DNA of 62,808 nucleotides, the filler included, from Sluysia triapertura (taxonomy: Eukaryota): NCBI GenBank assembly GCA_046118255.1. It is 5 parts of 5 records of this genome, joined end to end, with 100 filler letters (N's around TTAATTAATTAA, not from the genome) between each part and the next. Parts side by side here need not be neighbours in the genome. Positions count along the whole stretch, not along the records: positions 51,153 to 62,808 come from JBJNIA010182369.1; 4 more parts are not named here. The stretch is one strand, 5' to 3'. Of the stretch, positions 1 through 62,808 are shown in pieces. The notes under the pieces were generated by a model. It was not told where the DNA came from. It ran no database searches and saw only the letters and a program-made list of their open reading frames with translations. The translations under genes were made by a program, and so were the position numbers. Numbering within the stretch: the first letter of the stretch is position 1; each line of letters opens with the position of its first letter.

Positions 1-3000
1 ATCACACCTTTTGCAAATTAATTCCGTCCGGCAGGTAATACAAATCAATATAAATAGCGTACGATAAAGGTTAAAAATTACCAAGGGCTTATTTTCAAAA
101 ACAAAATATTTCTCTGATCTACTTTAATGATGCTGAGTTAAAACTTCGTTGCAAAATAAATTACTTTTTAGGTTCAGTTGTAGTATGCGGCTTATGTTGG
201 TGTATCTACAAGAACGTGAACATAAAAGTTGTTGAAAGATCAAACAAAGTATAAGATTTCTATAGCTAACAAATTTCAAGCTGAGGGTTAAAATAATACG
301 AAATAAAAGCTTCTTTTTAATGTGTTAAATCTTTGTGTTACGTTCAGTATAGTTCCTTATAAATTGATATTAACTCAAAAATTTTATTTCTCAATCTTGC
401 TAATTTACCAAAAATTAACGAAAACACTAAAGTATATTATTAATTAAACAATCAAATATCCAAAATTTAATTATAAAATTTGCTAAATAACAAGATACTA
501 TTTAACCTAGTAACTTAGTAATATATAACAATTATTAATCGAGGAATAATATCAAATTATTAATAGCAACAAATTATAAAGTCATTGTGGCTTCATTTAA
601 TCGTAACAACTATTTTATAATGAGTTCATAATTGGTCGAGACCAAGTTACTTTTAGATATTTTAAATAAGATTTTGTGGATGCCGGTATAATCGAGAGTG
701 GGCCTAAATAAATTAAACTTACTACTTTAGTTGTTTATATGTTGATAAGTTAATATTTCTCTGGAGCTCGAACGCAATGTAAATTACTCCTCTAAAATCA
801 GTGTTCCGAATTATTGCCATGAATCTTCAACTACAAATTTGTGTGAAAGTTTTTTTTATTTCTTGTCTTTTTATACTTTTATAAATCCATTATCTTAATG
901 GAATTTTATTATATCATTTATTGGTAAAATCCATTAGTTACTTATTTTATTATTAGTAATGCAAAATATATTTTTACATTTGTACAAATATTAATTAACT
1001 TATTAAAATGTATTCAAATTATACAAAATTAATTTTTATATTTATATCTTTACAATAATAATGAATTGAAAACACATTTTCTAAGCCACTCTTTTGTCAT
1101 AGTAAGTAATCTCCAAGCAACAATAGGTCAAAAACAATTTGCAAGGCACAATGATAAATGTGTTTAAGAAAATTCGAAACAAGTTTGAATAAGACAAAGA
1201 AAATGAAAGAATCTAGTATGCATAAGTTGTTAAAACAACAACCAAAAACTTCGCAAACAATAATGTTAACAATAATTGTAATAATAACGTTAAATTGTAT
1301 CATATTAAATTTTGATTGTAAAATTGTGTACGACTGTTAATATGTTATATTATAAACTTCTGTTTTTGTTTTATGTATGTTATTTTTTCAATTGATATTT
1401 TGTGTTCGATTGCGTTGAAGTTTGTTTAAGATTCATTTTATAAGAAATGCGATGCATTGTGTCAGTGATTGTGTTTATGTTTAGTTTATTTTGGTCTTGA
1501 GTTCACCAAATAAATTTTATTTTTATCAAATAAATTTTATTTGAGATAATCATAATCTCACTAATGATTACATTATTGATTACAAGAATGATGGCACAAT
1601 GGTTAAGTTAAAAATTTTTATGTTGAGGTTAAAGCAGTGAGTTGAAAGATTTATGGCTTATTTCGTAGATGAGTAAAAGGTTTTGAGAGTTGTATTAGGT
1701 GTTGCGCAATAGTACATGGGTAATGTTTCTTAATTCCTAACCTACAGCCAAATAAAAATGAGCAGGATCCAGTTACGCGAAACATCTTACGTGGTAAAGA
1801 CGGCATTTCTGTAACTATAATTAAAGAAATCTTAGCGTAAAATATGTTCTTAGTTTTTAAAGTGTCTTCTATTTATTCGTTAAATTTCACTTTCGTATAT
1901 ATTCTTAGAGTCATAAAAATTTAACTTTTAACATCTGATCAATTTAATCTCAATTTTGACTTTATTAAATACTCAAAAATTAATACAAATATTAATACAA
2001 TGTATGTATTAAGACAAGAAAAAGGTAACAAGCAATTTATATACAATTTATAATTGATATCCTTTTTAGATATTCAATTAATTTTCGTGATTTTAATGTA
2101 AAATGTTTTCCCTAATTACATCAGGGTATAAAATATAGATTCCAAAGATTTTACCTGTATTTTATTGGTTTTATTTTCTCAAGGAAAATAAAAACGACCT
2201 TACAATAAATAACTTACACTTACTATGGAGTTTGAAATAAATTAAATCGATGATCTTCAATCGGGAAAACAGAAGTCACTTTAGCTGGTTTAAATGATAT
2301 GACGAATCGTGAAATTGATGTCCAAAAGTGTTGCTTGACAGAATAATGACTGCATTAAAATTTTTATAAAAGCAAGATAGCGAATTGTAACAAATAGCTA
2401 CTAATCTGTATTTATCAAAAGTGACGATGAAACAATGGTAATTAACAAAATAGCGAATTCATGATTTAACTGTATCTATTTTTATAAGTCGACAGCCAAT
2501 AATAAACGAGTAAAAACTGCTTTTCTATTTTTAGTAAGAAAGTTTCTTTTTTAAAAAATAAGTTTTCTTTTTGTAGTTTCTTTAACACAATGAACGCTCC
2601 TGTGAACCAATTTTTATAATAATTAAATATTGAATTATAACAACAATTATTCTACTATTTTTAAATTTATTAGCCATTGTCATATGAGATTTTTTTCCTA
2701 AAAGAATAAACCTAAGTCAACAATCTATAATCAAAAATTAAGTTGCTTATGTAGAGCGTTCACTGTAATATTAAATAGTTGTGATGACAACCTAACATAT
2801 TTAACGAATAAATTAATACTTTCTACAGCATCATATAATTTAAATTGAGTCCCTCTTTGCTAAGTTAATTAAAATCTTACAGGTACGTCATTCGTAAGAA
2901 TATAAAACGTATACTAATATAACAATACTAATAGGATTATTTTGCAGAAAAAATACATAACAATTTTGTTTATTCTAATTACATGTTAAAATTTTATAAA

Positions 3001-3879
3001 AATATTAATTGCATAGTTGTTTTGTTCAATTCATATTAGCCCTCTATGTATTTTGAACCCAAATTTTAAATAGTGGAATAAAATCACAAGGTTGTTTTAA
3101 AATACATTATTATTTGTAACCATCACTTTAAATAAAGGTGCAAAAACACATTTTAAACGAATATTATTAAATAAAGCTTAATTTTACATTGACATAGAGA
3201 AATAATTTGAGCGATATTTGTTACTGACAAAAATTATTTACATATCAAAAAATTACATTTTATCTCTACATTCTTTAAGAATATTATCTTATAAATTCTG
3301 TGGACATGCCATTTGTTGTAAGTCTAGGATCACAGACGAACTTTATTTATTATAATATTTCCATTTAGGATAGTAGGTTTTTAATTAAATAGAACTTCAT
3401 TGTGATGGCCGGAATATTATGGGTATTAACATAAATTCAAAATAATGATTAAAATTCAAGATGGACTTAAGGTCCTTACGAATATTTAATTTTGAAATAG
3501 TTATATTATGAAAATTCTTAATTAATATATTTTTACGAAATTCTATTAAATTCTTATTGTTAGACATTATTAAAAATCCATTACAAAACTTTATTAAAAA
3601 ATTAGCAACACTTGAAAACTCTACATATATTGAACTTAAAAACATAACATTATATTGTAAATATAATATATAACCGAGGATTGTACATTTTGAAAAATAG
3701 TGTTTCACATCTTCCAGGATGGATAGAACTTCTTGCAATAGGTTAATCGTTATAAAGTAATTTTTTCTTTCAATCGACATGAATTACATTATCCTTTGAA
3801 TTTGCCTCTGAAACCTTATTATCGAAACCTATGACATTAATTTTTGCTTTCCAAATCTCTTTAACACTATCTACATTAT

Positions 3880-4275
3880 TCATAAATTCATTTTCAGAAA
3901 AGTAAAATTGATATGATTCATAATTATATTTATATATTTATTCATACGTTCCACATCATTCCAAACACTATTCCAATCCTCACTGTGATTCAATTTTAAC
4001 AGAAACCTGAAATCTAACTTGTCCCTTTTAAAAATACCTTCGAATCCAGTTCCATCTTTAGTTATACAATGATGCACTGTTTCCATATTTACCTCATTTG
4101 GAAATATCACTACTTTCTTTGTTACACTGAAATTTTTTTCATCGTCTTCGTCTTTTGCCTGAATCATAAATTCATTATGATCATCGTTTATTTGGCGCCA
4201 TTCAATATTCATTTCTTCAACTTTAAAATCTTGAAATGGGACGAACTGCTTCCAAATTTCGTATCGATAGAATAA
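3880..4275 (-). CDS. alpha-crystallin / small heat-shock-protein-like domain exon (divergent, possibly pseudogene)
   Basis: Frame extended upstream of the listed ATG reads WKQFVPFQDFKVEEMNIEW...FMIQAKDEDDEKNFSVTKKVVIFPNEVNMETVHHCITKDG, matching the ACD pattern (F-x-P-EE-L-x-V; I-x-G/A-K-H-E; F-x-R-x-x-x-LP-x-x-V-D; LS-x-DG). Confidence 0.5.
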   Translation of the reverse strand, partial: LFYRYEIWKQFVPFQDFKVEEMNIEWRQINDDHNEFMIQAKDEDDEKNFSVTKKVVIFPNEVNMETVHHCITKDGTGFEGIFKRDKLDFRFLLKLNHSEDWNSVWNDVERMNKYINIIMNHINFTFLKMNL

Positions 4276-4675
4276 CTAGAATATTCTGAATAAGGAAATA
4301 AGATTGTCAATAGCATAATAGAGAAAAAATCTATTATAAAACGCTTACTAACGCCCATGTAACATTAAAAAAACTTTTTAATTTTCTTTATTTCTCATTG
4401 GCTCTCATTTATTCTAACAACATATTTTCTTTATTCTCAAATTTAAATCAAACTTTTATGATAAATATTTTACTAAAATAAAAAATTTAATTCTTCTTTA
4501 AAATTTCAAAATAAAACAATTACAAATTAACATTCTTATTCAGGATTACGATTAACTGACATTCTTATTAATACGTTTTTACTTCCGTTTTTCTATAACA
4601 TAATAAAATACTGTGCATTTTTCTAATTACAGCCTATTATACTGTTTATAATATAAATTAATTGTTATTTATAGC

Positions 4676-4676
<1 letters not shown>

Positions 4677-4743
<67 letters not shown>
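4677..4743. repeat. (AAT)n microsatellite
   Basis: About 22 tandem AAT units; explains the poly-Leu ORF 4669..4881. Confidence 0.95.
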
Positions 4744-4744
<1 letters not shown>

Positions 4745-5123
4745 GACAAATTTAAAAGAATAATAATAATAACAGTAGTAACAATGATGATAATAAACAC
4801 TTTATTATAACTGATGAGTACAACTTTTGTGATCGAATATAAGGATATGCTTAAAAAAGAACGAATTAATGTTTTTATCAATATTTAGATGTTTATTTCG
4901 AAAATGACAAAATGTTTTATTTTAATTTGTAGAATTTTCCTTACTAAAATACTATACTTTAAAAAGCACTTGCTACTTAAACAGAATAATAATATATTTT
5001 GAGAAACTTTTATGATTTCATATGGGTAAAAATGTCTTTCACTTTTCGAGTTTCTGGTCATGTCAAATAAGTATAATTATAAACATATTAGACTATTATC
5101 AATCGATATTATTTATTTACATT

Positions 5124-5282
5124 TGTTAGACTTCGTAAAATGGACTGACCGGGGATCGAACCTGGGACCATCGCTGCGCAGTTCGAGTGCTCTACCACTG
5201 TGCTATCAGCCCCGTCTAACAATTTCATTTTTAATATATTCAATTATACTACTTGGCACTTTTTAGGACTTTTACCCCAACA
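5124..5282 (-). mobile_element. ~160-bp tRNA-cassette element, copy 1
   Basis: Minus strand TGTTGGGGTAAAA...GAAGTCTAACA, homologous end to end to copies at 30638, 35636 and 37910; no TSD here (CATT/GCAA). Confidence 0.85.
5141..5212 (-). tRNA. tRNA-Ala-derived pseudo-tRNA inside mobile element
   Basis: GGGCTGA/TCAGTCC-A acceptor stem with G3:U70 and A73, A box, B box GGTTCGATCC; anticodon arm does not pair. Confidence 0.7.
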
Positions 5283-8145
5283 GCAATAATTTTTTATTTT
5301 CCTTCAGTATGATTTACAATTGGAGCTTGTTCTATTTTTCGGGAAGAAACTTTTAAAATATTTTCGAAACTATTCGTAACTATAGTCGTTTTTATTAGAT
5401 TGAACGCAATCATTGACCAACACACACACACACACAAAATATACATTATCGTTATTTTGAAACAGATATTTCTTAACATTTTTAATAATTTCAGCGTCTT
5501 AATGTTGAATAAGACTACTGTTGTTAGATGTTAAATATAATATTTTAATATTTGCTTAATATGAACTTATCGCGTATTAAAATAATTTTTCTATTTTCAT
5601 TCACACATTTTGACTAACATTCATTAATAAAATAAAAAAAGTTCTTATCAGATTCATGAAAGATTTTGCTTTAGTTAAGTGTATTTTCTACAGAATAGCA
5701 TTATATGACATTTTATTTTCGCGCATTTCATTTTTTAGCGCTATAGTTTTTTGACAAAGCTTTTAAGAGGCATAGATATATAATATAAAGTGGTTTCATT
5801 CTAATTAAATATGAAATGAAGAACGTTCTTTGATAAATTTTATCTGAAGTCCTTTGATTATTTTAAGATAGAAGCCTGTAGAGGTCCAGGAATAGGAAGA
5901 TTGTTAATTCTTAGCCTATCAAACATATCATTTTCTCCAATTTTTTTAAACGATTAATAAATTTAATTTTATGATCAAATTAATATATTGTTATCCAGGG
6001 TGACCCAACAATTTTTCAAGTTTTGTTCCCATTAATTTAATATAATAAAATTATTAAAATCTTTGTAAAACTTTATTTAATCATGCATAGAATAAGTTTA
6101 TTATCTATAAAATTAAATCTTTTTTCATACATGGTATTGACAGAAAAATAAAAATTGCACTTTTAAGTTTAAAATTTAATATTTTAATATTGTTGAACGA
6201 AACATACGCATCAATGACAATAAAAGATGTGTTTATAAAACTGGCTTTGATTTGTACAAGGTTTTAAAACTAAAGAAAGTTGAAATTAAATAAAATGAAA
6301 CAAATTTGTTGATATTCAATCTGAGTATTTATTAATGTAGACTTTGCAAAAATGACATTAAATGGAGCTTTTTAGAGTAGGTCCAAATTAAAACGTATTT
6401 TTAAAGATTTTACAAAAGTTGCATGATCATTGATAAAGCCTCTAGTATTTATTTAAACATTATAAGCTCATTAATTAGTGAGCCCACTGATAAAAGAAAA
6501 AAAATGAAATTGTTAAAATTTTATTATAATTATATAATAGATATTATAATTGTATCTATATTAACAAAATTTGCAATGTTTAATATCTTACTTTATTTAG
6601 GGACAATTCTGAATAAAGTTGAGTATAAGTCAGTGATAAAATTATTTATATTACATGGAAACAAATAAAAGAAATATTCAACGAATTTAGCAGTGTATGT
6701 AATAAATATATTTCTTTATCAAATTTTAAAAATTATTCGAAATATGTCTTTCATTTCGCGATTACTCAAGTTATCTCAGTTTAATGATAAACTTTAAATT
6801 TTACAATATGATGGGTAATAATGACAACACAAATTATATTTTTCAAGTTAATTTATATTATGCCTTTACAACGTAAGATCTCTTTTTGAACTTGTCTCTA
6901 TTGATAGAGATAGAACCGCAAATTTTTTTTAATTAAAATACTTTAAAGTTTCAATTCACGATATTCAGAAATGAATCATACTCTTATAACAATAAAAAAA
7001 TAAATACAATATATAAATTTTAGTTTTACAACTTAATCTAGAACTGGCCACAAATAAATCGTTACTTTAAAATCTGTAAACTCAAAATGATAGTATATTC
7101 AAATTCAAATCAATAGTATAATAATATTTAATAATATTTTCAAATTGATTCAATATTAGTTTAACATTTCTGTCTGTAAATGTGTAATATTCCACTTTAT
7201 GTAGTAATATTCACTGATATTAAACTACGGTCAATAAATTCTTCAATTCCCTACAGTAACAATTTTTCTACAGATAATTTCTTTTATGGAAAATTTTTTT
7301 TCTCTAGTCAGATTCATTTATACATTAGTTAATTTTCGTCAATAATATTGATTTGACTATATTATAATTTATTTAGACTTTCATAAACATTAATTTAAAT
7401 AAATTAATTTATATTGATTTATTATTACATGTTATTACTTTATTTTTCATATCCGTTTTACAAAAATTGTGTGTTTCGTTTAAAACGCAAACTTATTTAT
7501 TTGCTAATAAAGTGTGGTGTTTCATTCCACGCTTGTAACATTTTATTTCTGTTTTCTTTCATTAACTTATTAAAGAAAGGTCTTTATTTCTTAATTTAAG
7601 ATCTTTTAAATTGTTCATTTTAAAGCTACTGAGTTATTTTAGATTTATTTTAAGGTTTAAAAGATTTATTACAATTTGTTTTTAAAATATATTCTTTTAG
7701 AAAAATTAATGCCCAATTATTAAGCCAATCAGTAATGAGTTCAAAATTTATGTGCATTTATTGTCAAGAAATGTTTCGTAGAATAACCAAAAACAATTTA
7801 TCGTAAAAGTGCAAATCGAATGTATATTTATTTCAGTAAATTAAGAATTAAGTAGGATAGTTGATAGAGTACATACCCTATATTATAATAATAATAATAT
7901 TATTATTATTATTAATATTATTAATATTATTATTATTAATATTAATAAGTTCTTCTAACCTATTTCCAATTTTTTCAAAAAGTAAGAATAACCAGCTTTG
8001 GTTTTTAAAGTAAAGTGAAATTTTGAAAACGCTTTTACAGATGACGTTTGACAGCAACTAAAACGTTTTGTAGTTTTGTACATAACATATTTTTGTCGAA
8101 AAAGAATTTTTAAGACATGATATACAACTCCGGCCAAAGTAAGTA

Positions 8146-8545
8146 ATGGGAGGCATGAAAAATATTTTGGCAAAAGACGGTCGTAAAAGATGTGATTTAA
8201 GTTTAAACACAAGGCGGGAGATTTATCATTCTTTGCCCGAATTGAGTGACAACAAAGTGAAGCAAGACAGAATCAAGAAAACATTCATTAAATTCAACAT
8301 TTCTGTGAATTTTGTATCAAACACGAAAATCTTTAACTGATTGTGCTGAAATAGCTGTTGTTAAATCACGCAAGAAAGGACGTGTTGATCGAAAACCTAA
8401 AAATTTGACCAAGAGCCTAGAAGGTCAATAGCACTCAATAATCGTCACACTATTCGTTCATTACTTGCTTCTATCAATGCACCAAAATCTATGATTCATC
8501 CTAGGTTGAAATCAGGATTATTACAATAAGACTCAAATGTATTCA
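8146..8545 (+). pseudogene. degenerate mariner-like (DD39D-type) transposase N-terminal fragment
   Basis: Frameshifted LNTRREIYHSL...SRKKGRVDRKPK...NRHTIRSLLASINAPKSMIHPRLKSG matches the KKGxxGRK...RTTIRSLAxAL...KSTLHRxLKxG HTH region of DD39D mariners. Confidence 0.65.
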
Positions 8546-10049
8546 AATGTATTTAAAATTATTGAGATTTAGGCCTAAAACTGCAAATTGTATAATTGCA
8601 TAAAATTGTATAATTGACTATAATGAAAATAATAGTCATAATGGCTGGTAGCGCATAGTAAAGTTAAAAAGAATAATTCAAAGTATATGTGTAATGACAA
8701 GAGTAGCTAGAATATTTTCAGTATTTTCTAAAAATTTATAAAAATAAAATACAGTTATAATTTACTATGTTATTTAAGATTAAATACAAATTGAATTCAC
8801 ATGAAATGTGCTTAAAAATCATTACAATTGACAAGCAAGTTTTCTGCTTAGGATTTTATTAGTGGACATTGTAAAAAATTTGGAGCTCATGAATCAAAAT
8901 AGCAAAGGATTATTTAAATCAAACTGAAATAATAACATTAGATTTTTGACCTATTGCATCCTTTGATTTAAATCATATCAGAAATATACGGTTTAGGCTA
9001 AAACATTGTTAAACAAAGAATTCCAAAAACTTTGAAAAATTTCAATGTCAAAACAAAAAAATTCTAAAAAATCTACATTGAATAACTGCGTTATAGTACA
9101 AAAAGAATAAGAGATGTAAAAGCACCTAAATAAATAATTGAAATTTTATTTAATTTATTTCGAATTTTGTTTAAATAATACAATTTTTGTTTTTGCAGTT
9201 GTATTTTTCAATTATCCTTTTAATTTGCGCCACCTGAAAAATAATTTCTATATAAATGTAATAACAAAGAAATGAAATGTTTCATTAACCTGATTTTTTA
9301 AATAATTCGTTTACCTGATCATTAATTTTAGTGCATGTAAATAATTGATCGTGAGAACAATATGATAAGAGAAATTAACAAAAATTTTAATTTATTTGTA
9401 ACAAAGATTTTGATATTTTACTATAATACCAGATTTATAAATAAGTGACTTTAAATAACAGTGCATTCACGTAAATCTAATAAAATATTTAAACTTTATA
9501 ATTACTTTAATTTGAACTTCACATTAATTACATTAATAAATTCAATTAAAGATTTTCTGCGACATTTTAAAGCTGTTACCTTATTAATCATTTATAATAT
9601 TAATTGTTCCGCGAATTAATACTGTTAAACGAAAACATAATATAAACTTTTTTAAATATAATATAATATAAAGGTAATATAAATATATAATAATAAAATA
9701 ATATAAATATATGCACATTATAATATAAACACAATATATAAATAAATCATGGTAAATGGAAGACTGCATTTTACTGTGATGTTTTTCTACATAGTGCCAA
9801 TAAAGTAAAGTACTCTTTATATTTGACCAAATTTTTTGTTATTTATAGTTGCATGATTTTTGACATTGATGTTCTTATGTTATCAAATTACATAAACAAA
9901 AGTATAAAAAATCATAACTATATGTACATTTACTTAAATTTTTATTATCAAAGATAATATTGAATATATTAATTTAATTAAAATTACTTGATTTTTAAAA
10001 ACATTCTAAAGTAATTGTAACATTTTATCTTTAATGTGTTTTCGTTTAG

Positions 10050-11914
10050 AAATTCCTTTGGAATTAGATGACAAAAAGCAGATTATGGATAACTGGAAAG
10101 AAAAACTTGGAGATGATGTTCAAATAGTGGTATGTTTTTGAATGTTTTGTATGTTTACTAAGTGATTTTATGCTATGAAGATTGCAGAATTTAATAAATA
10201 TACTGAAGATGGAGGTATTGGATTAAGTTTGGAAGGTACTGTAGATGTTGATGAAATGGGTCATGAAAACCATCCTCATCATTACATCAGATCTATATTA
10301 CCAACTGGACCGGCGGGTAGAAATGGAATTTTGAAAGAACATGATGAACTATTAGAAGTAATTTTAACATTTTTATGATTTATTTTAATTTTAATTAGGC
10401 AAATGATAAACGTATATATGGTTTAAATCACATGGATGTTATAGATATATTGAAAAAATTGCCATTATCAGTCAGAATTGTGTGCGCTAGACCAATTAAA
10501 TATTTTTTTTCAGAAAGTAAATTTCATAACCAAGACGATATGGATATAGAGGCTGAACAACTTTGTAGAGATCTTGATGAAATTATTTCTCGTGAATTAC
10601 CGAGTGTAAACTTTGAACCTAATCATTCTTTTGTTCCTATTTCACGATCTATGTACAGTATGAAATCAAAATCTGAAGAAGACTGTTTTGACCAGTGGAC
10701 TAAAGACAATAATACTAAGGAAGATAAATATTCAGAGGTTCTAATATCTTTTGATTTATTGTGACAACTGTGATAAAATAAATTCTCATAAATTATATGA
10801 CATAAAGTAGAGTTACAAATAGAGTTGTTGAGTTCACTTAGAGCTGTCTTTACAGAAGTTTGATGCATGTTCTTTTTACATTAATCAATTTAATTATGTT
10901 GATTTATATTCATTTTGAAAATATATTTTCAAAAATTAATGAAAAAAAAATTATCAATATTTTCTTAGTTCTTATAACATTTATTTATCCGTCAATGAAT
11001 AATTTTAAATGTGAAATAATATTAAATTAAATGTATGTTTTATATGAGTTTTGGTTGTAAAAAACGACGGTACAAAAATATCTTTTTTATTCAGAATTAC
11101 AATTTTTTAAAGTTATTGGTGAATATCAATAGGGAAAATATTTGTATAACATTTTAAATATTTAACCTTTTAACATATCAAAGATAATTATAAAACGTTT
11201 TTAAGATATTTTTGAGAATAAAACATTATTGAAGAGAAGAGATTATGAGTGAATGAACATATTAAAAATAATAATGAATTAGTTACAATATTATGTGAAT
11301 AAAATCATTAGATTTCTGAAAAATAGACGAGCTTTAAAATTCCTAAATAACCTATACTTTTAAAATATTTTTAAAACTACTTTAACTATTATTTGAAAGC
11401 TGTAACTTAAATAAGATTGAGGCAATTAATTTTATTTTATATTTTGAAATTGACAAAATGTTCGAGCAATTAATTTTTTTCCTTTTTGTTAATCAACAGT
11501 AGCTTTTAAAATATGACACAAAATTAGACTTTAAATTCTTCATGATTGTTTTCTGCATATTATTATTTGAATTTTCCATCAATCATTATTAATATGAAAA
11601 GAAATATCTTAAATATCTCAAAAAAGATCTTAAAACTAAAAATTTCTAATTTGAAATAAAATTTAGTTAATTTTAGTTTAAGTTTAGTAGGTACTATTTT
11701 TGACATAATTTTAGAAGAATTGTATCGAAATGTGTTGTATTTTGTACTTTGTAATAACCATACAAGCAAAAGTAAAAATAAAATATGCTAGACTGAAAAT
11801 TAGGAGATACTGACTTAGAAAATTAATGAAATAATACTTCGTAACAAATATAAATTAATGTAAAACAGGATTATCTTTAAATATAATTTAATGTAATTAT
11901 CTTCAAATATATAA

Positions 11915-11961
<47 letters not shown>

Positions 11962-12095
11962 AATTATTACATTAGAATCATCGTTCAAAATCTTTGGATC
12001 AAGTTCAGGGATTAGCTATTTGGGATCGTAATATCACTTATATTGATCTTGAAAAAAAAGCATCAGGTCTTGGATTTAGTGTTTTAGATTATCAA
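10050..12095 (+). CDS. Patj: multi-PDZ polarity protein Patj/MPDZ, internal exons 10050-10129, 10181-10357, 10399-10737, 11976-12095
   Basis: Spliced (GT-AG) translation WKEKLGDDVQIVIAEFNKYTEDGGIGLSLEGTVDV...HHYIRSILPTGPAGRNGILKEHDELLEANDKRIYGLNHMDVIDILKKLPLSVRIVCAR and LAIWDRNITYIDLEKKASGLGFSVLDYQ are characteristic Patj/MPDZ PDZ repeats. Confidence 0.92.
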
Positions 12096-12419
12096 GTATA
12101 TTAATTATTTTCATTTAATATATGATTTTAAAAATAAAATTCCATTAATTTTTTCACATAAAAATGCATTATTAAAATTTATACTTTCAAAGAAATAGTT
12201 GAAAATAATTACTTGTTAAACATTAAATCAACGTGATAGTACATAAAATATTTTCAATTTTATAAGCTTAAGATTATACAAGTTATACAATCATGAAATT
12301 TAAATTTGCAATATTTGTATAATAATCATACTAAATTAACGGTGTAGTGGCCAACTCCGTAACGCAAAATTTAAAATAACTCAATTAAAATAAAATTCAT
12401 CACAATCACACTCTGCAAC

Positions 12420-12519
12420 NNNNNNNNNNNNNNNNNNNNNNNNNNNNNNNNNNNNNNNNNNNNTTAATTAATTAANNNNNNNNNNNNNNNNNNNNNNNNN
12501 NNNNNNNNNNNNNNNNNNN
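12420..12519. other. artificial contig linker (100 bp, N-TTAATTAATTAA-N)
   Basis: Six-frame-stop spacer inside Ns; identical at four positions. Confidence 0.97.
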
Positions 12520-13766
12520 TCATAAATATAAAATTTAACTTAATTCTAAAAGTCGGGACTTTTGAAAAACGTCGCGGGACGCGGGACAAATTGTGACCTT
12601 ATATTAAAGATTTATATACTTTGGTCATACTGCGACAATATAAAAGTAAAATTAGTTATGTGTTATAAATAATTTATTATAAATACAAAAGCGAATCCGG
12701 TATTTTAATTAGTCTATGCTACATAAGTAATTATTCTATAATTAGACTGAATTAGCAGTTTGAATTAATTTCTTTACTGTTGGTACTTATGAAACTATTT
12801 ATTTTATTATAATTGTGCAAATGGCTGCTAAATAATTATAATTTATTCAATTTAAACTTAATATTTAAGTTTTTAAGAACTTTATTTCCCGATTATCATA
12901 AACTTAATATATTTTCCAAATTAAACAAATTATTTGAATACAAAATTCAATTTAATTAGGATTACTAAAGAAGAAAATACTCTAGACTGTTTATTTTACG
13001 CTTAAAAATAATCGTTTTAAGCTTAAATCGTTTTAGGTTGTAAACCTATTGTTTTCTTTTTCATTGTTATTGAAATTTTTGAATTTGAAAATCTTGTAGT
13101 GATAAGAAAAAAAATATGAAATAAGCATTCTTTATTCTCAAAATATTTTTAATATGGGATTAAATTCAAAATCAATGTTTTTTAAAATAAATTGAAAGCT
13201 TTCAGAACTTTCTCCAGACATAAAATTTGTTATTCTCTTAAATAAATCATGACTGTTATCTGCAGTGCGCCAACACGCCCCATCCACATTCAGCTTGAAT
13301 AAATGTAGAAATAAAACACTAAACAATTGTGCAGTATTTATTGTCATCATAATGGGCAAGTACTGCACTACAAATAGTAAATAAAAAGGTTGCTGAATCA
13401 AGATATGCAATGCCTACAGTTTACTTAACGAATCTATATCAAATATTACTCATAGAGGACCATTTACCACCTTCATAGTTTTCTTATCAATCTACCTGAC
13501 AAAGACATCATCAAATTACCATGCATCCTGACAACAGTCACAGCACTCTTTGGCCTCTTCGAATGCATCAAGAAACTCAGTAAGACATTCCAAAGACTTT
13601 TTCACAGCTGCATGCGTTAATTATATAATTATTGTTATATTAAAGTTATCGCATTAAATACGAATACCACCGGACTTATAAATTCATAGTCATAATCACT
13701 TATTGCTAGCTCAAAACATCACTCTTATACTCGGCGTCTCGAAAGTATCTGATATAATGATAGCAC

Positions 13767-13895
13767 TGTGGGAGAAATCATATCAAAATTTCAAACTTCA
13801 TCACATAAAAGCATTTCTTACACAGAACATTAAATAAACTACTTAACTCATTTAAAAAACAAACATAGTCCTTGTACATAATTATCGTGAACTAT
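13767..13895 (+). repeat. left-end module of the gene-capturing element family
   Basis: TGTGGGAGAAATC...cttacacagaacattaa...aaacaaacatagtccttgtacataattatc aligns with 19112-19235. Confidence 0.7.
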
Positions 13896-14419
13896 TATCG
13901 TGAGTTATTGTCATAAATCCAATCGTATTAATATATATAATGATTATTATCATTATTATATAATATTGTGATATTTATATTTTGATTCATTGATATGTGT
14001 GTTATCGATTTGTGTGTTATAATATTGATTTTTTCATTATAATTCATTACGACGAATAAAATCAATTTATTTTTGTAATTCAATTTATTTAATTTTGTAA
14101 TATCGATTAATTATTATTTGTATCGGATTCTTTATTATTTAAATTTTAACATATATATTTAATTTGGTTACTCAGTTTTGGAATTTTATATTAAATTATT
14201 TATTGTTAGTATTTATTAATTTTATTTAAAAATTTATTAATATTTTGATAATTAGTTTTTAAACATTCATTTTTAAATTTTTGTTAATTTCAAATATTTG
14301 TTTAAAATCCATCAAGGTCAATTCACGAGGATATAAATAACGAATATTTTCTAAGCCAATCACAAATTAATTACACAAGTTAATTTTATAAGTTGATTTA
14401 GTAATTTAATTTTTTCATT

Positions 14420-14980
14420 GTTGTGGTGGACACAAGAAGGTTTTAAACATATTCTCGTGGATCACGCTGATAATTTTTATATCTTTAATAACGTTAGTTT
14501 ATTTTAACTAAGGTGCGATACTATTATAGTATCGGTGTAAAATCTACTTAAATTTATTTATAATTAATTGGATCTTTTCACAGATACGAAGTAAAATATT
14601 TTTCATAAAATACTAATAAATTCGGGAATTCATAAATTAATTCCCTTTTAAAATAATGTTTATTATTTTATATCTTACATAATTGTAATTTCGTTTCGTA
14701 CCTTTACAAAATTTTATATTGTATAATAAATCTTCACTATATTTTGATTTTCTTACTTAGTTTAAAATTAATAAGAAATTGTTGAAGATCATTTTAATAG
14801 GATCCGTGTAAAATACTTCAAATAAACCTCCAGAATTTTCTTTTAAAAATCTTGACAGTTTAGAACATTTTTGGTAATCGTTAGGAAAGGAAAACTTAAC
14901 CAAAGTTATACTCTAGGTAATTCTTTACAAAATCCAACGGCTGGCCTAACTGGTAAGCCTAGTACGTTGGTGGACTCACA
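14420..14980 (+). repeat. dispersed repeat with three hairpin+GTAAAAT units and a GC-rich terminal stem-loop, copy 1
   Basis: Homologous to ~36880-37426; both end AAATCCAACGGCTGGCC...CTGGTAAG...CGTTGGTG(G/A)ACTCACA. Left boundary uncertain. Confidence 0.7.
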
Positions 14981-15082
14981 TTCTTTGATTTTTGTTTATT
15001 CTATATTAATTCTCACATAATCATCGATATCATACCTTTTAACTAAAAAATCAAAGTATTTATAATTATCTTTATCATATCT

Positions 15083-15520
15083 TTAAACTAAATAGTTCTG
15101 AATGAAATTGTTCCTCACTTCGCGATAACTTGCGCAATTATTATCATTTTTGAAATGGTCGAAAGAATAGCCATCATTTTTATCTTCATGATTTTTATTG
15201 ACTATATAACTGGTAACAGTCTCGTCATTACTTGCTTGATGTTTGAAATGGTTGTTATTAATTATATATTTAACGTACTTGAAATAGTTGTGATCGTCCT
15301 TAGAACTAAAAGAAAACTTATAATTGTTAAAAAATTTAAACTTGTCATAGTGACATATAACGTAGAGGTTAGCATCTTCAATTTCATAATAATAAACATT
15401 GTAAGTGATGACTTTACAAATATAATCTTTACGATCGTTGTTGTTTTTATAATAGTGTTTAACGTAAACTTCATTCTCATAAACATAGTTACCACAGTAC
15501 AGAGCCTTCTGATATAGCAT
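15083..15520 (-). CDS. Tyr/Asn/Lys-rich hypothetical protein
   Basis: 145-aa open frame, no recognisable motif. Confidence 0.3.
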   Translation of the reverse strand: MLYQKALYCGNYVYENEVYVKHYYKNNNDRKDYICKVITYNVYYYEIEDANLYVICHYDKFKFFNNYKFSFSSKDDHNYFKYVKYIINNNHFKHQASNDETVTSYIVNKNHEDKNDGYSFDHFKNDNNCASYREVRNNFIQNYLV

Positions 15521-15587
15521 TTTAAGAATAGCAATAATTAAATGTACTAAAATATCGTTACCATTAAATTTTTATTAAGTTTTTATC

Positions 15588-15848
15588 ACTAATTGTGAAA
15601 AAGTTTTATAAAAATTTTGTATCACAATTAGTTGTCAAATGATTCGTGTCACGATTGGCTGTCCAACAAAAAATGATTTTAAGATTTTCCATACTACTAC
15701 TGATTTGTTTGGACAACCAATAATCGGTAAGTTTAATTTTTAGTGATTTGAAGTTACTTCAAACTGTGATGACTACCATCATCAACAGTGACGTAGAATT
15801 GTTAATGTAAAGCAAAATGTCACTGCTGATGACGGCAGTAACACAGTT
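15588..15848 (-). ncRNA. cluster of three hairpins (pre-miRNA-like candidate)
   Basis: Inverted repeats 15588-15632, 15654-15721, 15762-15848; most substitution mismatches in the second and third become G:U pairs on the minus strand. Confidence 0.4.
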
Positions 15849-15895
15849 GATTATAAGCTGCATTGATTTATATTAAAATTAAATAAATTATGTTT

Positions 15896-15940
<45 letters not shown>

Positions 15941-17049
15941 CATTAATCGAAAAAATACAGGAATTTCTTTTTCTTTAGAATTCTAAACATGATCTGCATT
16001 TTATTTTTCACCTTCTGAACATATTAGGCTTAAAAAAGGAAATGTAGTTTACTAAATAGTGAATTTGTAGTGTTACGGCTTAATGTCAAATGTATTGGTT
16101 AAGACTTCGAGGTGTGATAGTGGCGCTGATGCTGTGGAATAATGTTTAAGACTTTTTAGCTTTACTTTTTAATGCTATTTGTTTACGTCAATTGAAAATT
16201 CATTTAAGTGTTAAATATTTTGAAACTCAATGGGTGTTTGTGTGGAAGTTAGAATACTCTTTAAGGTTCTGCATGGGGTAAAATTTCTGGTTAAATATAT
16301 TATTAAATTATGAATTGTTAATATGTTATAAAGGTGTCGTTGACGTATAAAAGTAGGTAAGTTCTTGTCTAACTTTTATATCTTCAGAAGGTGATTATAG
16401 ACTGTTGAGAATATAGTTTAATCGAATTGTTTAAGATGAAAAAATGCAAAATAAAATATTTTGGATTAGTTTTTAATATACATTGATGATTTAAGATGTT
16501 ATTGTAATTTGGATGTTGTGAGGTGTAGAATAATATTTATGACAAATTTCCTAATGTGAAATGATGATATTCTTTATTATGAGATGTTAGTATATTAGAA
16601 TTTTTGTGAAAAATATTTTTAAGATTAGTGAATTGGCCACCACACTTAAATTGAATAAAAATTTAATCAATTATAAAACTAATTTTCAATAATAACTTAT
16701 GATATAATACGAAACACGTTAACGATACGATTCACGACAATATGAATAACACATTTCGAATGATCTCTTAATGAGCATTAATTTGATATATACTTTTATT
16801 ATCTACGCTTATTATAATACGTAGAAATTACTTTATAATAAAGAAAATTAATTAAAAATAATGATTTTACGCTATCCACGTTGACGTGTTTCATACAATC
16901 TTGGTGCTCATAATATCATAAGAAAAGTTATTGATTAAAAATGATTTTCAAACAATTCTAATTAAGTTAATTAATATACTTATAAATTTTTTTGGAAAAT
17001 TTTTTATAAAATATTGATATCTTTACCTTGAAGCTCCAATATTCTTTCA

Positions 17050-17460
17050 GTCATTTTATTTTTCGACAACTCCAATACTGTTAATCCGAACGGCATTTTT
17101 TCGCATTCATATAATTCATCTCCACATGAGAAAGCTGTTTTACGTTTATCTTTTTCTGTAATTTCTATTTGCCAATAACCACTTTGAAGATCTAAGGTAA
17201 TAAAATATTTAGCGTTTCCTAATTTATCTAACATTTCATCGATTCTTATTTAAATCTCTGAAATCTATACAAAACTTCATAGTTCCGCCTTTCTTCTGAA
17301 CTAGTAGTATGGTGATGAAAATGGAGAAAAGCTTTTTTCATTGTATCTGTCTGATCTTTCACTTCCTGTTGATATGGTTTCTATATGGTTTCTTTTTAAA
17401 TACTTTATCTTCTATTAGTGGAATTTCATGTTTTTTATGACAGAATCTCCAATATCGCAT
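17050..17460 (-). pseudogene. pol: Gypsy reverse transcriptase N-terminal fragment, copy A
   Basis: MLDKLGNAKYFITLDLQSGYWQIEITEKDKRKTAFSCGDELYECEKMPFGLT; truncated before YxDD. Confidence 0.92.
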
Positions 17461-17974
17461 TTATTCCTCGCAGTTGCCCAAGGACTTTATATAATGTTTC
17501 TTTTTGCTGTTCAGTTAAATTTTTATTCTTTATTTGTATTTCTTCATAATCTTCTTCATCTTCTATATTTCTTTGTAATTTAATATTTTTATTTTTTGGT
17601 CTGTCATCTGACACCATGTTTATTTGTGTTTGTAATTTATAATTAACTATTTCGCCTAGTTTTGTACCTGTATATGACCATTTGTTTTCATCAGTATAAT
17701 TTGTTATTCTTATAGGTATGTTTCCATCACAAATTCTACAAATTGAGTCTGCCATCCCTATATTAAATTGTTCTTGATTATTTTTTAAAGCAATAAACAT
17801 TATTTGACCATTTCTTAGACTATTTGTTTTTCCTGGTATTATACATTCTGTTCTTCTAAGTAACCAATTAGGTTCTTCTAATATAACATCATCATTATCA
17901 TCATCATCTATTAATCTATGAGTATAAATTATTTTCTCATTATTTTTAATTTTTAATTTGTCTCCTTTATTTAT

Positions 17975-18285
17975 CCATTTTCGAAAGCATCTTGACAATT
18001 GTTCGGTTTTAATACATTTGATATATCTACTATTGAGGAGTAATTGTGATGACCGCAATACCAGATAAATACAGGTCTTTACACTAGACATTCTCTAACC
18101 AATATTGTAATTAAATTTCCTTCTTGATGAACATTTAGCACTTTTATATCTTTTATTTTGACTCTATCTTCAGTGTCAAATAAAGAAAACTTTCTTCCAA
18201 TTTGGGGTTGGCTACAGTCAAAAGCCTTTATAGAATTGGTTTTATGAATTCCAAATAACGCCAATAAAACTATTATAAATAACAT
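17975..18285 (-). pseudogene. chuvirus-type (class III-like) viral glycoprotein N-terminal fragment, copy A
   Basis: Signal peptide MLFIIVLLALFGIHKTNS then AFDCSQPQ...FSLFDTED...VRECLV*RPVFIWYCGHHNYSSIVD. Confidence 0.65.
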
Positions 18286-19534
18286 ATTATTTATTGAAGT
18301 TCCAAAATGTGGAAATGATTCGCTTGAATTTCCCTTATTTGAAATATTCTTTTCTTCTTTTTTTCTTTAATAATGTTTTTCTATCCACATTGTTTTTCAA
18401 TCAAGGTACTTAATTTCTTATCAACAAAGTTTATGACTTTATCTATCTTTTCTTTGGTTAATAGTGCAGCTTTATTACACTGAAATATTATATAAGCCAT
18501 TATTATTTTAAGTCTTTCCTTGTTGATTCCTGCGTTAATTTGTTTGTTAATGATATTTTTATATTGACCATTATCTATGAAATCGCTTATATCTGTATTT
18601 TTAAACTTTTCTTCCATCATTTTAATTACTTTAGATATTGCATTTCTATATTCCTTTAATTCAGGTAATAATATCTTATATTCATCAAAGTTAGAAAATT
18701 TATTAGATAGTAGCGCGTAAATTATACTTTTAGTATTTAATGTTTCTTCTAAATTTTTATATGTAATTTTCGTTAAATAAAAGGGTTTTCTATGTATTGG
18801 GGTTGGGATTATTGTTTCATCATTTTCTTTGTTTTTTCTAGGTCTACCTGGTTTTCTTTTAAAAGTATATGTTTCTTTGTCTTTAGTTTCTATATGTGGG
18901 TTTTTGTTTAAGTCTACTATATAATCAGGTTTATCTTCAGTGTAATCATCATTATCATTACTAATGTCTATAACTTTATTATTATTATTATTTTAATTAT
19001 AATTATCTTCCATTAATTGTCTTAATAATGAATGTGGGGTTCTATCTAAATCAACATCGTTGTCATCATTTATTAATTCATCTAATTTTCGTAAATTATC
19101 TGAAGGCTTAGTATAGGGAAATCTCATAAAATTCATCGAACTTCATCAATTACTTACACAGATCATTAAAAAAACTACTAAACTCATTCAAAAAACAAAC
19201 ATAATCATTGCACATAATTATCATGAATTACAGCTATTATTATGATTATCAAATAATAACTTTTATAATAAATTTCATATTAACATCAACAATACCATTA
19301 TTTTAAAACATATAATAATTATGTTATTGTTATCATTATTATTTCTTTATCCTTATTATAAATCTTTCTTTCTATTCTTTTGTTTTCCCCAATATTTTTT
19401 TCCAATACTACACACAGTATATTTGATCTCGATTCATACTATTCATCCCAAAAGAAATTTCAGTAACTTCCAAATATAATTGAAATACTCAATCGGAATA
19501 TAATCGTAATTTAGCAAACAGAAATTATACAAAT

Positions 19535-20271
19535 ATGCTCAATTTCTTAAATCACATTTCATATGATCAATGTTGTCCAGAATTCTCTTTTATCTACAAT
19601 CATAATGAAATGGAAAATGACAATAATTATTATAGTGTTAATATCACTATTTATACTAGTGACTTCGCTGAAACTGACGCTACAATTCCTGAGCGTGCCA
19701 ATAAAGCATTATCATTCATAACGTATAAAAGTCAAAACATTGGATTACAACTATCAAATACCAACTCAATTAAATGAATAAGAATGTCTCAATATGAACG
19801 AGTTATCAGTTTACGACGCTCACTTGATAATCAACAATTATCAACTGATCTACAATATTCAGGCAGCAGAAATGAAAAAGAAATATCAGCAAACATTCTA
19901 TGTAAACAATGTGCAAGTGTAGCTTGTCATTCAAGTGATTTAAAACTTGTTGAAAATAGTACTATGTACTTTGTAACGCGATTATGAATTCTTATTTAGT
20001 TACTGATTATACGCTTCCTTTATATTATATTTTTGCATCTACTGAAATACCACAAAAGAAAAAGTCATTTATTAGTAGACCTAAGTACTACAAAGTATCC
20101 AGAATCGTATGTTTTACGTTGAGTGGATTAATTATTTCATTTTGTATACTGTTTATATTTTTAGGAAATGACTGGTATTTTGATGCCTCGAAATATTTCC
20201 AAATATGCCGACCCAGCTTCTCTAAAACAGTTTGGTACTTATCACATTTTATTCCGTGGAACTCAAGCTGA
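19535..20271 (+). pseudogene. RIG-I-like receptor fragment (helicase C-terminus, pincer, C-terminal regulatory domain)
   Basis: ILCKQCASVACHSSDLKLVENSTMYFV resembles RIG-I [20 protein letters not shown] and MDA5 [20 protein letters not shown]; downstream SRIVC...GNDW resembles KIFC...SHDWG; stops and a probable short intron. Confidence 0.65.
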
Positions 20272-20804
20272 ATCATTGCGTCATGAACAGCAAATTTAGC
20301 TGTTGAAATATTCTAAAGTGTTGTCAAATATTACTTGTAACATTCGCCTAGTAGCTAGATCTAATGCAAAGAAAATAGATAAGTTGAACAAGATGATACT
20401 AGAAAATTGTCAAATCCTTGAAAATAAAGATTTTTTATATCAATCCGAAGCAAACGACATAGTTCTAAATTTAAAAGATGTATCTCATATACCAAATATA
20501 TCACACAGTTCAAGAACTAAAATAAATAATGTAATTAAAAATTCGTCCCTGAAGCATGTAAATTTCACAAAAATTGATTGAAACATGTGTTTAGAACCAA
20601 TCTGTGGAAAATAATTTTGTATTACAGGTTGATATTTCAAAAGTTAATATCTTATTGGAAAAACTCACAAGTCACGATCAAGATGATATTTGAATTTTAC
20701 ATGATGGATGCTCTAAAATCGTTTTAATGTTACTTAAAACGACATCATTAGAAAAATATATTATAATTAAAAAATTAAAAATAATGAATTTTTTATTTTG
20801 TCAA

Positions 20805-21080
20805 ATGGTAAAAACAGCAAACGCTGTTTATCTAATATTTATTGTTATTTGTCTTGGATTCGTCATATTTCAAAATTTTTATTACTCATTATATGGTAAA
20901 AATTTCATCAAGTTTAGTAAGTTAAAATTTATTCACTTGAGTATTTTATGCCTAATATTTTTTGGTATTTATGCATCAGCAGTTTATATAATAAAATTTG
21001 GACATTTAATACCACTATATTCTTGTGATGTAAGTGCATTTTTACGTTTTTCTTCAATGTTTTATTGCTTTGTAAATAAA
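20805..21080 (+). pseudogene. 7TM/GPCR-like fragment (TM1-TM3)
   Basis: Three hydrophobic helices, the third starting with Cys (SCDVSAFLRFSSMFY), as in GPCR TM3. Confidence 0.4.
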
Positions 21081-22639
21081 GTTTCAAATTTCATCGTTTT
21101 TGTTAAATCGTTATTCTTTAAAGGCTTTAAGCCCAGTTTATTAATTCGTAAATTTAATAGTTATAAAATTAAAATTTGATGATTTTTTCTTAACTAAATT
21201 CTTAAATCTTTTTAATATAAATTTTAAAACAAATAGAAACTATAAAAACTCAAAAGTGCCCCACACTTAGTATATGCCATTATAACAGCGGAAGTCATTG
21301 ATGCTTCCTCATGGTTTCCATTCATCGATGGATAACTGTATTCATTTATATAATCATTAGGTACTAATTTTCTATCATAAAAATATAAATCGACATCAGT
21401 TATAGTAGGGTCATTTGACTTAAGTAATATTCAGGGCATTATTAATAATTATATTTATTTTCATTAATTCTTTCGGATTATTTGTTCTTTCTTTTTGACC
21501 TATTTTTCTTAGTAATTTTCTTGCTTTAGTCTTATATAAACTATCTTCCTTACTTAGAATAGCTAATATTAATTTAATATCATATCCATTTTATATACTT
21601 AATTCTAAATTTAATAAGTCATTTAAATTTTCGTTTAAGTCCTTGCCATTTGTCATATTTGATAAAAATTCCTCAACTTTTTGATCTGTTTCTTTGATTT
21701 TAGTTTCTGGGGTATCTATCTTTTCATTAGCTTATATTATTATTACAGATTCCATTTCTTCTATTTTCATTTCTTCTATTTCCATTTCTTCTGCTTGTAA
21801 TTCTTCATCATCAGTTTCTTTATTATTAATAATATTTTCTATATCTGTTTCTACTTCTTGTCATCACTTAATTCTAAGTTATTTGATTGATTTTCTTCTT
21901 GATTTGATTCTTATTCTGTTGAACTTGATTCTGTTTTCGATTCTTCTTCTATTTCATCATTACTTTCTTTTGATTCATAATCTATTTCTTTGTCAATTAT
22001 CTTATTTGATTCAGATTTCTTTGTCTTTCCTTCCCATTTATCAATTATTTCTTGAATTCTTTTTCTTATATCTTCATTTAAAATCACATCTTATATCTCT
22101 TTTATTTGTTCAATACTTTTTTTCCAAAGGTTGGTTTAATATTTCTCGAATTCTAACTTGAATTTGTTGAATTGTTAATCTACTTTCTTCTTTTCTAGTT
22201 GTTCCTTTCTCTGTTTATCCTCTTGAAATTCCAAATATCTATCGTGCATATAGCTCATAAAGATTTCTTCTTGCTTATTTTTAAATGTATTTTTATCACA
22301 GTCTAATCCAGTGATATAGAATTCTCGTAGAATTGCATTCTTTTCCTCATTGGTAATTAATTTAAGATATTTGTCACATTCTTCATATTTATCATATTTA
22401 TCATATTCTCCTCTTCTTGGTTGTCTTCTACTTCTATTTCTTTCTTCTCGATACTGATATTCGTCTTCATCATCGTATTCGTATCTGTTATTTCCATAAT
22501 CTTTTTCACTTCTATAGTTGCAATTTACTTATTCCTTATTACTCATTATTATCATCATTAAATATTACTTTCCTCTTAGGGCTTTGGTATCATTGTTGAT
22601 ATTGGCCCCTTACCTTAGTAAAATCTTGAGTAAATACAT

Positions 22640-23502
22640 CTTGTCTTAATTTCCTACAATCTCTTGAGTAATGTCCATTTTATTATACTTGTCACAGATT
22701 ATTTCTCCATCTATATTAGTTTGAGTCTTATTATTACTAGGTGGCCATCTTGGTGCTGGTCTTTGTTCATAGTTAGAAGAACCATAATTACTTACTTGGA
22801 ATCCACTATCTCTATTCGTATCACCCCTATAATTGCTTGAATTACATCTGTAATTGTTTGAATTCGAATTACCATTTCCTCTACGTGGGATATTGTACTT
22901 ACTGTCATTATATCTTTCATAATTCGGAGAATTAAATTTATTATCATCATAATTATGTATATTTCTTCTTAATTTCGGACTTTTGTCTCCTTTGTCTTCA
23001 TTATCACTTATATAATCAATATTATTCTTATTCTTTTTATACTTATAGGAACGTTCTATACTTTTTAATTTCTTAATTACTTCCTTAAAAGGTTTTCCTT
23101 CTATTAAGGTGACATATGTTATTAATTCTGGCCGCAACTCAGTTTTTAATTTATCTATTAATGTTATTTCTTTTTATCTTCAGGAATTTTAGCTCTAGCG
23201 ACAAGGCATTTAAAAGCACAAGCGTATTCATAGACAGATTCATTTGGCTTTTGTATCCTAGAGTTTAACATTTTAGTATAATATTTTAATAAAATAATAT
23301 TTTAGTATAATATATAATGTCATCAAGTGCCATTTCTTCAGTAAATGCGTTAGCAAATTCATTCCAAGTCTGTTTATTATTATTACTTATTTCCTTATAA
23401 GTCTGGGTCGTCACTCCAGTTAAATAATTTTGGATTCGTTTTATTTTTCGGCTTCATTTCAACCGTTTACTTCAGCTATGCTTTCATATTCGAATAAGAA
23501 AT
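22640..23502 (-). pseudogene. gag: Gypsy gag with zinc knuckle
   Basis: Retrotransposon gag motifs and a degenerate CCHC knuckle across a frameshift. Confidence 0.8.
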
Positions 23503-25398
23503 TGCTGCAACTTTAAAATTACTAGCTATACGACTCAATAATAACTTGGTTAACTTAAATGATCCTTAATAATTTTAAATAGTCAGTATATTAAATATAT
23601 TTTTGCAGTAATTCTTTCTTATAATATTAATATTTTTATCCAAAATTCAAGTTCTTGACAATCAAAATCAAAATTAAGTCAATAATGTACTATTAAACAA
23701 AAATTCGTAATTTATTATCAATGAAAATCTTTAATAAAAGCTGAGAATCACTAAAATGACAAAAATAATTATAATGTTTATAATAAAATTAAAGACAATA
23801 CAATCTAAGTTGGTCAAAGCAACCAGAAGTGATGCAGCAAACACTAATAATATGTAAAAAAATTAATAATGTTATTTAAATATTTCTGGTTAGTATAACA
23901 CAGAACCAAATACGATTACGAGATTCTTTGATAATGATAATACCTTTCTAATAACAACAATATCTGGAGTTAAAACACTTAATATTTTGATAGATTAAAT
24001 AGTGTAATGTACTAATCGAATATAATATTTTAACAAAATTCTTCTTGAAGTATTCCTCTCAAAATTACCTTTAAAATATCTAAAAATCCAATGTTATCGT
24101 TAATAAGAATAGCGTAGAAAATTTCTTCTAAAATGTCTTTAAAATATGTAAAAATAAAATATTATTGTTACCAAAAAAATTGCGCAGGGATTTTCTATCA
24201 ACTTAACTTAAAAATTTACCAAATTTGACAATATTAAAATTATTCAAATTACAATAAAATCAATTATATCATTTTAGTGAAATAATAAATAAATAAACAA
24301 AACTTAAAAAATTTACCCTGTGCATGGATCTTCTATCATCATTTGTTGACATCGTTGCTGTGTTAATTTACTATTGTGACTGTGATGTAAAAATTTTAAA
24401 ATCTTTACTTTATACTCTCTTGGCATCCAATCAATTCACAATCTCACAACCAAACACTCTCCCACACAAATCATTCAAACCTCTTTGAGGATCAGACCGA
24501 AAATAACGAATATGACAACTAAATGGTACGGTCTGTCAAACTCTATTAGGTACAAAACATAAAAACTTATAGATTCACTTATAGATTCTTCTCTTTCATA
24601 ACAATCATCGCATATTCCATTTATCACATTTGTATCACTCTAAATATAAAAAAGTTAACATTTCATAATTAAAAATTAATATTAAGGCTTTCCTTGCATG
24701 AACTCGGTCAAACCAAACCTTCATCGAGAGGTCTTTTCAAAACAAATTCATACACAGTTTCAAACTTAACATAACATTCTGCGTTCAAAAATTATTCACA
24801 AAAACGTACTTTTTCTCAATTAAGTTAATTAAGATTTTTAATTAATTAATCTATTTTTAGACTTAATTTTATTCTATGTTTAAAGGTTTTATTGATGTTC
24901 TAAAGTTTTTTAGTAGTTTTTTAGGAGTTCTTTCAGATGTTTTCACCTTCACCTCTCTGATTCCTTTTTCTACTTCTTCATGTTAATTATTATTATAATG
25001 AACTTATTTTAATTCTTTTGAACAAAGATTTTATTTCTCAAACATTTTAAAGATTTTATACACTTTATAAGGTTACTTAAGGATCTCAAATGCTTATCGA
25101 TATTCCAAGAATACTTGAAGGTTGCTAGGGTCTTCAATGTTTCAAAAGTTCTACAGTTCAAAAGTACCTTAATACTTCCAAAATTTCTTCAAGTCCATCT
25201 CAAGCTTCCACAAGGTCTCAAACCCTTATATAGGTATTATTCAACTGTTAACATTATTATAGATGTTTTTACTTTCATGATTCTTATTCCAACAATGTTT
25301 ACCATGTTTAACCCATCACTTTGTATCAGTTCTCTCTTTATTTTATAACTCCATATGTTTCTCCCTCATTTCCTGACACATACTTGTAAATCCCTACA
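23503..25398 (+). mobile_element. ~1.9-kb solo-LTR-like element, copy 1
   Basis: TGCTGCAACTTTAAAATT...AATCCCTACA, collinear with 33894-35961 and 44085-46060; no clean TSD; abuts gag. Confidence 0.8.
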
Positions 25399-26530
25399 AT
25401 TTGACCTTTACTCCAACTACTAAAGACCTTGATTCCACCCACCAGTCAGATCGATGCATAATAACTCTGACTATAACCTTTCCAACGCCAATTCCAGAAA
25501 TTCCGTAAAATTGGAGGTCATTTTGTCGTCATTTTTCCCTACAATTAAGAAACCAGTGTTGTATATTCATGACTGATGCAGAAATAATATACCGCAACTT
25601 AATTTTTGTTTCCTGAAACATTCGACTTACCTGTCGTTGGTGTGGCTTCGAAAGAGAAACTGTTGTCCATGTATCATTCCGCATACCATCAATGGCCGTA
25701 CAGTAAGACATAATAAAAATGTTGAATGTTTACATAGTAAACTAAAATAAATGGGCTTCTCGGTCAACAACGACATCAAAATCCCTAGTTGGAGTATCTT
25801 CAAGCGCAAGGTACTAATTCTTCCCAACTCTTTTTCATAGACATCAAATCTCTTATTTATGAAAACTTTCTAGCGGCACGATCATTTAATATTACCAAGT
25901 ATTCTGATCTGAAGAAAAAACTCAAAGACCCAGAAAAAGTAGGTTCCGTAAAACTGATATTACTGGTTTGGCAAGCCACTGTATCAAACTATATCTAGAG
26001 GACCATTCCCTTTTGATTTTCTTTTTATGGTGAATAACATTATGCTTCTTTCTGTTCTTCCCTTTAATACATTAATAAAATCTTTTTAATTTTCCAATAC
26101 GACACTATAATTATTTTTTCCTTTTTTATGTATGTTTGTAAATCATCGAAGTTTTCTTTAATGTAATGAATTGTTAAATTATTCCAATATTTCTTTCCTT
26201 TTTTCTATGAATGCTTGTTTATCTTTTGTTAAATATAACTGTATACCTATAATAAAATGATACTTTGACGTTTTTTGCTCTGTGAATATATACCTATTTC
26301 TATGAATGTTTATATAACACATATATTTTTCATTTTCTGTATAATTTAAATATGTGTTGCGATTTTGTACTTAATAATAATAACAAATTAATATCGGTTA
26401 ATCTATTTAACAAAACTTCAATAATTAATCACTAAATTCAATGTAAAGCTAAATCCACTTCATATATACATATTCATCATTAACATTTATTCGTAATAAC
26501 ATTATAATATATTAAGATTTATTTTGTAAT

Positions 26531-26630
26531 NNNNNNNNNNNNNNNNNNNNNNNNNNNNNNNNNNNNNNNNNNNNTTAATTAATTAANNNNNNNNNNNNNN
26601 NNNNNNNNNNNNNNNNNNNNNNNNNNNNNN
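26531..26630. other. artificial contig linker
   Basis: N-TTAATTAATTAA-N, 100 bp. Confidence 0.97.
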
Positions 26631-26754
26631 AATTTATAAAATTTATTTTATGATTTTGTAATACTTTTCGTAATAAAATGCTTAGAAAATTATTTTTTTA
26701 ATTTTCACTTTTGTGTAGCATCCCTGGCACTTTTAGATAATTCTCTAAAAATCA

Positions 26755-26775
26755 TGTTGGCACTCAAAGGGTTAA
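26755..26775 (-). mobile_element. piggyBac-like terminal inverted repeat (single end)
   Basis: Minus strand TTAA|CCCTTTGAGTGCCAAC; partner end not found (may lie beyond the gap). Confidence 0.5.
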
Positions 26776-27324
26776 ATTAAAAATTAATTTTCAATATATA
26801 AAAAATACAATTTCAAGTAAATCTAAAAGTATCATAACAGCAAAAGCAAACGAAAATGAAAGTAAAGTATATTGGATATAGATTTGAACATGTCTTACTT
26901 AATTAGCAAGTCAAATAGAACACGAATCAGCATCAAAACGACAAAAAAAATTGACTTTATTAATAAAGTAAATAAATACCCACAAACTAACAAATAAAGT
27001 ACGTGATCTTTACGCACTATCTTAATTTATTACAATTGGTAAAGAAGCTCGTATCGTTTATTAAATGAGTTATATGTAATTAGACATTTTAAAAAACAAA
27101 TTCATCTAAAAATTTAGAATGATTAATGTTAACAAATGAATTAAGAAACTTTTTGCATATTGTAATCAATGATGAAAAGCGCCAGATAAAACTTATTTAA
27201 TAAGTAAACTTCCAAATGAATAAAGTAAGATATGAACATTTATGTAACAATAAACACGTTTATTTTGTTTAATGAAACTGAATTCAAAAAATGAATAACT
27301 AATCATTACTTCGCATTTAAGCTA

Positions 27325-27630
27325 TACATGACTAATTAATTTGTATTTAAGTTTATTTGTTCATAAGTATTGATATCAATAGGTTGACAAGTAATAAAAA
27401 ATTGATATTTAACAAATTAATAAGGTATTGTAATTATATATACATGACTAACTAATTCGTATTCAAATTTATCTAGTTTAGAAGCATCTGTCTCGATAGG
27501 TTGACAAGCAATAATAAATTCACAATTAAGACAAATAAAGTATTAAATTTTTATGTACAAGACTAACTATTTCGTATTCAAAATTATCTCGTTTAAAAGT
27601 ACGGGTATAAATAGGTTGACAAATAATTAT
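27325..27630. repeat. ~116-bp tandem repeat, about 3 diverged units
   Basis: ATAGGTTGACAA recurs near 27380, 27497 and 27611, each preceded by a GACTAA...GTATT block. Confidence 0.75.
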
Positions 27631-28879
27631 AATTTGACATGGTTTTATCTCGAACTAATTTGCAGCTTTCCGTTTTGCCTATGCTGTTGTAAAATAAAAT
27701 ATTTCAACTTGAGTAATAATTGGATATAAGTAACTGGCAAGTTGATTAATCTGATTTACATTAAAATTTAAGGAACCGCAATAGGATATGCTTGATGTAA
27801 TTGAATCTATATGATCTATATGATGTAATTGTCCGTGACACTCGACATTAACATTTTACAAATTAAACTTTAACATTTGACTTACTTGATTAGTCATCTT
27901 CACAACATACTAGATGAGTATTCATATGCAACCGTTGTAGAAATAGCGTTGTTAAATTCTGTAATTTCATCTGGCATAATCTCTTGGATGTGCTGTTAAA
28001 TCATTCCTTAGCATAATTTCTTTTTAATGGTAAAAGTAATAATTTATGTGGCAGCTATTTTTTTATTATTATCACAAATTATGAACTTCATCTTTATTTT
28101 TTTGATCGACTTTCTATGCGTTGAAGTAATTTATTTTAACCTTTAATTTTAATTTTCGTTTGCCATTTTGGCTAATAATATATACATAATTTACTTATTG
28201 ACGTTAATCAGTAAGAAAATTATTAGAAAATTTATTATTATAATTGTTATAATTATTATAATCATTATAAATATAAATTGTCATTGTCATAACGATCTAA
28301 CATAATTTTAGGTTTAGCATCCCAAGAATAAAAACACGGACGAAGACAATAATCCAGTCCGAACATCATATGTGAATTTATGAGATTAATAAGATGTAAC
28401 TTGTAACATATTTGAATTGTTTGATTACATGTATGATAGAGAAATTGGCTCAATAAAAAAGGTGATTATATTGATGTCATTGATGAAAATAAAAGACAGT
28501 ATAAGAAATTGAATTTATCGATTATCTTTTATTGTTTTGATCCAAAATTGGTAAAAAAAATCACAACTCCATATTCGTCAAAAACTGCAGGTGTACCGCC
28601 GTGTCAAATTGTTTGTTTAGCTTTTTCCACGTTTTCCAGTGAGAGGTGAAGTAAGTGGAAAAGATAGGATTTTTTTAAATGTGAATGTGTACCAAGTGTT
28701 TTCTATATTAAACCTTAACTTTAATTTATCCTACACTTACAAAATACCTTAAGGTCATTTTGCCTAACAAGACGCTTTATATCTACAGTAGAAGACAGCT
28801 TGTTAGGATTTCATTTCTGGACGAAATTATAATCAACTTGGTACGGTTTTCCTAGCTCTTCATAAAAGTAATTTCTTTT

Positions 28880-29400
28880 TTAGAAAATGAGGATGAAATA
28901 TTAGTGAAATGGTTTGTTTGGGAATGAGAACCTTAAACATTTTCCATTAAAAAATTGAGTGTGAGGAATTGAAAATTAATTAAAAAGTAAAAACTAAAGT
29001 TAAATTCAATATTTTTAAGTATGTTAATAATAATAATAATATATCAATAATAATAATAATTGTTATTTTAATGTAAGAAATGATTCATGAAAAACTAGAT
29101 CGAGTAGAGTAGAAGAAAAAATGCGAGTTGATTCTTAATCGAATTATTTTGTTTTTCTTGACAGGTCGTACCATGTAAGTGTCATTGTCGTTTTAGTCGG
29201 TTTAATCTTTAAATGATGTTTTGATGATTTGTGTAAGAGTAATTCCTAATTGCGAATGCAGAAATGATTGGATGACAAAAAATGTGTAAATTAGAATACT
29301 TAGGCATTTTTAGACTTTATTTACCGTTGATCACAAACAAGAAGATCCATGCTATTTGTATCTTTTTATTTATATAATTTTGTTTATAATATTAATTTTA
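28880..29400 (-). repeat. internal fragment of the ~2-kb LTR-like family
   Basis: Similar to 44900-45370 (e.g. GTACCATGTAA, AAGAAGATCCATGC). Confidence 0.7.
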
Positions 29401-29904
29401 AATACGAATATTTTATTGTTGCTGATATTAATTTTAATTATTGAATATTGAAGGTTTACAATAACATTAATTTGTGATAATATTAATTTATAATCATATT
29501 AATTTGTAATTTATTTAATCATTTTAGTAGTGCCTAATATTAATTTATAATAACGTTAATTTGTAATTGATCTAATCATTTTTCTTCGTGCCTGATAGAG
29601 ATTTGTAATAATGCGCATTTGTAGTTGATTTTTTTGTTTAATCAGTAAATTATTTTGTCATTGCTTTAATTTGATTTTCCTTTTTTAATAAAAAATTAGT
29701 TTGGGGAAAATAATTATTATTATTTAAGAAGAAATAAAATTGTTTATAATTGATATTTGATATAGTGAGTACATAAACTTTTTTGTTAATTAAATTAATA
29801 TCTATTTAACTTAAATAATATTTTGAAGGACTCCCAACAAAATTAGCGTCGTGGCTGCCTCGACAGAGAACTGAAACGTAAAAATTGCAATGTCGGAGCT
29901 GCCC

Positions 29905-29928
29905 TGACAGTATACCGCAAAGGGTTAA
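29905..29928 (-). mobile_element. piggyBac-like terminal inverted repeat (single end)
   Basis: Minus strand TTAA|CCCTTTGCGGTATACTGTC. Confidence 0.45.
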
Positions 29929-30637
29929 AGGGATGAATATGTGAGTAACTTTTACTTTAAACTTTTAAGATTATATTGTACACTATGATGTTAGGCTTGT
30001 ACAATTAAGGGCCAACTCATAGGTGTCAACATAAGAATAAGGTTTCTAGTATTTGGAGGTCAATAAAGTCAATGCTACAATTGTAATAATTCAATTCCGC
30101 TCTATGGCGAGGTTAATTTTCTTAAAGTTTATATAAGATCTCAAATGATCTGGTATAAATTTATTGAATTAAATGGTCGATTCGATTAGAAATTATTATG
30201 ATTCGTATATTTTAAAAATGTATTATAACTATATAATTTGACTGGTATTCGTAAGATTGTTAAATAATAAAATGAATAATGACATGAAAGAAAAGGAATG
30301 AAAATTCAAAAATGTATTAATAGACAAAACAATAATTTTACTAATAAAAGTAATTCAAAAAAATTTAATATAATTACAACAGTGAAATTATATTATATCA
30401 GCGAATATAAGATTTTTTGGAGGCTTATAAAAAGAATGTTATTGATCTAGCTGAAAGAGCTAATGCGATGATGTCACGATATGTTTTTTTGTCTTCTTGC
30501 AATGACAATTTATAACTATATAATTTACATCAGATCTCCGAAGAGTAAATTTCGATTTTATTATTAAAATGTCGTTAATGGTTGATGATTTTAAATATAT
30601 TTTATACTATGTAATTTTATAACTGACATATAAGATA

Positions 30638-30797
30638 TGTTGGGGTAAAAGGCCTAAAAAGTGCCAAGTAGTATAATTGAATATATTGAAAATGAAAAAG
30701 TTAGACGGGGCTGATAGCTCAGTGGTAGAGTAGTCGGACTGCGCAGACGATGGTCCCGGGTTCGATCCCCGGTCAGTCCATTTTATGAAGTCTAACA
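30638..30797 (+). mobile_element. ~160-bp tRNA-cassette element, copy 2, TSD GATA
   Basis: GATA|TGTTGGGG...GTCTAACA|GATA. Confidence 0.9.
30708..30780 (+). tRNA. tRNA-Ala-derived pseudo-tRNA inside mobile element
   Basis: A box TAGCTCAGTGG, B box GGTTCGATCC, G3:U70, A73, TTTT terminator; anticodon arm disrupted. Confidence 0.7.
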
Positions 30798-32400
30798 GAT
30801 ATGAGGATTTTATAACTGTCGCATGTGAGGAACAATTTATAAAAATTACAAAAATTTATATTAACAAAATTTTAAATACCGAATCAATGAATATGATAAT
30901 ATATTATACAGTTTACAAAAAATTATACTAAAAGTAATAATTTTTGTTAAGTTATTTTATGAAGATATTTTTCTTCAACACATTAAACGGTTGAATGAAT
31001 AATAAAATAAAATGAATAATTTAAGTAGATTTTACAACTAATAAAATTAGTTACATTAACAGAAAATTGACTAACGTAATATTTCAAATATATCGATAAA
31101 TTCGTAGAATTTTGTGTTGAATATTTGATCGAGAAGAAATGAAATTGTTTATCAGGAGCCTTGTCCAAAATTAAACGTATATGTGTAACAATTAATTGCG
31201 AAGAAATGCAACTTTTTATCAAGAACTTGTCCAGACATATATGTATAGAATTAAATGTTTTTGTTGTGAAACCTATGTTCTTTTACATTCTTTTTGTGGC
31301 CTTAATTTATTAAAGCAAAATTATTTAGTCAATTTTTATTTATTTTATAAAAACATAAATTTATTATAAAATATAAAAATATAATTAATTAGTCACATAA
31401 ATATTATCCAAATAAATATTATATTATCCAAATACAAATAAATTAAGTTAATGTACTAATGCATAAAATTAACATATTATTGATTATAAAAACATCTATA
31501 CAAAATTATAAAAATATGTGTGCCGTACAAAACTATTGATTTTAAGCTGCTACACAAAATTAGTAATACAAAATTAGTGACATGACATTTTAATATAATT
31601 TTTCCAACTCACAATAGTTAGTATTAAAACAAAAATGAATTTTATCAATAAGCAGTATTATAACTCTTTTAATATTATTGCTTCAATTTCACAATAATTA
31701 GTATTAATATATTAAAAGCAGATTTTATATTTGTAATTAAATGTTACTAATAATTAGACAAAATTGTTAGTGTATTTTAAAACAAAATTTTATTTTAAAA
31801 TTTTCTTATAAGTCTATAAACTTATGTATTATTTAATTTTTTTAAACTTTATAACTTTAATTTGTACTGAACTAGTACAGTAGATATAAACATAATAATT
31901 TTATTAGTGATAATAATGATACTTTTAGTAATTTAATTTTATAAATTTTCTACAATAATATTAATATTAATAATAACAGTAATTAATACTTTTTAAGCAT
32001 AATAATAATATAATAGTATCAATACTAATACTAATAATAATATTAATATAATAATAATAAGAATAATAATAATAATAAAATAAGAAATGTTTTATTGAAT
32101 TTATCTTTTATATGTAAAAATTTCAATAATTAAACTAAACTAATTAAATATTACATAAAGATTTCCTTACATACATAAAGATTAAGTTACATAACAAATA
32201 TAGCAAAGAAATAACAATTTGTAGGAATCACGAGATTTAAGTACAAGTGAATTTACTTATTTAAAGATTGAAATTTTTAAATAATTCATATATTTCTACT
32301 AGGGCATTACTAGTGATTTTATGATGGTATTTTAAGTGCTTGTTTAAAATAATTAGATAAATATTTTAAGCTATATTTAAGTTCTTTAATGAAATTCTAC

Positions 32401-33893
32401 TGTTGCGTCTATAATATTTATTAAAACCAAAATATTAATTTAAATTACTATCAACTCAATCATTTAGTATTTACAGAATCAAGTACAATTTAACAATAAT
32501 ACAAATGAATTAAATAAAAATGACTAAATCTCAAAATTAACAGTAATTTTTTGACACGATAACATATTCCAAGAAACCAGAGGTGGCGCAATTAACATAA
32601 TAAAATTGGTCATTCATATTAACACTTAACAAATATAGTTTTTTTAAATAAATAGCAATTTTCATTAGTCAAATCACAATATATCATCCAATATAATAAA
32701 ATAAAAATTATAATTCACTAATTTTTCTATACTAAATAAAATTTATTAACTACAAACCGACTTTATTTGTCAATTAATCAAGAAACAAAATGTTTAGCAC
32801 AGCTGTAAATAATTAAAGAGGAATTTTGCCATAAAAAATAATTTATTTAAAATCAAAATAATAAAATAAAATAAATTCAGAGTTTTACCCAATACATGGA
32901 TCTTCACATCAGCAGCATTAAAGTCTTATTACTTGTTGTGTTGTTTTTAAAATTATTTGATGTTCCCTTTTATAATTTCCTGAATATTTTGATCAAACAT
33001 TCTCTCACAAAAATCATCACAACATTCTTTGATAATTACAATCCGACAATAATAATTTTGACAGTTACATGGTACAGATGCAGAATAGAAAAAACTGATT
33101 TATGATCATCTATTGTTTCCTTTTACTTTACTCGACCTATTTTTACTTAAATTACTTCTCACATTATAAATAACAATCACCAGTATTGTTAACATGCGTA
33201 AAAATAATGAAATTAATTTTAGTTTTTAGAATTTAATTGACTTTCTAATGGAAAATATTTAAGGTCCTCATTCTCAAATAAACGGCTTATCCACATTCAA
33301 TTCATTATCTTTTCATCATTAAAAATTCAACATTCCATAATTAAAAGTTTGACTTTCCTTAATAATAAGGCTTTCCTTTAACGTACTCCGCCATATCACA
33401 CCTTTATCGAAAGATCTCTTCAAAATAAATACACAGAGCATTCCGCATTTAAACATAATTCACAACTTTATCTTAATTAAGATCAATCTATATTTAATTA
33501 ATTAACTTATTTTTAGACAATCTTATTTTATGTTTAGAGGTTTTATTAAGATTTTGATATTATTTAGTACTTTATTAGGCATTCGGAAGGAACTAGATGC
33601 TTTCACCTTCATCACATTGATTCCTTTTTCTACTTCTTTTTGTTAATTACTGCCATAATATTAACAACAGTGATTTTATTTATCAAATATTTTAATGATC
33701 CCAACTACTTTTTAATGTTACTCAAGTCTTAAATGCTTAATGAGGTCTCAAAGATTCTTAAAAATTAATAAGATGATTAATACAAGTTAGAGGTTAACAT
33801 AAGTTCAAAGGTGTCCTAATGCCTTTAAAGTCTTTTCAGGTTCATCTCAAACTTTAAAGATGTTTTCGTAACTCCAAGGTATACTTAAGATAT
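32401..33893 (+). mobile_element. older relative of the ~2-kb LTR-like family, target of the 33894 insertion
   Basis: Begins TGTTGCGTCT; shares internal blocks (CATGGATCTTC, ACATGGTAC, TTTCACCTTCA, GAT(T)CCTTTTTCTACTTC); 3' end not resolved. Confidence 0.65.
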
Positions 33894-35635
33894 TGTTGCG
33901 TCTTTAAAATTACTGACTATTACGACTCAATATAAACTTGGTTAGCTTAGAGGAACCTTAATAATTTAAATAGTCAATATATCAAATATATTTTTGCAAT
34001 AATCTTCTCTTATAATATCAATAACTATTATTTCCAAATTTAAGTACTTGATAATCAAAATCAAAACTAAGTCAATAATGTACTATTAAACAAAAATTAG
34101 TAATACAGTTTATTATTACTAATTAGTAATACAATTTAGTGAAAATTTTCACTAAATGCTGAGAATCACTAAAATGACAAAAATGACAAAAATGACAATA
34201 ATGTTTATAATAAAATTAAAGACACTACAATCTAATTAAAACAAAACAACTAGTAGTGACGCAACAACCAAAAATATGGATATCCAGAAAGTTTAAAATA
34301 GTAATGATAATTAGAAATAATTTAAAAATAAATTGGGCAGAGTGTCTCCCTCTAAAATTATCTTTTATTTAGCTGAAAATCAAATATTTAATTCAACCTA
34401 TCAACCTACATTAAAAACAACTTAAATTAATTGAAAATAATATAATATTAAAAATATCCAAATTAAAATAAAATTAGTTATTTATATTATTTTAATGAAA
34501 TAATAAATAAACAAAAATTACAAAATTTACCCTATGCATGGATCATCTATCATCACTGTTGAAATCGTAGTTGTTGCATTATTGTATTATTATTGTTTTG
34601 TAAAAATTTTGAAATCTTTATTTTATACTCTCTCACCATCCGATCAATTCAAAATCTCACAACCAAACATTCTCTCACACAAATCATTCATACCTCTTTG
34701 AGAATCAGACCGACAATAACAATTTTGACAACTACATGGTACGGTCTATCAAACTTTATTTATTAAGTACAATACATAGAAATCTGATTTATTATCAACC
34801 ATCATTTCCTTTTACTCTACTCAATCTATTACTTCTCACATTAAAATAACAATCAGCAATATTATTAACATACATAAAAATAATGAATTTAATTTCACTT
34901 ACTATTATTTAATTAATGTTCTATTTTTCAAACCCAATTTTCTAATGAAAAATGTTTTAAGGTTTTTATTCTCAAACGAACAATTTTACAAACATTTCGA
35001 GTCCTTTATCATAGCAATAATCTCATCTAAGTATTAAAAATTTAAGATTTCATAATTAAAAATTAATTAAGATTTGACTTTGCTCAATATTAATTCTTTT
35101 CTTGCATGAACTCAGTCAAACCATACCTTAATCGAAAGGTCTTTTCAAAGCAAATACATACACAGTTTCAAATTTAAAATAGCATTCCGAATTCAAAAAC
35201 GTACTTTTTCTTAATTAAGTTAATTATGATTCTTAATTAATTAATCTATTTTTATACTTAACCTTATTTTATGTTTAAAGGGTTTATTGAGGTTCTAAAG
35301 TTTTTTTAGTAGTTTATAAGACATTCAGGAGGTTCTAGCTGATTCCTTTTCCTACTTCTTCATGTTAATTATTACTATACTAGATTTATTCTTAATACCA
35401 ATAACAATGATTTTATTTCTCAACAACTTCAATGATTTTAAACATTTTATAAGATTACTAAAGGAACTTAAATATTCATCGATGTTCCAAAATACTTAAA
35501 GGTTACTAAGGTCTTAAATGATCTAAAATTTCTAAAGTTCGGAGGTACCTTAATGCTTCTAAAAGTTTTTCAAGTCCATCTCAGGCTTCCATAAAATCTC
35601 AAACCCTTACATAGGTCTTTGGAACTCCAAGGTAT

Positions 35636-35796
35636 TGTTGGGGTAAAAAGGCCTAAAAGGTGCCAATTAGTATAATTGAATATATTAAAAATGAAATTGT
35701 TAGACGGGGCTGATAGCTCAGTGGTAGAGCAGTCGGACTGCGCAGACGATGGTCCCGGGTTCGATCCCCGGTCAGTCCATTTTACGAAGTCTAACA
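35636..35796 (+). mobile_element. ~160-bp tRNA-cassette element, copy 3, TSD GTAT
   Basis: GTAT|TGTTGGGG...GTCTAACA|GTAT; sister LTR copies (~25233, ~33878) show a single GTAT at the empty site. Confidence 0.92.
35707..35779 (+). tRNA. tRNA-Ala-derived pseudo-tRNA inside mobile element
   Basis: Intact acceptor, D and T arms; G3:U70; anticodon arm unpaired. Confidence 0.7.
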
Positions 35797-36879
35797 GTAT
35801 TCTTTAATTGTTAACATTATTATAGATGTTTTTATTTTAATGATTCAAATTTCTACAATGTTTATAATGTTCAATCCATCAATTTGTATCAGTTTTCTTT
35901 TCATTTTATAACTCCATAGGTTTCTCCCTCATTTCCTGACATATACTTGTGAATCCCAACAATATGCGTAAGAAAATAATTACTTTATTATTATGATGTT
36001 ATATCTTATACTGATGTCTGAATGATTAAATTTCACTTAGGAATTTAGGTTTGATTTTAACTTCCTGCCCTCTTATTATTGAGGTTTAATTATTGTTGAT
36101 TTTATAATATATTTAAACAGGATCCTAAAAATGATTTCACCACCACATTTAAACAGGTGTGAAAACAGTTTTACAAAGACGACTTATTTTTCGCATTTAA
36201 AACTATAATTTATTTTTTATATTGTAGATATCAGTAAAGGGGGTTTCAAAATGGTACCGGTATTTAAATCTGTTTAGGTAGTTTTGCGTTATGTAAAGAG
36301 AAGTGGTTTGGAAAATCGTTATTTATATTCAATAAGTATGTAATGACTAATATTGTGCTATTGTGTGAATTAATATTGATTTTTATGAACATTAATTGAT
36401 TTTTATAAACATACATTTATTAATGATATTATTAACAATTATGATTAACACATATACATTTGAATTAATATTGATTTTTATGAAAATACATATATTTATT
36501 AATATTGATTTTTCTTTATATCGAGTTAATTTGATTTGTATTATTTAATTTAATTTTTTGGAAATATTTTTGGAATTAATCAATTATTCTTAAGGTAATT
36601 ATTTCTTTTAAAATTAGTATTAAAATTTAAAATTAGCATTAAAATTTAAGATTATTATAAATTATTTTGTAAATTATTTTAAAATCTAAAATTATATATA
36701 TTTCTCAAATAAATATTAGTTTTGTTTTAGTCTGACCAATGTCAGACTACAATAAGTATAAATAAGCGAAATTTTAGTCACAACCTCCATAATTTTTTTG
36801 ACTCGAATAGAATTAGTAACCGAGCTCCTTTTCTTCGACGGAAAGTGTAATTAACACACTATTTAGAATATCATCTTTT

Positions 36880-37426
36880 ATTGTACAGTTAGTTTATTTT
36901 TTATAAGGTTGGATATCAACTGATATCATACGTAAAATCTTTTTACAGTTATATTTTCGAATCTTATAACAGATTCAAAGTAAAATCCAATTTAAAATTT
37001 GACAAGCTAAAAGATTTGCTTTTGATTATTATTTCACGTAACCTCTATATATATTTAAATATAATTATAATTTTGTACATTTTTAATAATATACTTTATG
37101 AATTTAAATTTTTCTTTATTATTAAGCCAAATCTAACTTTTATAGTTATAAAATAAATTAAAATCCACATAATATTCAAAGAATTTTTGGTTAGAATATA
37201 ATTCTAACACCGTAACATAATTATTCTGATCCTATTTCACAGGATCCAAAGTAAAATCATATTTAAAACTTTTAAATAACTTATAATTATTAAATTAATA
37301 CAATAGTTGAATCAGTTAGCCTATAGTTAAGGCATCTAACAAGTTTTCTTAACCTCCATTACTTTTACCTTACCAAATCCAACGGCTGGCCCTCCCTGGT
37401 AAGTCCAGTGCGTTGGTGAACTCACA
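36880..37426 (+). repeat. dispersed repeat with three hairpin+GTAAAAT units and terminal stem-loop, copy 2
   Basis: Homologous to 14420-14980; left boundary uncertain. Confidence 0.7.
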
Positions 37427-37909
37427 GCTTTAAATTAATCTTTATTCTAACTTTCTCACAAGTATATGAACAAAGAACGTTGATATTAAATATATAAAAT
37501 AATGTTATGAATTAAAGTAAATTAAGTTTAAATTATAGAGTCAATTTATTGATCTAAAGATCTTTGAGAATTTTAATGATAAATTTAAGTTGAATGTTAT
37601 ATGTAGCGAAAATTTAAAATTATAAACAACTAACATTTAATTACAAATTATTATTTACGAAATCTTTCAGTTTATATAATAGTGATTTGTTTTATATCGA
37701 TTCAATTTCCCATAGCTGTGTGACTGAAGGTTGTTAGTATTTGATCGAACTAATGTTTTAAATCAATGAGATTGAAAATAATGTAAATAAAATAAAATAG
37801 TCCCTTGAATTAATATTGTTATTGTAAATGAGATTACGAGCTTATTTATATATTGTTGTCAAGTATTACTCCATTTTAATTGTGTTCTTTAATCTTTAAG
37901 TGAACGTAC

Positions 37910-38064
37910 TGTTAGAATTCATAAAATAGACTGACCGGGGATCGAACCCTGAACCTCTCGTTGCGATGTTTGATGCTCTATCCACTGAGCTATTGGCCCC
38001 TTCTAACGGATTTTAGATTATATTCAATTATATTAAATGGCATCTTAGGCCTGTACCCCCAACA
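37910..38064 (-). mobile_element. ~155-bp tRNA-cassette element, diverged copy 4, TSD GTAC
   Basis: GTAC|TGTTAGAA...CCCCAACA|GTAC. Confidence 0.88.
37927..37999 (-). tRNA. tRNA-Ala(CGC)-derived pseudo-tRNA, diverged
   Basis: A and B boxes retained, TCGCA in the loop region, acceptor stem degraded. Confidence 0.55.
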
Positions 38065-38691
38065 GTACCAGTAGTTTAAAGTTTTTTTGTATAAGATTCT
38101 ATTTCAAATGAAATCGTTTAACAATAAAATTTACTAATTATTCGACAAATTTAAGTGATTTCAAGTCTACACGTAACTTTATAATTTCAGCAAAAATAAA
38201 ATTATTTGAGAACTTAGAATTGGATCAACAAACTACCTCACTATTTTTATTTTTCTGCCAGTAGTAACTCATTACAATTCATTCACTTATGATATGTAAT
38301 GCTTAAAAATCTTTTGTTCTCTTAAATATTAATTACAAACTTTCTTTTAAAAAACTAGTAATTCTGCCTCATGTGCAGGTAGAAAATACACAAATTAAAG
38401 TATCTATTTTAAAACTTTAATCGAAAAATATATTGTTTTTGAATAATCTATTGTTTTACAATATTACAATTCTTGCTTATTAATAAGATTGTGGAGAAAA
38501 ATTCCTCAATTTGACAGACTATCAGTAATAAACTTATAACCCATAGAAAAATTAAATTACCATTTTAATTAAGAATCTTAATTCATGTGGTATTACTTAT
38601 GTCAATAGAATAATTATTTTTTCAGGTTTAAAGATCAATGTAACGACAAAAAATAGAACGTTAGTAGTATAAACAAAAGTAAATATGTATT

Positions 38692-39238
38692 TTATTCATT
38701 TTCATTAAAATTTCCAATAACTTCTTCATAAATAATACAACCTGGTAGTAAACGATAATCGTTGAGAATTCGTAAGTCATTACTTTGAGGTGGTTTATAT
38801 ACAATTCCATTCTTTTCATAAGCAAAAGGAAATCTTAAAACCCATAAACGACCAGGTTCTAACTCAATTCTTTCATTCAATACATCACCAGGACTAAATA
38901 TTGGTACTTGAGATTTTTCCTTGCTACTTGTATCAATATCACTGTTGCTTGCATCGCCAGGTTGTACTCTTGGTTGTAAAAATATACGTAACAAACCATT
39001 ATTGTGAGGCGTAGCAATATATAAACGAGCTAATTGAGCTAGATAATGACTACATTGACATGGAAAATACAATGAAATTGGTCGAGTAAGAAGATCTGCT
39101 ACAGCTTCTTTCACTTGTTGTGCTCCCATACTACCAGTCATCATATGTTCAGGACCAGCCATAAAAAAGCGATGACCAACTGGACATTCCATTTCATAAC
39201 CAAAAAATGCTTTCAGAAAATTACCAGCAGCAAATGCT
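38692..39238 (-). CDS. SMG8: nonsense-mediated decay factor SMG8, C-terminal exon
   Basis: FGYEMECPVGHRFFMAGPE...LYFPC...AQLARLYIATP...QPRVQPG...LWVLRFPFAY matches the SMG8 C-terminus; runs into the gap. Confidence 0.92.
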
Positions 39239-39338
39239 NNNNNNNNNNNNNNNNNNNNNNNNNNNNNNNNNNNNNNNNNNNNTTAATTAATTAANNNNNN
39301 NNNNNNNNNNNNNNNNNNNNNNNNNNNNNNNNNNNNNN
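39239..39338. other. artificial contig linker
   Basis: N-TTAATTAATTAA-N, 100 bp. Confidence 0.97.
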
Positions 39339-39520
39339 TCTGTTCACGTAATTGGTTTAATAATTCTACAAAGATTTTCATACCGTCTTATTGTTGGTTT
39401 TTCTGTATTTTATTTATTTGGTTTATTATTTTTAATGCAAATACCATTTGTCGGATTTCAGTCTATCAAAACTAATGAACACATGTCAGCAGCTTGTGCA
39501 TTTGTTATTTTGCAAGGTTA
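39339..39520 (+). CDS. STT3: oligosaccharyltransferase STT3 exon or captured fragment
   Basis: VHVIGLIILQRFSYRLIVGFSVFYLFGLLFLMQIPFVGFQSIKTNEHMSAACAFVILQ matches STT3 LHVFVLLLMQRYS...MQIPFVGFQPIRTSEHMAA. Confidence 0.85.
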
Positions 39521-39659
39521 TTATGTTTACACTATATTCAATAAAAGTATAAATAAAGTGCTATCCTGGGAAACATTTTACATTTTATCAATATTTATTA
39601 TAATTGATCCTGTTATTTTATTACATTTTTCCGGTTAACAAATCTTTATTTATTAAATT

Positions 39660-39823
39660 TATTAATTGTTTCGGGCTTTAAGCCCATGTTTGTAAATGAA
39701 AATAAAATTAATTTAAATCGTTTTAAGTTAATTGTAATTTGTTTATTTAAAGTAATATTTCATAATAACAAAAATAGTATTAATTCCGAATTTCATGAAC
39801 TAAAATATATGTGGCCCTCCACA
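39660..39823 (+). repeat. right-end module of the gene-capturing element family
   Basis: GGGCTTTAAGCCC near-palindrome about 140 bp before GTGGCCCTCCACA, as at 21123-21265. Confidence 0.6.
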
Positions 39824-41749
39824 CTAACAAAATAAATATAACGGTAATAAGAATAAATTAAATATTAATGAGGAATTAAGATAAAGCATCATGACGATTT
39901 GCGTTAATAAAATAAGTGTAAAATATTTAAAATAAAGGAAAGTGATGTGGTGTTTCCTACAGTTAACCTAAGGCAAAATATTTTTGAGCAAGGTCTGGTT
40001 ACAGTAAACACATGGTGGGCGTTCCTGTAACTTTATAAGTTAATAATTATCAATAAATAAAATTCTAATTCCAATAAAGTTATTGTAGCTAACAATGACA
40101 AGACTATGAATCCAAAAATTTTATTATTATGCAATTATTTATTTGTAAAATAGATATTAAAGACAATAAAAGAAAAATAAAAGATTTAAATATTGTAATT
40201 AAAGCTGTAATAACCTCTAATTGTATTATATAATAGATTAATTTACCTGTATTTTACCCCTCAATATATCGGGGAAACTTAATGTTTTTCAAAAATAAAT
40301 TTTAAGTAGAATTTAATATACTAATTTTCTTGAAATAAAATTAGTATTATCTTATAAAAAATATCTTACGTGATACATGGACAGCTGGTTCTGTAAGGAT
40401 ATTCATTAAATAATTCACCAACAATATATCCAAAATGACGACGTTGGAAACAAAGTTTTAAAATTGAAATGGCGATTCTCATTACTAGTATATATATCAG
40501 TCATTCTAGAACATTCTAGAAGCTTCTATTCTATTTTTGGAAGCGAATTTTATTTTGTTTTTTCGAAAAATGATTTCTGCTAGTGCTTTTCTTACACTTA
40601 ACTACTAACAAATTAGATTTTACACAATACGTTCGCCCGCGATTAAGGTTTTACTCTTACGCGACGTTCCCGTAGGATTTTAATAATTAAATTTAATGAG
40701 TCTGTCAACTTAGTAAGTTATGGCTTTAACAATTACTTATATCAAAAAAGTGTATTGCTTCAGTTCTAAATTAAGTGAGGGTTTATGATGTCTACTAAAA
40801 ATTTAATTGTTTAACTATTTTTTAATTTTCAAAATAGCTTATTTTAAACACTATGGTTTTTTCTCTTATCAGACCACGACTTTACGAAAAAAGTTATCTT
40901 TTAATCCCCTAACTCGTTTTTTGGAATTATTATAATGCCTTAAGTTATAATTCTTTATAATTTTGTTGTTTATGGAATTGTTATAATGCTTCACTATATT
41001 CCTATTCGATTACTTTTGAAACAATAACTCCATCTTTAATTCACTTTTGGCTATAAACTAAATTAATCAATTCTTGATATTTAATTGTTTTATTTTTTCT
41101 TTCTATCTAATTCTGAATCCTTAAACTATTTCTAAAATAATGAAAAAATAGATAATATTATATAAAAGCAATAATAGCACTAAAAACTAAATACAGAAAA
41201 AACTAAATTCAGAAATACCTCGTAACAAATCTATTAAATATTTTGAAAATTGAAATTGTTGCCAACACAAATTAAAAAATTAAACATCTATTTTTGATCA
41301 AAATTAGTGCTTAAAAAACAAACCAAAACTTATAAATAAAACTTACAAAATTTTAATAAATATGACACAAGCTATAAAAATAATTCGATTCTTTGATACC
41401 ACTAATATAGTTTCGCAACAAGGAATAAAACGAATTCACAGTGGATCTCTCCAAGAAAAGTATGTGAAATTTAAAATGAAATTGACCAAGAAATTATACC
41501 AATTTATCAAATTACAAATTATAAAAAGTCTTTTTTAACAAACCTGTGTCAAGATTAATATGTGAGTGCTCTTATATGCAAATTCAGGACTCAATTCTAT
41601 CAGGTCAATATATTTTTAATGAATTTTATTTTTTTTATTAATTATAATATTTTATTTTTCAGGAAAGATTAGCTAAAATATTAATTGATATTTATTTACA
41701 TTTAGGATTTCAAATGGGTTGTTATTATTATTGTTATTAATAATATTTT

Positions 41750-41750
41750 A

Positions 41751-41825
<75 letters not shown>
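41750..41825. repeat. compound (TTA)n(TTG)n microsatellite
   Basis: Direct inspection. Confidence 0.95.
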
Positions 41826-44084
41826 ATTAATATTATTTTATATTTTCAGATTCTTCGATTAGGAAACTTTACATTTCTTTTTTTGAAAATAAATATTTTG
41901 TTATTTTAATGGTTTTAAAAGACTTTTAAATAATCTTAGAGCATTTTACATCAATTTTGAGGGTTGTTATGACAACCTAACAAAAGGAAGATACTAAGAA
42001 AGAAACCTTTAAAAGCTTTACTTATTATAGTATAAAAGAAAATTTATTAATTAATTTAATTAAAAATAGTTTAATTTAAAAGTGCCCGCACATGATAAAA
42101 TAACATTAGAATTATTGCATATGTTGAATTTATCAGTATTCTTAATGTTGAAATGTTACGAAGCAGTCGACGTATATTACGTAATCTAAAATTAAATTTA
42201 TATATGTTGTGATGCTCATGAAGATACCAACTCAAATATGTTATTGAAATAGAAGTGCGATGTAAGATTGACTCATGACGTATTATATGAAAAACTTCCT
42301 AAAGAAAACAAATTTAGTGGTTGATTAATTTTGTTTATTTAAGTTGATAAATTATTTTAATAGTAATCTTTTCTCTAATAATGATATTAAATTGTGATTA
42401 GATTATGTTAATAAGGTAAGGGGATTACAAATCCTATTATCATTGGGTGATTGCAGGAGACAATAAAAATGAAGTAATTATAATCAAGAAGAATATAATA
42501 AATCTGGTACAAATACAGTTATTATAAAACCATATACTGCAAATGACAACAATAATACTCATAATTTTAAAATTTTACTAATATATGCTTAAAATTCATA
42601 ATAATAATTCATTTATGTTTTATAAGTCAGTTCTAAACTTATTCGTCCAGCTTGTCATGAATCAAAAATATAAGTAACTGGTTTCTTCTATGAAGGTTTT
42701 ACTGATAATATTGAAATGGTAACAAATGCTAATTTTAATTTCATGTCAAAAGCTTAAACGTGTAAATAATTTTGTTTTGTCACAATAACGAATTACTTTT
42801 CTATCCGTGATGTAAACGCAGACAAAGTTTTAATTGTAAAAAATTTTTAATTTTAAATATTCATGTAAAATTTTTAATCTATAAAATTTAACAAATCTAA
42901 AATAGTTATTAGTATTATTATTACCATTATTATTTCATTATACTATTTATTAAATTTATATTACTTTATTATGTCTAATATATAAAAATATTTAAAAAAG
43001 TACAAGTACAGATAGTTTATAAAGTTAGTCATCACAAATTATCATAAATTTCACGAGGTCAAAATAAATAAAATGCAGCACAAGGTGAGAATTTACAAAT
43101 CGTTAACAAATGTATTTGGGTCTTGAATCATTGATTTAAAAACATAAGATTGTTATACAATTTAACTATCGTCAAAATGTTTTTTCTCTAGTAGCATTAA
43201 AAGTGTTAATGGAATATTATTGTCATTCAAAGAAGCAAATTGTTGATAATTAAGCGATTACAGTCTTACCACTTAAAACAAAAATTATAGTTAGTTTTTA
43301 TTGAATGAGCGCATATTATTTTTATAAAGCTGTTAAACTTTACTCAAATTTTGTTAATATATTTTTGTAATATTTTAATTAATTACAAATCCAAATTATT
43401 TTGCAAATTTATAAATGAGTTGATTATCTTTTGATAATCATATAAAGTGATTATAAGTTTTTTAAAATTATTATTATTTTTAAGTTGGATAATTTTTATA
43501 GTTGAGTTAAAATTAATTTGTATAGATAAAAATTATAAATATATTGTTTTAACCAGTTGTTCTTTTTAAATTGTTAAATAAGGAACATGCAAACTTTAGA
43601 ATTAATACCTTTAGCAAATCACTATCTTTCGCAGTTAAATAACTTATATAGTTGTAGAATTTTATAAAATTTGGAAGAATAAATAATAATTATAAACGTA
43701 CAATGATCCAACTCATCATTGAAAATTTACCACGACACAGCCACTCAGCCAAATAACCTAATATAGTAAAATTTAATTTAAAATCTAAAATTTCTATAAA
43801 AATATTATGAAATTTTACTAAATTCCTATTACATTTCTTTTTCCTTCATTACAATATATCACTTTGAATTTTAAATGCCTTTATCTTTACAAAGTACCTA
43901 AAGAGTACGAAGAGTCTTATCGTTACATAAATTAATTTTGAGACTGCTTAAACTTATACCGAAAAACTGAAAATACTTGGAGATTTATATACTAAAGAAG
44001 ATTATAGAAAATCACCAACAAACATCTGCGAACTATGATGAATAACCATTCATACTAACCGATACATGAATCCGATGAAAATTC

Positions 44085-46060
44085 TGTTGGGATTGCCCAA
44101 CTGTGGATCTGGAGACGAATGAAAACATATAAATGAAGGAAAAATGGATATACATTGATGAATTGAACATGATAAACATTGTTGGAATACGAATCGTGAA
44201 AGTGAAAACGTCATAATAGTGTTAAGAGTTTCAAAGACCTATATGGAAGGTTGTAAATGACTTGGAAAACCTTTGAAGGTATTAGAATACCTTTGATCTT
44301 GCGGACATTGAGATAATCTCAGACTTCATTAACCTTTAAGCATTTTTGAAACTTGATATGTATCTAAGATCTTCGAGTGATATTACATAATGTATAAAAT
44401 CTTTATAATATTTGAGAAATAAAATCATGGTTTAAAATAATAAAGATGGGTTTAATATAGTAATAATTAGCATGAACAAAAAAAGGAAACAGAGAGGTGA
44501 AGGTGAAAACATCCGGAGCCTCCTAAATGCCTTATTAACTACTAAATAACTTTAGAACCTTAATAAAACCTATAAACATAGAATAAGATTAAGTCTAAAA
44601 ATAGATTAATTAATTAAAATCTTAATTAACTTAATTAAGAAAAAATACGTTTTCGTGAATATCTTTTGAATGTGGAATGCTTTGTTGAATTTGAAACTGT
44701 GTATGTATTTGTTTTGAAAAGACATCTCGATGAAGATATGGTTTGACCAATTTCATGAAAGGAAAGCCTGAATATTGAGCAAGGTCAAATTTTAATTAAT
44801 TTTTAATTATGGAATGTCAAATTTTTTATACTTAGAGTAATACAAATGTAATGAATAAAATATGAAATGATTTCTATTACGAGGAGAATCTATAAGTGAG
44901 TTTGAAATGTTTGTAGAATGGTTCGTTTGAGAACAAGAAGCTTAAAATATTATTCATTAGAAAATTGGGTGTGAAAAATTAATCAAATCCTAAAAAGTGA
45001 AATTAAATACATTTTTTTATGTACGTTAACAATATTGTTGATTGTTATTTTAATGTGAGAAGTAATTTAAGTAAAAATAGATTGAGTAAAGTAAAAAAGA
45101 AATGATGACTGATAATAAATCAGAAATCTATTTTTTGTACTTAATGAAGTTTGACAGACCGTACCATGTAATTGTCGAAGATGTTATTGTCGGTTTGATT
45201 CTCAAAGAGGTTTGGATGATTTGTGTGAGATAGTGCTTGATTGTGACACTGGGAATTGACTGGATGATGAGAGAGTATAAAATAAAAATTTCTAAATTTT
45301 TACAACACAATTACACAATCACAGGACACAAGAAGATTTGCAGAATTAAGAAGATCCATGCTCTTGGTAAGGATGTTTTATTATTTTACTATTTTATTCT
45401 AATTTATTATCGATGTAATATTGTTATAATATTCCGATTATTATTATCAATATTATTTCATCTGTTTTTAAGGGAATTTCAAATCATTTGGTGAGAGACT
45501 CCTTTTGCAATTTATTTTTTTGGGATTTTACAATTAGTTTTGTGAGAGACACCCTACACATTTTACTTTTCAAATATCTTTTTTTATTTATTACTATTAA
45601 ATTTTAGGAAGAATCTCGGACCAAATTTTTGTTATAATATTTAATTATAATTATGTTTGGTTAGATGTCTGGAAAATTTTGGGCAGTATCAATATTCTTT
45701 ACTTTCTAGATATTGATATTTTTAATGTCTGTTGGGTCACTCCTGGTTTCTTTAGTTATATTGTAGTGTCCTTAATATTATTATTAATCTAGACTTTTTA
45801 ACCAGTTTGAATATTGTTTAGTGGAGATTTATAATAATAATGAATAATATTTTGCTTTTTGTTTAATAGTAAATTATTGTGTTATTTTGATTTGATTTCA
45901 AAGAGTTTAATTTTTGGAATGAATAATTACTGATATTAAATAAGAGAATTTTTGAAAATTTAGATTTGATCTAGTGAATACTTAAATAATTGAGATCCTA
46001 TTTAAGCTAATTAAGTTGATATTTATTTTAAATAATTTAATAATTTTCAAAGACGCAACA
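44085..46060 (-). mobile_element. ~2-kb solo-LTR-like element, TSD ATTC
   Basis: ATTC|TGTTGGGATT...GACGCAACA|ATTC; reverse-complement homolog of 33894-35961. Confidence 0.9.
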
Positions 46061-49000
46061 ATTCTACTACTTTGTTATATAAATTTTTTATTCAATTTTA
46101 TTCAGACAAAGTTCGAAATGGAGTTCAGAATACTTGTATTAATCTTATCTATTCATTTAACATTTCTATTTTGTATCTACTCAATAACTGTTCATAAGCA
46201 AAGACTAAGTCAGCATATTCAGACTAACAATCTTTGTATGTCAGACTGTTTTCAGAAAGAAGAAAGGTCAAAGAAGTTCAATATCTTAGAATCTCGAGAT
46301 GTAATGTTGTCCGATTTTTTCTCAGGTAGGGACAAAATTATTCAAGCCACTGAACTATTACCACCTTTGAAAGATTGTTATACATGCAATGTTTATCTTA
46401 TATGCCGTCAAATATCATATGGTGTTGATGCAGTTTCTTGAAAAACCAAATCAAAATCAAATCTCCGAATAAAGCACCTTATCATAAACCAATTGATGTT
46501 ATAGATGGAAGTGAAGAAGATGATAAACTAGATAGTGCTCAATATAAAAAAACATTAGATAGCGTCTGTATTACGAAGGGATTATATGCAAGATCATGCA
46601 GCTTTTACCGTCAATATTACAATAAAGAATGAAGTATATAGCGATGGAAATAAAGTTTGGATATCCGAATAAGATATGAATTATATCAAGAACTTGATAA
46701 AACAAACAACTAATAATGTTAATGACTTAAGTACTGACAATGTTGTGATGAAATATGTATTATCCAATAGAGAGCGCAAATTTGATTTAAAGAATCCCAA
46801 TAGGGTAATTGATGCAGTCGCTAGACCAAACAAATCGAAAATATTGAAATATGAAAATAAAACCCGTAAAAATGTTACAATTATTGATGATGAATACAAT
46901 TTAATAATATTTTATTTTGTTAAATAGGAAAATAATACTTAACGTTTTACAATTTTTGCATTACAAATTTAGTTTAACCAAATCTAGTTTTATATTTGTG
47001 TACATATCGATTTGAATTTTTATTTAAAAGTTTTAATAAAATTAATAAATTTCTAAAATACTAAATTATATAATTTAGAAAAATATATATACGCTACTAA
47101 AATTAGTAGCTTACCACAGACTACAATCATTTATTTTCGATTTTAACTAAAATATTTGTATTTGTTTATATATTTTAATTGTCATTGCAACTGATAACTT
47201 TGGAAATTAGTTATTCAGTCATTACTTTTGATTAATGTTAGTAAATTTATTCATTGTTTTATACAAAGTCAATAAATTAATGAGAACATTTAAGTCATAC
47301 ATCTTTAGATCCTGCTCAAATAAAGTTCATAATTGAAACTCTTACGAAATCCAATAATGGTAATTATATTGATGATAACTGTAAAATCACTTTCAACGTT
47401 GGAAAAAAACACCATAAAATATTAGTTCATCATATAAAACTGATCATTCCTATTATGTTTATGTCTATAGATCCAATGAAGTTCAGTACATTAGTGATAA
47501 ATTTAGTTGTAACTACGGAGATTAATAGCACGAATCAATTCGAGAGATTCCCCTTTTCCTACTATCTACACAGTCGATGTATGGGTTAATGGATATCAAC
47601 ACTCATTTATTTAGTGACAGTTTAAGTTCGAGTTCTCTATTGGAATTCATCATTTGCAATAAATGTATTCAATGTTCATTTGATAATCGACGTGTATCGA
47701 TATGCGGACAACCTTGTGCGTTATCAATCAATATCACGCACGAATCACGACATAAAATATTAATTCGGTTCACTTTTCTAACTGCCTTAGTACTATTTCT
47801 TTTTACAGATATTTCTTTTAAGACTTTTAAAGTTTTTTTGATACTCGTCGTTTATAGTTTACAATAAAATATCTCTTCGTGTTTATTTTGATCATTCCAA
47901 TTTTTTAATTTATGTTCAATTTAATGTTAATTTTGTTTAATCTTGAAAATTTTATTAAACATAATTTTCAGATTTTTCATTTGATACTTCATTTCAATAA
48001 ACTTCTTCAAATTGTATCCATATTAAAACTCTTTAATATATGCTTACCATGCCTCGCTATAACAGCGGACGTAATTATAACATATATTAGCAATTTAGCT
48101 ATTGACAGCGGTCTTTATTTTACTTCAGAAAAACTCGTTGCACCACTTTAAGTTGACACTTTAATTTCATAAGTCAAATATCGTACGAAACTCACAACTT
48201 ATATATAAAAAGAAAGAATAATTATATTTGAGAAAAATCACCATGATAATGATGAAAAATATAAATCGACATTTTTTTGTTTGACATTACTGATTAATTT
48301 GTGTAAATTTTGATTTTATTTTTTAGTACCTATTTATTTCATTTTTTATGACAAAGTTAGTATTTTGTTAAAATAAAAAATTCCTTGGAAATGTACTGAA
48401 CTTATAAATTAAAAACAAAAAAAATAATCAAAAATAATTCGTTTGGGAATGCGCTAATGATGCTAATTTGGATATTAATTTTAGAGCATAATATTCAATT
48501 TATTTTAATCTTCATGGTATAATTATATTAAAAAATGGAAGTTGTATGGATGTGTTTAGTTTAGTCGAAAAACCAAATTATAATATGCATAAAACTTCTT
48601 GTTATGAAAATATTCGTAAATGTAATTATGGTTAGATGTATAATTTTGATATTTCATATCATTTTAATAAAACCAAAATATTTTTAAATGGTATTCAATG
48701 AATTTTGTGTAATACAATATACATAGAAGTAGAAATCATTAATTTTGCTGAAACTGTTTATAATAATTCAAAATTTGCAGTATATAGTATAAATTTCAAT
48801 TCAATTATAGAAGTAGTAAAATATTAGATGTCAATAATTAAAAGTAAATAAAACATTAATATACTAAAATATTTGGTTGAAAATATCTAGAAGAATTAGC
48901 TAATCATAATATTTATATAACCTATGGATTGCGAAATTGTACGAAAAATGTTATAACTATTTTGTATACAAATTTGAATGAAATTTCTCATTATTAGTTT

Positions 49001-51052
49001 TAATGCGAACAATTCTGCAAACAATGTTTCCCTTAAAAAGACTTAATTACTCAATGCTTATTGTTCCAGAATTTCGTTAGTTTGATATATTTTGTTTTTT
49101 GTTCAATTAATTTTTATTTCTTTTCTTTTTTGTCTTTAAATGGTTAAATGACCCCTTAAAGTCAGAATGATTAAATTCACCAGGTTGTAAGCCGGCTTTA
49201 AATTATTTAAAACGTAGAATTTCAACAAAAAACAAAAATAAAACTCAGACTTAGATATAAGAGCTAATAAAATAATAGTCTATTATTATATTATCCCTAA
49301 AAATGATAAACCTTGTTAATTACAAATAATTCCTTTTCTTTTATTTTAATTTCTATATTTTTACTAGATCTGATATAAATACTTTACAATAAAGGTGTAG
49401 TGTTGAATAATATTGTTTAATTCAAAGCTAATATAGAATGGTTCACAGTTTAAATGAAATTATTGAGTGTCAGAATTACTTGTTACTTGTTAAGGTTCTA
49501 CAATATAGAATGTATGGAAAATTATTAATTACAAGTTTTGGTGAGTGCTTTAAAAGATGTTTGTTTCACTATTGAATTCATTTGTGGGTAACATTTGTAT
49601 CTTAAGTATAATCATTTCTTTGCTTTGTTGAGTTACTGATTTGTATCTGATTTGTGAAAATTTGTTTTATGTAAATTTTTATTAACTCGTAAAATTTTGT
49701 TTTATTAAATATTATTAGATATATATTTTTAAAATTTATATATTAAACTAATTTGTAAAATTAAAATGTACAAAATTAAAATTAAAATAAAATATTAAAT
49801 GTGTAATTTATTTAATATTTTAAAATTTTATTTTAACAATATATATTAGAATCACACTTCAGAACATCTCATAATTTGTAATACCTTCAAACAATCTAAA
49901 CTTGAAATTTTATGTCATCCAAATCTTACCCAACATTGAGAGTCATCAAGGAATTACTGTTAAAATTTAATTGAAATATTTTAAACTTAATTCAACACAC
50001 TTCAGACAAAATCACATTACATAACTTTCTATCCACTTTTCGTCAAAACATTTTCACATTTTGTCTCTTCTACCTACTAAAACCATTCACATTTTAATAC
50101 ATGTTGAATTACAAATTTGTTATAACAAAATCACTTCTACATTCATAATCTTCAATATATTAAAAATTCATTTAAAACATTTTATTCATCATTTCATGAC
50201 TTCAGAGTTGCAAATTACACCTTCAAAGCTAATTCAAAACATTTCATATTTGTAGTCTGACCGCATCGGAGTTACATTCACTTTCAGAATTAACAACCTA
50301 TATTTAAAAAGTTCGTTAAAAACTTTTATTCATAGTCACATAACATTACGGTCATAGAGACATTCGTTAATATTGTATAACTATCTTTTTAAATGTATCA
50401 AAACTGTTGCTATACTTTATTCCTTTCATACCTACTAAACTAGTCTCATTTCAAAACCATCATTAAACCTTGTTCAAAACATTTGCAAATAATCTGTCAA
50501 CATCCAAATCAGAATGACTTACAAAACCTTCAATGTATTGTAACTACATTCATCTATTAATCCTCAATATTGAGACCTCTTACCAACTTATTAGCATTTT
50601 AAAATATGTTAAGAAAAAACCTAAAATCAAAAGAAAGTTTACGTATCAAAGAAATTAAAAGAATTTATGTATTTTAATTCAAATATTATTATTATTATCA
50701 TTATTTCATTTTATTCGCTATTGTATTATAATTATTATTAATTAACAAAATAACTTTATCTTCATTAATTCTTGGTATTTAATTACATTTAATCATATTT
50801 AATTATATTTAATCACTAATTCAAATTGCAGTCAGTCACCAGTTTTAATTTAATACATATAAAGATACTGTACCTTTTTTTACATTTTTACTAAATAAAT
50901 TCAATCAATATTATTTACATAAAATAAATTCTATCACATTTAGTACTTATGGAATAAAAATTTTGAAATTATTCGTGTGGAGGGCAAGAAATATTTTAAT
51001 TTATAAAACTTAAAATTATTTTTATTTTTCTTTTTAATTTTATTAAAAATTA

Positions 51053-51152
51053 NNNNNNNNNNNNNNNNNNNNNNNNNNNNNNNNNNNNNNNNNNNNTTAA
51101 TTAATTAANNNNNNNNNNNNNNNNNNNNNNNNNNNNNNNNNNNNNNNNNNNN
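51053..51152. other. artificial contig linker
   Basis: N-TTAATTAATTAA-N, 100 bp. Confidence 0.97.
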
Positions 51153-52900
51153 AGATCTAGAAACTGTGACCGAAGAGAATAGACGTCTTAAAACAATAGT
51201 TAAAGAATTATTAATCAAACTTAAACGACAGAAAATTAATAATGAAGCAAATCGTGAAGAAACCGATGAAGGAATGTTAGGTAATTTATTATTCACAAAG
51301 GATGTTGGTAGACACACTAAAGAAAATGTTGTTTTTGATAGTAATGCTAGTAATAAAGAATATATAAAAGATACTAAAAAGGACATTAGCAAATTTCAGG
51401 AAATAAAAACTGAATTAAGAATGATCAGTAATAAAAATAAAGAAGATGGAAATCAGAACCTGTATTAACTGAAAAATGTGATATTAAGTTACAGAAAAGA
51501 TTAATAAATACATTGTGCCTTGGTGACATAGTAAATAAGCAACACCCTTCTTTTGAAAAAGAAATAATATAAGAAAAGTCTACAAAATGTGGTAGAAGTT
51601 GTTTTGTGAAAAATAGTATTTCATTATTAAAATATATTTTACCATTAATAACTATTTTAATAGTTCTTGGAGAAAATCACCAAAAATTTAGACTTAGAGA
51701 TGCTCATAGTAAAGTTTGTTCAACTTCAACAATAGTCATATTTATGCTTTCTTATTTATTCGAATTTACAACTTCGAACTCTTTTTTTGCGAAACCTACA
51801 ATAATAAATTAACAAATTTCACTTGGGACAATGAGAAGTACAACTGCATGTGGTCCTGAAAACAGGTCGACTATAGTGGATCTTAACAAAAATCCACACA
51901 TTGAAACAAATACAATTAAAAGACGGCCTGGTCGCCCAAGAAAAAAATGAAGAAAATGATATGCATCTATTTATCTTGCATATTGAGCACAAACTATTTG
52001 TCGAGAAATACTTCACCTAAAATAATTTTGATATCTACCCAGAAAGACATTTACTCTAAAATATTAATAGATAAAATTAAGTTATTTTCTGTTCAAATAA
52101 AATGTTGTATAATGGATTAATGTGAAATTGAAATACGGGCAAGTAAACAAGATTTCTACTGGTTTACATCTTGCATTGATCTTGCTGAATATCAATTAAT
52201 TAGTGTAACAATAACTATAGAACTGGAATATGATTCCCAAAGTGACTCAAAGACTATTTTGATGCGGTATTATAAAATAAAGACTAAACCGTTTACTTTT
52301 CAACAATCATTAACACATGATAGCAAGACTGAATCCCAACAATCGTTGACATCAATTGAATATCTACCGTTATCTGGGAAATATTGTGCGTATCCATAAT
52401 CCATTATGTGGTAATACATTAATAATCGCATATGAATTGCCTGTTGGGTTACGTTATGGAATAATATTACCTGATGATTCTATTCGCTTGTATCGTATAC
52501 CAAATAATAAACTCGTGTTTATTAAATTTTGGATATTAAGAAAACCAGAAATACATGATTCAAAAGGATTTTGGCCAATTGTAGATAAGTACCAAAATGA
52601 TTTCGATACGAAATCAGAGAAAATGATTAGAATTAATAACAATTTTACGAATGTACCTTATGATAGGAACAGAAATATAGGTTCGAATACTACCAGCATA
52701 AGTATGAATATCAGTAAGGAGAATAACGAATGTTCAATTATAAAAGAATCCAACAACAACTTCTTCATAACTTTAAATTATATTTTAATAATAATTTCCT
52801 TACTAACATTAATAATTAATTTTATTATTTATTTATTAGGCACAGAGGCCACTTTCTCATATAAGTTGTAATATATTGCATTGATGACCACATGTAATGG
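51153..52900 (+). mobile_element. heavily deleted, divergent relative of the Gypsy family (copy C)
   Basis: IVDLNKNPHIETNTIKRRPGRPRKNEEND at ~51865 matches the AT-hook ORF of copies A/B; ORF 52356 ends ISMN...NFFI+TM like ORF 57667. Confidence 0.65.
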
Positions 52901-55734
52901 TCATTCATCTTGGGTCATGTGTGATATTAAAATCATAAAAAATTAATTTTAATTTTGTAAAGATAGTAAGGATCATGCATATGACTATTTGTAATGGTTT
53001 ACCATTCATTTCGAGTCATACGCAAACTAAAATATCACTTAACTTTTATTTAGGATTAGGATTTTTTAATTTTTTATATTTTTAATTTACAATAGTACTC
53101 ATTTTATAACCGTATTTCAAAAACGGTGTTCCTTAAATCTTTTTATCTTTTCTCTATGAAATTTTACCTGGATTTTGCGACCGGAATAAAATCGGCGACT
53201 TTATGTTAATTAATGAATGAAATCAAGTAAGAAATAAAAATATATTAGTTATACAATTATACAAAATGATTTTATATAGGAGATAATAAAGGTTATATAA
53301 TAAATGTATAAATAATTTAATAAAGATTATAAATATAATCTTTTATTAATTAATTACCTCCCTCTTAAAAAGTGGGTTGTTAAAAAATTTTACAATCTAT
53401 TAAAATTGAGGAAAACTTATGAAAAACAAACTAACGGTTACAACAAATGGATTATAGATAAAATTTCCAAAAAATTAAATATCGTCCAAAATTCGAATGA
53501 ACTTCAAATAAAAGTTCAAATTAATCGCCGAAGAAAATTGATAAAATTTCAGAAGTTCCTTGAAGATCGTGGTACAAAATCTTTTGATTATTATGTTGTG
53601 TGTTTTTTGTTAAATGTTATGTGCCTTTTATAGTAAATGAGTGATAACTTTGACTGATATTTATTTGAAGAGTTAATTTGTTTTAAAGAATTTAAGAAAT
53701 TAAAAATATAACGATTTTAAATAAATAATAATAATAACAAGAATACCAACAAACTATTAAAATTAAAATCAATAATTTTATTTTAAACTATTAGAATTAC
53801 AATAAAAATTTTATTTTTAGATTTTACAATCAATTTTTAGATTCTACTTAGTAAAAATCAATAATTTATATTTACAGACCTATTTTAGATTAAATAGGTA
53901 AACTATTATAAATTTTAGTTAGATTCTATATTTACACCTATACATAAACTATTTTTAGATTATAAATATAAACTTTAGATATTGACATAACTTTCCCTTA
54001 CGGAAAAATTAGTCTCTAATTTTAAAATAGTGTGGTATTATTATTATTAGTCAAATTCAGAATCACTGTCTAATAAAGTGATCACCGGAATATCATCACC
54101 ACATCCAAAAAATTCGTTTTCAGTTAAATTTTTACCCAGAACACCATATTCATCATTGTCACTGTTATCACTATCGTCTAGATCGACTGGCGAATCCAGT
54201 TTTCTTTTCTTGATAACTGTATCTGACGCCGGATGTTTCGATGTTACCATTTCTGTTTTTGCCGGTTCTCGGTCTTCTGTTATCTTTTCATCTTGTAATT
54301 GTGGATCTTCCTTATAAAATTTCTTGTTATTTAAATTTTTTGATGTTACTTTTATGACTTTTGTGAGGAGGTGTAAAAGGAATAGGCCTATCAAAGTATG
54401 GAAGTTTTGTGCAGATTATGGCTTTGTTAGAAGATGTAGATGGAATGAGAGAAAGATGTGAAGGAGAAAAGGGTGAATGAGAAGAAAAAGAAGGCAAAAT
54501 TGGAATAGAAGTAATTTTTGAATTGTCGATCTATGGCAGAAAGAATCTGTTCTTATTTTGTATCAAGTCAAATAATGATATTAAATCCTTAGCGTGCTCT
54601 AAACATGAAACACGCGGTGGGAAGAGATTTAACAATTTCAAAACCTTCCGCGCCCTTAAGATTGGATTAAATGACTTGTGCGAAACTAAATTTGTACATG
54701 TGAGATTAATGATTCCCCTTAATCAGCCGTATTGAATTTTAAATGTATTAATAATTATGTCGGGGAAGAATGCGACTAATATTTTATCGTATTGTGATGT
54801 AAGCCAATGTTGGCGGATGTCAGCTGTCTTTCGCATTGATAAGGTTGTCTTCCCTTAACCAAAGTTCTGCCGCTAGAAAGTTCCTAATTCTTATACGTGG
54901 TCTTAGTAATTCATCCGAATGGAAAAGTTTGTGATATTGTATTAAACAAACTCTTATTGGCTGGTAATTTTCCTTAAAATCTAGTGCCAACTGTACTGTT
55001 ACGAAGACAAGTTTATTTTTGTCTAACATGGATATATGTGGGGTATGAGTAAATGTTATTCTTTCTTCTCACTTATAAAGATTATCTTTGTCCTCGGCGT
55101 ATAATAAAGGGTGTTTAGTCATATCTAGAGGTTTATCAATGTTCAAAAAGAAAACAGCGAAGGTGGTAGACAGTTCTTCCGCTTCAATGTATACTTTGAA
55201 ATTTGATGTCAGATTTGTTATCACTAAGGAAGAATAGCCTTGTATTCGTGAATGTAGAGGGACTTTGTTCACGAATAATGATATTTTGAGGGAACCCCTA
55301 GCTGCGGCAATAAGCACCTACTGTCATCTTTAAGGTATCCCTGCAAGGTATTTATAATTAAAGGAGATTGTATTTATTGTATATGAAATAAATGTGTGAT
55401 AAAATTTTGGTCCAATTCATTCTTTAAAATGTTTGTTGTTAGGTTTGATTTTAAAAATACATAAGGGGTATCATATTTGCCACAAAAGCTATCTATTCCA
55501 TTGTAAAAAGAGGGAATATTGTTTGTGATGTATGCATGTGGAAGAGTGGTTGGAGATATCTGAATGAAAGAACATGTTTTGTAAAAAAGTAAATACAAAG
55601 TTAGATATTTTAATCGTTAGTTTGTTTAGTTTGTTATTAATATTACATTTATTTGATTATTAATTAACCTATAAATTTTAGGAATCATAAAAAGAAAATA
55701 AATAAAAATGAAAATAAAATATTAAGTACGTTTC

Positions 55735-56193
55735 TTTTTGAAGAACGGATTATTTTTAATTCTTAAATTGCTTTTATATGATCCCATCTTTTTATAGAAT
55801 CATCTCAATTGTCTCCTGCGACGGTTGTGTTTTTGTGAACGTGTCAGTCCAGGAGGAAAATTTGGTTTAAGTATACTTATTTCCTGTTTATTGTTAAATT
55901 GCTTATAATAGGTGGGTTGAATAATTTCTATATCTTCTATTTGAATATTTTCTGTATTACTATTTAGTGAAATATCTTAAAGTGCATATGAATGGCGGAA
56001 TTTTACCTTACGAAATACCTGTATTTCCTTTACTATTGTTCTACATAATGAACAATTCAAATACTTAGTTAAAGTAAAATGAAAAAGATTTATGATGCAT
56101 TTAAAATGGAATTTACGCATGCATGGAAATGTTTTTACATAATGTTTTTTTATGAATTGACTTTTGACAAATTGAACATTTGATGCAATACAT
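55735..56193 (-). pseudogene. RING-H2-type zinc finger ORF
   Basis: CSICQKSIHKK/HYVKTFPCMRKFHFKCIINLFHFTLTKYLNCSLCR across a 1-nt frameshift in an A7 run. Confidence 0.75.
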
Positions 56194-56459
56194 TATCTAA
56201 AATATGAATGAAAAATTAAAAAATAAAAATATACTTAGTAAATAAAATTTATTATTATATTAAATAATAAATTATTATTATATTAATTAAATAAAGTTTA
56301 TGTTCCTATTTAATGTACAAAGCTAAGTAAAACTGCGAAAAGACCATTAATAATTTTAAGTTAGGTGACCGGTCAGACAGAAGGTAACCGTCAATATCGA
56401 TCACTCGTAACTTATTCATTTTTTATTCATTTCTATACTTTGATTGAACAAGTTAATCT

Positions 56460-58400
56460 ACGCGTGTTAATTACATAAATTTTTATGATTTCTGTCGTAA
56501 GAGTGACTGCAAGTAACGCAAAAAGTATGAATGTTATAAGACATAAATATATGTTGATTTTATTTGAATTGGCTTGTCGCTATTGCTGATTATTTTTTAT
56601 TTATTGATTTTACCATTTCATACTTATTATACTTATTTAATGTCTTCAGTAGTTTCATTAATGATTGGTACTACTAAATTAAATTGTCGTCCAGGCCAAA
56701 TGCGGTTCATTCTAAATGTTTCATTAATGAAAAATATCAATATGTATATAAATGGGAATGTCAATTTTGCTTGGTAATCTATTCTAATTGTTAACTTAGC
56801 TGGTATTAACTCTAAAGAGGCTTTATTGGTACGATAATTTATGGCAATTGAATTATTTAATAACGTGTTGGTCATTTTAACTGAGTTATTTCTGTCAATT
56901 ATTGCTGTAAAGGAGCAATTCAACCATTGTCTACTAAAATAGTCAAAAAATAAATATGGTTTGGTTTTAATCCAATGATACTGTGTATATATTAATCTAT
57001 TTATTAGCGCTATTGTTATCTTAACTTTATATAATTGAGATTCGAATAATTCTTCACAATTTATGATCCACTTTTTGATTGTTTTATAAGGAATTGTAGT
57101 ACATTGATCTTGTAGACAGCATCATATAGATAAGTGAATTAATTTTCCATTTATATTTTTAACAATAGCTATAATTTCATCGGTCTTAACTTGAATAGAT
57201 AATTGCATATCATTATGAAACATTTTCTTATTTAATTTATTTGTTATAATCTTAGTCGAATAAACGGTGGTTATACACGTCAAACAAATACATAGTAAAA
57301 CTGATGACATTTGAATTCCATTGTAATGTGTCTGAAATCTTAAATCATATTCATATAATGGAGATGGCATTATTGGTGGTAATGGTGGTCCTTGAGGGGC
57401 ATAAAATCGATTGATTATTGGTACTGAATAATGATTATCCTCGTCGTTATTAGATGAAAAATTTGAATATCTGCACTTATTCATTATAAAAAACATGATC
57501 ATTAAGAATGTTATAATTAAAGCAATAATAAATAAGGTTGCTGCTATTATTAGAATTACCAATGATGGATCCTTTCTTAATGAGTCGATAATTGTTAATT
57601 CTTTTCTGTTACCTTGTATAGCATAATGTAGTTGTTTAATTATTTTGGTTTGCTTTATAAATATTACTATGTGTCTATCTTCCGAAAGCAAAAAATCCTT
57701 ACAAATTGTAACGGGATATTGCGTATTTTAGGTATTACATGTTGATGGGTTTTCCATATACTAAAATTGAATCTTGAGGGATTAATACATATATATTGTG
57801 CTTTTATATTCGTACTGGTCATTTTAATTTGTACTTCAGTATCATAGTTGTAAAAATCGAAATATTGTGATCTATATACCTTTTGTGATCCATTTACTAT
57901 TGATACCAATGATAATATAGTGAGTAACATTATGTCTCGACGAATATTATTAGTTCTTAAAATTCTGTTACAAATAATAATATAAATACTAAATAGCAAG
58001 TATATTATGGTAAAAATTAGAAGTGCCAATATAAAGAAATTCTTTGTACTATCTTTTTTCTTTTCCCTTATTGTATTTGTACTTACTTCTTTATCATTCA
58101 TACTTATTTCTTTATTTGTTGATCTTTCCAGATTTCTTGTTATTGGTGTTAATGCTATTGAAGTTTCCTTGTATTATTGTTCATTAAGTATGTCCGTAAA
58201 ATTTATTGTTACCAATTTACTGTCATAAAATGAAAATCCGATTAATGTAGTAAAATAAATTGAATGTTCACATTGATAGATATCATATATTAACAAAGGT
58301 TTCTTTATTACTAATGGTTTCAAATAGATACAATAAATTTCTAAATTATAATTGGGTATTGGGTTTCTATCGTCTACCTCAACTGTCCAAAATCGATTTA
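56460..58400 (-). pseudogene. tandem type-I membrane glycoprotein polyprotein
   Basis: TM, internal signal MLLTILSLVSIVNG, TM with Tyr/Pro tail, internal signal MSSVLLCICLTCITTVYS, N-glycosylation sequons (NCS, NNS, NET), terminal TM. Confidence 0.55.
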
Positions 58401-58537
58401 AAATATTTTAAGAAAGATTGCTTGTTTAGTATTAGTATAACTTGTTAAGTTTGCTGGATAATTAGGTACCATGGTTGTGTATTGCCGTCATCGTTATCTG
58501 TTCCTTTACCCGATGTTGAAGAGACTGTGGTATCCAA

Positions 58538-59160
58538 CTAATCAAGATTTTCCCAATTTGGAGTTGGCGATGGTGTTATGATTGGATTTAATGCAGTAAT
58601 TTGATAATTTTGTGGTAAAGGTTGTAGTGCTCTTGGCATTGGAGGTAAAACTAATTGTGGTAATACTTCATGTGTTCCTAAAGGTATTTTAAGTAATCCT
58701 AATCTTCCACGAATTACTATGTTTTCTAGTTTATTTATTACATCCATTCCTAATATAATATCATATGGGCATCTTTCCCAAGCTAATATTTTTACAAACA
58801 GGTCTACATCTAAGATTGTTAATTGACATTGTAATATTCCATTAAATAAAATATTTGAACCATCCACTTCAAATAATCGTTTTCCGGCTTGTTGTAACAT
58901 AGTAATTTCTAAAGCAGTTAGTATATTGTAATTGATAATAGTGTTATTTGAACCCGTATTTATAACTGCTCGTATCCATCGTTGATTGAATTTAATACTT
59001 TGAAACAGGTGATTTTGTATATTAAAAGAGGTTATCATATTTATTGCACTTATTGGTTTATTGATCATTAAATCCGTACTTGTTGGTTTAGACGGTGTAC
59101 TTAATAATTTAGATGGTTTATTTCTATCTTTAATCCTTGACTTTACTGTTAATATACTTT
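58538..59160 (-). CDS. retropepsin-like aspartic protease located 3' of integrase (catalytic D to N)
   Basis: IRAVINTGSNNTII...YDIILGMDVI match the A-L-I-DTGS and DIILGMD retropepsin motifs. Confidence 0.85.
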
Positions 59161-59670
59161 TCGTACTTTCCTATTTCTTAAGTTATTTTCGTCATTAGGT
59201 GCTAATTTACATCGATTTACGTGTATGACGAAAGTCTCTGCATTCATATCATTAGGTTTCTTTATATATATAAATTAGTAGAAGTTGTTTTCATTATTTC
59301 ATATGGTCCCTTAAACGGTTTATGCAATTTCGGAGAATATCCTGGTTTTGATATTGGGTAATCTACTAGTACTTTATCTCCTACTTTAAAATTATGATCA
59401 TTTGTTTTTTTATCATAGTTATCTTTATAAGTTTCCTGTGTATAACGTATCTGTAACCCAGCGCGTTTCCACGCATCTTGTAAATTTTCTCTCATAATAG
59501 TTACATATTCAGGAGTTTCTAGATATTGAGATGACGGTGGAATCCAGTCTAAATCTACTGGCATATTTGAGTGTCTACCGTACATTAGATAAAATGGTGT
59601 AAAATTAGTAGCAGGATGTACTGAACTTCTGTAAGCAAATAAACATGGAGCGATATAAAGATCCCAATAC
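59160..59670 (-). pseudogene. pol: Gypsy integrase C-terminal part with GPY/F module
   Basis: WDLYIAPCLFAYRSSVHPATNFTPFYLMYGR...FKVGDKVLV...FKGPYEI...VIHVNRCK. Confidence 0.92.
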
Positions 59671-60465
59671 AAATGGCATCTTTTCACATTCATATAATTC
59701 ATTTCCACATGAAAAAGCTGTCTTATGCTTGTCCTTTTCTGCAATTTCTATTTGCCAATAGCCGCTTTGAAGATTTAAAGTCGGAAAATATTTTGCTTTT
59801 CCTAATTTATCTAACATTTCATTGATTCTTGGTAACGGAAATACATCTTTTCTTGTTATCTTATTTAGTTCTCTAAAATCAATACAAAATCTCATAGTTC
59901 CATCTTTTTTCTTGACTAATAATACTGGTGATGAGAGTGGAGAAAAGCTTGGTCTAATTACTCCAGCCTTTTTCATTGTGTCTATTTGATCTTTCATTTC
60001 TTGTTGATTGCATAATGGAATTCTATAAGGTTTCTTTCTTATTACTTTATCTTCTATTAATGGGATTTCGTGTTTTATTATAACGGAATCTCCAATATCA
60101 TATTTATTTCTTGCTATTGCCCAAAGATATCTGTAGATGACTTTGTATAACGTTTCTTTTTGTTGTTTAGTTAAATTCTTATTTTTTATTTGTATTTCTT
60201 CATAATCTTCTTCATCTTCAATATCTCTTTGAAGTTTTATATTCTTATCCTTTGGTTTATCATTTGATACCATATTTATTTGTGTTTGTAATTTATAATT
60301 AACTATTTCTCCCAACTTTGTTCCTGCGTATAATCATTTATTTTCATCAGTATAATTTATTATTCTTGTACATTTCCATCTTGAATTCTGCAAATTGAGT
60401 CAGCAATACCTATGTTTAATTTTTTGATTATTTTTTGAAGCGATAAACATTATTGGACCATTTCT
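59671..60465 (-). pseudogene. pol: Gypsy pre-RT linker and RT N-terminus
   Basis: KKPYRIP...GVIRPSFSPLSSPVLLVKKKDGTMRFCIDFRELN...FPLPRI...SGYWQI...KTAF...MPF. Confidence 0.95.
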
Positions 60466-60489
60466 CAGTTTGTCTCCTTTATTTAGGCT

Positions 60490-60826
60490 TTTGTATCCAA
60501 TTTCGAAAGCATTTCTACAATTATTTGGTAATATTTTAAATGGTTTCTGTACGTATGAAATATCAATAATTGAAGAATACCATATAACCACTGACCTTTT
60601 AACCAAACATTCCCTGACCAAAGTTGTGACCAAATTCCCGTCTTGGTATACATTGAATACTTTCATATCTTTTATTTTGACTCTATTTGGTCTTGATTCC
60701 AGACAATCTTCAGTGTCTAATAGAGAAAATTTTCTTCCAATTTGAGGTTGGCTACAATAAAAAAGCCTTAATAGCATTAGTCTTATGAATTCCAAATAAT
60801 GCCAATAAAACAATTATAAATAACAT
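60490..60826 (-). pseudogene. chuvirus-type glycoprotein N-terminal fragment, copy B
   Basis: CSQPQIGRKFSLLDTEDC...VYQ...VRECLVKRSVVIWY-SSII...ILPNNCRNAFEIG. Confidence 0.65.
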
Positions 60827-62808
60827 TATTTATTGAAGTTCCAAATTGTGAGAATGATCCATTTGAATTTTCTTTATTATTAATTAGTCTAGATATCATA
60901 TTAAGTGGTTCATTTAAAGTATTCTTTTCTTCTTTTTCTTTGTCTTTGATAATATTTTTCCATCCTCCTAGTTTATTTATCAGAGTACTTAATTTCTTAT
61001 CAACAAAGTTTATGATTTTATCTATCTTTTCTTTAGTTAAAAGTGTAGCTTTATTACATTGAAATATTACATAAGCCATTATTATTTTAAGTCTTTCCTT
61101 ACTTATTCCTGCGTTAATCTGTTTATTTATTATAGTTTTATACTGCCCATTATCTATATAATCGCTTATATCTGTATTTTTATACTTTTCCATTATTTTG
61201 ATTATCTTATTTAATGAACTCTTGTATTCTTTTAATTCTGGTAACAAAGTTAGAAAACTTATTTGACAATAATGTATAAATTATAGTTTTAGTACTTAAA
61301 GTCTCATCAATATTTTTATAAGCAATTTTTGTTAAATCAATGGGTCTTCTATGTATTGGGTTTGAAATTATTGTTTCATCATCGTTATCTTTAACTTTTT
61401 TAGGTCTACCTGGCCTTCTTTTGAAAGTATTTGTTTTTTAATCTTCCGTTTCTATATGCGAGTTTTTATTTAAATCGATTATTTAATCAGGTTTTTCTTC
61501 AATGTCATCTTCATTATCATTAGTAATATCTATTATTTTACTATCGTTATAATTATCTTTATTTTCTTTATAATTATCATCCATTAATTCTCTTAGTAAT
61601 GAACGTGGGGTTCTGTCTAAATCAACATTATTATCATCATTTATTAATTCATCTAATTTTCTTAAATCATCGCAAGGTTTAGTGTATGCCATTATAACTG
61701 CGGAAGTCATTGATGCTTCCTTACGGTTTCCATTCATTGATGGATAACCGTAATCATTTATATAATCATTAGGTAATAATTTTCTATCATAAAATATAAA
61801 TCAACATCAGTAATATCAGAGTCATTTGATTTAAGTAATTCTATAATATCTTTTGCAATTGAAGTAACTGGGAGTTCCATAGTAATATTCAAAACATTAT
61901 TAATAATTATACCTATTTTCATTAATTCTTTGTGGTTATCTTTTTTTCATTTTTGCCCTATTTTTCTTAGTAATTTTCTTGCTTTAGTCTTATATGAACT
62001 ATCTTCTTTACTTAAAATAGCTAATACTAATTTAATCTCATGTCCATTTTGTAAGCTCAATTCTGAATTCAATAAGTCATTCAAATTTTCATTTAAATCC
62101 TTACCATGAGTCATATTGGATAAAAATTCTTCGATTTTTTGATCAATTCCTGGGGTATCTATTTTATCATTTGTAGCTGTTATTATTGATTCCATTTCTT
62201 CTGTTTCCATCTTTTCTGTGACACTGTTATAAGTATCTTCTTCCTCTATGTCAATTTTTTCTGCTTGTATTTCTTCATCATCAGTTTCTTTATTATTAAT
62301 AATATTTTCTGTCTGTTTCGACTTCTTTGTCATCACTAAATTCATTATTTGATTGTTTTTCTTCTTGATTTAATTCTTCTTCAGTTGAACTCGATTCTAT
62401 ATTCGATTCTTCATCTGTTGGAATTGATTCTATATTAGATTCCTCTTCTGTTTCATCATTACTTTCTTTTGATTCAAAATCTGCTAACTTGTTTGATTCT
62501 GTTTTCTTTGTCTTTCCTTCCCATTTGTCAATTAATTCTTGAATTATTTTTCTTTTAACTTCATTTGATATCACTTCCTTTATATCCTTTATTTGTTCGA
62601 TGCTTTCTCCTAAAGGTTGATCTAATAATTCCCGAATTCTCACCTGGATTGGTTGAATTGTTCATCTGTTTTCTTCTTTTTCTCGTTGTTCCTTTCTCTG
62701 TTTGTCTTTCTGAAATTCCAAATATCTGTCGTGCATATAACTCATAAAGATTTCTTCTTCTTGTTTATTCTTAAATCTATTTTTATCGCAGTCCAGTCCA
62801 GTGATATA

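What the first reader, a model, noticed from the sequence alone, without database searches (positions are those of the whole stretch)
54047..62808. Large retrovirus-like Gypsy family with rearranged domain order and many accessory genes
Seen, combining copies A and B: gag(knuckle) - Glu-rich ORF - AT-hook ORF - glycoprotein N-terminus - RT - IN - protease - membrane polyprotein - RING - ~500-codon unknown ORF. That is more than 9 kb even with most of RT, RNase H and the IN core deleted. Known: the canonical Ty3/Gypsy order is gag-PR-RT-RH-IN(-env); giant multi-ORF Gypsy elements such as planarian Burro exist. Inference: an intact master would be a complex, possibly infectious, invertebrate retrovirus-like element with an architecture I do not recognise.
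Basis: partly seen in the sequence, partly recalled or inferred. Interest (0 to 1): 0.9.

Follow-up and report, generated by a model that had tools for sequence, protein, structure and literature searches.

The report
Decayed env-carrying Gypsy element, extra protease
This is a dead, internally deleted copy of an envelope-carrying Gypsy-type endogenous retrovirus of an AT-rich invertebrate; its odd gene order comes mostly from deletions and a published env-before-pol layout, and the one unusual feature is an extra protease-like domain after integrase.

Summary
Window 54050-62808, minus strand, is former coding DNA: 1934 residues lie in open stretches of at least 100 codons, against a mean of 7 in shuffles. 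The core is a Ty3/Gypsy element. It holds the N-terminal ~16% of a Monjiviricetes-type fusion glycoprotein, then the N-terminal half of RT, then the C-terminal part of integrase, then a full-length retropepsin-like domain.

Intact relatives from metagenome contigs (P0055, 2855 aa; P0073, 2627 aa) read (gag knuckle)-acidic linker-env-PR-RT-RNase H-IN-long tail in one ORF. This is the published GAG-ENV-POL/Burro-type layout.

The window copy has lost most of env, the usual protease(s), half of RT, RNase H and the integrase core. That loss is why it appears to read RT-IN-PR.

The protease-like domain after integrase is real. P0055 has one at the same place, in addition to two proteases before RT.

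The 3' blocks have no detectable homologue: membrane-like ORFs, a sub-threshold RING-H2 and a 1.6 kb ORF. Their link to the element is untested. I did not fetch other copies or relatives' DNA, because of the bar on fetching animal viruses.

Verdict: a new family and a modest variant of a known kind. Interest is moderate to low.

The parts
54050..62808 (-). Whole minus-strand block of former coding sequence: the element plus 3' blocks whose membership is unproven. The 5' end is cut by the piece's edge.
   Evidence: ORF density. AT skew changes sign near 54.1 kb. ORF lists.
60814..62808 (-). Acidic Glu/Asp/Lys-rich region upstream of env, equivalent in position to the knuckle-to-env linker of P0073. 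It carries an 11-aa acidic tandem repeat and one AT-hook-like motif. Interrupted by 4 frame changes and 4 in-frame stops.
   Evidence: Composition. Tandem repeat. GRPK motif. Counts. P0073 layout. No Pfam hit.
60403..60813 (-). N-terminal fragment (signal-like start plus about 105 residues) of a Monjiviricetes-type fusion glycoprotein (env). The remaining ~84% is absent.
   Evidence: 36% identity to P0055 aa 154-249, inside its PF24664 domain (E 1.6e-84). Env profile E 1.3e-19, positions 24-129 of 679.
58541..60366 (-). Remnant of pol as one broken gene: RT N-half, IN C-terminal part and a post-IN PR-like domain. Missing: pre-RT protease(s), RT C-half, RNase H, IN zinc finger and most of the IN core. 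Two large deletions, 2 frame changes and 2 in-frame stops.
   Evidence: Colinear tblastn with P0055, P0073, P0069, P0046 and P0067. Counts.
59632..60366 (-). Pre-RT linker plus the N-terminal half of the reverse transcriptase domain.
   Evidence: Pfam RVT_1 positions 1-119 of 205, E 1.7e-10. Ty3 RT/Gag-Pol 1.5e-32 and 7.5e-32. P0055 aa 1314-1543.
59203..59723 (-). C-terminal part of integrase: end of the core plus the C-terminal domain.
   Evidence: 49% identity to P0055 aa 2097-2247 and 52% to P0069. Weak SH3_Tf2-1 hit.
58682..59005 (-). Full-length retropepsin-like domain placed after integrase. Its catalytic motif is not canonical in this copy.
   Evidence: Five Pfam PR families, best E 3.6e-5 and below cut-off. 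hhalign 98.7% and profile E 4.9e-22. Colinear with P0055 aa 2306-2411. Motif check. NJ grouping.
56636..58407 (-). ORF block with three TM-like stretches, signal-peptide-like starts and a Cys/N-glycosylation-rich stretch: small membrane glycoprotein-like products. No homologue found.
   Evidence: Hydropathy and motif counts. No Pfam, PDB-level or protein hits. AF2 model failed.
55803..56196 (-). RING-H2-like zinc finger, incomplete within one reading frame.
   Evidence: zf-RING_2 E 3.3e-4 (21.3 bits against a cut-off of 27.3), profile positions 9-44 of 44. Translations.
54050..55656 (-). ~530-codon unknown ORF block, 29-37% GC and bounded by 17% GC on both sides, ending in an acidic/Ser-rich tail. 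Broken by several frame changes and stops.
   Evidence: Composition. ORFs. No Pfam hit. Counts for the whole 3' region.
51153..54049 (.). Flank. It has plus-strand ORFs, an AT-rich (17% GC) tract with tandem repeats, and nothing recognisable as an LTR.

Best explanation
The block is a decayed, internally deleted insertion of a Ty3/Gypsy (Metaviridae) endogenous retrovirus of the GAG-ENV-POL type.

Inferred from uninterrupted relatives, the intact form of this lineage is one long reading frame. It runs: gag end with a CCHC knuckle, an acidic linker, a Monjiviricetes-type fusion glycoprotein with its own signal and anchor, one or two retropepsins, RT, RNase H, integrase, and then a long lineage-specific tail with membrane-spanning stretches. 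In one branch the tail starts with a further retropepsin domain.

Shown here:
- This copy keeps only the env N-terminus, the RT N-half, the integrase C-terminal part and the post-integrase retropepsin-like domain.
- Every region is interrupted by frame changes and stops, so the copy can encode no enzyme.

Inferred:
- The apparent RT-IN-PR order results from loss of the upstream protease(s) together with retention of the extra downstream one.
- The membrane-like ORFs directly downstream are the equivalent of the relatives' membrane-anchored pol tail.
- The RING-H2-like and 1.6 kb ORFs are either accessory genes of the element or a neighbouring pseudogene. I put this at roughly even odds.
For: - RT fragment: Pfam RVT_1 1.7e-10; best solved relatives are Ty3 RT and Gag-Pol at 1.5e-32 and 7.5e-32.
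- Colinear matches of the window to P0055: env N-terminus (aa 154-249), RT (1314-1543), IN C-terminus (2097-2267), post-IN PR (2306-2411).
- P0055 by Pfam: PF24664 fusion glycoprotein aa 133-813 (1.6e-84), PR at 848-940 and 1136-1229, RVT_1, RNase H, Integrase_H2C2 and rve.
- P0073 has the same order, with a CCHC knuckle at aa 31 and about 340 acidic residues before env.
- Env profile hit in the window: E 1.3e-19, covering only positions 24-129 of 679. No other env or PR remnant appears in any frame.
- PR-like domain: hhalign 98.7%. It groups with P0055's post-IN PR in an NJ tree.
- All PR domains of the relatives carry the canonical catalytic motif. The window's does not.
- The five closest relatives by IN C-terminus (40-52% identity) all have tails of 356-608 aa after IN, each with TM-like stretches.
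- Interruption counts: 4+4, 2+2 and 8+19 frame changes plus stops in the three regions.
- Published precedent: GAG-ENV-POL elements (PMC13524379); env in frame between gag and pol in Burro (PMC6431247); a large lineage-specific ORF after IN in Cer1 (PMC10309623).
Against: - No LTR, PBS, PPT or target-site duplication could be identified. The 5' end is cut off and no long direct repeat exists in the piece.
- The gag knuckle is not in this piece.
- Only one of the five close relatives has a PR after IN.
- The relatives' tails do not align with each other or with the window's 3' ORFs beyond the first 30-110 residues.
- GC skew on the coding strand changes sign between the pol region and the 3' blocks.
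- The 3' region has many more in-frame stops than the rest. This fits separate ORFs with spacers, or foreign DNA.
Confidence: 0.72

Rival explanations
1. One reading: the family's master copy truly has the order env-RT-IN-PR, with the only protease moved behind integrase. That would be a rearranged pol.
For: In the window the only PR-like domain in any frame lies after IN. A PR after IN also exists in P0055.
Against: P0055, P0073, P0069 and P0071 all carry PR before RT. P0055 has its post-IN PR in addition to two upstream ones. The window lacks the equivalent of about 800-1065 residues exactly where env, the upstream PR(s) and the start of pol lie in relatives.
Confidence: 0.1
2. The 3' blocks are not part of the element: at least the RING-H2-like segment and the 1.6 kb ORF (54050-56196), and possibly the membrane-like ORFs too. 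They would be a neighbouring host pseudogene or another decayed repeat lying on the same strand by chance.
For: No homology to any of the 270 retrieved relatives or their tails. No RING in close relatives; the one RING found is in a merged pseudoscorpion gene model. The 54.0-55.6 kb block is compositionally discrete. GC skew differs from the pol region. There are stop-rich AT-rich spacers between blocks.
Against: Same strand and contiguous with the pol tail. The density of interruptions in the 1.6 kb block is similar to that of the 5' acidic region. Relatives have long, fast-evolving, TM-bearing tails after IN. Accessory ORFs and RING-type motifs are described in planarian giant Gypsy elements (PMC6431247). 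No LTR lies between pol and these blocks.
Confidence: 0.4
3. The IN-PR junction is a one-off: a nest of unrelated insertions or a misassembly.
For: Two large internal deletions and many frame changes show that the copy is heavily rearranged.
Against: The same adjacency, with similar spacing, occurs in the uninterrupted 2855-aa ORF of P0055. That protein comes from an unrelated metagenome contig and is only 30-49% identical. The rest of P0055's tail shows no repeat of pol, which speaks against a chimeric join.
Confidence: 0.05

Closest known systems
GAG-ENV-POL Ty3/gypsy 'errantiviruses' of Nematoda, Bryozoa and Platyhelminthes (Chary and Hayashi, eLife 2026, PMC13524379)
   Same: Gypsy-type pol with a viral fusion glycoprotein gene placed upstream of pol rather than downstream. 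The hosts are invertebrates and many copies are degraded.
   Different: Those elements are described with separate ORFs and gB-type env. Here the relatives carry env and pol in one ORF, env is Pfam PF24664 (Monjiviricetes type; I did not determine its fusion class), protease number varies from one to three, and one protease lies after IN. No direct sequence comparison was made, because I did not fetch comparators.
Burro / GYPSM1 giant Gypsy elements of planarians (Grohme et al. 2018; Arkhipova and Yushenova 2019, PMC6431247)
   Same: Gag with CCHC knuckles, env in frame between gag and pol, env resembling mononegavirus fusion glycoproteins, extra domains including RING-type motifs, and an AT-rich host genome.
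   Different: None of Burro's marker domains (BIR, MATH/TRAF, BCL2-like, ankyrin, dUTPase) was found here or in P0055, P0073 or P0069. The relatives' ORFs are 2600-2900 aa, not about 4900. The host is unknown. In Burro the extra domains lie before PR, not after IN.
Cer1 of Caenorhabditis and its CERV ORF (PMC10309623)
   Same: A Gypsy element with a large, lineage-specific reading frame after integrase that has no homologues outside the genus.
   Different: CERV is a nuclear RNA-export factor with no TM segment. Here the tails carry TM-like stretches and, in one branch, a retropepsin domain. This is an analogy only; no homology was tested or seen.
Chuvirus-like glycoproteins captured by mosquito BEL/Pao and Gypsy elements (Dezordi et al. 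2020, PMC7642597; PMC13524379)
   Same: An LTR retroelement has captured a glycoprotein of the Monjiviricetes type.
   Different: Those cases are in arthropods and mainly on BEL/Pao backbones. I did not compare the position of env relative to pol.

Membership tests
Ty3/Gypsy (Metaviridae) LTR retroelements | RT of the Ty3/Gypsy type | tested here: met
   Best solved relatives are Ty3 RT at 1.5e-32 and Ty3 Gag-Pol at 7.5e-32; caulimovirus and spumavirus RTs score far weaker. There are 84,756 hits in the representative library, and the named ones are Gypsy-type pols.
Ty3/Gypsy (Metaviridae) LTR retroelements | pol order PR-RT-RNase H-IN | tested here: inconclusive
   Met in the intact relatives P0055, P0073, P0069, P0046 and P0067. 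In the window only the RT N-half followed by the IN C-terminus survives. That order is compatible, but the upstream PR and RNase H are absent.
Ty3/Gypsy (Metaviridae) LTR retroelements | Long terminal repeats, tRNA primer-binding site, polypurine tract, target-site duplication | not testable with these tools
   The 5' end lies beyond the piece's edge. No direct repeat of 30 nt or more is compatible with an LTR. No tRNA-like or Rfam feature was found. Purine runs give no convincing PPT.
GAG-ENV-POL env-carrying Gypsy elements | A viral fusion glycoprotein gene lying 5' of pol on the same strand | tested here: met
   The env N-terminal fragment at 60403-60813 lies immediately 5' of the RT fragment. 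Full-length env lies 5' of PR-RT in P0055 and P0073.
GAG-ENV-POL env-carrying Gypsy elements | gag with CCHC knuckle upstream of env | not testable with these tools
   No gag knuckle occurs upstream of env in the piece; the one CCHC-pattern match (near 56.2 kb) lies in the RING-like region, and the element is cut at 62808. Relative P0073 has a knuckle at aa 31, about 340 residues before env.
GAG-ENV-POL env-carrying Gypsy elements | Intact open reading frames (as used to define 'intact errantiviruses') | tested here: not met
   14 frame changes and 25 in-frame stops between successive open segments, plus two large deletions.
Burro (giant planarian Gypsy) | Marker domains BIR, MATH/TRAF, BCL2-like, ankyrin and dUTPase inside a giant ORF1 | tested here: not met
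   None was found by Pfam in the window segments or in P0055, P0073 or P0069. Only a sub-threshold RING-H2 was found.
Burro (giant planarian Gypsy) | Sequence relatedness to Burro pol/env; dugesiid planarian host | not tested
   I did not fetch a Burro sequence because of the bar on fetching animal virus comparators. The host is unknown; the best RT relative is 60% identical and unnamed.
Retropepsin (family A2-like) domain | Retropepsin fold-length domain with the catalytic Asp-Thr/Ser-Gly motif | tested here: inconclusive
   Domain homology is met: hhalign 98.7%, profile positions 6-103 of 105. The canonical motif is absent in the window copy but present in all eight relatives' domains, including P0055's post-IN one.
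RING-H2 E3 ligase domain | Complete C3H2C3 zinc-binding pattern reaching Pfam's threshold | tested here: not met
   zf-RING_2 scores 21.3 bits against a cut-off of 27.3 and matches only profile positions 9-44. The pattern is not complete within one reading frame.

The most novel reading that the evidence does not exclude
A lineage of env-before-pol Gypsy endogenous retroviruses has turned the end of pol into an accessory region. It would hold a relocatable third retropepsin module after integrase, a membrane-anchored tail, and downstream accessory genes: small membrane glycoproteins, a TM-linked RING-H2 ligase-like gene and a ~530-codon acidic-tailed protein. That would make it a 'complex' invertebrate retrovirus with captured host-type genes.
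Probability: 0.2. Interest if true: 0.65.

Novelty: new variant of a known kind. Interest (0 to 1): 0.35.

Why it matters
The copy itself is dead and is an ordinary decayed repeat. Its value is as a pointer.

- Together with two uninterrupted relatives from metagenome contigs, it shows a little-sampled clade of env-before-pol Gypsy elements.
- In that clade, protease copy number varies from one to three, and one protease module sits after integrase ahead of a membrane-anchored tail.
- I found no description of a post-integrase protease in the held literature.
- If the downstream ORFs prove to be linked, the clade would add a case of accessory-gene accumulation in invertebrate retrovirus-like elements. 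This bears on how retroviruses gained complexity.
- For annotation, it warns that apparent 'rearranged' domain orders in single copies can be deletion artefacts.

Tried and rejected
- Word-indexed protein searches with the PR-like segment and with the 201-aa membrane-like segment found nothing.
- The same search with the RT segment found no relative closer than 60% and no host name.
- tblastn, phmmer and profile searches of all 150 retrieved polyproteins and of the five relatives' post-IN tails against the 3' ORFs gave only noise.
- Two single-sequence AlphaFold models (56636-57121 and the PR-like domain) came out at pLDDT 32-33. They were discarded and no fold search was run.
- No LTR-like direct repeat, tRNA or Rfam family was found. 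A purine-run scan gave no convincing PPT.
- A RING in relative P0022 was rejected as evidence, because that protein is a merged gene model with two RTs and a LINE endonuclease.
- The CCHC pattern near 56.2 kb was considered as a second gag knuckle. I rejected this in favour of the first half of the RING-like finger.
- A weak env-profile touch in the plus-strand flank (E 0.018 in a tiny database) was judged not significant.
- Troyka elements were checked in the literature and are not relevant.

Left out on purpose:
- Look-ups or pattern scans that would fetch the DNA of relatives or other copies.
- Fetching Burro, Cer1 or errantivirus comparators.
- Any consensus, joined-frame or read-through sequence. 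A read-through with X at same-frame stops would have needed typed letters, so it was not done.


Full report
**1. Is the observation there?**

Yes, on the minus strand.
- From 54050 to the piece's edge at 62808, open stretches of at least 100 codons sum to 1934 residues. The plus strand gives 214, and 200 shuffles give a mean of 7.3 and a maximum of 225.
- The DNA is 23-35% G+C. AT skew changes sign near 54.1 kb, which marks the 3' limit of the block.
- The flank 51153-54049 codes, if at all, on the plus strand.

**2. What the core is**

- Segment 59608-60333 matches Pfam RVT_1 positions 1-119 of 205 (E 1.7e-10). Among solved structures it best matches Ty3 RT and Ty3 Gag-Pol (1.5e-32 and 7.5e-32).
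- An exhaustive HMMER search of 1.84 billion representatives with this segment gave 84,756 hits. The best are 40-50% identical.
- Many top hits are pseudoscorpion (Cordylochernes scorpioides) gene models with two to four RT stretches, that is, merged repeat copies.
- The informative relatives are single ORFs from metagenome contigs. P0055 is 2855 aa, from an ENA contig of 15,970 bp. P0073 is 2627 aa and is filed under a Flavobacteriaceae MAG, evidently a mis-binned eukaryotic contig. The others are P0069, P0046, P0067 and P0071.

**3. Architecture of the relatives**

- P0055 by Pfam: viral fusion glycoprotein PF24664 at aa 133-813 (E 1.6e-84); aspartic protease at 848-940 and again at 1136-1229; RVT_1; RNase H; Integrase_H2C2; rve.
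- P0073 has the same order with a single protease. It has a CCHC knuckle at aa 31, followed by about 340 acidic and lysine-rich residues before env.
- The layout is published. GAG-ENV-POL Gypsy elements occur in nematodes, bryozoans and flatworms (PMC13524379). In planarian Burro, env lies in frame between gag and pol and resembles mononegavirus fusion glycoproteins (PMC6431247).

**4. The window copy against that template**

tblastn of P0055 on the piece gives colinear matches:

| P0055 residues | Region | Window coordinates |
|---|---|---|
| 154-249 | env N-terminus | 60762-60493 |
| 1314-1543 | RT | 60366-59632 |
| 2097-2267 | IN C-terminus | 59723-59203 |
| 2306-2411 | post-IN PR | 59005-58682 |

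- A profile of the three relatives' env domains hits only 60403-60813 (E 1.3e-19), at profile positions 24-129 of 679. No other env remnant exists in any frame.
- The copy therefore lacks about 84% of env, the pre-RT protease(s), the RT C-half, RNase H, and the integrase zinc finger and most of its core. The losses amount to two large deletions.
- Between successive open segments I count 4 frame changes and 4 in-frame stops upstream of env, 2 and 2 in the env-to-PR stretch, and 8 and 19 downstream.
- In the stop-rich AT-rich spacers of the 3' region, some 'stops' may simply be intergenic sequence.
- The copy cannot encode any enzyme.

**5. The protease after integrase**

- The segment matches five Pfam protease families below their cut-offs (best 3.6e-5).
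- Against a profile of 14 protease domains from the relatives, it scores hhalign probability 98.7% (E 4e-16) and covers profile positions 6-103 of 105. It is the only protease-like sequence in the piece.
- P0055 has a protease-like domain at the same place after integrase, with similar spacing, in addition to its two upstream ones. That domain carries the canonical catalytic motif, as do all the relatives' protease domains. The window's does not.
- The rest of P0055's tail resembles no other part of pol. This speaks against an assembly chimera.
- In a neighbour-joining tree of these very divergent domains, without support values, the window's domain groups with P0055's post-IN domain and with the first of P0069's two pre-RT proteases. 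This suggests a protease module that has changed position within the clade.
- The IN-to-PR adjacency is therefore real and ancestral to at least two distant families. The absence of a protease before RT is a deletion.
- I found no description of a post-integrase protease in the held literature with the terms tried.

**6. The tails**

- The five relatives closest by integrase C-terminus (40-52% identity; all others 38% or less) all continue for 356-608 residues after integrase.
- Each tail has one or two TM-like hydrophobic stretches.
- The tails align with each other only over the first 30-110 residues.
- In the window, the PR-like domain is followed by ORFs with three TM-like stretches, signal-peptide-like starts and a Cys- and N-glycosylation-rich stretch (56636-58407).
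- I read this block as the counterpart of those tails. That is an inference from position and character, not from homology.

**7. The remaining 3' blocks**

- The RING-like segment matches zf-RING_2 at E 3.3e-4, below threshold, and covers only profile positions 9-44. The zinc-binding pattern is not complete in one frame.
- The block 54050-55656 is a compositionally discrete stretch of about 1.6 kb, at 29-37% G+C against 17% on both sides. It is open in pieces of 48-122 codons and ends in an acidic, serine-rich tail.
- Neither block has a Pfam family or any match among the 270 proteins retrieved.
- For linkage to the element: same strand; contiguity; no intervening LTR; a density of interruptions in the 1.6 kb block similar to that of the 5' acidic region; and published precedent for accessory ORFs and RING-type motifs in giant planarian Gypsy elements, and for a large post-IN ORF in Cer1.
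- Against linkage: a different GC skew; stop-rich spacers; and no RING in close relatives.
- I put linkage at about even odds.

**8. What could not be established**

- LTRs, PBS, PPT and target-site duplication could not be found. The 5' end is cut off, there are no long direct repeats and no convincing purine tract.
- The gag knuckle lies outside the piece.
- The host organism is unknown. The closest RT fragment is 60% identical and unnamed.
- I did not determine the fusion class of the PF24664 glycoprotein.
- Two single-sequence structure models failed, at pLDDT 32-33.

**9. Verdict**

- This is a Gypsy-type, env-carrying, retrovirus-like family, and uninterrupted relatives exist in nature.
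- The unfamiliar order is explained by a published env-before-pol layout plus two deletions in a dead copy.
- The new element of architecture is the extra protease module after integrase, ahead of a membrane-anchored tail. It is shared with one distant intact relative.
- The family has no close relative in the protein collections searched.

I rate it a new variant of a known kind, with interest 0.35. The most novel reading not excluded is a complex element with linked membrane, RING and unknown accessory genes. I give that reading a probability of about 0.2.

Noticed in passing
window 52356-52871 (+) and 51166-51468 (+): The flank carries plus-strand ORFs. One of 171 aa has N-glycosylation sites and a C-terminal TM-like stretch. 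One of 100 aa is charged and coiled-coil-like. Neither has a Pfam hit. Each could be a host exon or another decayed repeat.
   Followed up: partly
window 53600-54000: A tract of 17% G+C with tandem repeats (34-nt unit at 53751-53817, 17-nt unit at 53681-53721) lies directly beyond the last minus-strand ORF. It could be the insertion boundary or part of a terminal repeat.
   Followed up: no
window 62373-62452: A 33-nt tandem repeat (2.4 copies, 82% matches) lies inside the Glu-rich ORF, giving an 11-residue acidic peptide repeat.
   Followed up: no
window 54050-54415 (-): The last ORF segment ends with a basic patch, followed by an acidic/serine tract around a short hydrophobic core. By eye this looks like a nuclear-localisation signal plus a SUMO-interaction-type motif. 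No tool result supports it.
   Followed up: no
P0073 (NCBI HBK71150.1): A 2627-aa gag-env-pol polyprotein of a eukaryotic Gypsy element is filed as a hypothetical protein of a Flavobacteriaceae MAG. This looks like a mis-binned eukaryotic contig in a public bacterial bin.
   Followed up: partly
P0001-P0023 and others (Cordylochernes scorpioides): Many annotated pseudoscorpion 'proteins' of 2000-3500 aa contain two to four RT stretches, and one also a LINE endonuclease and a RING. These are gene models that merge neighbouring repeat copies, and they inflate bit scores in searches.
   Followed up: partly
P0055, P0069, P0073 protease domains: Protease copy number differs among close relatives: one in P0073, two in P0069, three in P0055. 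The domains fall into three paralogue groups in a rough NJ tree. One group is found before RT in P0069 and after IN in P0055 and the window.
   Followed up: partly
window 58052-58069 (-): An 18-nt purine run lies inside the first membrane-like ORF. If it were a polypurine tract, the post-IN tail would be about 400 codons, within the relatives' range. However, the following bases do not start like a typical LTR, and long ORFs continue beyond it.
   Followed up: partly

Follow-up and report, generated by a model that had tools for sequence, protein, structure and literature searches.

Burro and GYPSM1 are giant planarian Ty3/gypsy elements in which env is situated between gag and pol, and the extra open reading frames (ORFs) of Burro are tied to ubiquitination and cell death (PMC6431247). 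The same source lists a "RING Zn-finger" motif, AIR1, for Burro. Burro1 encodes B-IAP, which combines a BIR with a RING (Lee et al. 2026, as cited in PMC13465017), and this protein is reported to protect stem cells from apoptosis. Few retrotransposons are known with proteins that act on the host ubiquitin system, and the IAP of Burro1 is the tested case as cited in PMC13465017. GAG-ENV-POL errantiviruses with an env of the gB type occur in Nematoda, Bryozoa and Platyhelminthes (PMC13524379), and the nematode NERVs are attributed there to Sacco et al. 2022. In the main text of that survey, of which 3' accessory ORFs are not the subject, RING or ubiquitin has 0 occurrences.

The locus discussed here is located in the last contig (51153-62808) of a window of 62,808 nucleotides from Sluysia triapertura, the term window denoting the whole stretch of DNA that was analysed. 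The minus strand of this contig holds a decayed RING-H2 gene (Table 1). The explanation that we favour, with moderate confidence, is that it served as an accessory gene, since pseudogenised, in a Gag-Env-Pol Ty3/gypsy element resembling Burro.

Table 1. Features of the RING-H2 locus and the neighbouring element, in order along the window.
Feature	Position	Strand	Evidence or remark
T-tract, purine tract and TG: candidate polypurine tract (PPT) and 3' LTR start	53987..54008	-	pattern match
Decayed ORF (about 430 codons) following the RING	54330..55616	-	GC3 higher than in the element
58-codon tail in the RING frame, behind the stop, ending with basic HNRRRRQ	55803..55976	-	no Pfam match
In-frame stop TAA after codon 71	55977..55979	-	missing from the initial annotation
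Start codon and RING-H2 core of the decayed RING gene	56043..56193	-	7 of 8 ligand positions typical; motif, Pfam and PDB match
AT-rich spacer, longest non-coding gap (443 nt) in the minus-strand tiling	56194..56632	-	tiling
Putative acceptor-like TTTTAG after a T-rich tract	56197..56202	-	ends 3 nt before the ATG
Decayed accessory ORF block with hydrophobic signal/transmembrane-like stretches	56633..58173	-	ORF scan
Aspartic-protease-like ORF after integrase	58538..59170	-	gag-asp_proteas E 5.3e-5; proteases of relatives E 5e-12
N-terminal part of reverse transcriptase (RT) joined at ~59666 to C-terminal part of integrase (IN)	59150..60333	-	internal deletion
Start of env before pol, remainder deleted	60457..60830	-	E 2e-13 to P0124 env
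Decayed pre-env part of the polyprotein with acidic stretch	60830..62808	-	helical region homologous to P0124

The window, with a GC content of 25%, is made up of five contigs with N-spacers between them. Host exons in it match Smg8_Smg9 (E 1.5e-28) and STT3 in Pfam, and they are open. These matches indicate a eukaryotic source, in all likelihood an invertebrate; of 3,382 candidates for the SMG8-like piece, one protein matched, at 39%. Another host gene, presumably PDZ-protein-like and devoid of a Pfam match, contains a 41-nt GT-AG intron-like stretch at 10358-10398 on the plus strand, which suggests a host with very short introns. Two repeat families are also present. A 160-nt repeat at 5121-5283, 30638-30800, 35631-35799 and 37907-38069 contains a tRNA-like part, Arg-GCG in two copies and Ser-CGA in one, and is probably a tRNA-derived SINE. 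A family of 2-2.5 kb has at least five decayed copies, including those at 23495-25403, 28885-29275, 32992-35966 and 44131-46062; one copy abuts the gag of a second element copy, apparently truncating it.

The ATG at 56193 opens M-Y-C-I-K-C-S-I-C, in which the C-x2-C pair comprises codons 6-9. Following a +1 frameshift at an A-run near 56150, the next frame reads C-M-R-K-F-H-F-K-C and then C-S-L-C-R. The initial annotation had recognised a RING-H2 ligase in this arrangement and proposed a Pfam search on the corrected frame; the protein read across the frameshift, with X at the break, scores 28.6 bits against zf-RING_2 (cut-off 27.3, E 1.7e-6), which upholds the call. The natural piece downstream of the break alone reaches 21.3 bits (E 3.3e-4), below the cut-off. 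Among the sequences listed in the PDB search, 22 of 24 are RING-domain entries, E3 ligases such as Arkadia, RNF165, RNF38 and RLIM, and the top match among them, Arkadia (E 0.008), aligns without a gap across the frameshift. Chance controls were run with 19,703 random anchors: 281 of them are preceded, at the distance typical of a RING, by a C-x2-C in a different frame, and 35 when an in-frame ATG is demanded as well. Across all six frames the window contains a single occurrence of the motif's 3' half, and no second RING copy was found there. The RING-H2 domain is real.

With respect to the C3-H2-C3 pattern, seven of the eight zinc ligands are present and the fourth position is occupied by Arg. 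The Ile after the first Cys and the Arg after the last Cys are retained, and the Trp that usually follows the sixth ligand is Leu in the Arkadia alignment. These Ile, Arg and Trp positions have roles in E2 binding or ubiquitin transfer; domains of the RING-H2 class engage an E2 and attach ubiquitin to a partner.

The reading of the region as a single ORF with one frameshift is only partly sustained. The C-x2-C, the frameshift and the shifted second half are all as described, while the TAA (55979-55977) and a further TGA at 55802-55800 interrupt the frame before the end that had been given to it at 55735. Likewise, the nuclear-localisation-like HNRRRRQ is present, and it is not continuous with the RING since the TAA comes between them. 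The tail is nevertheless probably part of the original RING gene, judging from its sequence, because it stays open for 58 codons, as do 744 of 19,646 random frames, and because runs of four basic residues are uncommon (31 in 125,612 codons). With a frameshift inside the RING and a stop after codon 71 the frame is broken, and the density of such breaks, about one per 70-140 codons by our own count, is similar to that of the polyprotein. To judge by the frameshift, the Arg at a zinc-ligand position and the stop before the basic tail, this copy is dead and would give no working ligase. Splicing offers no escape: several GT-AG pairs would allow the TAA to be bypassed, at the level of chance in AT-rich DNA, and such a splice is unsupported because the best-looking donor is kept in 0 of 10 covering contigs. 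Neither can an intron explain the frameshift, because the sole GT-AG pair starting there would delete most of the domain.

The break falls in an A-run, and a short protein consisting of a RING only is conceivable, so the frameshift could be a homopolymer assembly error in an otherwise intact 71-codon minimal RING protein. We regard this as very improbable: the surrounding element has many stops, frameshifts and two large deletions while host exons are open, and the fourth ligand is Arg regardless. No indel at the A-run appears among the 12 of 137 indels listed.

The RING stretch was found in two public runs, X1 and X2, whose contigs were matched to the window at 80% likeness. At 56011-56012, eight X1 and two X2 contigs overlap, and all of them have the same two other letters. 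The rows listed comprise 40 of 1,817 substitutions, 12 of 137 indels and 16 of 19,605 pieces. The summed X1 depth at this site is 551, against 14-27 for single long contigs, where depth is not equal to copy number and X1 may be the source of the window itself. The RING stretch is multi-copy in X1 and is also present in a second organism; the initial annotation would have been overturned by a single-copy host gene, and the distinct versions in these ten contigs therefore speak against one.

Upstream of the RING gene, RT (RVT_1, E 1.8e-10) and IN of the Ty3/gypsy type were found, and the deletion at ~59666 removes the end of RT, RNase H and the start of IN. Relatives were examined among the best 120 of 2,330 RT matches; among these and their cluster mates the closest are the ENA proteins P0012, P0016, P0017, P0024 and P0124, the last being a cluster mate of the four closest RT relatives. 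P0124 is an intact polyprotein of 3,735 aa that contains capsid, zinc knuckles, env, protease, RT, RNase H and integrase in this order, and its env is a Monjiviricetes fusion glycoprotein (PF24664, 1.2e-91). The element of the window is collinear with P0124 from gag to IN, with 52% identity to it in RT and 56% in IN. Across the P0124 group the values are 48-54% for RT and 51-56% for IN, and the next-best IN among 69 IN matches has 38.5%. An RT tree was built from 46 rows, of which one is the window and the others are the 45 best full-length matches among 121; in it the element is sister to the P0124 group with 91/81, a support that is not strong.

The position of env before pol is borne out by matches of 60771-60457 (E 2e-13) and, in a second decayed copy, of 18312-17977 (E 7e-15) to the env of P0124; in the window, only the start of env survives. 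A helical region at 61133-60945 is homologous to the pre-env region of P0124 (E 8e-6). Putative BCL2-like and ubiquitin-like domains before env were labelled by eye, and no Pfam match was found in that region; its helical part gives a model of pLDDT 52 without a clear fold match, and BCL2 members are absent from the matches listed, which does not count against the label. No dUTPase likeness of the pre-RT region was seen in comparison with P0065. On sequence grounds, the element is a decayed Gag-Env-Pol Ty3/gypsy element with the same layout as Burro, a likeness judged from the published description of Burro.

Other features of the element and its relatives are of interest in their own right. 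The protease-like ORF is in an unusual place, and its catalytic D-T-G reads N-T-G; P0024 and P0124 have two protease-like domains before RT. P0124 carries a signal-peptide/transmembrane tail fused after integrase, and its four relatives have such tails too. The second copy, at 17079-23453, adds gag and the same start of env. Both copies lose RT homology at nearly the same residue (59666 and 17079), and both are devoid of most of env and of the pre-RT proteases, though they are only ~77% alike; this may reflect the spread of a non-autonomous subfamily that carried the deletions. A plus-strand fragment of a related element at 51153-52900, inverted and tail to tail with the studied element, ends in an ORF of 173 codons that has a hydrophobic stretch at its C-terminal end.

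The initial annotation placed the RING gene in the 3' region of the retroelement. This placement is likely correct, and the RING probably lies inside the element because a tiling of open pieces on the minus strand begins at pol, takes in the RING and reaches the PPT-like site near 54000, on the same strand and with a matching composition; no bridging piece is among those listed. Open pieces of at least 55 codons cover 85% of the minus strand and 42% of the plus strand at about 53900-62808. With both strands of the window counted, the PPT-like pattern has 2 occurrences; it was picked after the site had been seen. No significant match in Pfam or the Atlas was found for the accessory block, and Atlas searches with two ORFs other than the RING returned nothing usable. 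At +52121-52300 there is a homologue of the part of the block at 56633-57121 (40% over 47 aa, E 9e-7). This homologue is directly preceded by a fragment from the same family of elements, so that the accessory block accompanies the family up to a point no more than 440 nt from the RING. The GC3 of the RING is 0.20, close to the 0.196 of the element ORFs (p 0.90), whereas the downstream ORF, with 0.35, differs both from the element (p 5e-7) and from the RING (p 0.004); host genes have a GC3 of 0.13-0.20, so that element and host cannot be told apart by this measure.

X1 depth at variable sites of the element is 1,684 at 59140, 1,422 at 58086 and 1,569 at 56800 (range 1,400-2,500), within about threefold of that at the RING site, and 838 at 54599. 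Over pol it amounts to 60,000-400,000, in the bin of the RING it has fallen to 1,567, and its lowest values (443-1,469) are over 54272-55827. No record that bridges the RING and pol is among the 16 of 19,605 pieces listed, all of them under 1 kb. Neither an LTR pair nor a terminal repeat was found in the contig, and the 5' end of the element is beyond the window. No RING stands beside the second copy in the window, which ends in RT and therefore gives no linkage information. Joints near the RING were disregarded, as their sides are shorter than 30 letters in AT-rich DNA.

Some of these observations could also be read as the mark of a different repeat, derived from a transposon or a virus, that contributed the RING and the downstream ORF and abuts the gypsy element or is nested in it. 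The whole contig is repeat-derived and contains the inverted related fragment, the longest gap of the tiling immediately precedes the RING, the depth has its minimum over 54272-55827, and the foreign GC3 of the downstream ORF could mark another insertion. We consider such an origin unlikely, although to be taken seriously: the strand is the same throughout, no boundary or terminal repeat is visible, and the GC3 of the RING fits the gypsy ORFs and not its downstream neighbour. The latter has no family match and, specifically, no match to a transposase, helicase or polymerase, and its model (pLDDT 40) is uninformative. It is multi-copy, with 18 X1 contigs at 54599, and is possibly a recently captured gene.

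An acceptor-like TTTTAG before the RING, which the initial annotation had reported, was found where expected. TTTYAG lies equally near to 26 of the 2,163 ATGs of the window, a background of 1.2%, and the ORF downstream of the RING also begins at an acceptor-like site. As sequence motifs, these sites fit cis- or trans-splicing. The site before the RING could also be a cis- or trans-splice site of the host, and the RING may be a member, or a retrocopy, of an expanded host RING-H2 family that decayed beside the element and was never part of it. The nearest solved relatives are cellular RING-H2 ligases, host introns appear short, to judge by the one 41-nt GT-AG stretch, and the GC3 of the RING is host-like too. 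A conserved host E3 would be expected to have orthologues, however, whereas 0 of 3 candidate homologues passed and a search of 1.84 billion proteins returned one unrelated RING-repeat protein (E 1.9e-4); moreover, both flanks are multi-copy and decayed. A host origin is thus improbable in our view.

Further searches for the RING gave no close relatives. None of 359 metagenome and 29 viral matches to the motif pattern was upheld, and RT-based locus searches yielded context from 0 of 584 and 0 of 87. The motif is absent from pol-type proteins (0 of 120, the best of 2,330 RT relatives) and, by Pfam, from P0124; a separate 3' ORF would escape such a scan of pol polyproteins. The AIR1 motif of Burro we take to be most likely the knuckles of Gag.

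Returning to an accessory gene of the element as the preferred reading, the active ancestor would have encoded, 3' of pol, a short protein whose N-terminal part was a RING-H2 and whose tail was probably basic. Its gene would have been one in a series of additional ORFs located past integrase and before the element's 3' end. Because several stops and the 443-nt spacer separate the RING from pol, the protein would have been made from its own or a subgenomic transcript, for which the acceptor before the ATG is a candidate junction. With an E2 of the host recruited by its RING-H2, the protein would ubiquitinate a target in the nucleus, from which the element would benefit; the basic tail would be suggestive of a nuclear location. 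The likeliest class of targets, by analogy both with RING ligases of viruses and with the IAP of Burro1, would be host silencing, cell-death, innate or defence factors; the anti-defence role proposed in the initial annotation is likewise an analogy. What is observed in this scheme is the domain with its breaks, its presence in several copies and the layout of the element, whereas linkage to the element in other copies, splicing, activity as a ligase, the nuclear location and the target are inferred.

A broader proposal, which we put forward tentatively and hold to be doubtful, is that this env-bearing lineage of invertebrate endogenous retroviruses carries a 3' accessory cassette like that of a complex virus, and that its own E3, in place of a hijacked ligase of the host, destroys a host silencing or defence factor. 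Such a cassette would consist of a second protease, several small membrane or secreted proteins, a stand-alone nuclear RING-H2 made from a subgenomic RNA after splicing, and a gene of foreign composition. If true, a second, independent RING type in a related lineage would mean repeated capture of E3 ligases and would point to the host factor that is removed. As the present copy is dead, its value is that of a pointer to intact members of the family.

Comparison with cellular RING-H2 ligases reveals the same order of ligands, the same spacing of the first two loops and the Arg after the last Cys as in Arkadia/RNF111, RNF165, RNF38 and RNF126, the similarity to Arkadia being weak (E 0.008). In contrast to these ligases, the domain is N-terminal rather than C-terminal, the third loop is longer, and Arg and Leu are present in place of His and Trp. 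The P0124 group is the closest in RT and IN, and P0124 is collinear from gag to IN; unlike in the window, the sequences after IN are tails fused to the polyprotein, and the group has no significant match to the accessory ORFs of the window. Gene order and env class are shared with the gB-type errantiviruses and NERVs, as far as these are described in the main text of PMC13524379. No stand-alone RING-H2 gene 3' of pol was found for Gag-Env-Pol elements in the literature covered, and Grohme 2018, Lee 2026 and Sacco 2022 may describe one.

The likeness to Burro extends to Gag, a long acidic or coiled region, and an env of mononegavirus type before pol, and also to an extra ORF tied to ubiquitination (PMC6431247). 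Unlike in Burro, neither BIR, MATH nor ankyrin was seen in the element of the window, a protease-like ORF follows integrase, and the RING-H2 stands alone. As with B-IAP of Burro1 (PMC13465017), a RING domain is probably the cargo of a giant gypsy element. The RING of the window differs from that of B-IAP in beginning at codon 6, behind an upstream in-frame stop, in being of the H2 type, and in the lack of a BIR; no BIR-like motif was found in the six frames of the window, nor a BIR by Pfam in the neighbouring ORFs. The RING of IAPs is C-terminal and of the C3HC4 type. A RING in a giant gypsy element is known from the BIR and RING protein of Burro1, and the RING presented here, probably cargo as well, is of a different type, a stand-alone RING-H2.

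Follow-up and report, generated by a model that had tools for sequence, protein, structure and literature searches.

A membrane-protein array with a probable fibronectin type III ectodomain at the end of a decayed, gB-bearing Ty3/gypsy element from Sluysia triapertura

What is a run of short, membrane-protein-like reading frames doing at one end of a retroelement in the genome of Sluysia triapertura (GCA_046118255.1)? The window, by which we mean the whole stretch of DNA analysed (62,808 nucleotides, 25% GC), is interrupted by N-padded linkers at 12420-12519, 26531-26630, 39239-39338 and 51053-51152; since it is joined from at least five pieces, only 51153-62808 (JBJNIA010182369.1) is surely contiguous with the array, which lies in this last part on the minus strand at 56460-58400. 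A first-pass annotation had proposed a virus-style polyprotein of tandem surface glycoproteins with a signalling-like tail, carried by a retroelement. We find that the array region is the tail end of a decayed retrovirus-like (Ty3/gypsy) element that is dead in its present copy. Our preferred reading, to which we assign a probability of roughly 0.65, is that it is the accessory end of a gag-env(gB)-pol element whose tandem type I membrane proteins were cut from one polyprotein, with a fibronectin type III (FN3) ectodomain in at least one of them. In the order of translation, the array consists of the following parts, the hydropathy of the anchors being the 19-residue Kyte-Doolittle value.

58408..58684, minus strand: Pro-rich linker and broken stretch, the expected place of the first signal peptide, none being found there; loose ends of other copies at 58306 and 58349
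58039..58407, minus strand: ectodomain 1, with two Cys 20 residues apart and one stop near 58175
57976..58032, minus strand: transmembrane anchor 1 (hydropathy 2.83), then a short basic loop
57889..57930, minus strand: putative internal signal peptide 2, in frame with anchor 1 (from hydropathy only)
57566..57888, minus strand: ectodomain 2, with a frame break near 57730
57506..57562, minus strand: transmembrane anchor 2 (hydropathy 3.18)
57311..57475, minus strand: cytosolic tail, Pro/Tyr-rich (15% Pro, four PxxP, no PPxY)
57257..57310, minus strand: putative internal signal peptide 3, in frame with the tail (from hydropathy only)
56636..57256, minus strand: ectodomain 3, its first half (3a) homologous to the relatives' FN3 units (best of 2496 tiles) and its second half (3b) unassigned; stop near 57123
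56496..56552, minus strand: probable transmembrane anchor 3 (hydropathy 2.57) and short tail, in a different frame from the other two anchors after a break near 56630

Both junctions of anchor side and internal signal peptide quoted in the first-pass annotation are present verbatim on the minus strand and in frame; the Met codons of the signal peptides lie at 57930 and 57310. At the array's predicted signal peptides the in-frame hydrophobic stretches end in small residues. To this extent the polyprotein array stands, but two stops, near 58175 and 57123, and two breaks, near 57730 and 56630, keep the present copy from being one open frame. Before ectodomain 1 we found no clear signal peptide (best 11-residue hydropathy, 1.8), and a type I topology for module 1 is presumed. 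A Cys pair is kept in module 1, with a spacing of 20 residues, and in module 2, with one of about 28, compared with 18-27 in the relatives described below. The tail was said to carry SH2, SH3 and WW ligand-like motifs; four PxxP and three Yxx-hydrophobic/Pro words are there, but the PPxY ligand of WW domains is absent, and only the Pro/Tyr-rich character is common to the relatives, with whose tails this one is weakly similar (scores reached by 10 to 147 of 1000 shuffles).

Could such an array be a product of base composition, with hydrophobic stretches and junctions arising by chance in decayed AT-rich DNA? The 25% GC of the window would suit this idea, and the N-glycosylation sequons counted earlier in favour of surface proteins are at chance level: they are not enriched in either count (3 against 2.96 in shuffles; 6 against 3.4, reached by 11% of shuffles), and one of them lies in the cytosolic tail. 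Against it, 56460-58400 holds three stop-free frames of 162-201 aa, whereas a frame of at least 150 aa appeared in 0 of 1000 dinucleotide-type shuffles, and it holds six strong hydrophobic peaks compared with a mean of 0.76 over 1000 shuffles. Because of these two results we do not regard the array as an AT-bias artefact, the explanation that the first-pass annotation had itself named beforehand as its possible undoing. The same module type in all six closest relatives and in none of 56 other elements, and the homology of ectodomain 3a to the relatives' FN3 units, speak the same way; we consider the artefact largely refuted and highly improbable.

That a retroelement carries the array, as had been supposed, is borne out by the reverse transcriptase (RT), the integrase C-terminus and a protease directly upstream of it. 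The relatives against which we read this backbone were found with the RT as query and are the proteins P0012, P0016, P0017 and P0024, a longer cluster member, P0123, and the metagenome loci L001 and L002. The recognisable parts outside the array are these.

60900..62808, minus strand: decayed N-terminal (gag-side) part of the polyprotein, running off the window end (read from frames; 77% DNA identity to a second copy)
60420..60762, minus strand: what a deletion has left of the N-terminus of the element's actual env, a class III fusogen of gB type (tblastn and profile)
59668..60366, minus strand: pre-RT region and N-terminal RT (RVT_1, E 1.8e-10)
59170..59666, minus strand: C-terminal part of integrase with an SH3-like end, 51-56% identical to that of the five closest relatives and broken in frame near 59263 and 59167
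58685..59044, minus strand: extra retroviral-type aspartic protease downstream of integrase (gag-asp_proteas, E 5e-5, under the curated Pfam cut-off)
54825..55017, minus strand: possible, weak remnant of a downstream ISG20-like exonuclease ORF (E 0.044 and 0.082)

The RT is of gypsy type, and RT and then integrase run colinear with P0123, relative to which 561 residues (the C-terminal part of RT, RNase H and the integrase core) are deleted in the present copy. A second large deletion took most of gB together with the upstream proteases. With these deletions, stops and frame breaks, the present copy has no intact, uninterrupted gag, env and pol; P0123 is uninterrupted. On the gag side, intact relatives give weak tblastn matches at 61133-60942 (E 0.015 and 0.046). 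The gB remnant is matched in tblastn by P0123 at 30% identity (E 2e-10) and by L001 at 42% (E 1e-20), a gB profile made from these two relatives aligns to it over positions 30-144 of 635 (E 2e-21), and the gB of P0123 and L001 themselves match PF24664 at E 1e-91 and 5e-94. Because gB maps as a separate domain upstream, the array region is an accessory extension and not the env, and the earlier description of it as an envelope accessory fits. The immune-modulating role that the annotation had named as an alternative gained no support. Among F-type, gB-type and phlebovirus Gc-type fusogens, we found no match in the array, whose ectodomains measure 100-200 aa; the gB profile matches only upstream. 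The post-integrase protease, with its active-site motif degenerate in the present copy, is colinear with the one that follows integrase in L002, and at 54050-55400, the place of the exonuclease ORF in L001 and L002, lie the weak exonuclease remnant and a frame with an acidic C-terminus. No long direct repeats of the kind expected of paired LTRs were seen in 51153-62808, L001 or L002; the element's 5' end runs off the window.

A second decayed copy of the element lies at 17083-23173 on the minus strand, with 76-77% DNA identity. Between the N-terminus of gB and the pre-RT region it has lost about 895 residues, which leaves nearly the same gap in gB as in the first copy; the RT match, too, breaks off at a similar place in both. 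The matching gB gaps may mark a gB-deleted sub-lineage. On the plus strand, two features lie in 51850-52871, namely a short piece that resembles the gag side of the element, at about 51880-51950, and a frame of 173 aa with a hydrophobic anchor at its end; the ORF concerned, 52350-52871, was considered as a paralogue of the array and showed no clear link to it (21 bits over 40 residues). A further dispersed repeat family has at least four copies in the window, in both orientations and with a likeness of 66-87% (23495-25403, 28885-29275, 32992-35966 and 44131-46062), and the C-terminal exon of a host SMG8 gene lies at 38692-39237 (E 1.6e-9 to human SMG8).

Direct homologues of the array pieces did not appear in a phmmer search with 364 residues against 1.84 billion representatives, in word searches with modules 2-3 and with the protease (longer proteins only), or among PDB sequences and viral contigs, and the Atlas score was 0.75 only; in bacterial genome contigs, window pieces matched four distant loci. 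The clade was placed through RT and integrase instead. In a tree of the 62 of 122 candidates that cover both domains (P0123 being left out as a near-duplicate of P0017), the window groups with P0012, P0016, P0017, P0024 and L001 (UFBoot 100) and with L002 (78). A membrane anchor follows the integrase in all six of these closest relatives and in none of the 56 other gypsy proteins of the tree. In each of the six, pol is extended in frame into a signal-like stretch, an ectodomain, an anchor and a Pro/Tyr-rich tail, so that the proposed type of tandem surface proteins has its counterpart in intact elements, which encode modules of signal peptide, ectodomain and anchor within a single polyprotein. 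The one ORF of P0123 (3735 aa) runs through Gag, gB, two proteases, RT, RNase H and integrase to a signal peptide, an ectodomain, a stalk, an anchor and a tail; L001 (3426 aa, 5' open) has the same layout, but its proteases number three and a second module precedes its pol. These two have gB, proteases, RT, integrase and a membrane module in a single ORF. Two or three aspartic protease domains precede the RT in L001 (2-10282), P0012 and P0024, and in L001 and P0012 an extra module of signal peptide, FN3 unit and anchor stands directly before the last protease. An aspartic protease after integrase occurs in two of the seven elements, the window and L002, in the latter in an intact frame colinear with the window; there the next part (3982-4776) is an ectodomain of another, Cys-rich kind, whose tail bears a PPxY. 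Pro/Tyr-rich tails recur among the relatives, with no one motif conserved in them. A separate ISG20-like exonuclease ORF follows the polyprotein in L001 (10617-12107) and L002 (5011-6528), the L002 ORF matching ISG20L2 at E 5e-10.

What, then, are the ectodomains? What the present analysis adds is their family in this clade, which is fibronectin type III, and which probably extends to at least one module of the window. In Atlas, the P0016 ectodomain falls among FN3 clusters (0.91), with all ten best family matches in one clan. The AlphaFold model of the L001 post-integrase ectodomain (pLDDT 83.8) consists of two seven-stranded sandwiches joined by a helix, and we take the seven-stranded FN3 sandwich to be present in this modelled structure. 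In Foldseek the model has 173 PDB matches at E<=0.001 (best 1.8e-6), and in VIA it reaches Z 9.9 for the tandem pair and Z 9.3 (rmsd 2.9 over 84 residues) for one domain, the matches being FN3 pairs of fibronectin, contactin, neogenin and receptors. A BFVD search returned, among its named rows, FN3 proteins of phages and giant viruses only. The Pfam fn3 profile gave only E 0.058, in one of six rows.

For the window itself, we made an FN3-unit profile from 11 units of relatives chosen by RT and integrase. It ranks ectodomain 3 first of 2496 window tiles (E 0.08; E 0.4 with an earlier, seven-unit version), and the score of ectodomain 3a was reached by 2 of 2000 and 0 of 150 shuffles, four segments having been tested. 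The scores of ectodomains 1, 2 and 3b were reached by 940, 317 and 1165 of 2000 shuffles, that of ectodomain 2 being computed with X at the frame break, and the four segments of the window (1, 2, 3a and 3b) show no likeness among themselves. The Foldseek check recommended by the first-pass annotation came out positive for L001, but not for the window's own ectodomain 3, whose poor model (pLDDT 34.9) gave only non-significant FN3 rows, dependent on the alignment used, and no FN3 in VIA (best Z 3.9). Taking the L001 fold, the 3a score and the null scores of 1, 2 and 3b together, we conclude that the FN3 fold is shown, by modelling, for one relative and that FN3 identity is likely for module 3 of the window.

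The same results invite a narrower reading, which accepts a true FN3 protein in module 3 only and sees in the first two modules either unrelated small membrane proteins or decayed passengers that now have no function. Neither of these two modules scores against the FN3-unit profile or finds a homologue among the 1.84 billion representatives or in the two word searches, and the different, Cys-rich ectodomain of L002 implies that the cargo is exchangeable. On the other side, both modules keep a Cys pair and an anchor, and many distinct contigs of other copies cover them (14 to 40 at the listed places in X1, one of two sequencing runs). We regard this narrower reading as possible but rather unlikely.

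The other copies were drawn from these two runs, with 9446 (X1) and 864 (X2) contigs on 55300-60600 and 30 of 30 bins covered; X1 is possibly the window's own source or species and is therefore not independent. Between-copy differences were available as the best 40 of 895 substitutions and 12 of 58 length differences. Among those listed, nearly all other depth departs from the present copy at the stops near 57123 (20 contigs, X1) and 58539 (46 contigs), and the protease active-site codon likewise differs in other copies (50 contigs). The frame breaks near 59263 (24 contigs) and 57730 (one deep contig in X1, one in X2) are not common to other copies, and that near 59167 is contradicted by only two contigs in X1 and one in X2. 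The well-supported length differences listed at 57095, 57346 and 59025 are of 6, 6 and 3 bases, all multiples of three. Such a pattern fits a family with open frames.

Let us assume for a moment that the modules of such a family were nonetheless separate small genes after pol, with their own Met starts served by reinitiation, leaky scanning or subgenomic RNAs, and that the in-frame junctions came from decayed stops. Both internal signal peptides, 2 and 3, do begin with Met, which accounts for 12 of the 610 residues in these frames and with which the relatives' internal signals as a rule do not begin; a stop overlaps the Met codon of junction 1 in another frame, the codon preceding the junction-2 Met is one substitution away from a stop, and the relatives carry their exonuclease as a separate downstream ORF. 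Yet all six relatives keep the modules in the pol frame, including those before pol in P0012 and L001, the junction codons are without difference among the best 40 of 895 substitutions in other copies (a weak argument), and the junction-2 Met lies in a word like those at the 60905, 60279 and 59044 borders, which are possible protease sites in a pattern noticed post hoc. We hold separate genes to be improbable, and infer that all junctions were read through in the window's family.

The short Met-containing word just mentioned is found in frame at domain borders at 60905, 60279, 59044 and 57316 (also at 22401 and 17623). The minus frames above 56400 contain six, two of them out of frame, against 1.1 expected, for a pattern chosen post hoc. 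This recurring word may mark the element's protease sites.

An internal signal opens translocation into the endoplasmic reticulum (ER), an anchor stops transfer, and signal peptidase releases the next protein. In our preferred reading, that of one polyprotein with tandem type I membrane proteins, working copies would have made a single long product running past integrase into the extra aspartic protease and then into up to three such proteins. The internal signal peptide would thread each module into the ER and the anchor would stop its translocation; host signal peptidase is predicted to free the next protein on the luminal side, and the element's own protease would probably trim the cytosolic linkers. 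At least the third module would carry the FN3 fold of the clade. The modules are not the fusogen, and cleavage would yield type I membrane proteins whose FN3 ectodomains are receptor-like.

Herpesvirus gB requires receptor-binding partner proteins. Because of this, and because the modules vary in number, place and type as attachment or accessory proteins do, we narrowly favour, within the preferred reading, surface proteins that would give attachment or cell choice when displayed with gB, at somewhat under even odds, over receptor mimics acting on the host cell, which we would place nearer to one chance in three. A host-directed role can also be put forward as an explanation in its own right, with captured receptor-like FN3 proteins serving as decoys, adhesion proteins or blockers of superinfection and their Pro/Tyr tails recruiting host adaptors. 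Fold and layout resemble the FN3 regions of cytokine receptors, receptor phosphatases, Dscam, contactin and neogenin, Pro/Tyr-rich tails recur (with PPxY in L002), and both window copies have lost most of gB at nearly the same place, as would fit modules kept without the fusogen; Burro elements, moreover, carry host-regulating domains (PMC6431247). But the tails have no single conserved motif, the FN3 resemblance amounts to 6-16% identity and favours no particular donor, and the second copy stops short of the array, so that retention of modules without gB is not demonstrated by that copy. As a full explanation we find the host-directed role doubtful.

Going one step further, one might picture, in a lineage of invertebrate retrovirus-like elements, a multi-part entry apparatus made from one polyprotein, with a class III (gB-type) fusogen, one to several exchangeable, captured FN3 surface proteins, and up to three aspartic proteases, one of them post-integrase, in which the FN3 proteins would choose the target cell (stem cells, for example), much like the receptor-binding partners of herpesvirus gB. 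This picture is speculative, and we would bet against it in this complete form.

Why should these modules matter? Env-bearing gypsy elements are described as having gag, pol and one fusogen; here a whole clade adds receptor-like FN3 membrane proteins beyond integrase. Its modules vary between elements in number, position and type, and in two of seven elements a protease sits in the unusual post-integrase place. For most env-bearing gypsy elements the mode of movement between cells is unknown, according to the part of PMC13524379 that deals with it. If functional, the modules would be concrete candidates for the missing attachment or host-modulating step. The gag-env(gB)-pol layout is already known, and the part that appears new is the clade-wide post-integrase membrane-protein array with FN3. 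In the full-text literature searched, Repbase entries and bioRxiv supplements lying beyond the search, we found nothing that joins FN3 with retrotransposons and no description of the modules; the single FN3 occurrence in the text of PMC3315495 and the FN3 domain of the Gc fusogen in the portion of PMC9094657 concerned are what came up.

Among known systems, GAG-ENV-POL errantiviruses with HSV/gB-type env have been described from Platyhelminthes, Nematoda and Bryozoa (Chary and Hayashi, PMC13524379), and they share with the window element a Ty3/gypsy pol and a gB-type env between gag and pol. By its sequence, and in an operational sense, the window element is a decayed member of this group. By eye, the gB of the window remnant, L001 and P0123 resembles six Schmidtea mediterranea rows (Platyhelminthes_C1a) of that paper and is unlike the two Nematoda_C1 rows given there. 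Together with the AT-rich genome, this likeness suggests a planarian-like host and led us to give up the idea of a nematode one. As to what lies behind integrase, the relevant passages speak of chromodomains alone, and fibronectin or FN3 occurs 0 times in the text and seven supplements, the elements being compared here by description and not by sequence. The planarian giant gypsy elements Burro/GYPSM1, of up to 25-30 kb and with BIR, BCL2-like, MATH, ankyrin and other domains (PMC6431247), resemble the window element in several ways: a single huge polyprotein, in which env stands in frame between gag and pol and accessory domains are included, many copies, and an AT-rich host. They differ in that the review, in its section on them, lists no FN3 and no post-integrase membrane protein. 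The Burro-type domains BIR, BCL2-like, MATH and ankyrin had no Pfam match in 20 window pieces, P0123 and L001, the window being without the element's 5' end, and we do not class the element as Burro.

The bdelloid LTR elements Vesta and Juno (PMC5408684) likewise carry, downstream of pol, small ORFs with transmembrane regions and others for DEDD-type exonucleases. Theirs are separate ORF3s with two TM regions or enzymes, FN3 is not mentioned in the pertinent text, and their exonucleases are DEDDy/RNase D-like, where that of L002 is ISG20-like. The succession of anchor and internal signal peptide, with release by host proteases, is shared with bunyavirus Gn-Gc and the nematode belpaovirus Atlas (PMC9094657); those precursors yield a receptor-binding protein and a class II fusion protein of 400-500 aa, in contrast to array ectodomains of 100-200 aa with no fusogen match. 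Finally, host FN3 type I proteins such as cytokine receptors, RPTPs, Dscam, contactin and neogenin stand at 6-16% identity from the element's units in structural alignments, and the element's units have a Cys pair and a linker helix and are without a catalytic tail, but the two share the same overall plan of a tandem FN3 ectodomain, a single anchor and a Pro/Tyr-rich tail.

Follow-up and report, generated by a model that had tools for sequence, protein, structure and literature searches.

Remnants of a chuvirus-type glycoprotein upstream of Ty3/gypsy pol in defective, most probably Burro-type, retroelement copies of Sluysia triapertura

The planarian Burro elements carry an env gene in frame between a BCL2 domain and the protease, which was called the first such case (PMC6431247), and the GAG-ENV-POL order with an env of the HSV/gB type has been described for errantiviruses of flatworms, nematodes, and bryozoans (PMC13524379). 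A captured RNA-virus glycoprotein is also located before pol in nematode metaviruses (Sacco et al, 2022, as cited in PMC13524379). A preliminary description of the locus reported here had started from the premise that capture of such an env would be unexpected outside the BEL/Pao elements; this premise is not supported, as GAG-ENV-POL elements of the Ty3/gypsy type have been published (PMC6431247; PMC13524379). The words Burro and BCL do not occur in the main text of PMC13524379, and we infer that Burro and the GAG-ENV-POL errantivirus group of that survey are the same. The survey text accessible to us deals with intact elements only, from which truncated ENV had been removed, and is silent on short remnants. 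A literature search outside the subscription papers (such as Sacco 2022 and Grohme 2018) returned no account of such elements keeping a short N-terminal part of env, and the portions of PMC12440569, PMC13238120, and PMC8532177 at hand added nothing on env.

The DNA stretch analysed from S. triapertura, hereafter the window, is 62,808 nucleotides long with a G+C content of ~24%. It is made up of five contigs separated by artificial linkers at 12420–12519, 26531–26630, 39239–39338, and 51053–51152, each linker being 44 N, a 12-mer that carries a stop in every frame and another 44 N, and the order across the linkers does not establish linkage in the genome. A host exon of SMG8 was found at 38692–39237 on the minus strand by Pfam search (E 1.5e-28) and is eukaryotic; it had a single match, at 39% identity, in a word-indexed protein search. 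By eye, 39339–39638 and 10399–10764, both on the plus strand, are what we take to be oligosaccharyltransferase STT3-like and PDZ-like host exon pieces, respectively, and the host of the element would be an animal. Two large retroelement fragments, copy A in the contig 12520–26530 and copy B in the contig starting at 51153, are treated as separate insertions and not as a tandem pair because they lie in different contigs.

Both copies contain, on the minus strand and where the preliminary description had placed it, an N-terminal remnant of an env gene (G) of the HSV-gB/chuvirus type (PF24664). The remnant of copy B spans ~120 codons at 60469..60826, as located by tblastn, a profile of relatives and the A/B alignment, and that of copy A lies at 17930..18285, with an approximate 3′ end. 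Copy A stays in a single frame from 18285, interrupted by one stop, and has lost 21, 15, and 10 nt relative to copy B, and copy B has a frameshift near 60764, an 18-nt loss near 60576 and is cut at 60469. When the stops were replaced by X, copy A matched the Monjiviricetes_fusion profile PF24664 with E values of 4.2e-6 to 4.7e-7 over profile positions 5–122 of 653; against the cut-off of 27 bits, the longer reading of copy A scored above it (28.6) and the shorter below it (25.5). Thus, the similarity to a viral glycoprotein profile, on which the original assignment had been made to depend, was found with copy A. Copy B alone gave no match to PF24664 in the Pfam profile search; it matched the relative P0001 in tblastn (E 4e-20) and the profile of 13 relatives at positions 17–120 of 171 (E 2.7e-28). 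The G fragment had no match in a word-indexed protein search.

A signal peptide followed by a cysteine motif had been proposed for these fragments. Each copy does begin with a hydrophobic segment followed by the cysteine pattern, but the full motif is a composite that occurs in neither copy, as 21 nt with the second cysteine are missing from A and 18 nt with the CG-H motif are missing from B. Furthermore, the hydrophobic segment of the relatives lies inside a polyprotein (residue ~130 to 1345) and thus does not stand at a free N-terminus as a signal peptide would. The remnant stops before the sixth conserved cysteine of the relatives' N-terminal part, and it contains no second hydrophobic (anchor) segment of the kind present in P0001, P0004, and P0008. 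With ~120 of the ~650 profile positions left, the ectodomain is incomplete and the anchor is absent, and the copies were therefore filed as defective derivatives and not as intact errantiviruses. The remnants presumably yield no working protein. The earlier suggestion of a retained short secreted fragment appears unlikely, given the loss of conserved cysteines and the frameshifts in both copies and the polyprotein-internal position of the hydrophobic segment, although the active form of the family may have one.

The relatives of G were collected by a phmmer search of 1.84 billion representatives, which gave 20 hits; 16 of these contained PF24664 and the other four were unrelated repeat proteins. 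Eight of the 16 were near full length, and in six of these eight G was followed by a retropepsin, in one case at E 0.002. In two of the eight, P0004 and P0008, and in the cluster member P0021, the same frame continued from G through RT, RNase H and integrase, which bears out the suggestion that env precedes pol in the master element, as G also precedes RT in both window copies. Env is in frame within a single polyprotein in P0004, P0008, P0010, and P0021, whereas the window copies are frameshifted. CCHC knuckles were found upstream of G in P0003, P0004, and P0010, an AT-hook motif before G in P0008, P0010, P0013, and P0021, and P0001 has a Bcl-2 match upstream of G (E 0.00096), as has P0009 at a weak E 0.2. 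The order in these relatives is gag knuckle(s), AT-hook and/or BCL2-like domain, hydrophobic segment, a class III fusogen of ~600 residues with its anchor, retropepsin(s), linker, RT, RNase H, integrase and, in some of them, additional proteases; the knuckle-G-PR-RT-RH-IN order is complete in P0004. The PR-RT-RH-IN profile of the relatives had Ty3 Gag-Pol as its best PDB match. Several retropepsins may occur in one polyprotein, with six catalytic-type motifs in the 4844-residue P0021 and five in P0010, and in the set of P0021, P0008, P0010, P0009, and P0013 some of them lie behind the integrase, as in copy B. In P0017, the N-terminal part of G is fused to an FAD-oxidase domain, probably as a chimera of gene calling or assembly, and P0004, although clearly a retroelement polyprotein, bears the name of a bacterial metagenome bin, probably through contamination.

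The fold was assessed on an AlphaFold model of P0001 (mean pLDDT 62). Its best match in BFVD was the chuvirus-type G of Tacheng tick virus 4 (E 5e-35), and in the PDB it matched herpesvirus gB (E 7e-12) with TM-scores of only ~0.2. The G family is thus a class III fusogen of the chuvirus/gB type as judged from the modelled relative and not from the fragment, and the chuvirus-type identity proposed earlier is upheld by this model together with the PF24664 matches of copy A and of the phmmer hits. No locus was recovered when P0001 was searched in viral contigs.

The region upstream of env was compared between the copies. Directly upstream of env in copy B is a probable BCL2-like domain (60945..61253, minus strand), 81% identical to that of copy A, preceded by an acidic/coiled-coil region and an AT-hook (RPGRP) segment at 61300..62808 (minus strand), which runs past the end of the window and was recognized by self-match to copy A at 21267–22318 and 18700–19115. 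The AT-hook segment and probable BCL2-like domain of copy A cover 18381..19115 on the minus strand (AlphaFold and Foldseek). The helical domain of copy A was modelled by AlphaFold as all helical with a mean pLDDT of 58; in Foldseek almost all rows, including the top ones, were of the BCL-2 family at E 0.67 or worse, and its alignment with Bcl-xL (VIA-align Z 7.0, rmsd 3.9, 107 aligned) was tied with those of unrelated helical proteins. This ORF had no match in Pfam or in the word-indexed protein search and none usable in the ESM Atlas, and against PDB sequences it gave unrelated weak matches only. On these models, we tentatively consider the C-terminal half of what had been called the AT-hook ORF to be probably a BCL2-like domain, as in Burro. 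The acidic/coiled-coil region of copy A (21267..22528, minus strand) is 88% identical to that of copy B over aligned columns. It is preceded by a gag-like remnant at 22649..23502 (minus strand), weakly similar to the gag part of P0003 (E 0.003), with an end that by eye resembles a zinc knuckle and is degenerate and frameshifted; Pfam gave no gag match for this remnant. Copy A is also interrupted at 19116–21266 by a 2.15-kb insertion on the opposite, plus strand, the core of which (~19890–19975) weakly resembles the first part of the C-terminal domain of RIG-I (Pfam E 0.002; PDB E 0.023). This insertion may possibly be a fragment of an antiviral sensor gene within the retroelement.

Downstream of env, both copies continue into a pre-RT linker and the N-terminal half of a Ty3/gypsy RT on the minus strand. 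In copy B these lie at 59666..60468, with an RVT_1 match (E 1.8e-10, profile 1–119 of 205) and similarity to P0008 1314–1543; in copy A they lie at 17083..17890, are frameshifted and match P0008 1253–1533 in three pieces. The linker holds the position of the dUTPase-like domain of Burro and aligns to the same place in the relatives, and Pfam gave no match for it. In copy B, the RT half is directly followed by a C-terminal part of the integrase (59203..59668, minus strand) matching the relatives; compared with the relatives, ~1.6–1.7 kb have been deleted between the two, and at 59668, 32 contigs of run X1 continue into other sequence. The RT similarity stops within ~10 nt of the same codon in both copies (17083 and 59666). 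A second shared joint at this RT end was considered and rejected; seven letters are common to the two copies, but the sequences beyond them differ, and the joint in B is accounted for by a short microhomology. Downstream of the integrase, copy B has a retropepsin-like domain at 58541..59170 (minus strand) with a degenerate catalytic motif (gag-asp_proteas E 5.3e-5, below cut-off), which matches the post-integrase proteases of P0008 and P0021. The ORF list further gave membrane-type ORFs at 54800..58407 (minus strand) with no Pfam names; they are covered by many X1 contigs, one of them recurs in a third fragment of the window, and they are probably accessory ORFs of the element. A RING-finger-like ORF was seen at 55980–56192 on the minus strand (zf-RING_2 E 3e-4, below cut-off).

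The RT of copy B was closest to the pols that bear G, with 56–59% identity over 124 residues and 66% for a partial one, and the metagenome loci reached 54% or less. In an RT tree of 118 columns, which held 67 of the 80 control loci, omitted matches shorter than 100 residues and contained no BEL RT, copy B grouped with the G-bearing pols at a node with support 93/65 (not starred). G was present in none of the 80 metagenome loci from the pol alignment. From this proximity, G and RT most likely belong to one lineage of elements. The linker ORF of copy A found no locus in metagenome contigs, nor did the RT ORF of copy B in viral contigs.

The gag remnant of copy A abuts an LTR-like repeat of 1896 nt with TG...CA ends (23503..25398, minus strand), which is a candidate LTR lacking matching 4-nt flanks. 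No primer-binding site was seen beside it, and no second copy of it was found downstream of A or B within their contigs. Solo copies of this repeat, LTRs of ~2 kb that have TG...CA ends and are flanked by 4-nt target-site duplications, are located at 33894–35961 (minus strand) and 44085–46060 (plus strand), and partial LTR copies near 28885–29293 and 32992–33849. A third fragment, copy C (51800..52900, plus strand), has the AT-hook segment followed almost directly by a 3′ accessory ORF (tblastn 51873–51944, E 4e-7, and 52103–52300, E 4.5e-5) and is without BCL2, env and pol. A repeat of ~160 nt occurs at 5124–5282, 30638–30798, 35636–35797, and 37907–38069, one copy of it inside a solo LTR; three copies score as tRNA genes, and the repeat is probably a tRNA-derived SINE.

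The junction between G and the linker had been described as the same in both copies, with a switch to pol-like sequence at NKGDKL. Pol-type sequence does follow G in both, but the motif fits G better than pol, and the DNA alignment showed that the 138 nt directly after the NKGDK codons in A are absent from B. The joints are therefore nested and not identical. Fourteen residues of copy A, NKGDKL plus eight, stood in register with 12 G relatives (p 0.013) and not with the tails of pre-RT proteases (p 0.51, three tails only). This test was ungapped with the register set by copy B's own ORF, and p 0.013 is that of the best of nine registers; the 14-residue peptide is likewise the best of seven overlapping peptides, NKGDKL alone giving p 0.20 and a 20-residue version p 0.07. 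A gapped local-alignment test of NKGDKL as G or as pol was not significant either way. These comparisons moderately support that G probably extends ~13 codons further in A than in B; if the motif is G, the G remnant would end near 17930 in A and at 60469 in B, and the deletion in B would enclose that in A. By comparison with P0004, P0008, and P0021, 2.1–6.0 kb are missing between G residue ~110–125 and the pre-RT linker, a piece that in the relatives holds the remainder of G with its anchor as well as the pre-RT protease(s). G and linker are in frame at both joints. In a rough simulation with arbitrary size assumptions, independent deletions placed both joints this close in 0.1–0.5% of cases. 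The identity at the joint was 54 of 60 against a range of 42–55; as there is no clear rise, recent exchange between the copies is not shown. The G joint was not among the 12 listed of ~3050 X1 loose ends, and a full-length G of this exact family was seen neither in the window nor among those 12.

Copies A and B are 85–88% identical over aligned columns, with 38 indels over ~2860 aligned nt; of the indels of at least 4 nt, 11 of 21 are multiples of three (p 0.056). The dN/dS for G was 0.06–0.07 (82–93 codons, dS 1.1–1.2), and 34 of 50 changes fell in third positions (p 6e-7). The corresponding dN/dS values were 0.085 for linker and RT, 0.17 for BCL2/AT-hook and 0.19 for the acidic region, and dS between the copies was ~0.9–1.2 in the G remnant and RT half. 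The mostly synonymous changes indicate that A and B came from different active lineages in which G was kept as strongly as RT, and that decay followed later. Both copies are dead, with frameshifts and indels, no membrane anchor and half an RT. Large private deletions are also found at the RT-IN boundary in B and in copy C. The family is highly repeated in run X1, where 16110 contigs fall on a 9.8-kb stretch, a depth that is not a copy number.

When set beside the available parts of the Burro description, with which the comparison is by description only, the window copies resemble Burro and GYPSM1 in having env between gag and pol (in frame as read from the relatives), and resemble Burro in a BCL2-like domain, here only probable, directly before env, in a long acidic/coiled-coil region after gag, in a linker between protease and RT, and in an env related to mononegavirus fusion glycoproteins (PMC6431247). 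They differ from Burro in being deleted and frameshifted, with a candidate LTR of 1.9–2.1 kb, and in having a retropepsin and membrane-type ORFs behind the integrase, which those parts do not mention; furthermore, a single protease is described there whereas the G-bearing relatives have several retropepsins (PMC6431247). A total length above 30 kb marks the Burro elements, and the contigs here are 12–14 kb long. The window showed no MATH, SUMO-like, BIR, or ankyrin domain. The gene order, env class and Ty3/gypsy pol are shared with the Schmidtea errantivirus “Platyhelminthes_C1a” of PMC13524379. The features that mark a GAG-ENV-POL errantivirus were found as a Ty3/gypsy pol with RT before integrase (RVT_1 and then the integrase part of copy B), a class III ENV (PF24664 in copy A) and the order gag-env-pol, for which the gag remnant is weak (E 0.003). 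By eye, the spacing of the cysteines and of VYQE...EC...CG-H-S follows six Schmidtea rows of supplementary file 2, and the fragment is closer to the Schmidtea ENV rows than to the bryozoan and nematode rows displayed there (PMC13524379). The nematode metaviruses share the position of a gB-type ENV before POL (Sacco et al, 2022, through the parts of PMC13524379 at hand), but the nematode C1 ENV rows were, by eye, much less like the fragment (PMC13524379). The mosquito BEL/Pao elements carry the same G family, as far as the accessible text describes them, but belong to another retrotransposon superfamily, whereas here G precedes a Ty3/gypsy pol (PMC7642597). The most fitting name for the copies is that of defective derivatives of a GAG-ENV-POL element of the Burro type.

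Copy A reads, in order, LTR-like repeat, gag-like remnant, acidic region, AT-hook, helical domain, G remnant, linker and half RT, and copy B adds the integrase end, the retropepsin and further ORFs. We consider it highly probable that the env remnant at 60490–60826 is the scar of a deletion, left in a dead copy of a large Ty3/gypsy LTR retrotransposon of the Burro/GAG-ENV-POL errantivirus type, whose parent had a full-length G. In such a parent, the first hydrophobic segment would act as an internal signal sequence threading G into the ER, the anchor would return the chain to the cytosol, and signal peptidase with the element's proteases would release Gag, G and Pol; the resulting enveloped particles could move from cell to cell. 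A and B are two diverged members in which purifying selection acted on the coding sequence, including G, before 2.1–6.0 kb and many smaller pieces were lost, and their parents would have had a full-length G. The closeness of the joints calls for a common cause, most likely either an old deletion derivative that was mobilised in trans and went on recombining with active elements or a hot spot of deletion. Recombination of deletion derivatives with active partners is a process of plant LTR elements. The proposal that a single shared deletion was amplified in trans is possible in itself, but the joints differ by 138 nt and dS has reached ~0.9–1.2 under purifying selection in G and RT; a non-autonomous deletion lineage would lose this signal unless it recombined with active partners, and therefore simple trans amplification fits poorly.

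It is unlikely, although it fits several of the observations, that the short G belonged to an active family in which one in-frame deletion removed the fusogen body and the pre-RT protease(s), selection then retaining the first ~125 residues, whether as spacer, as membrane tether or as interference factor, with the post-integrase protease taking over. Nested joints at dS ~1, both in frame, a dN/dS of the remnant as low as that of RT and the presence of the post-integrase retropepsin would suit this idea, but parents with a full-length G predict an equally low dN/dS, the remnant ends before the sixth conserved cysteine, and Pol, if in frame behind a single hydrophobic segment with no anchor to follow, should end up in the ER lumen. 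Moreover, a short G joined to RT was found in none of the 16 PF24664 relatives, and P0008 and P0021, which have post-integrase proteases, retain a full G and pre-RT proteases. Quite improbable is splicing of the element RNA, by which conserved splice sites in two active lineages would remove the G body and proteases before reverse transcription, giving the same joint independently; it would reconcile shared joints with purifying selection, and the coincident RT ends and an AAG-G exon-junction-like word in the shared motif agree with it, but this word is common in A-rich DNA, the register test places the motif inside G and not at the joint, and A and B differ beyond the RT ends.

The make-up of the window from five contigs with artificial linkers, the 16110 X1 contigs of this very repetitive family and the lack of any listed piece spanning the G joint could together suggest assembly errors at short microhomologies. 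This we regard as still less probable than splicing, as nested joints occur in two different contigs with no N at either and the many small indels have the pattern of decayed copies. At the bottom of the scale, and scarcely credible, is the chance insertion of a BEL/Pao-borne or free chuvirus G beside an unrelated gypsy RT; BEL/Pao capture of this type of G is on record (PMC7642597, and cited in PMC13524379, in the parts of both at hand), but the closest G relatives are fused to a Ty3/gypsy pol in the same order and the same proteins hold the closest RTs. A BEL/Pao element with chuvirus G was rejected, G lying upstream of a Ty3/gypsy-matching pol and not downstream of a BEL/Pao pol, as was a non-retroviral chuvirus endogenous viral element, since retroelement domains flank G in both copies.

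The architecture is thus already known, and the window is a new, decayed example of it, most likely adding one more genome to those with Burro-type gag-env-pol elements. Should the short-G family be true, it would represent an envelope-to-intracellular transition in a gag-env-pol polyprotein, with an env stub having a function of its own. If the short G were active or the joints spliced, they would show how a single gag-env-pol polyprotein drops or bypasses its envelope, a question that the accessible parts of the Burro and errantivirus papers do not address (PMC6431247; PMC13524379). The strong purifying selection on the class III env (dN/dS ~0.07) gives indirect support for a working fusogen in these elements.
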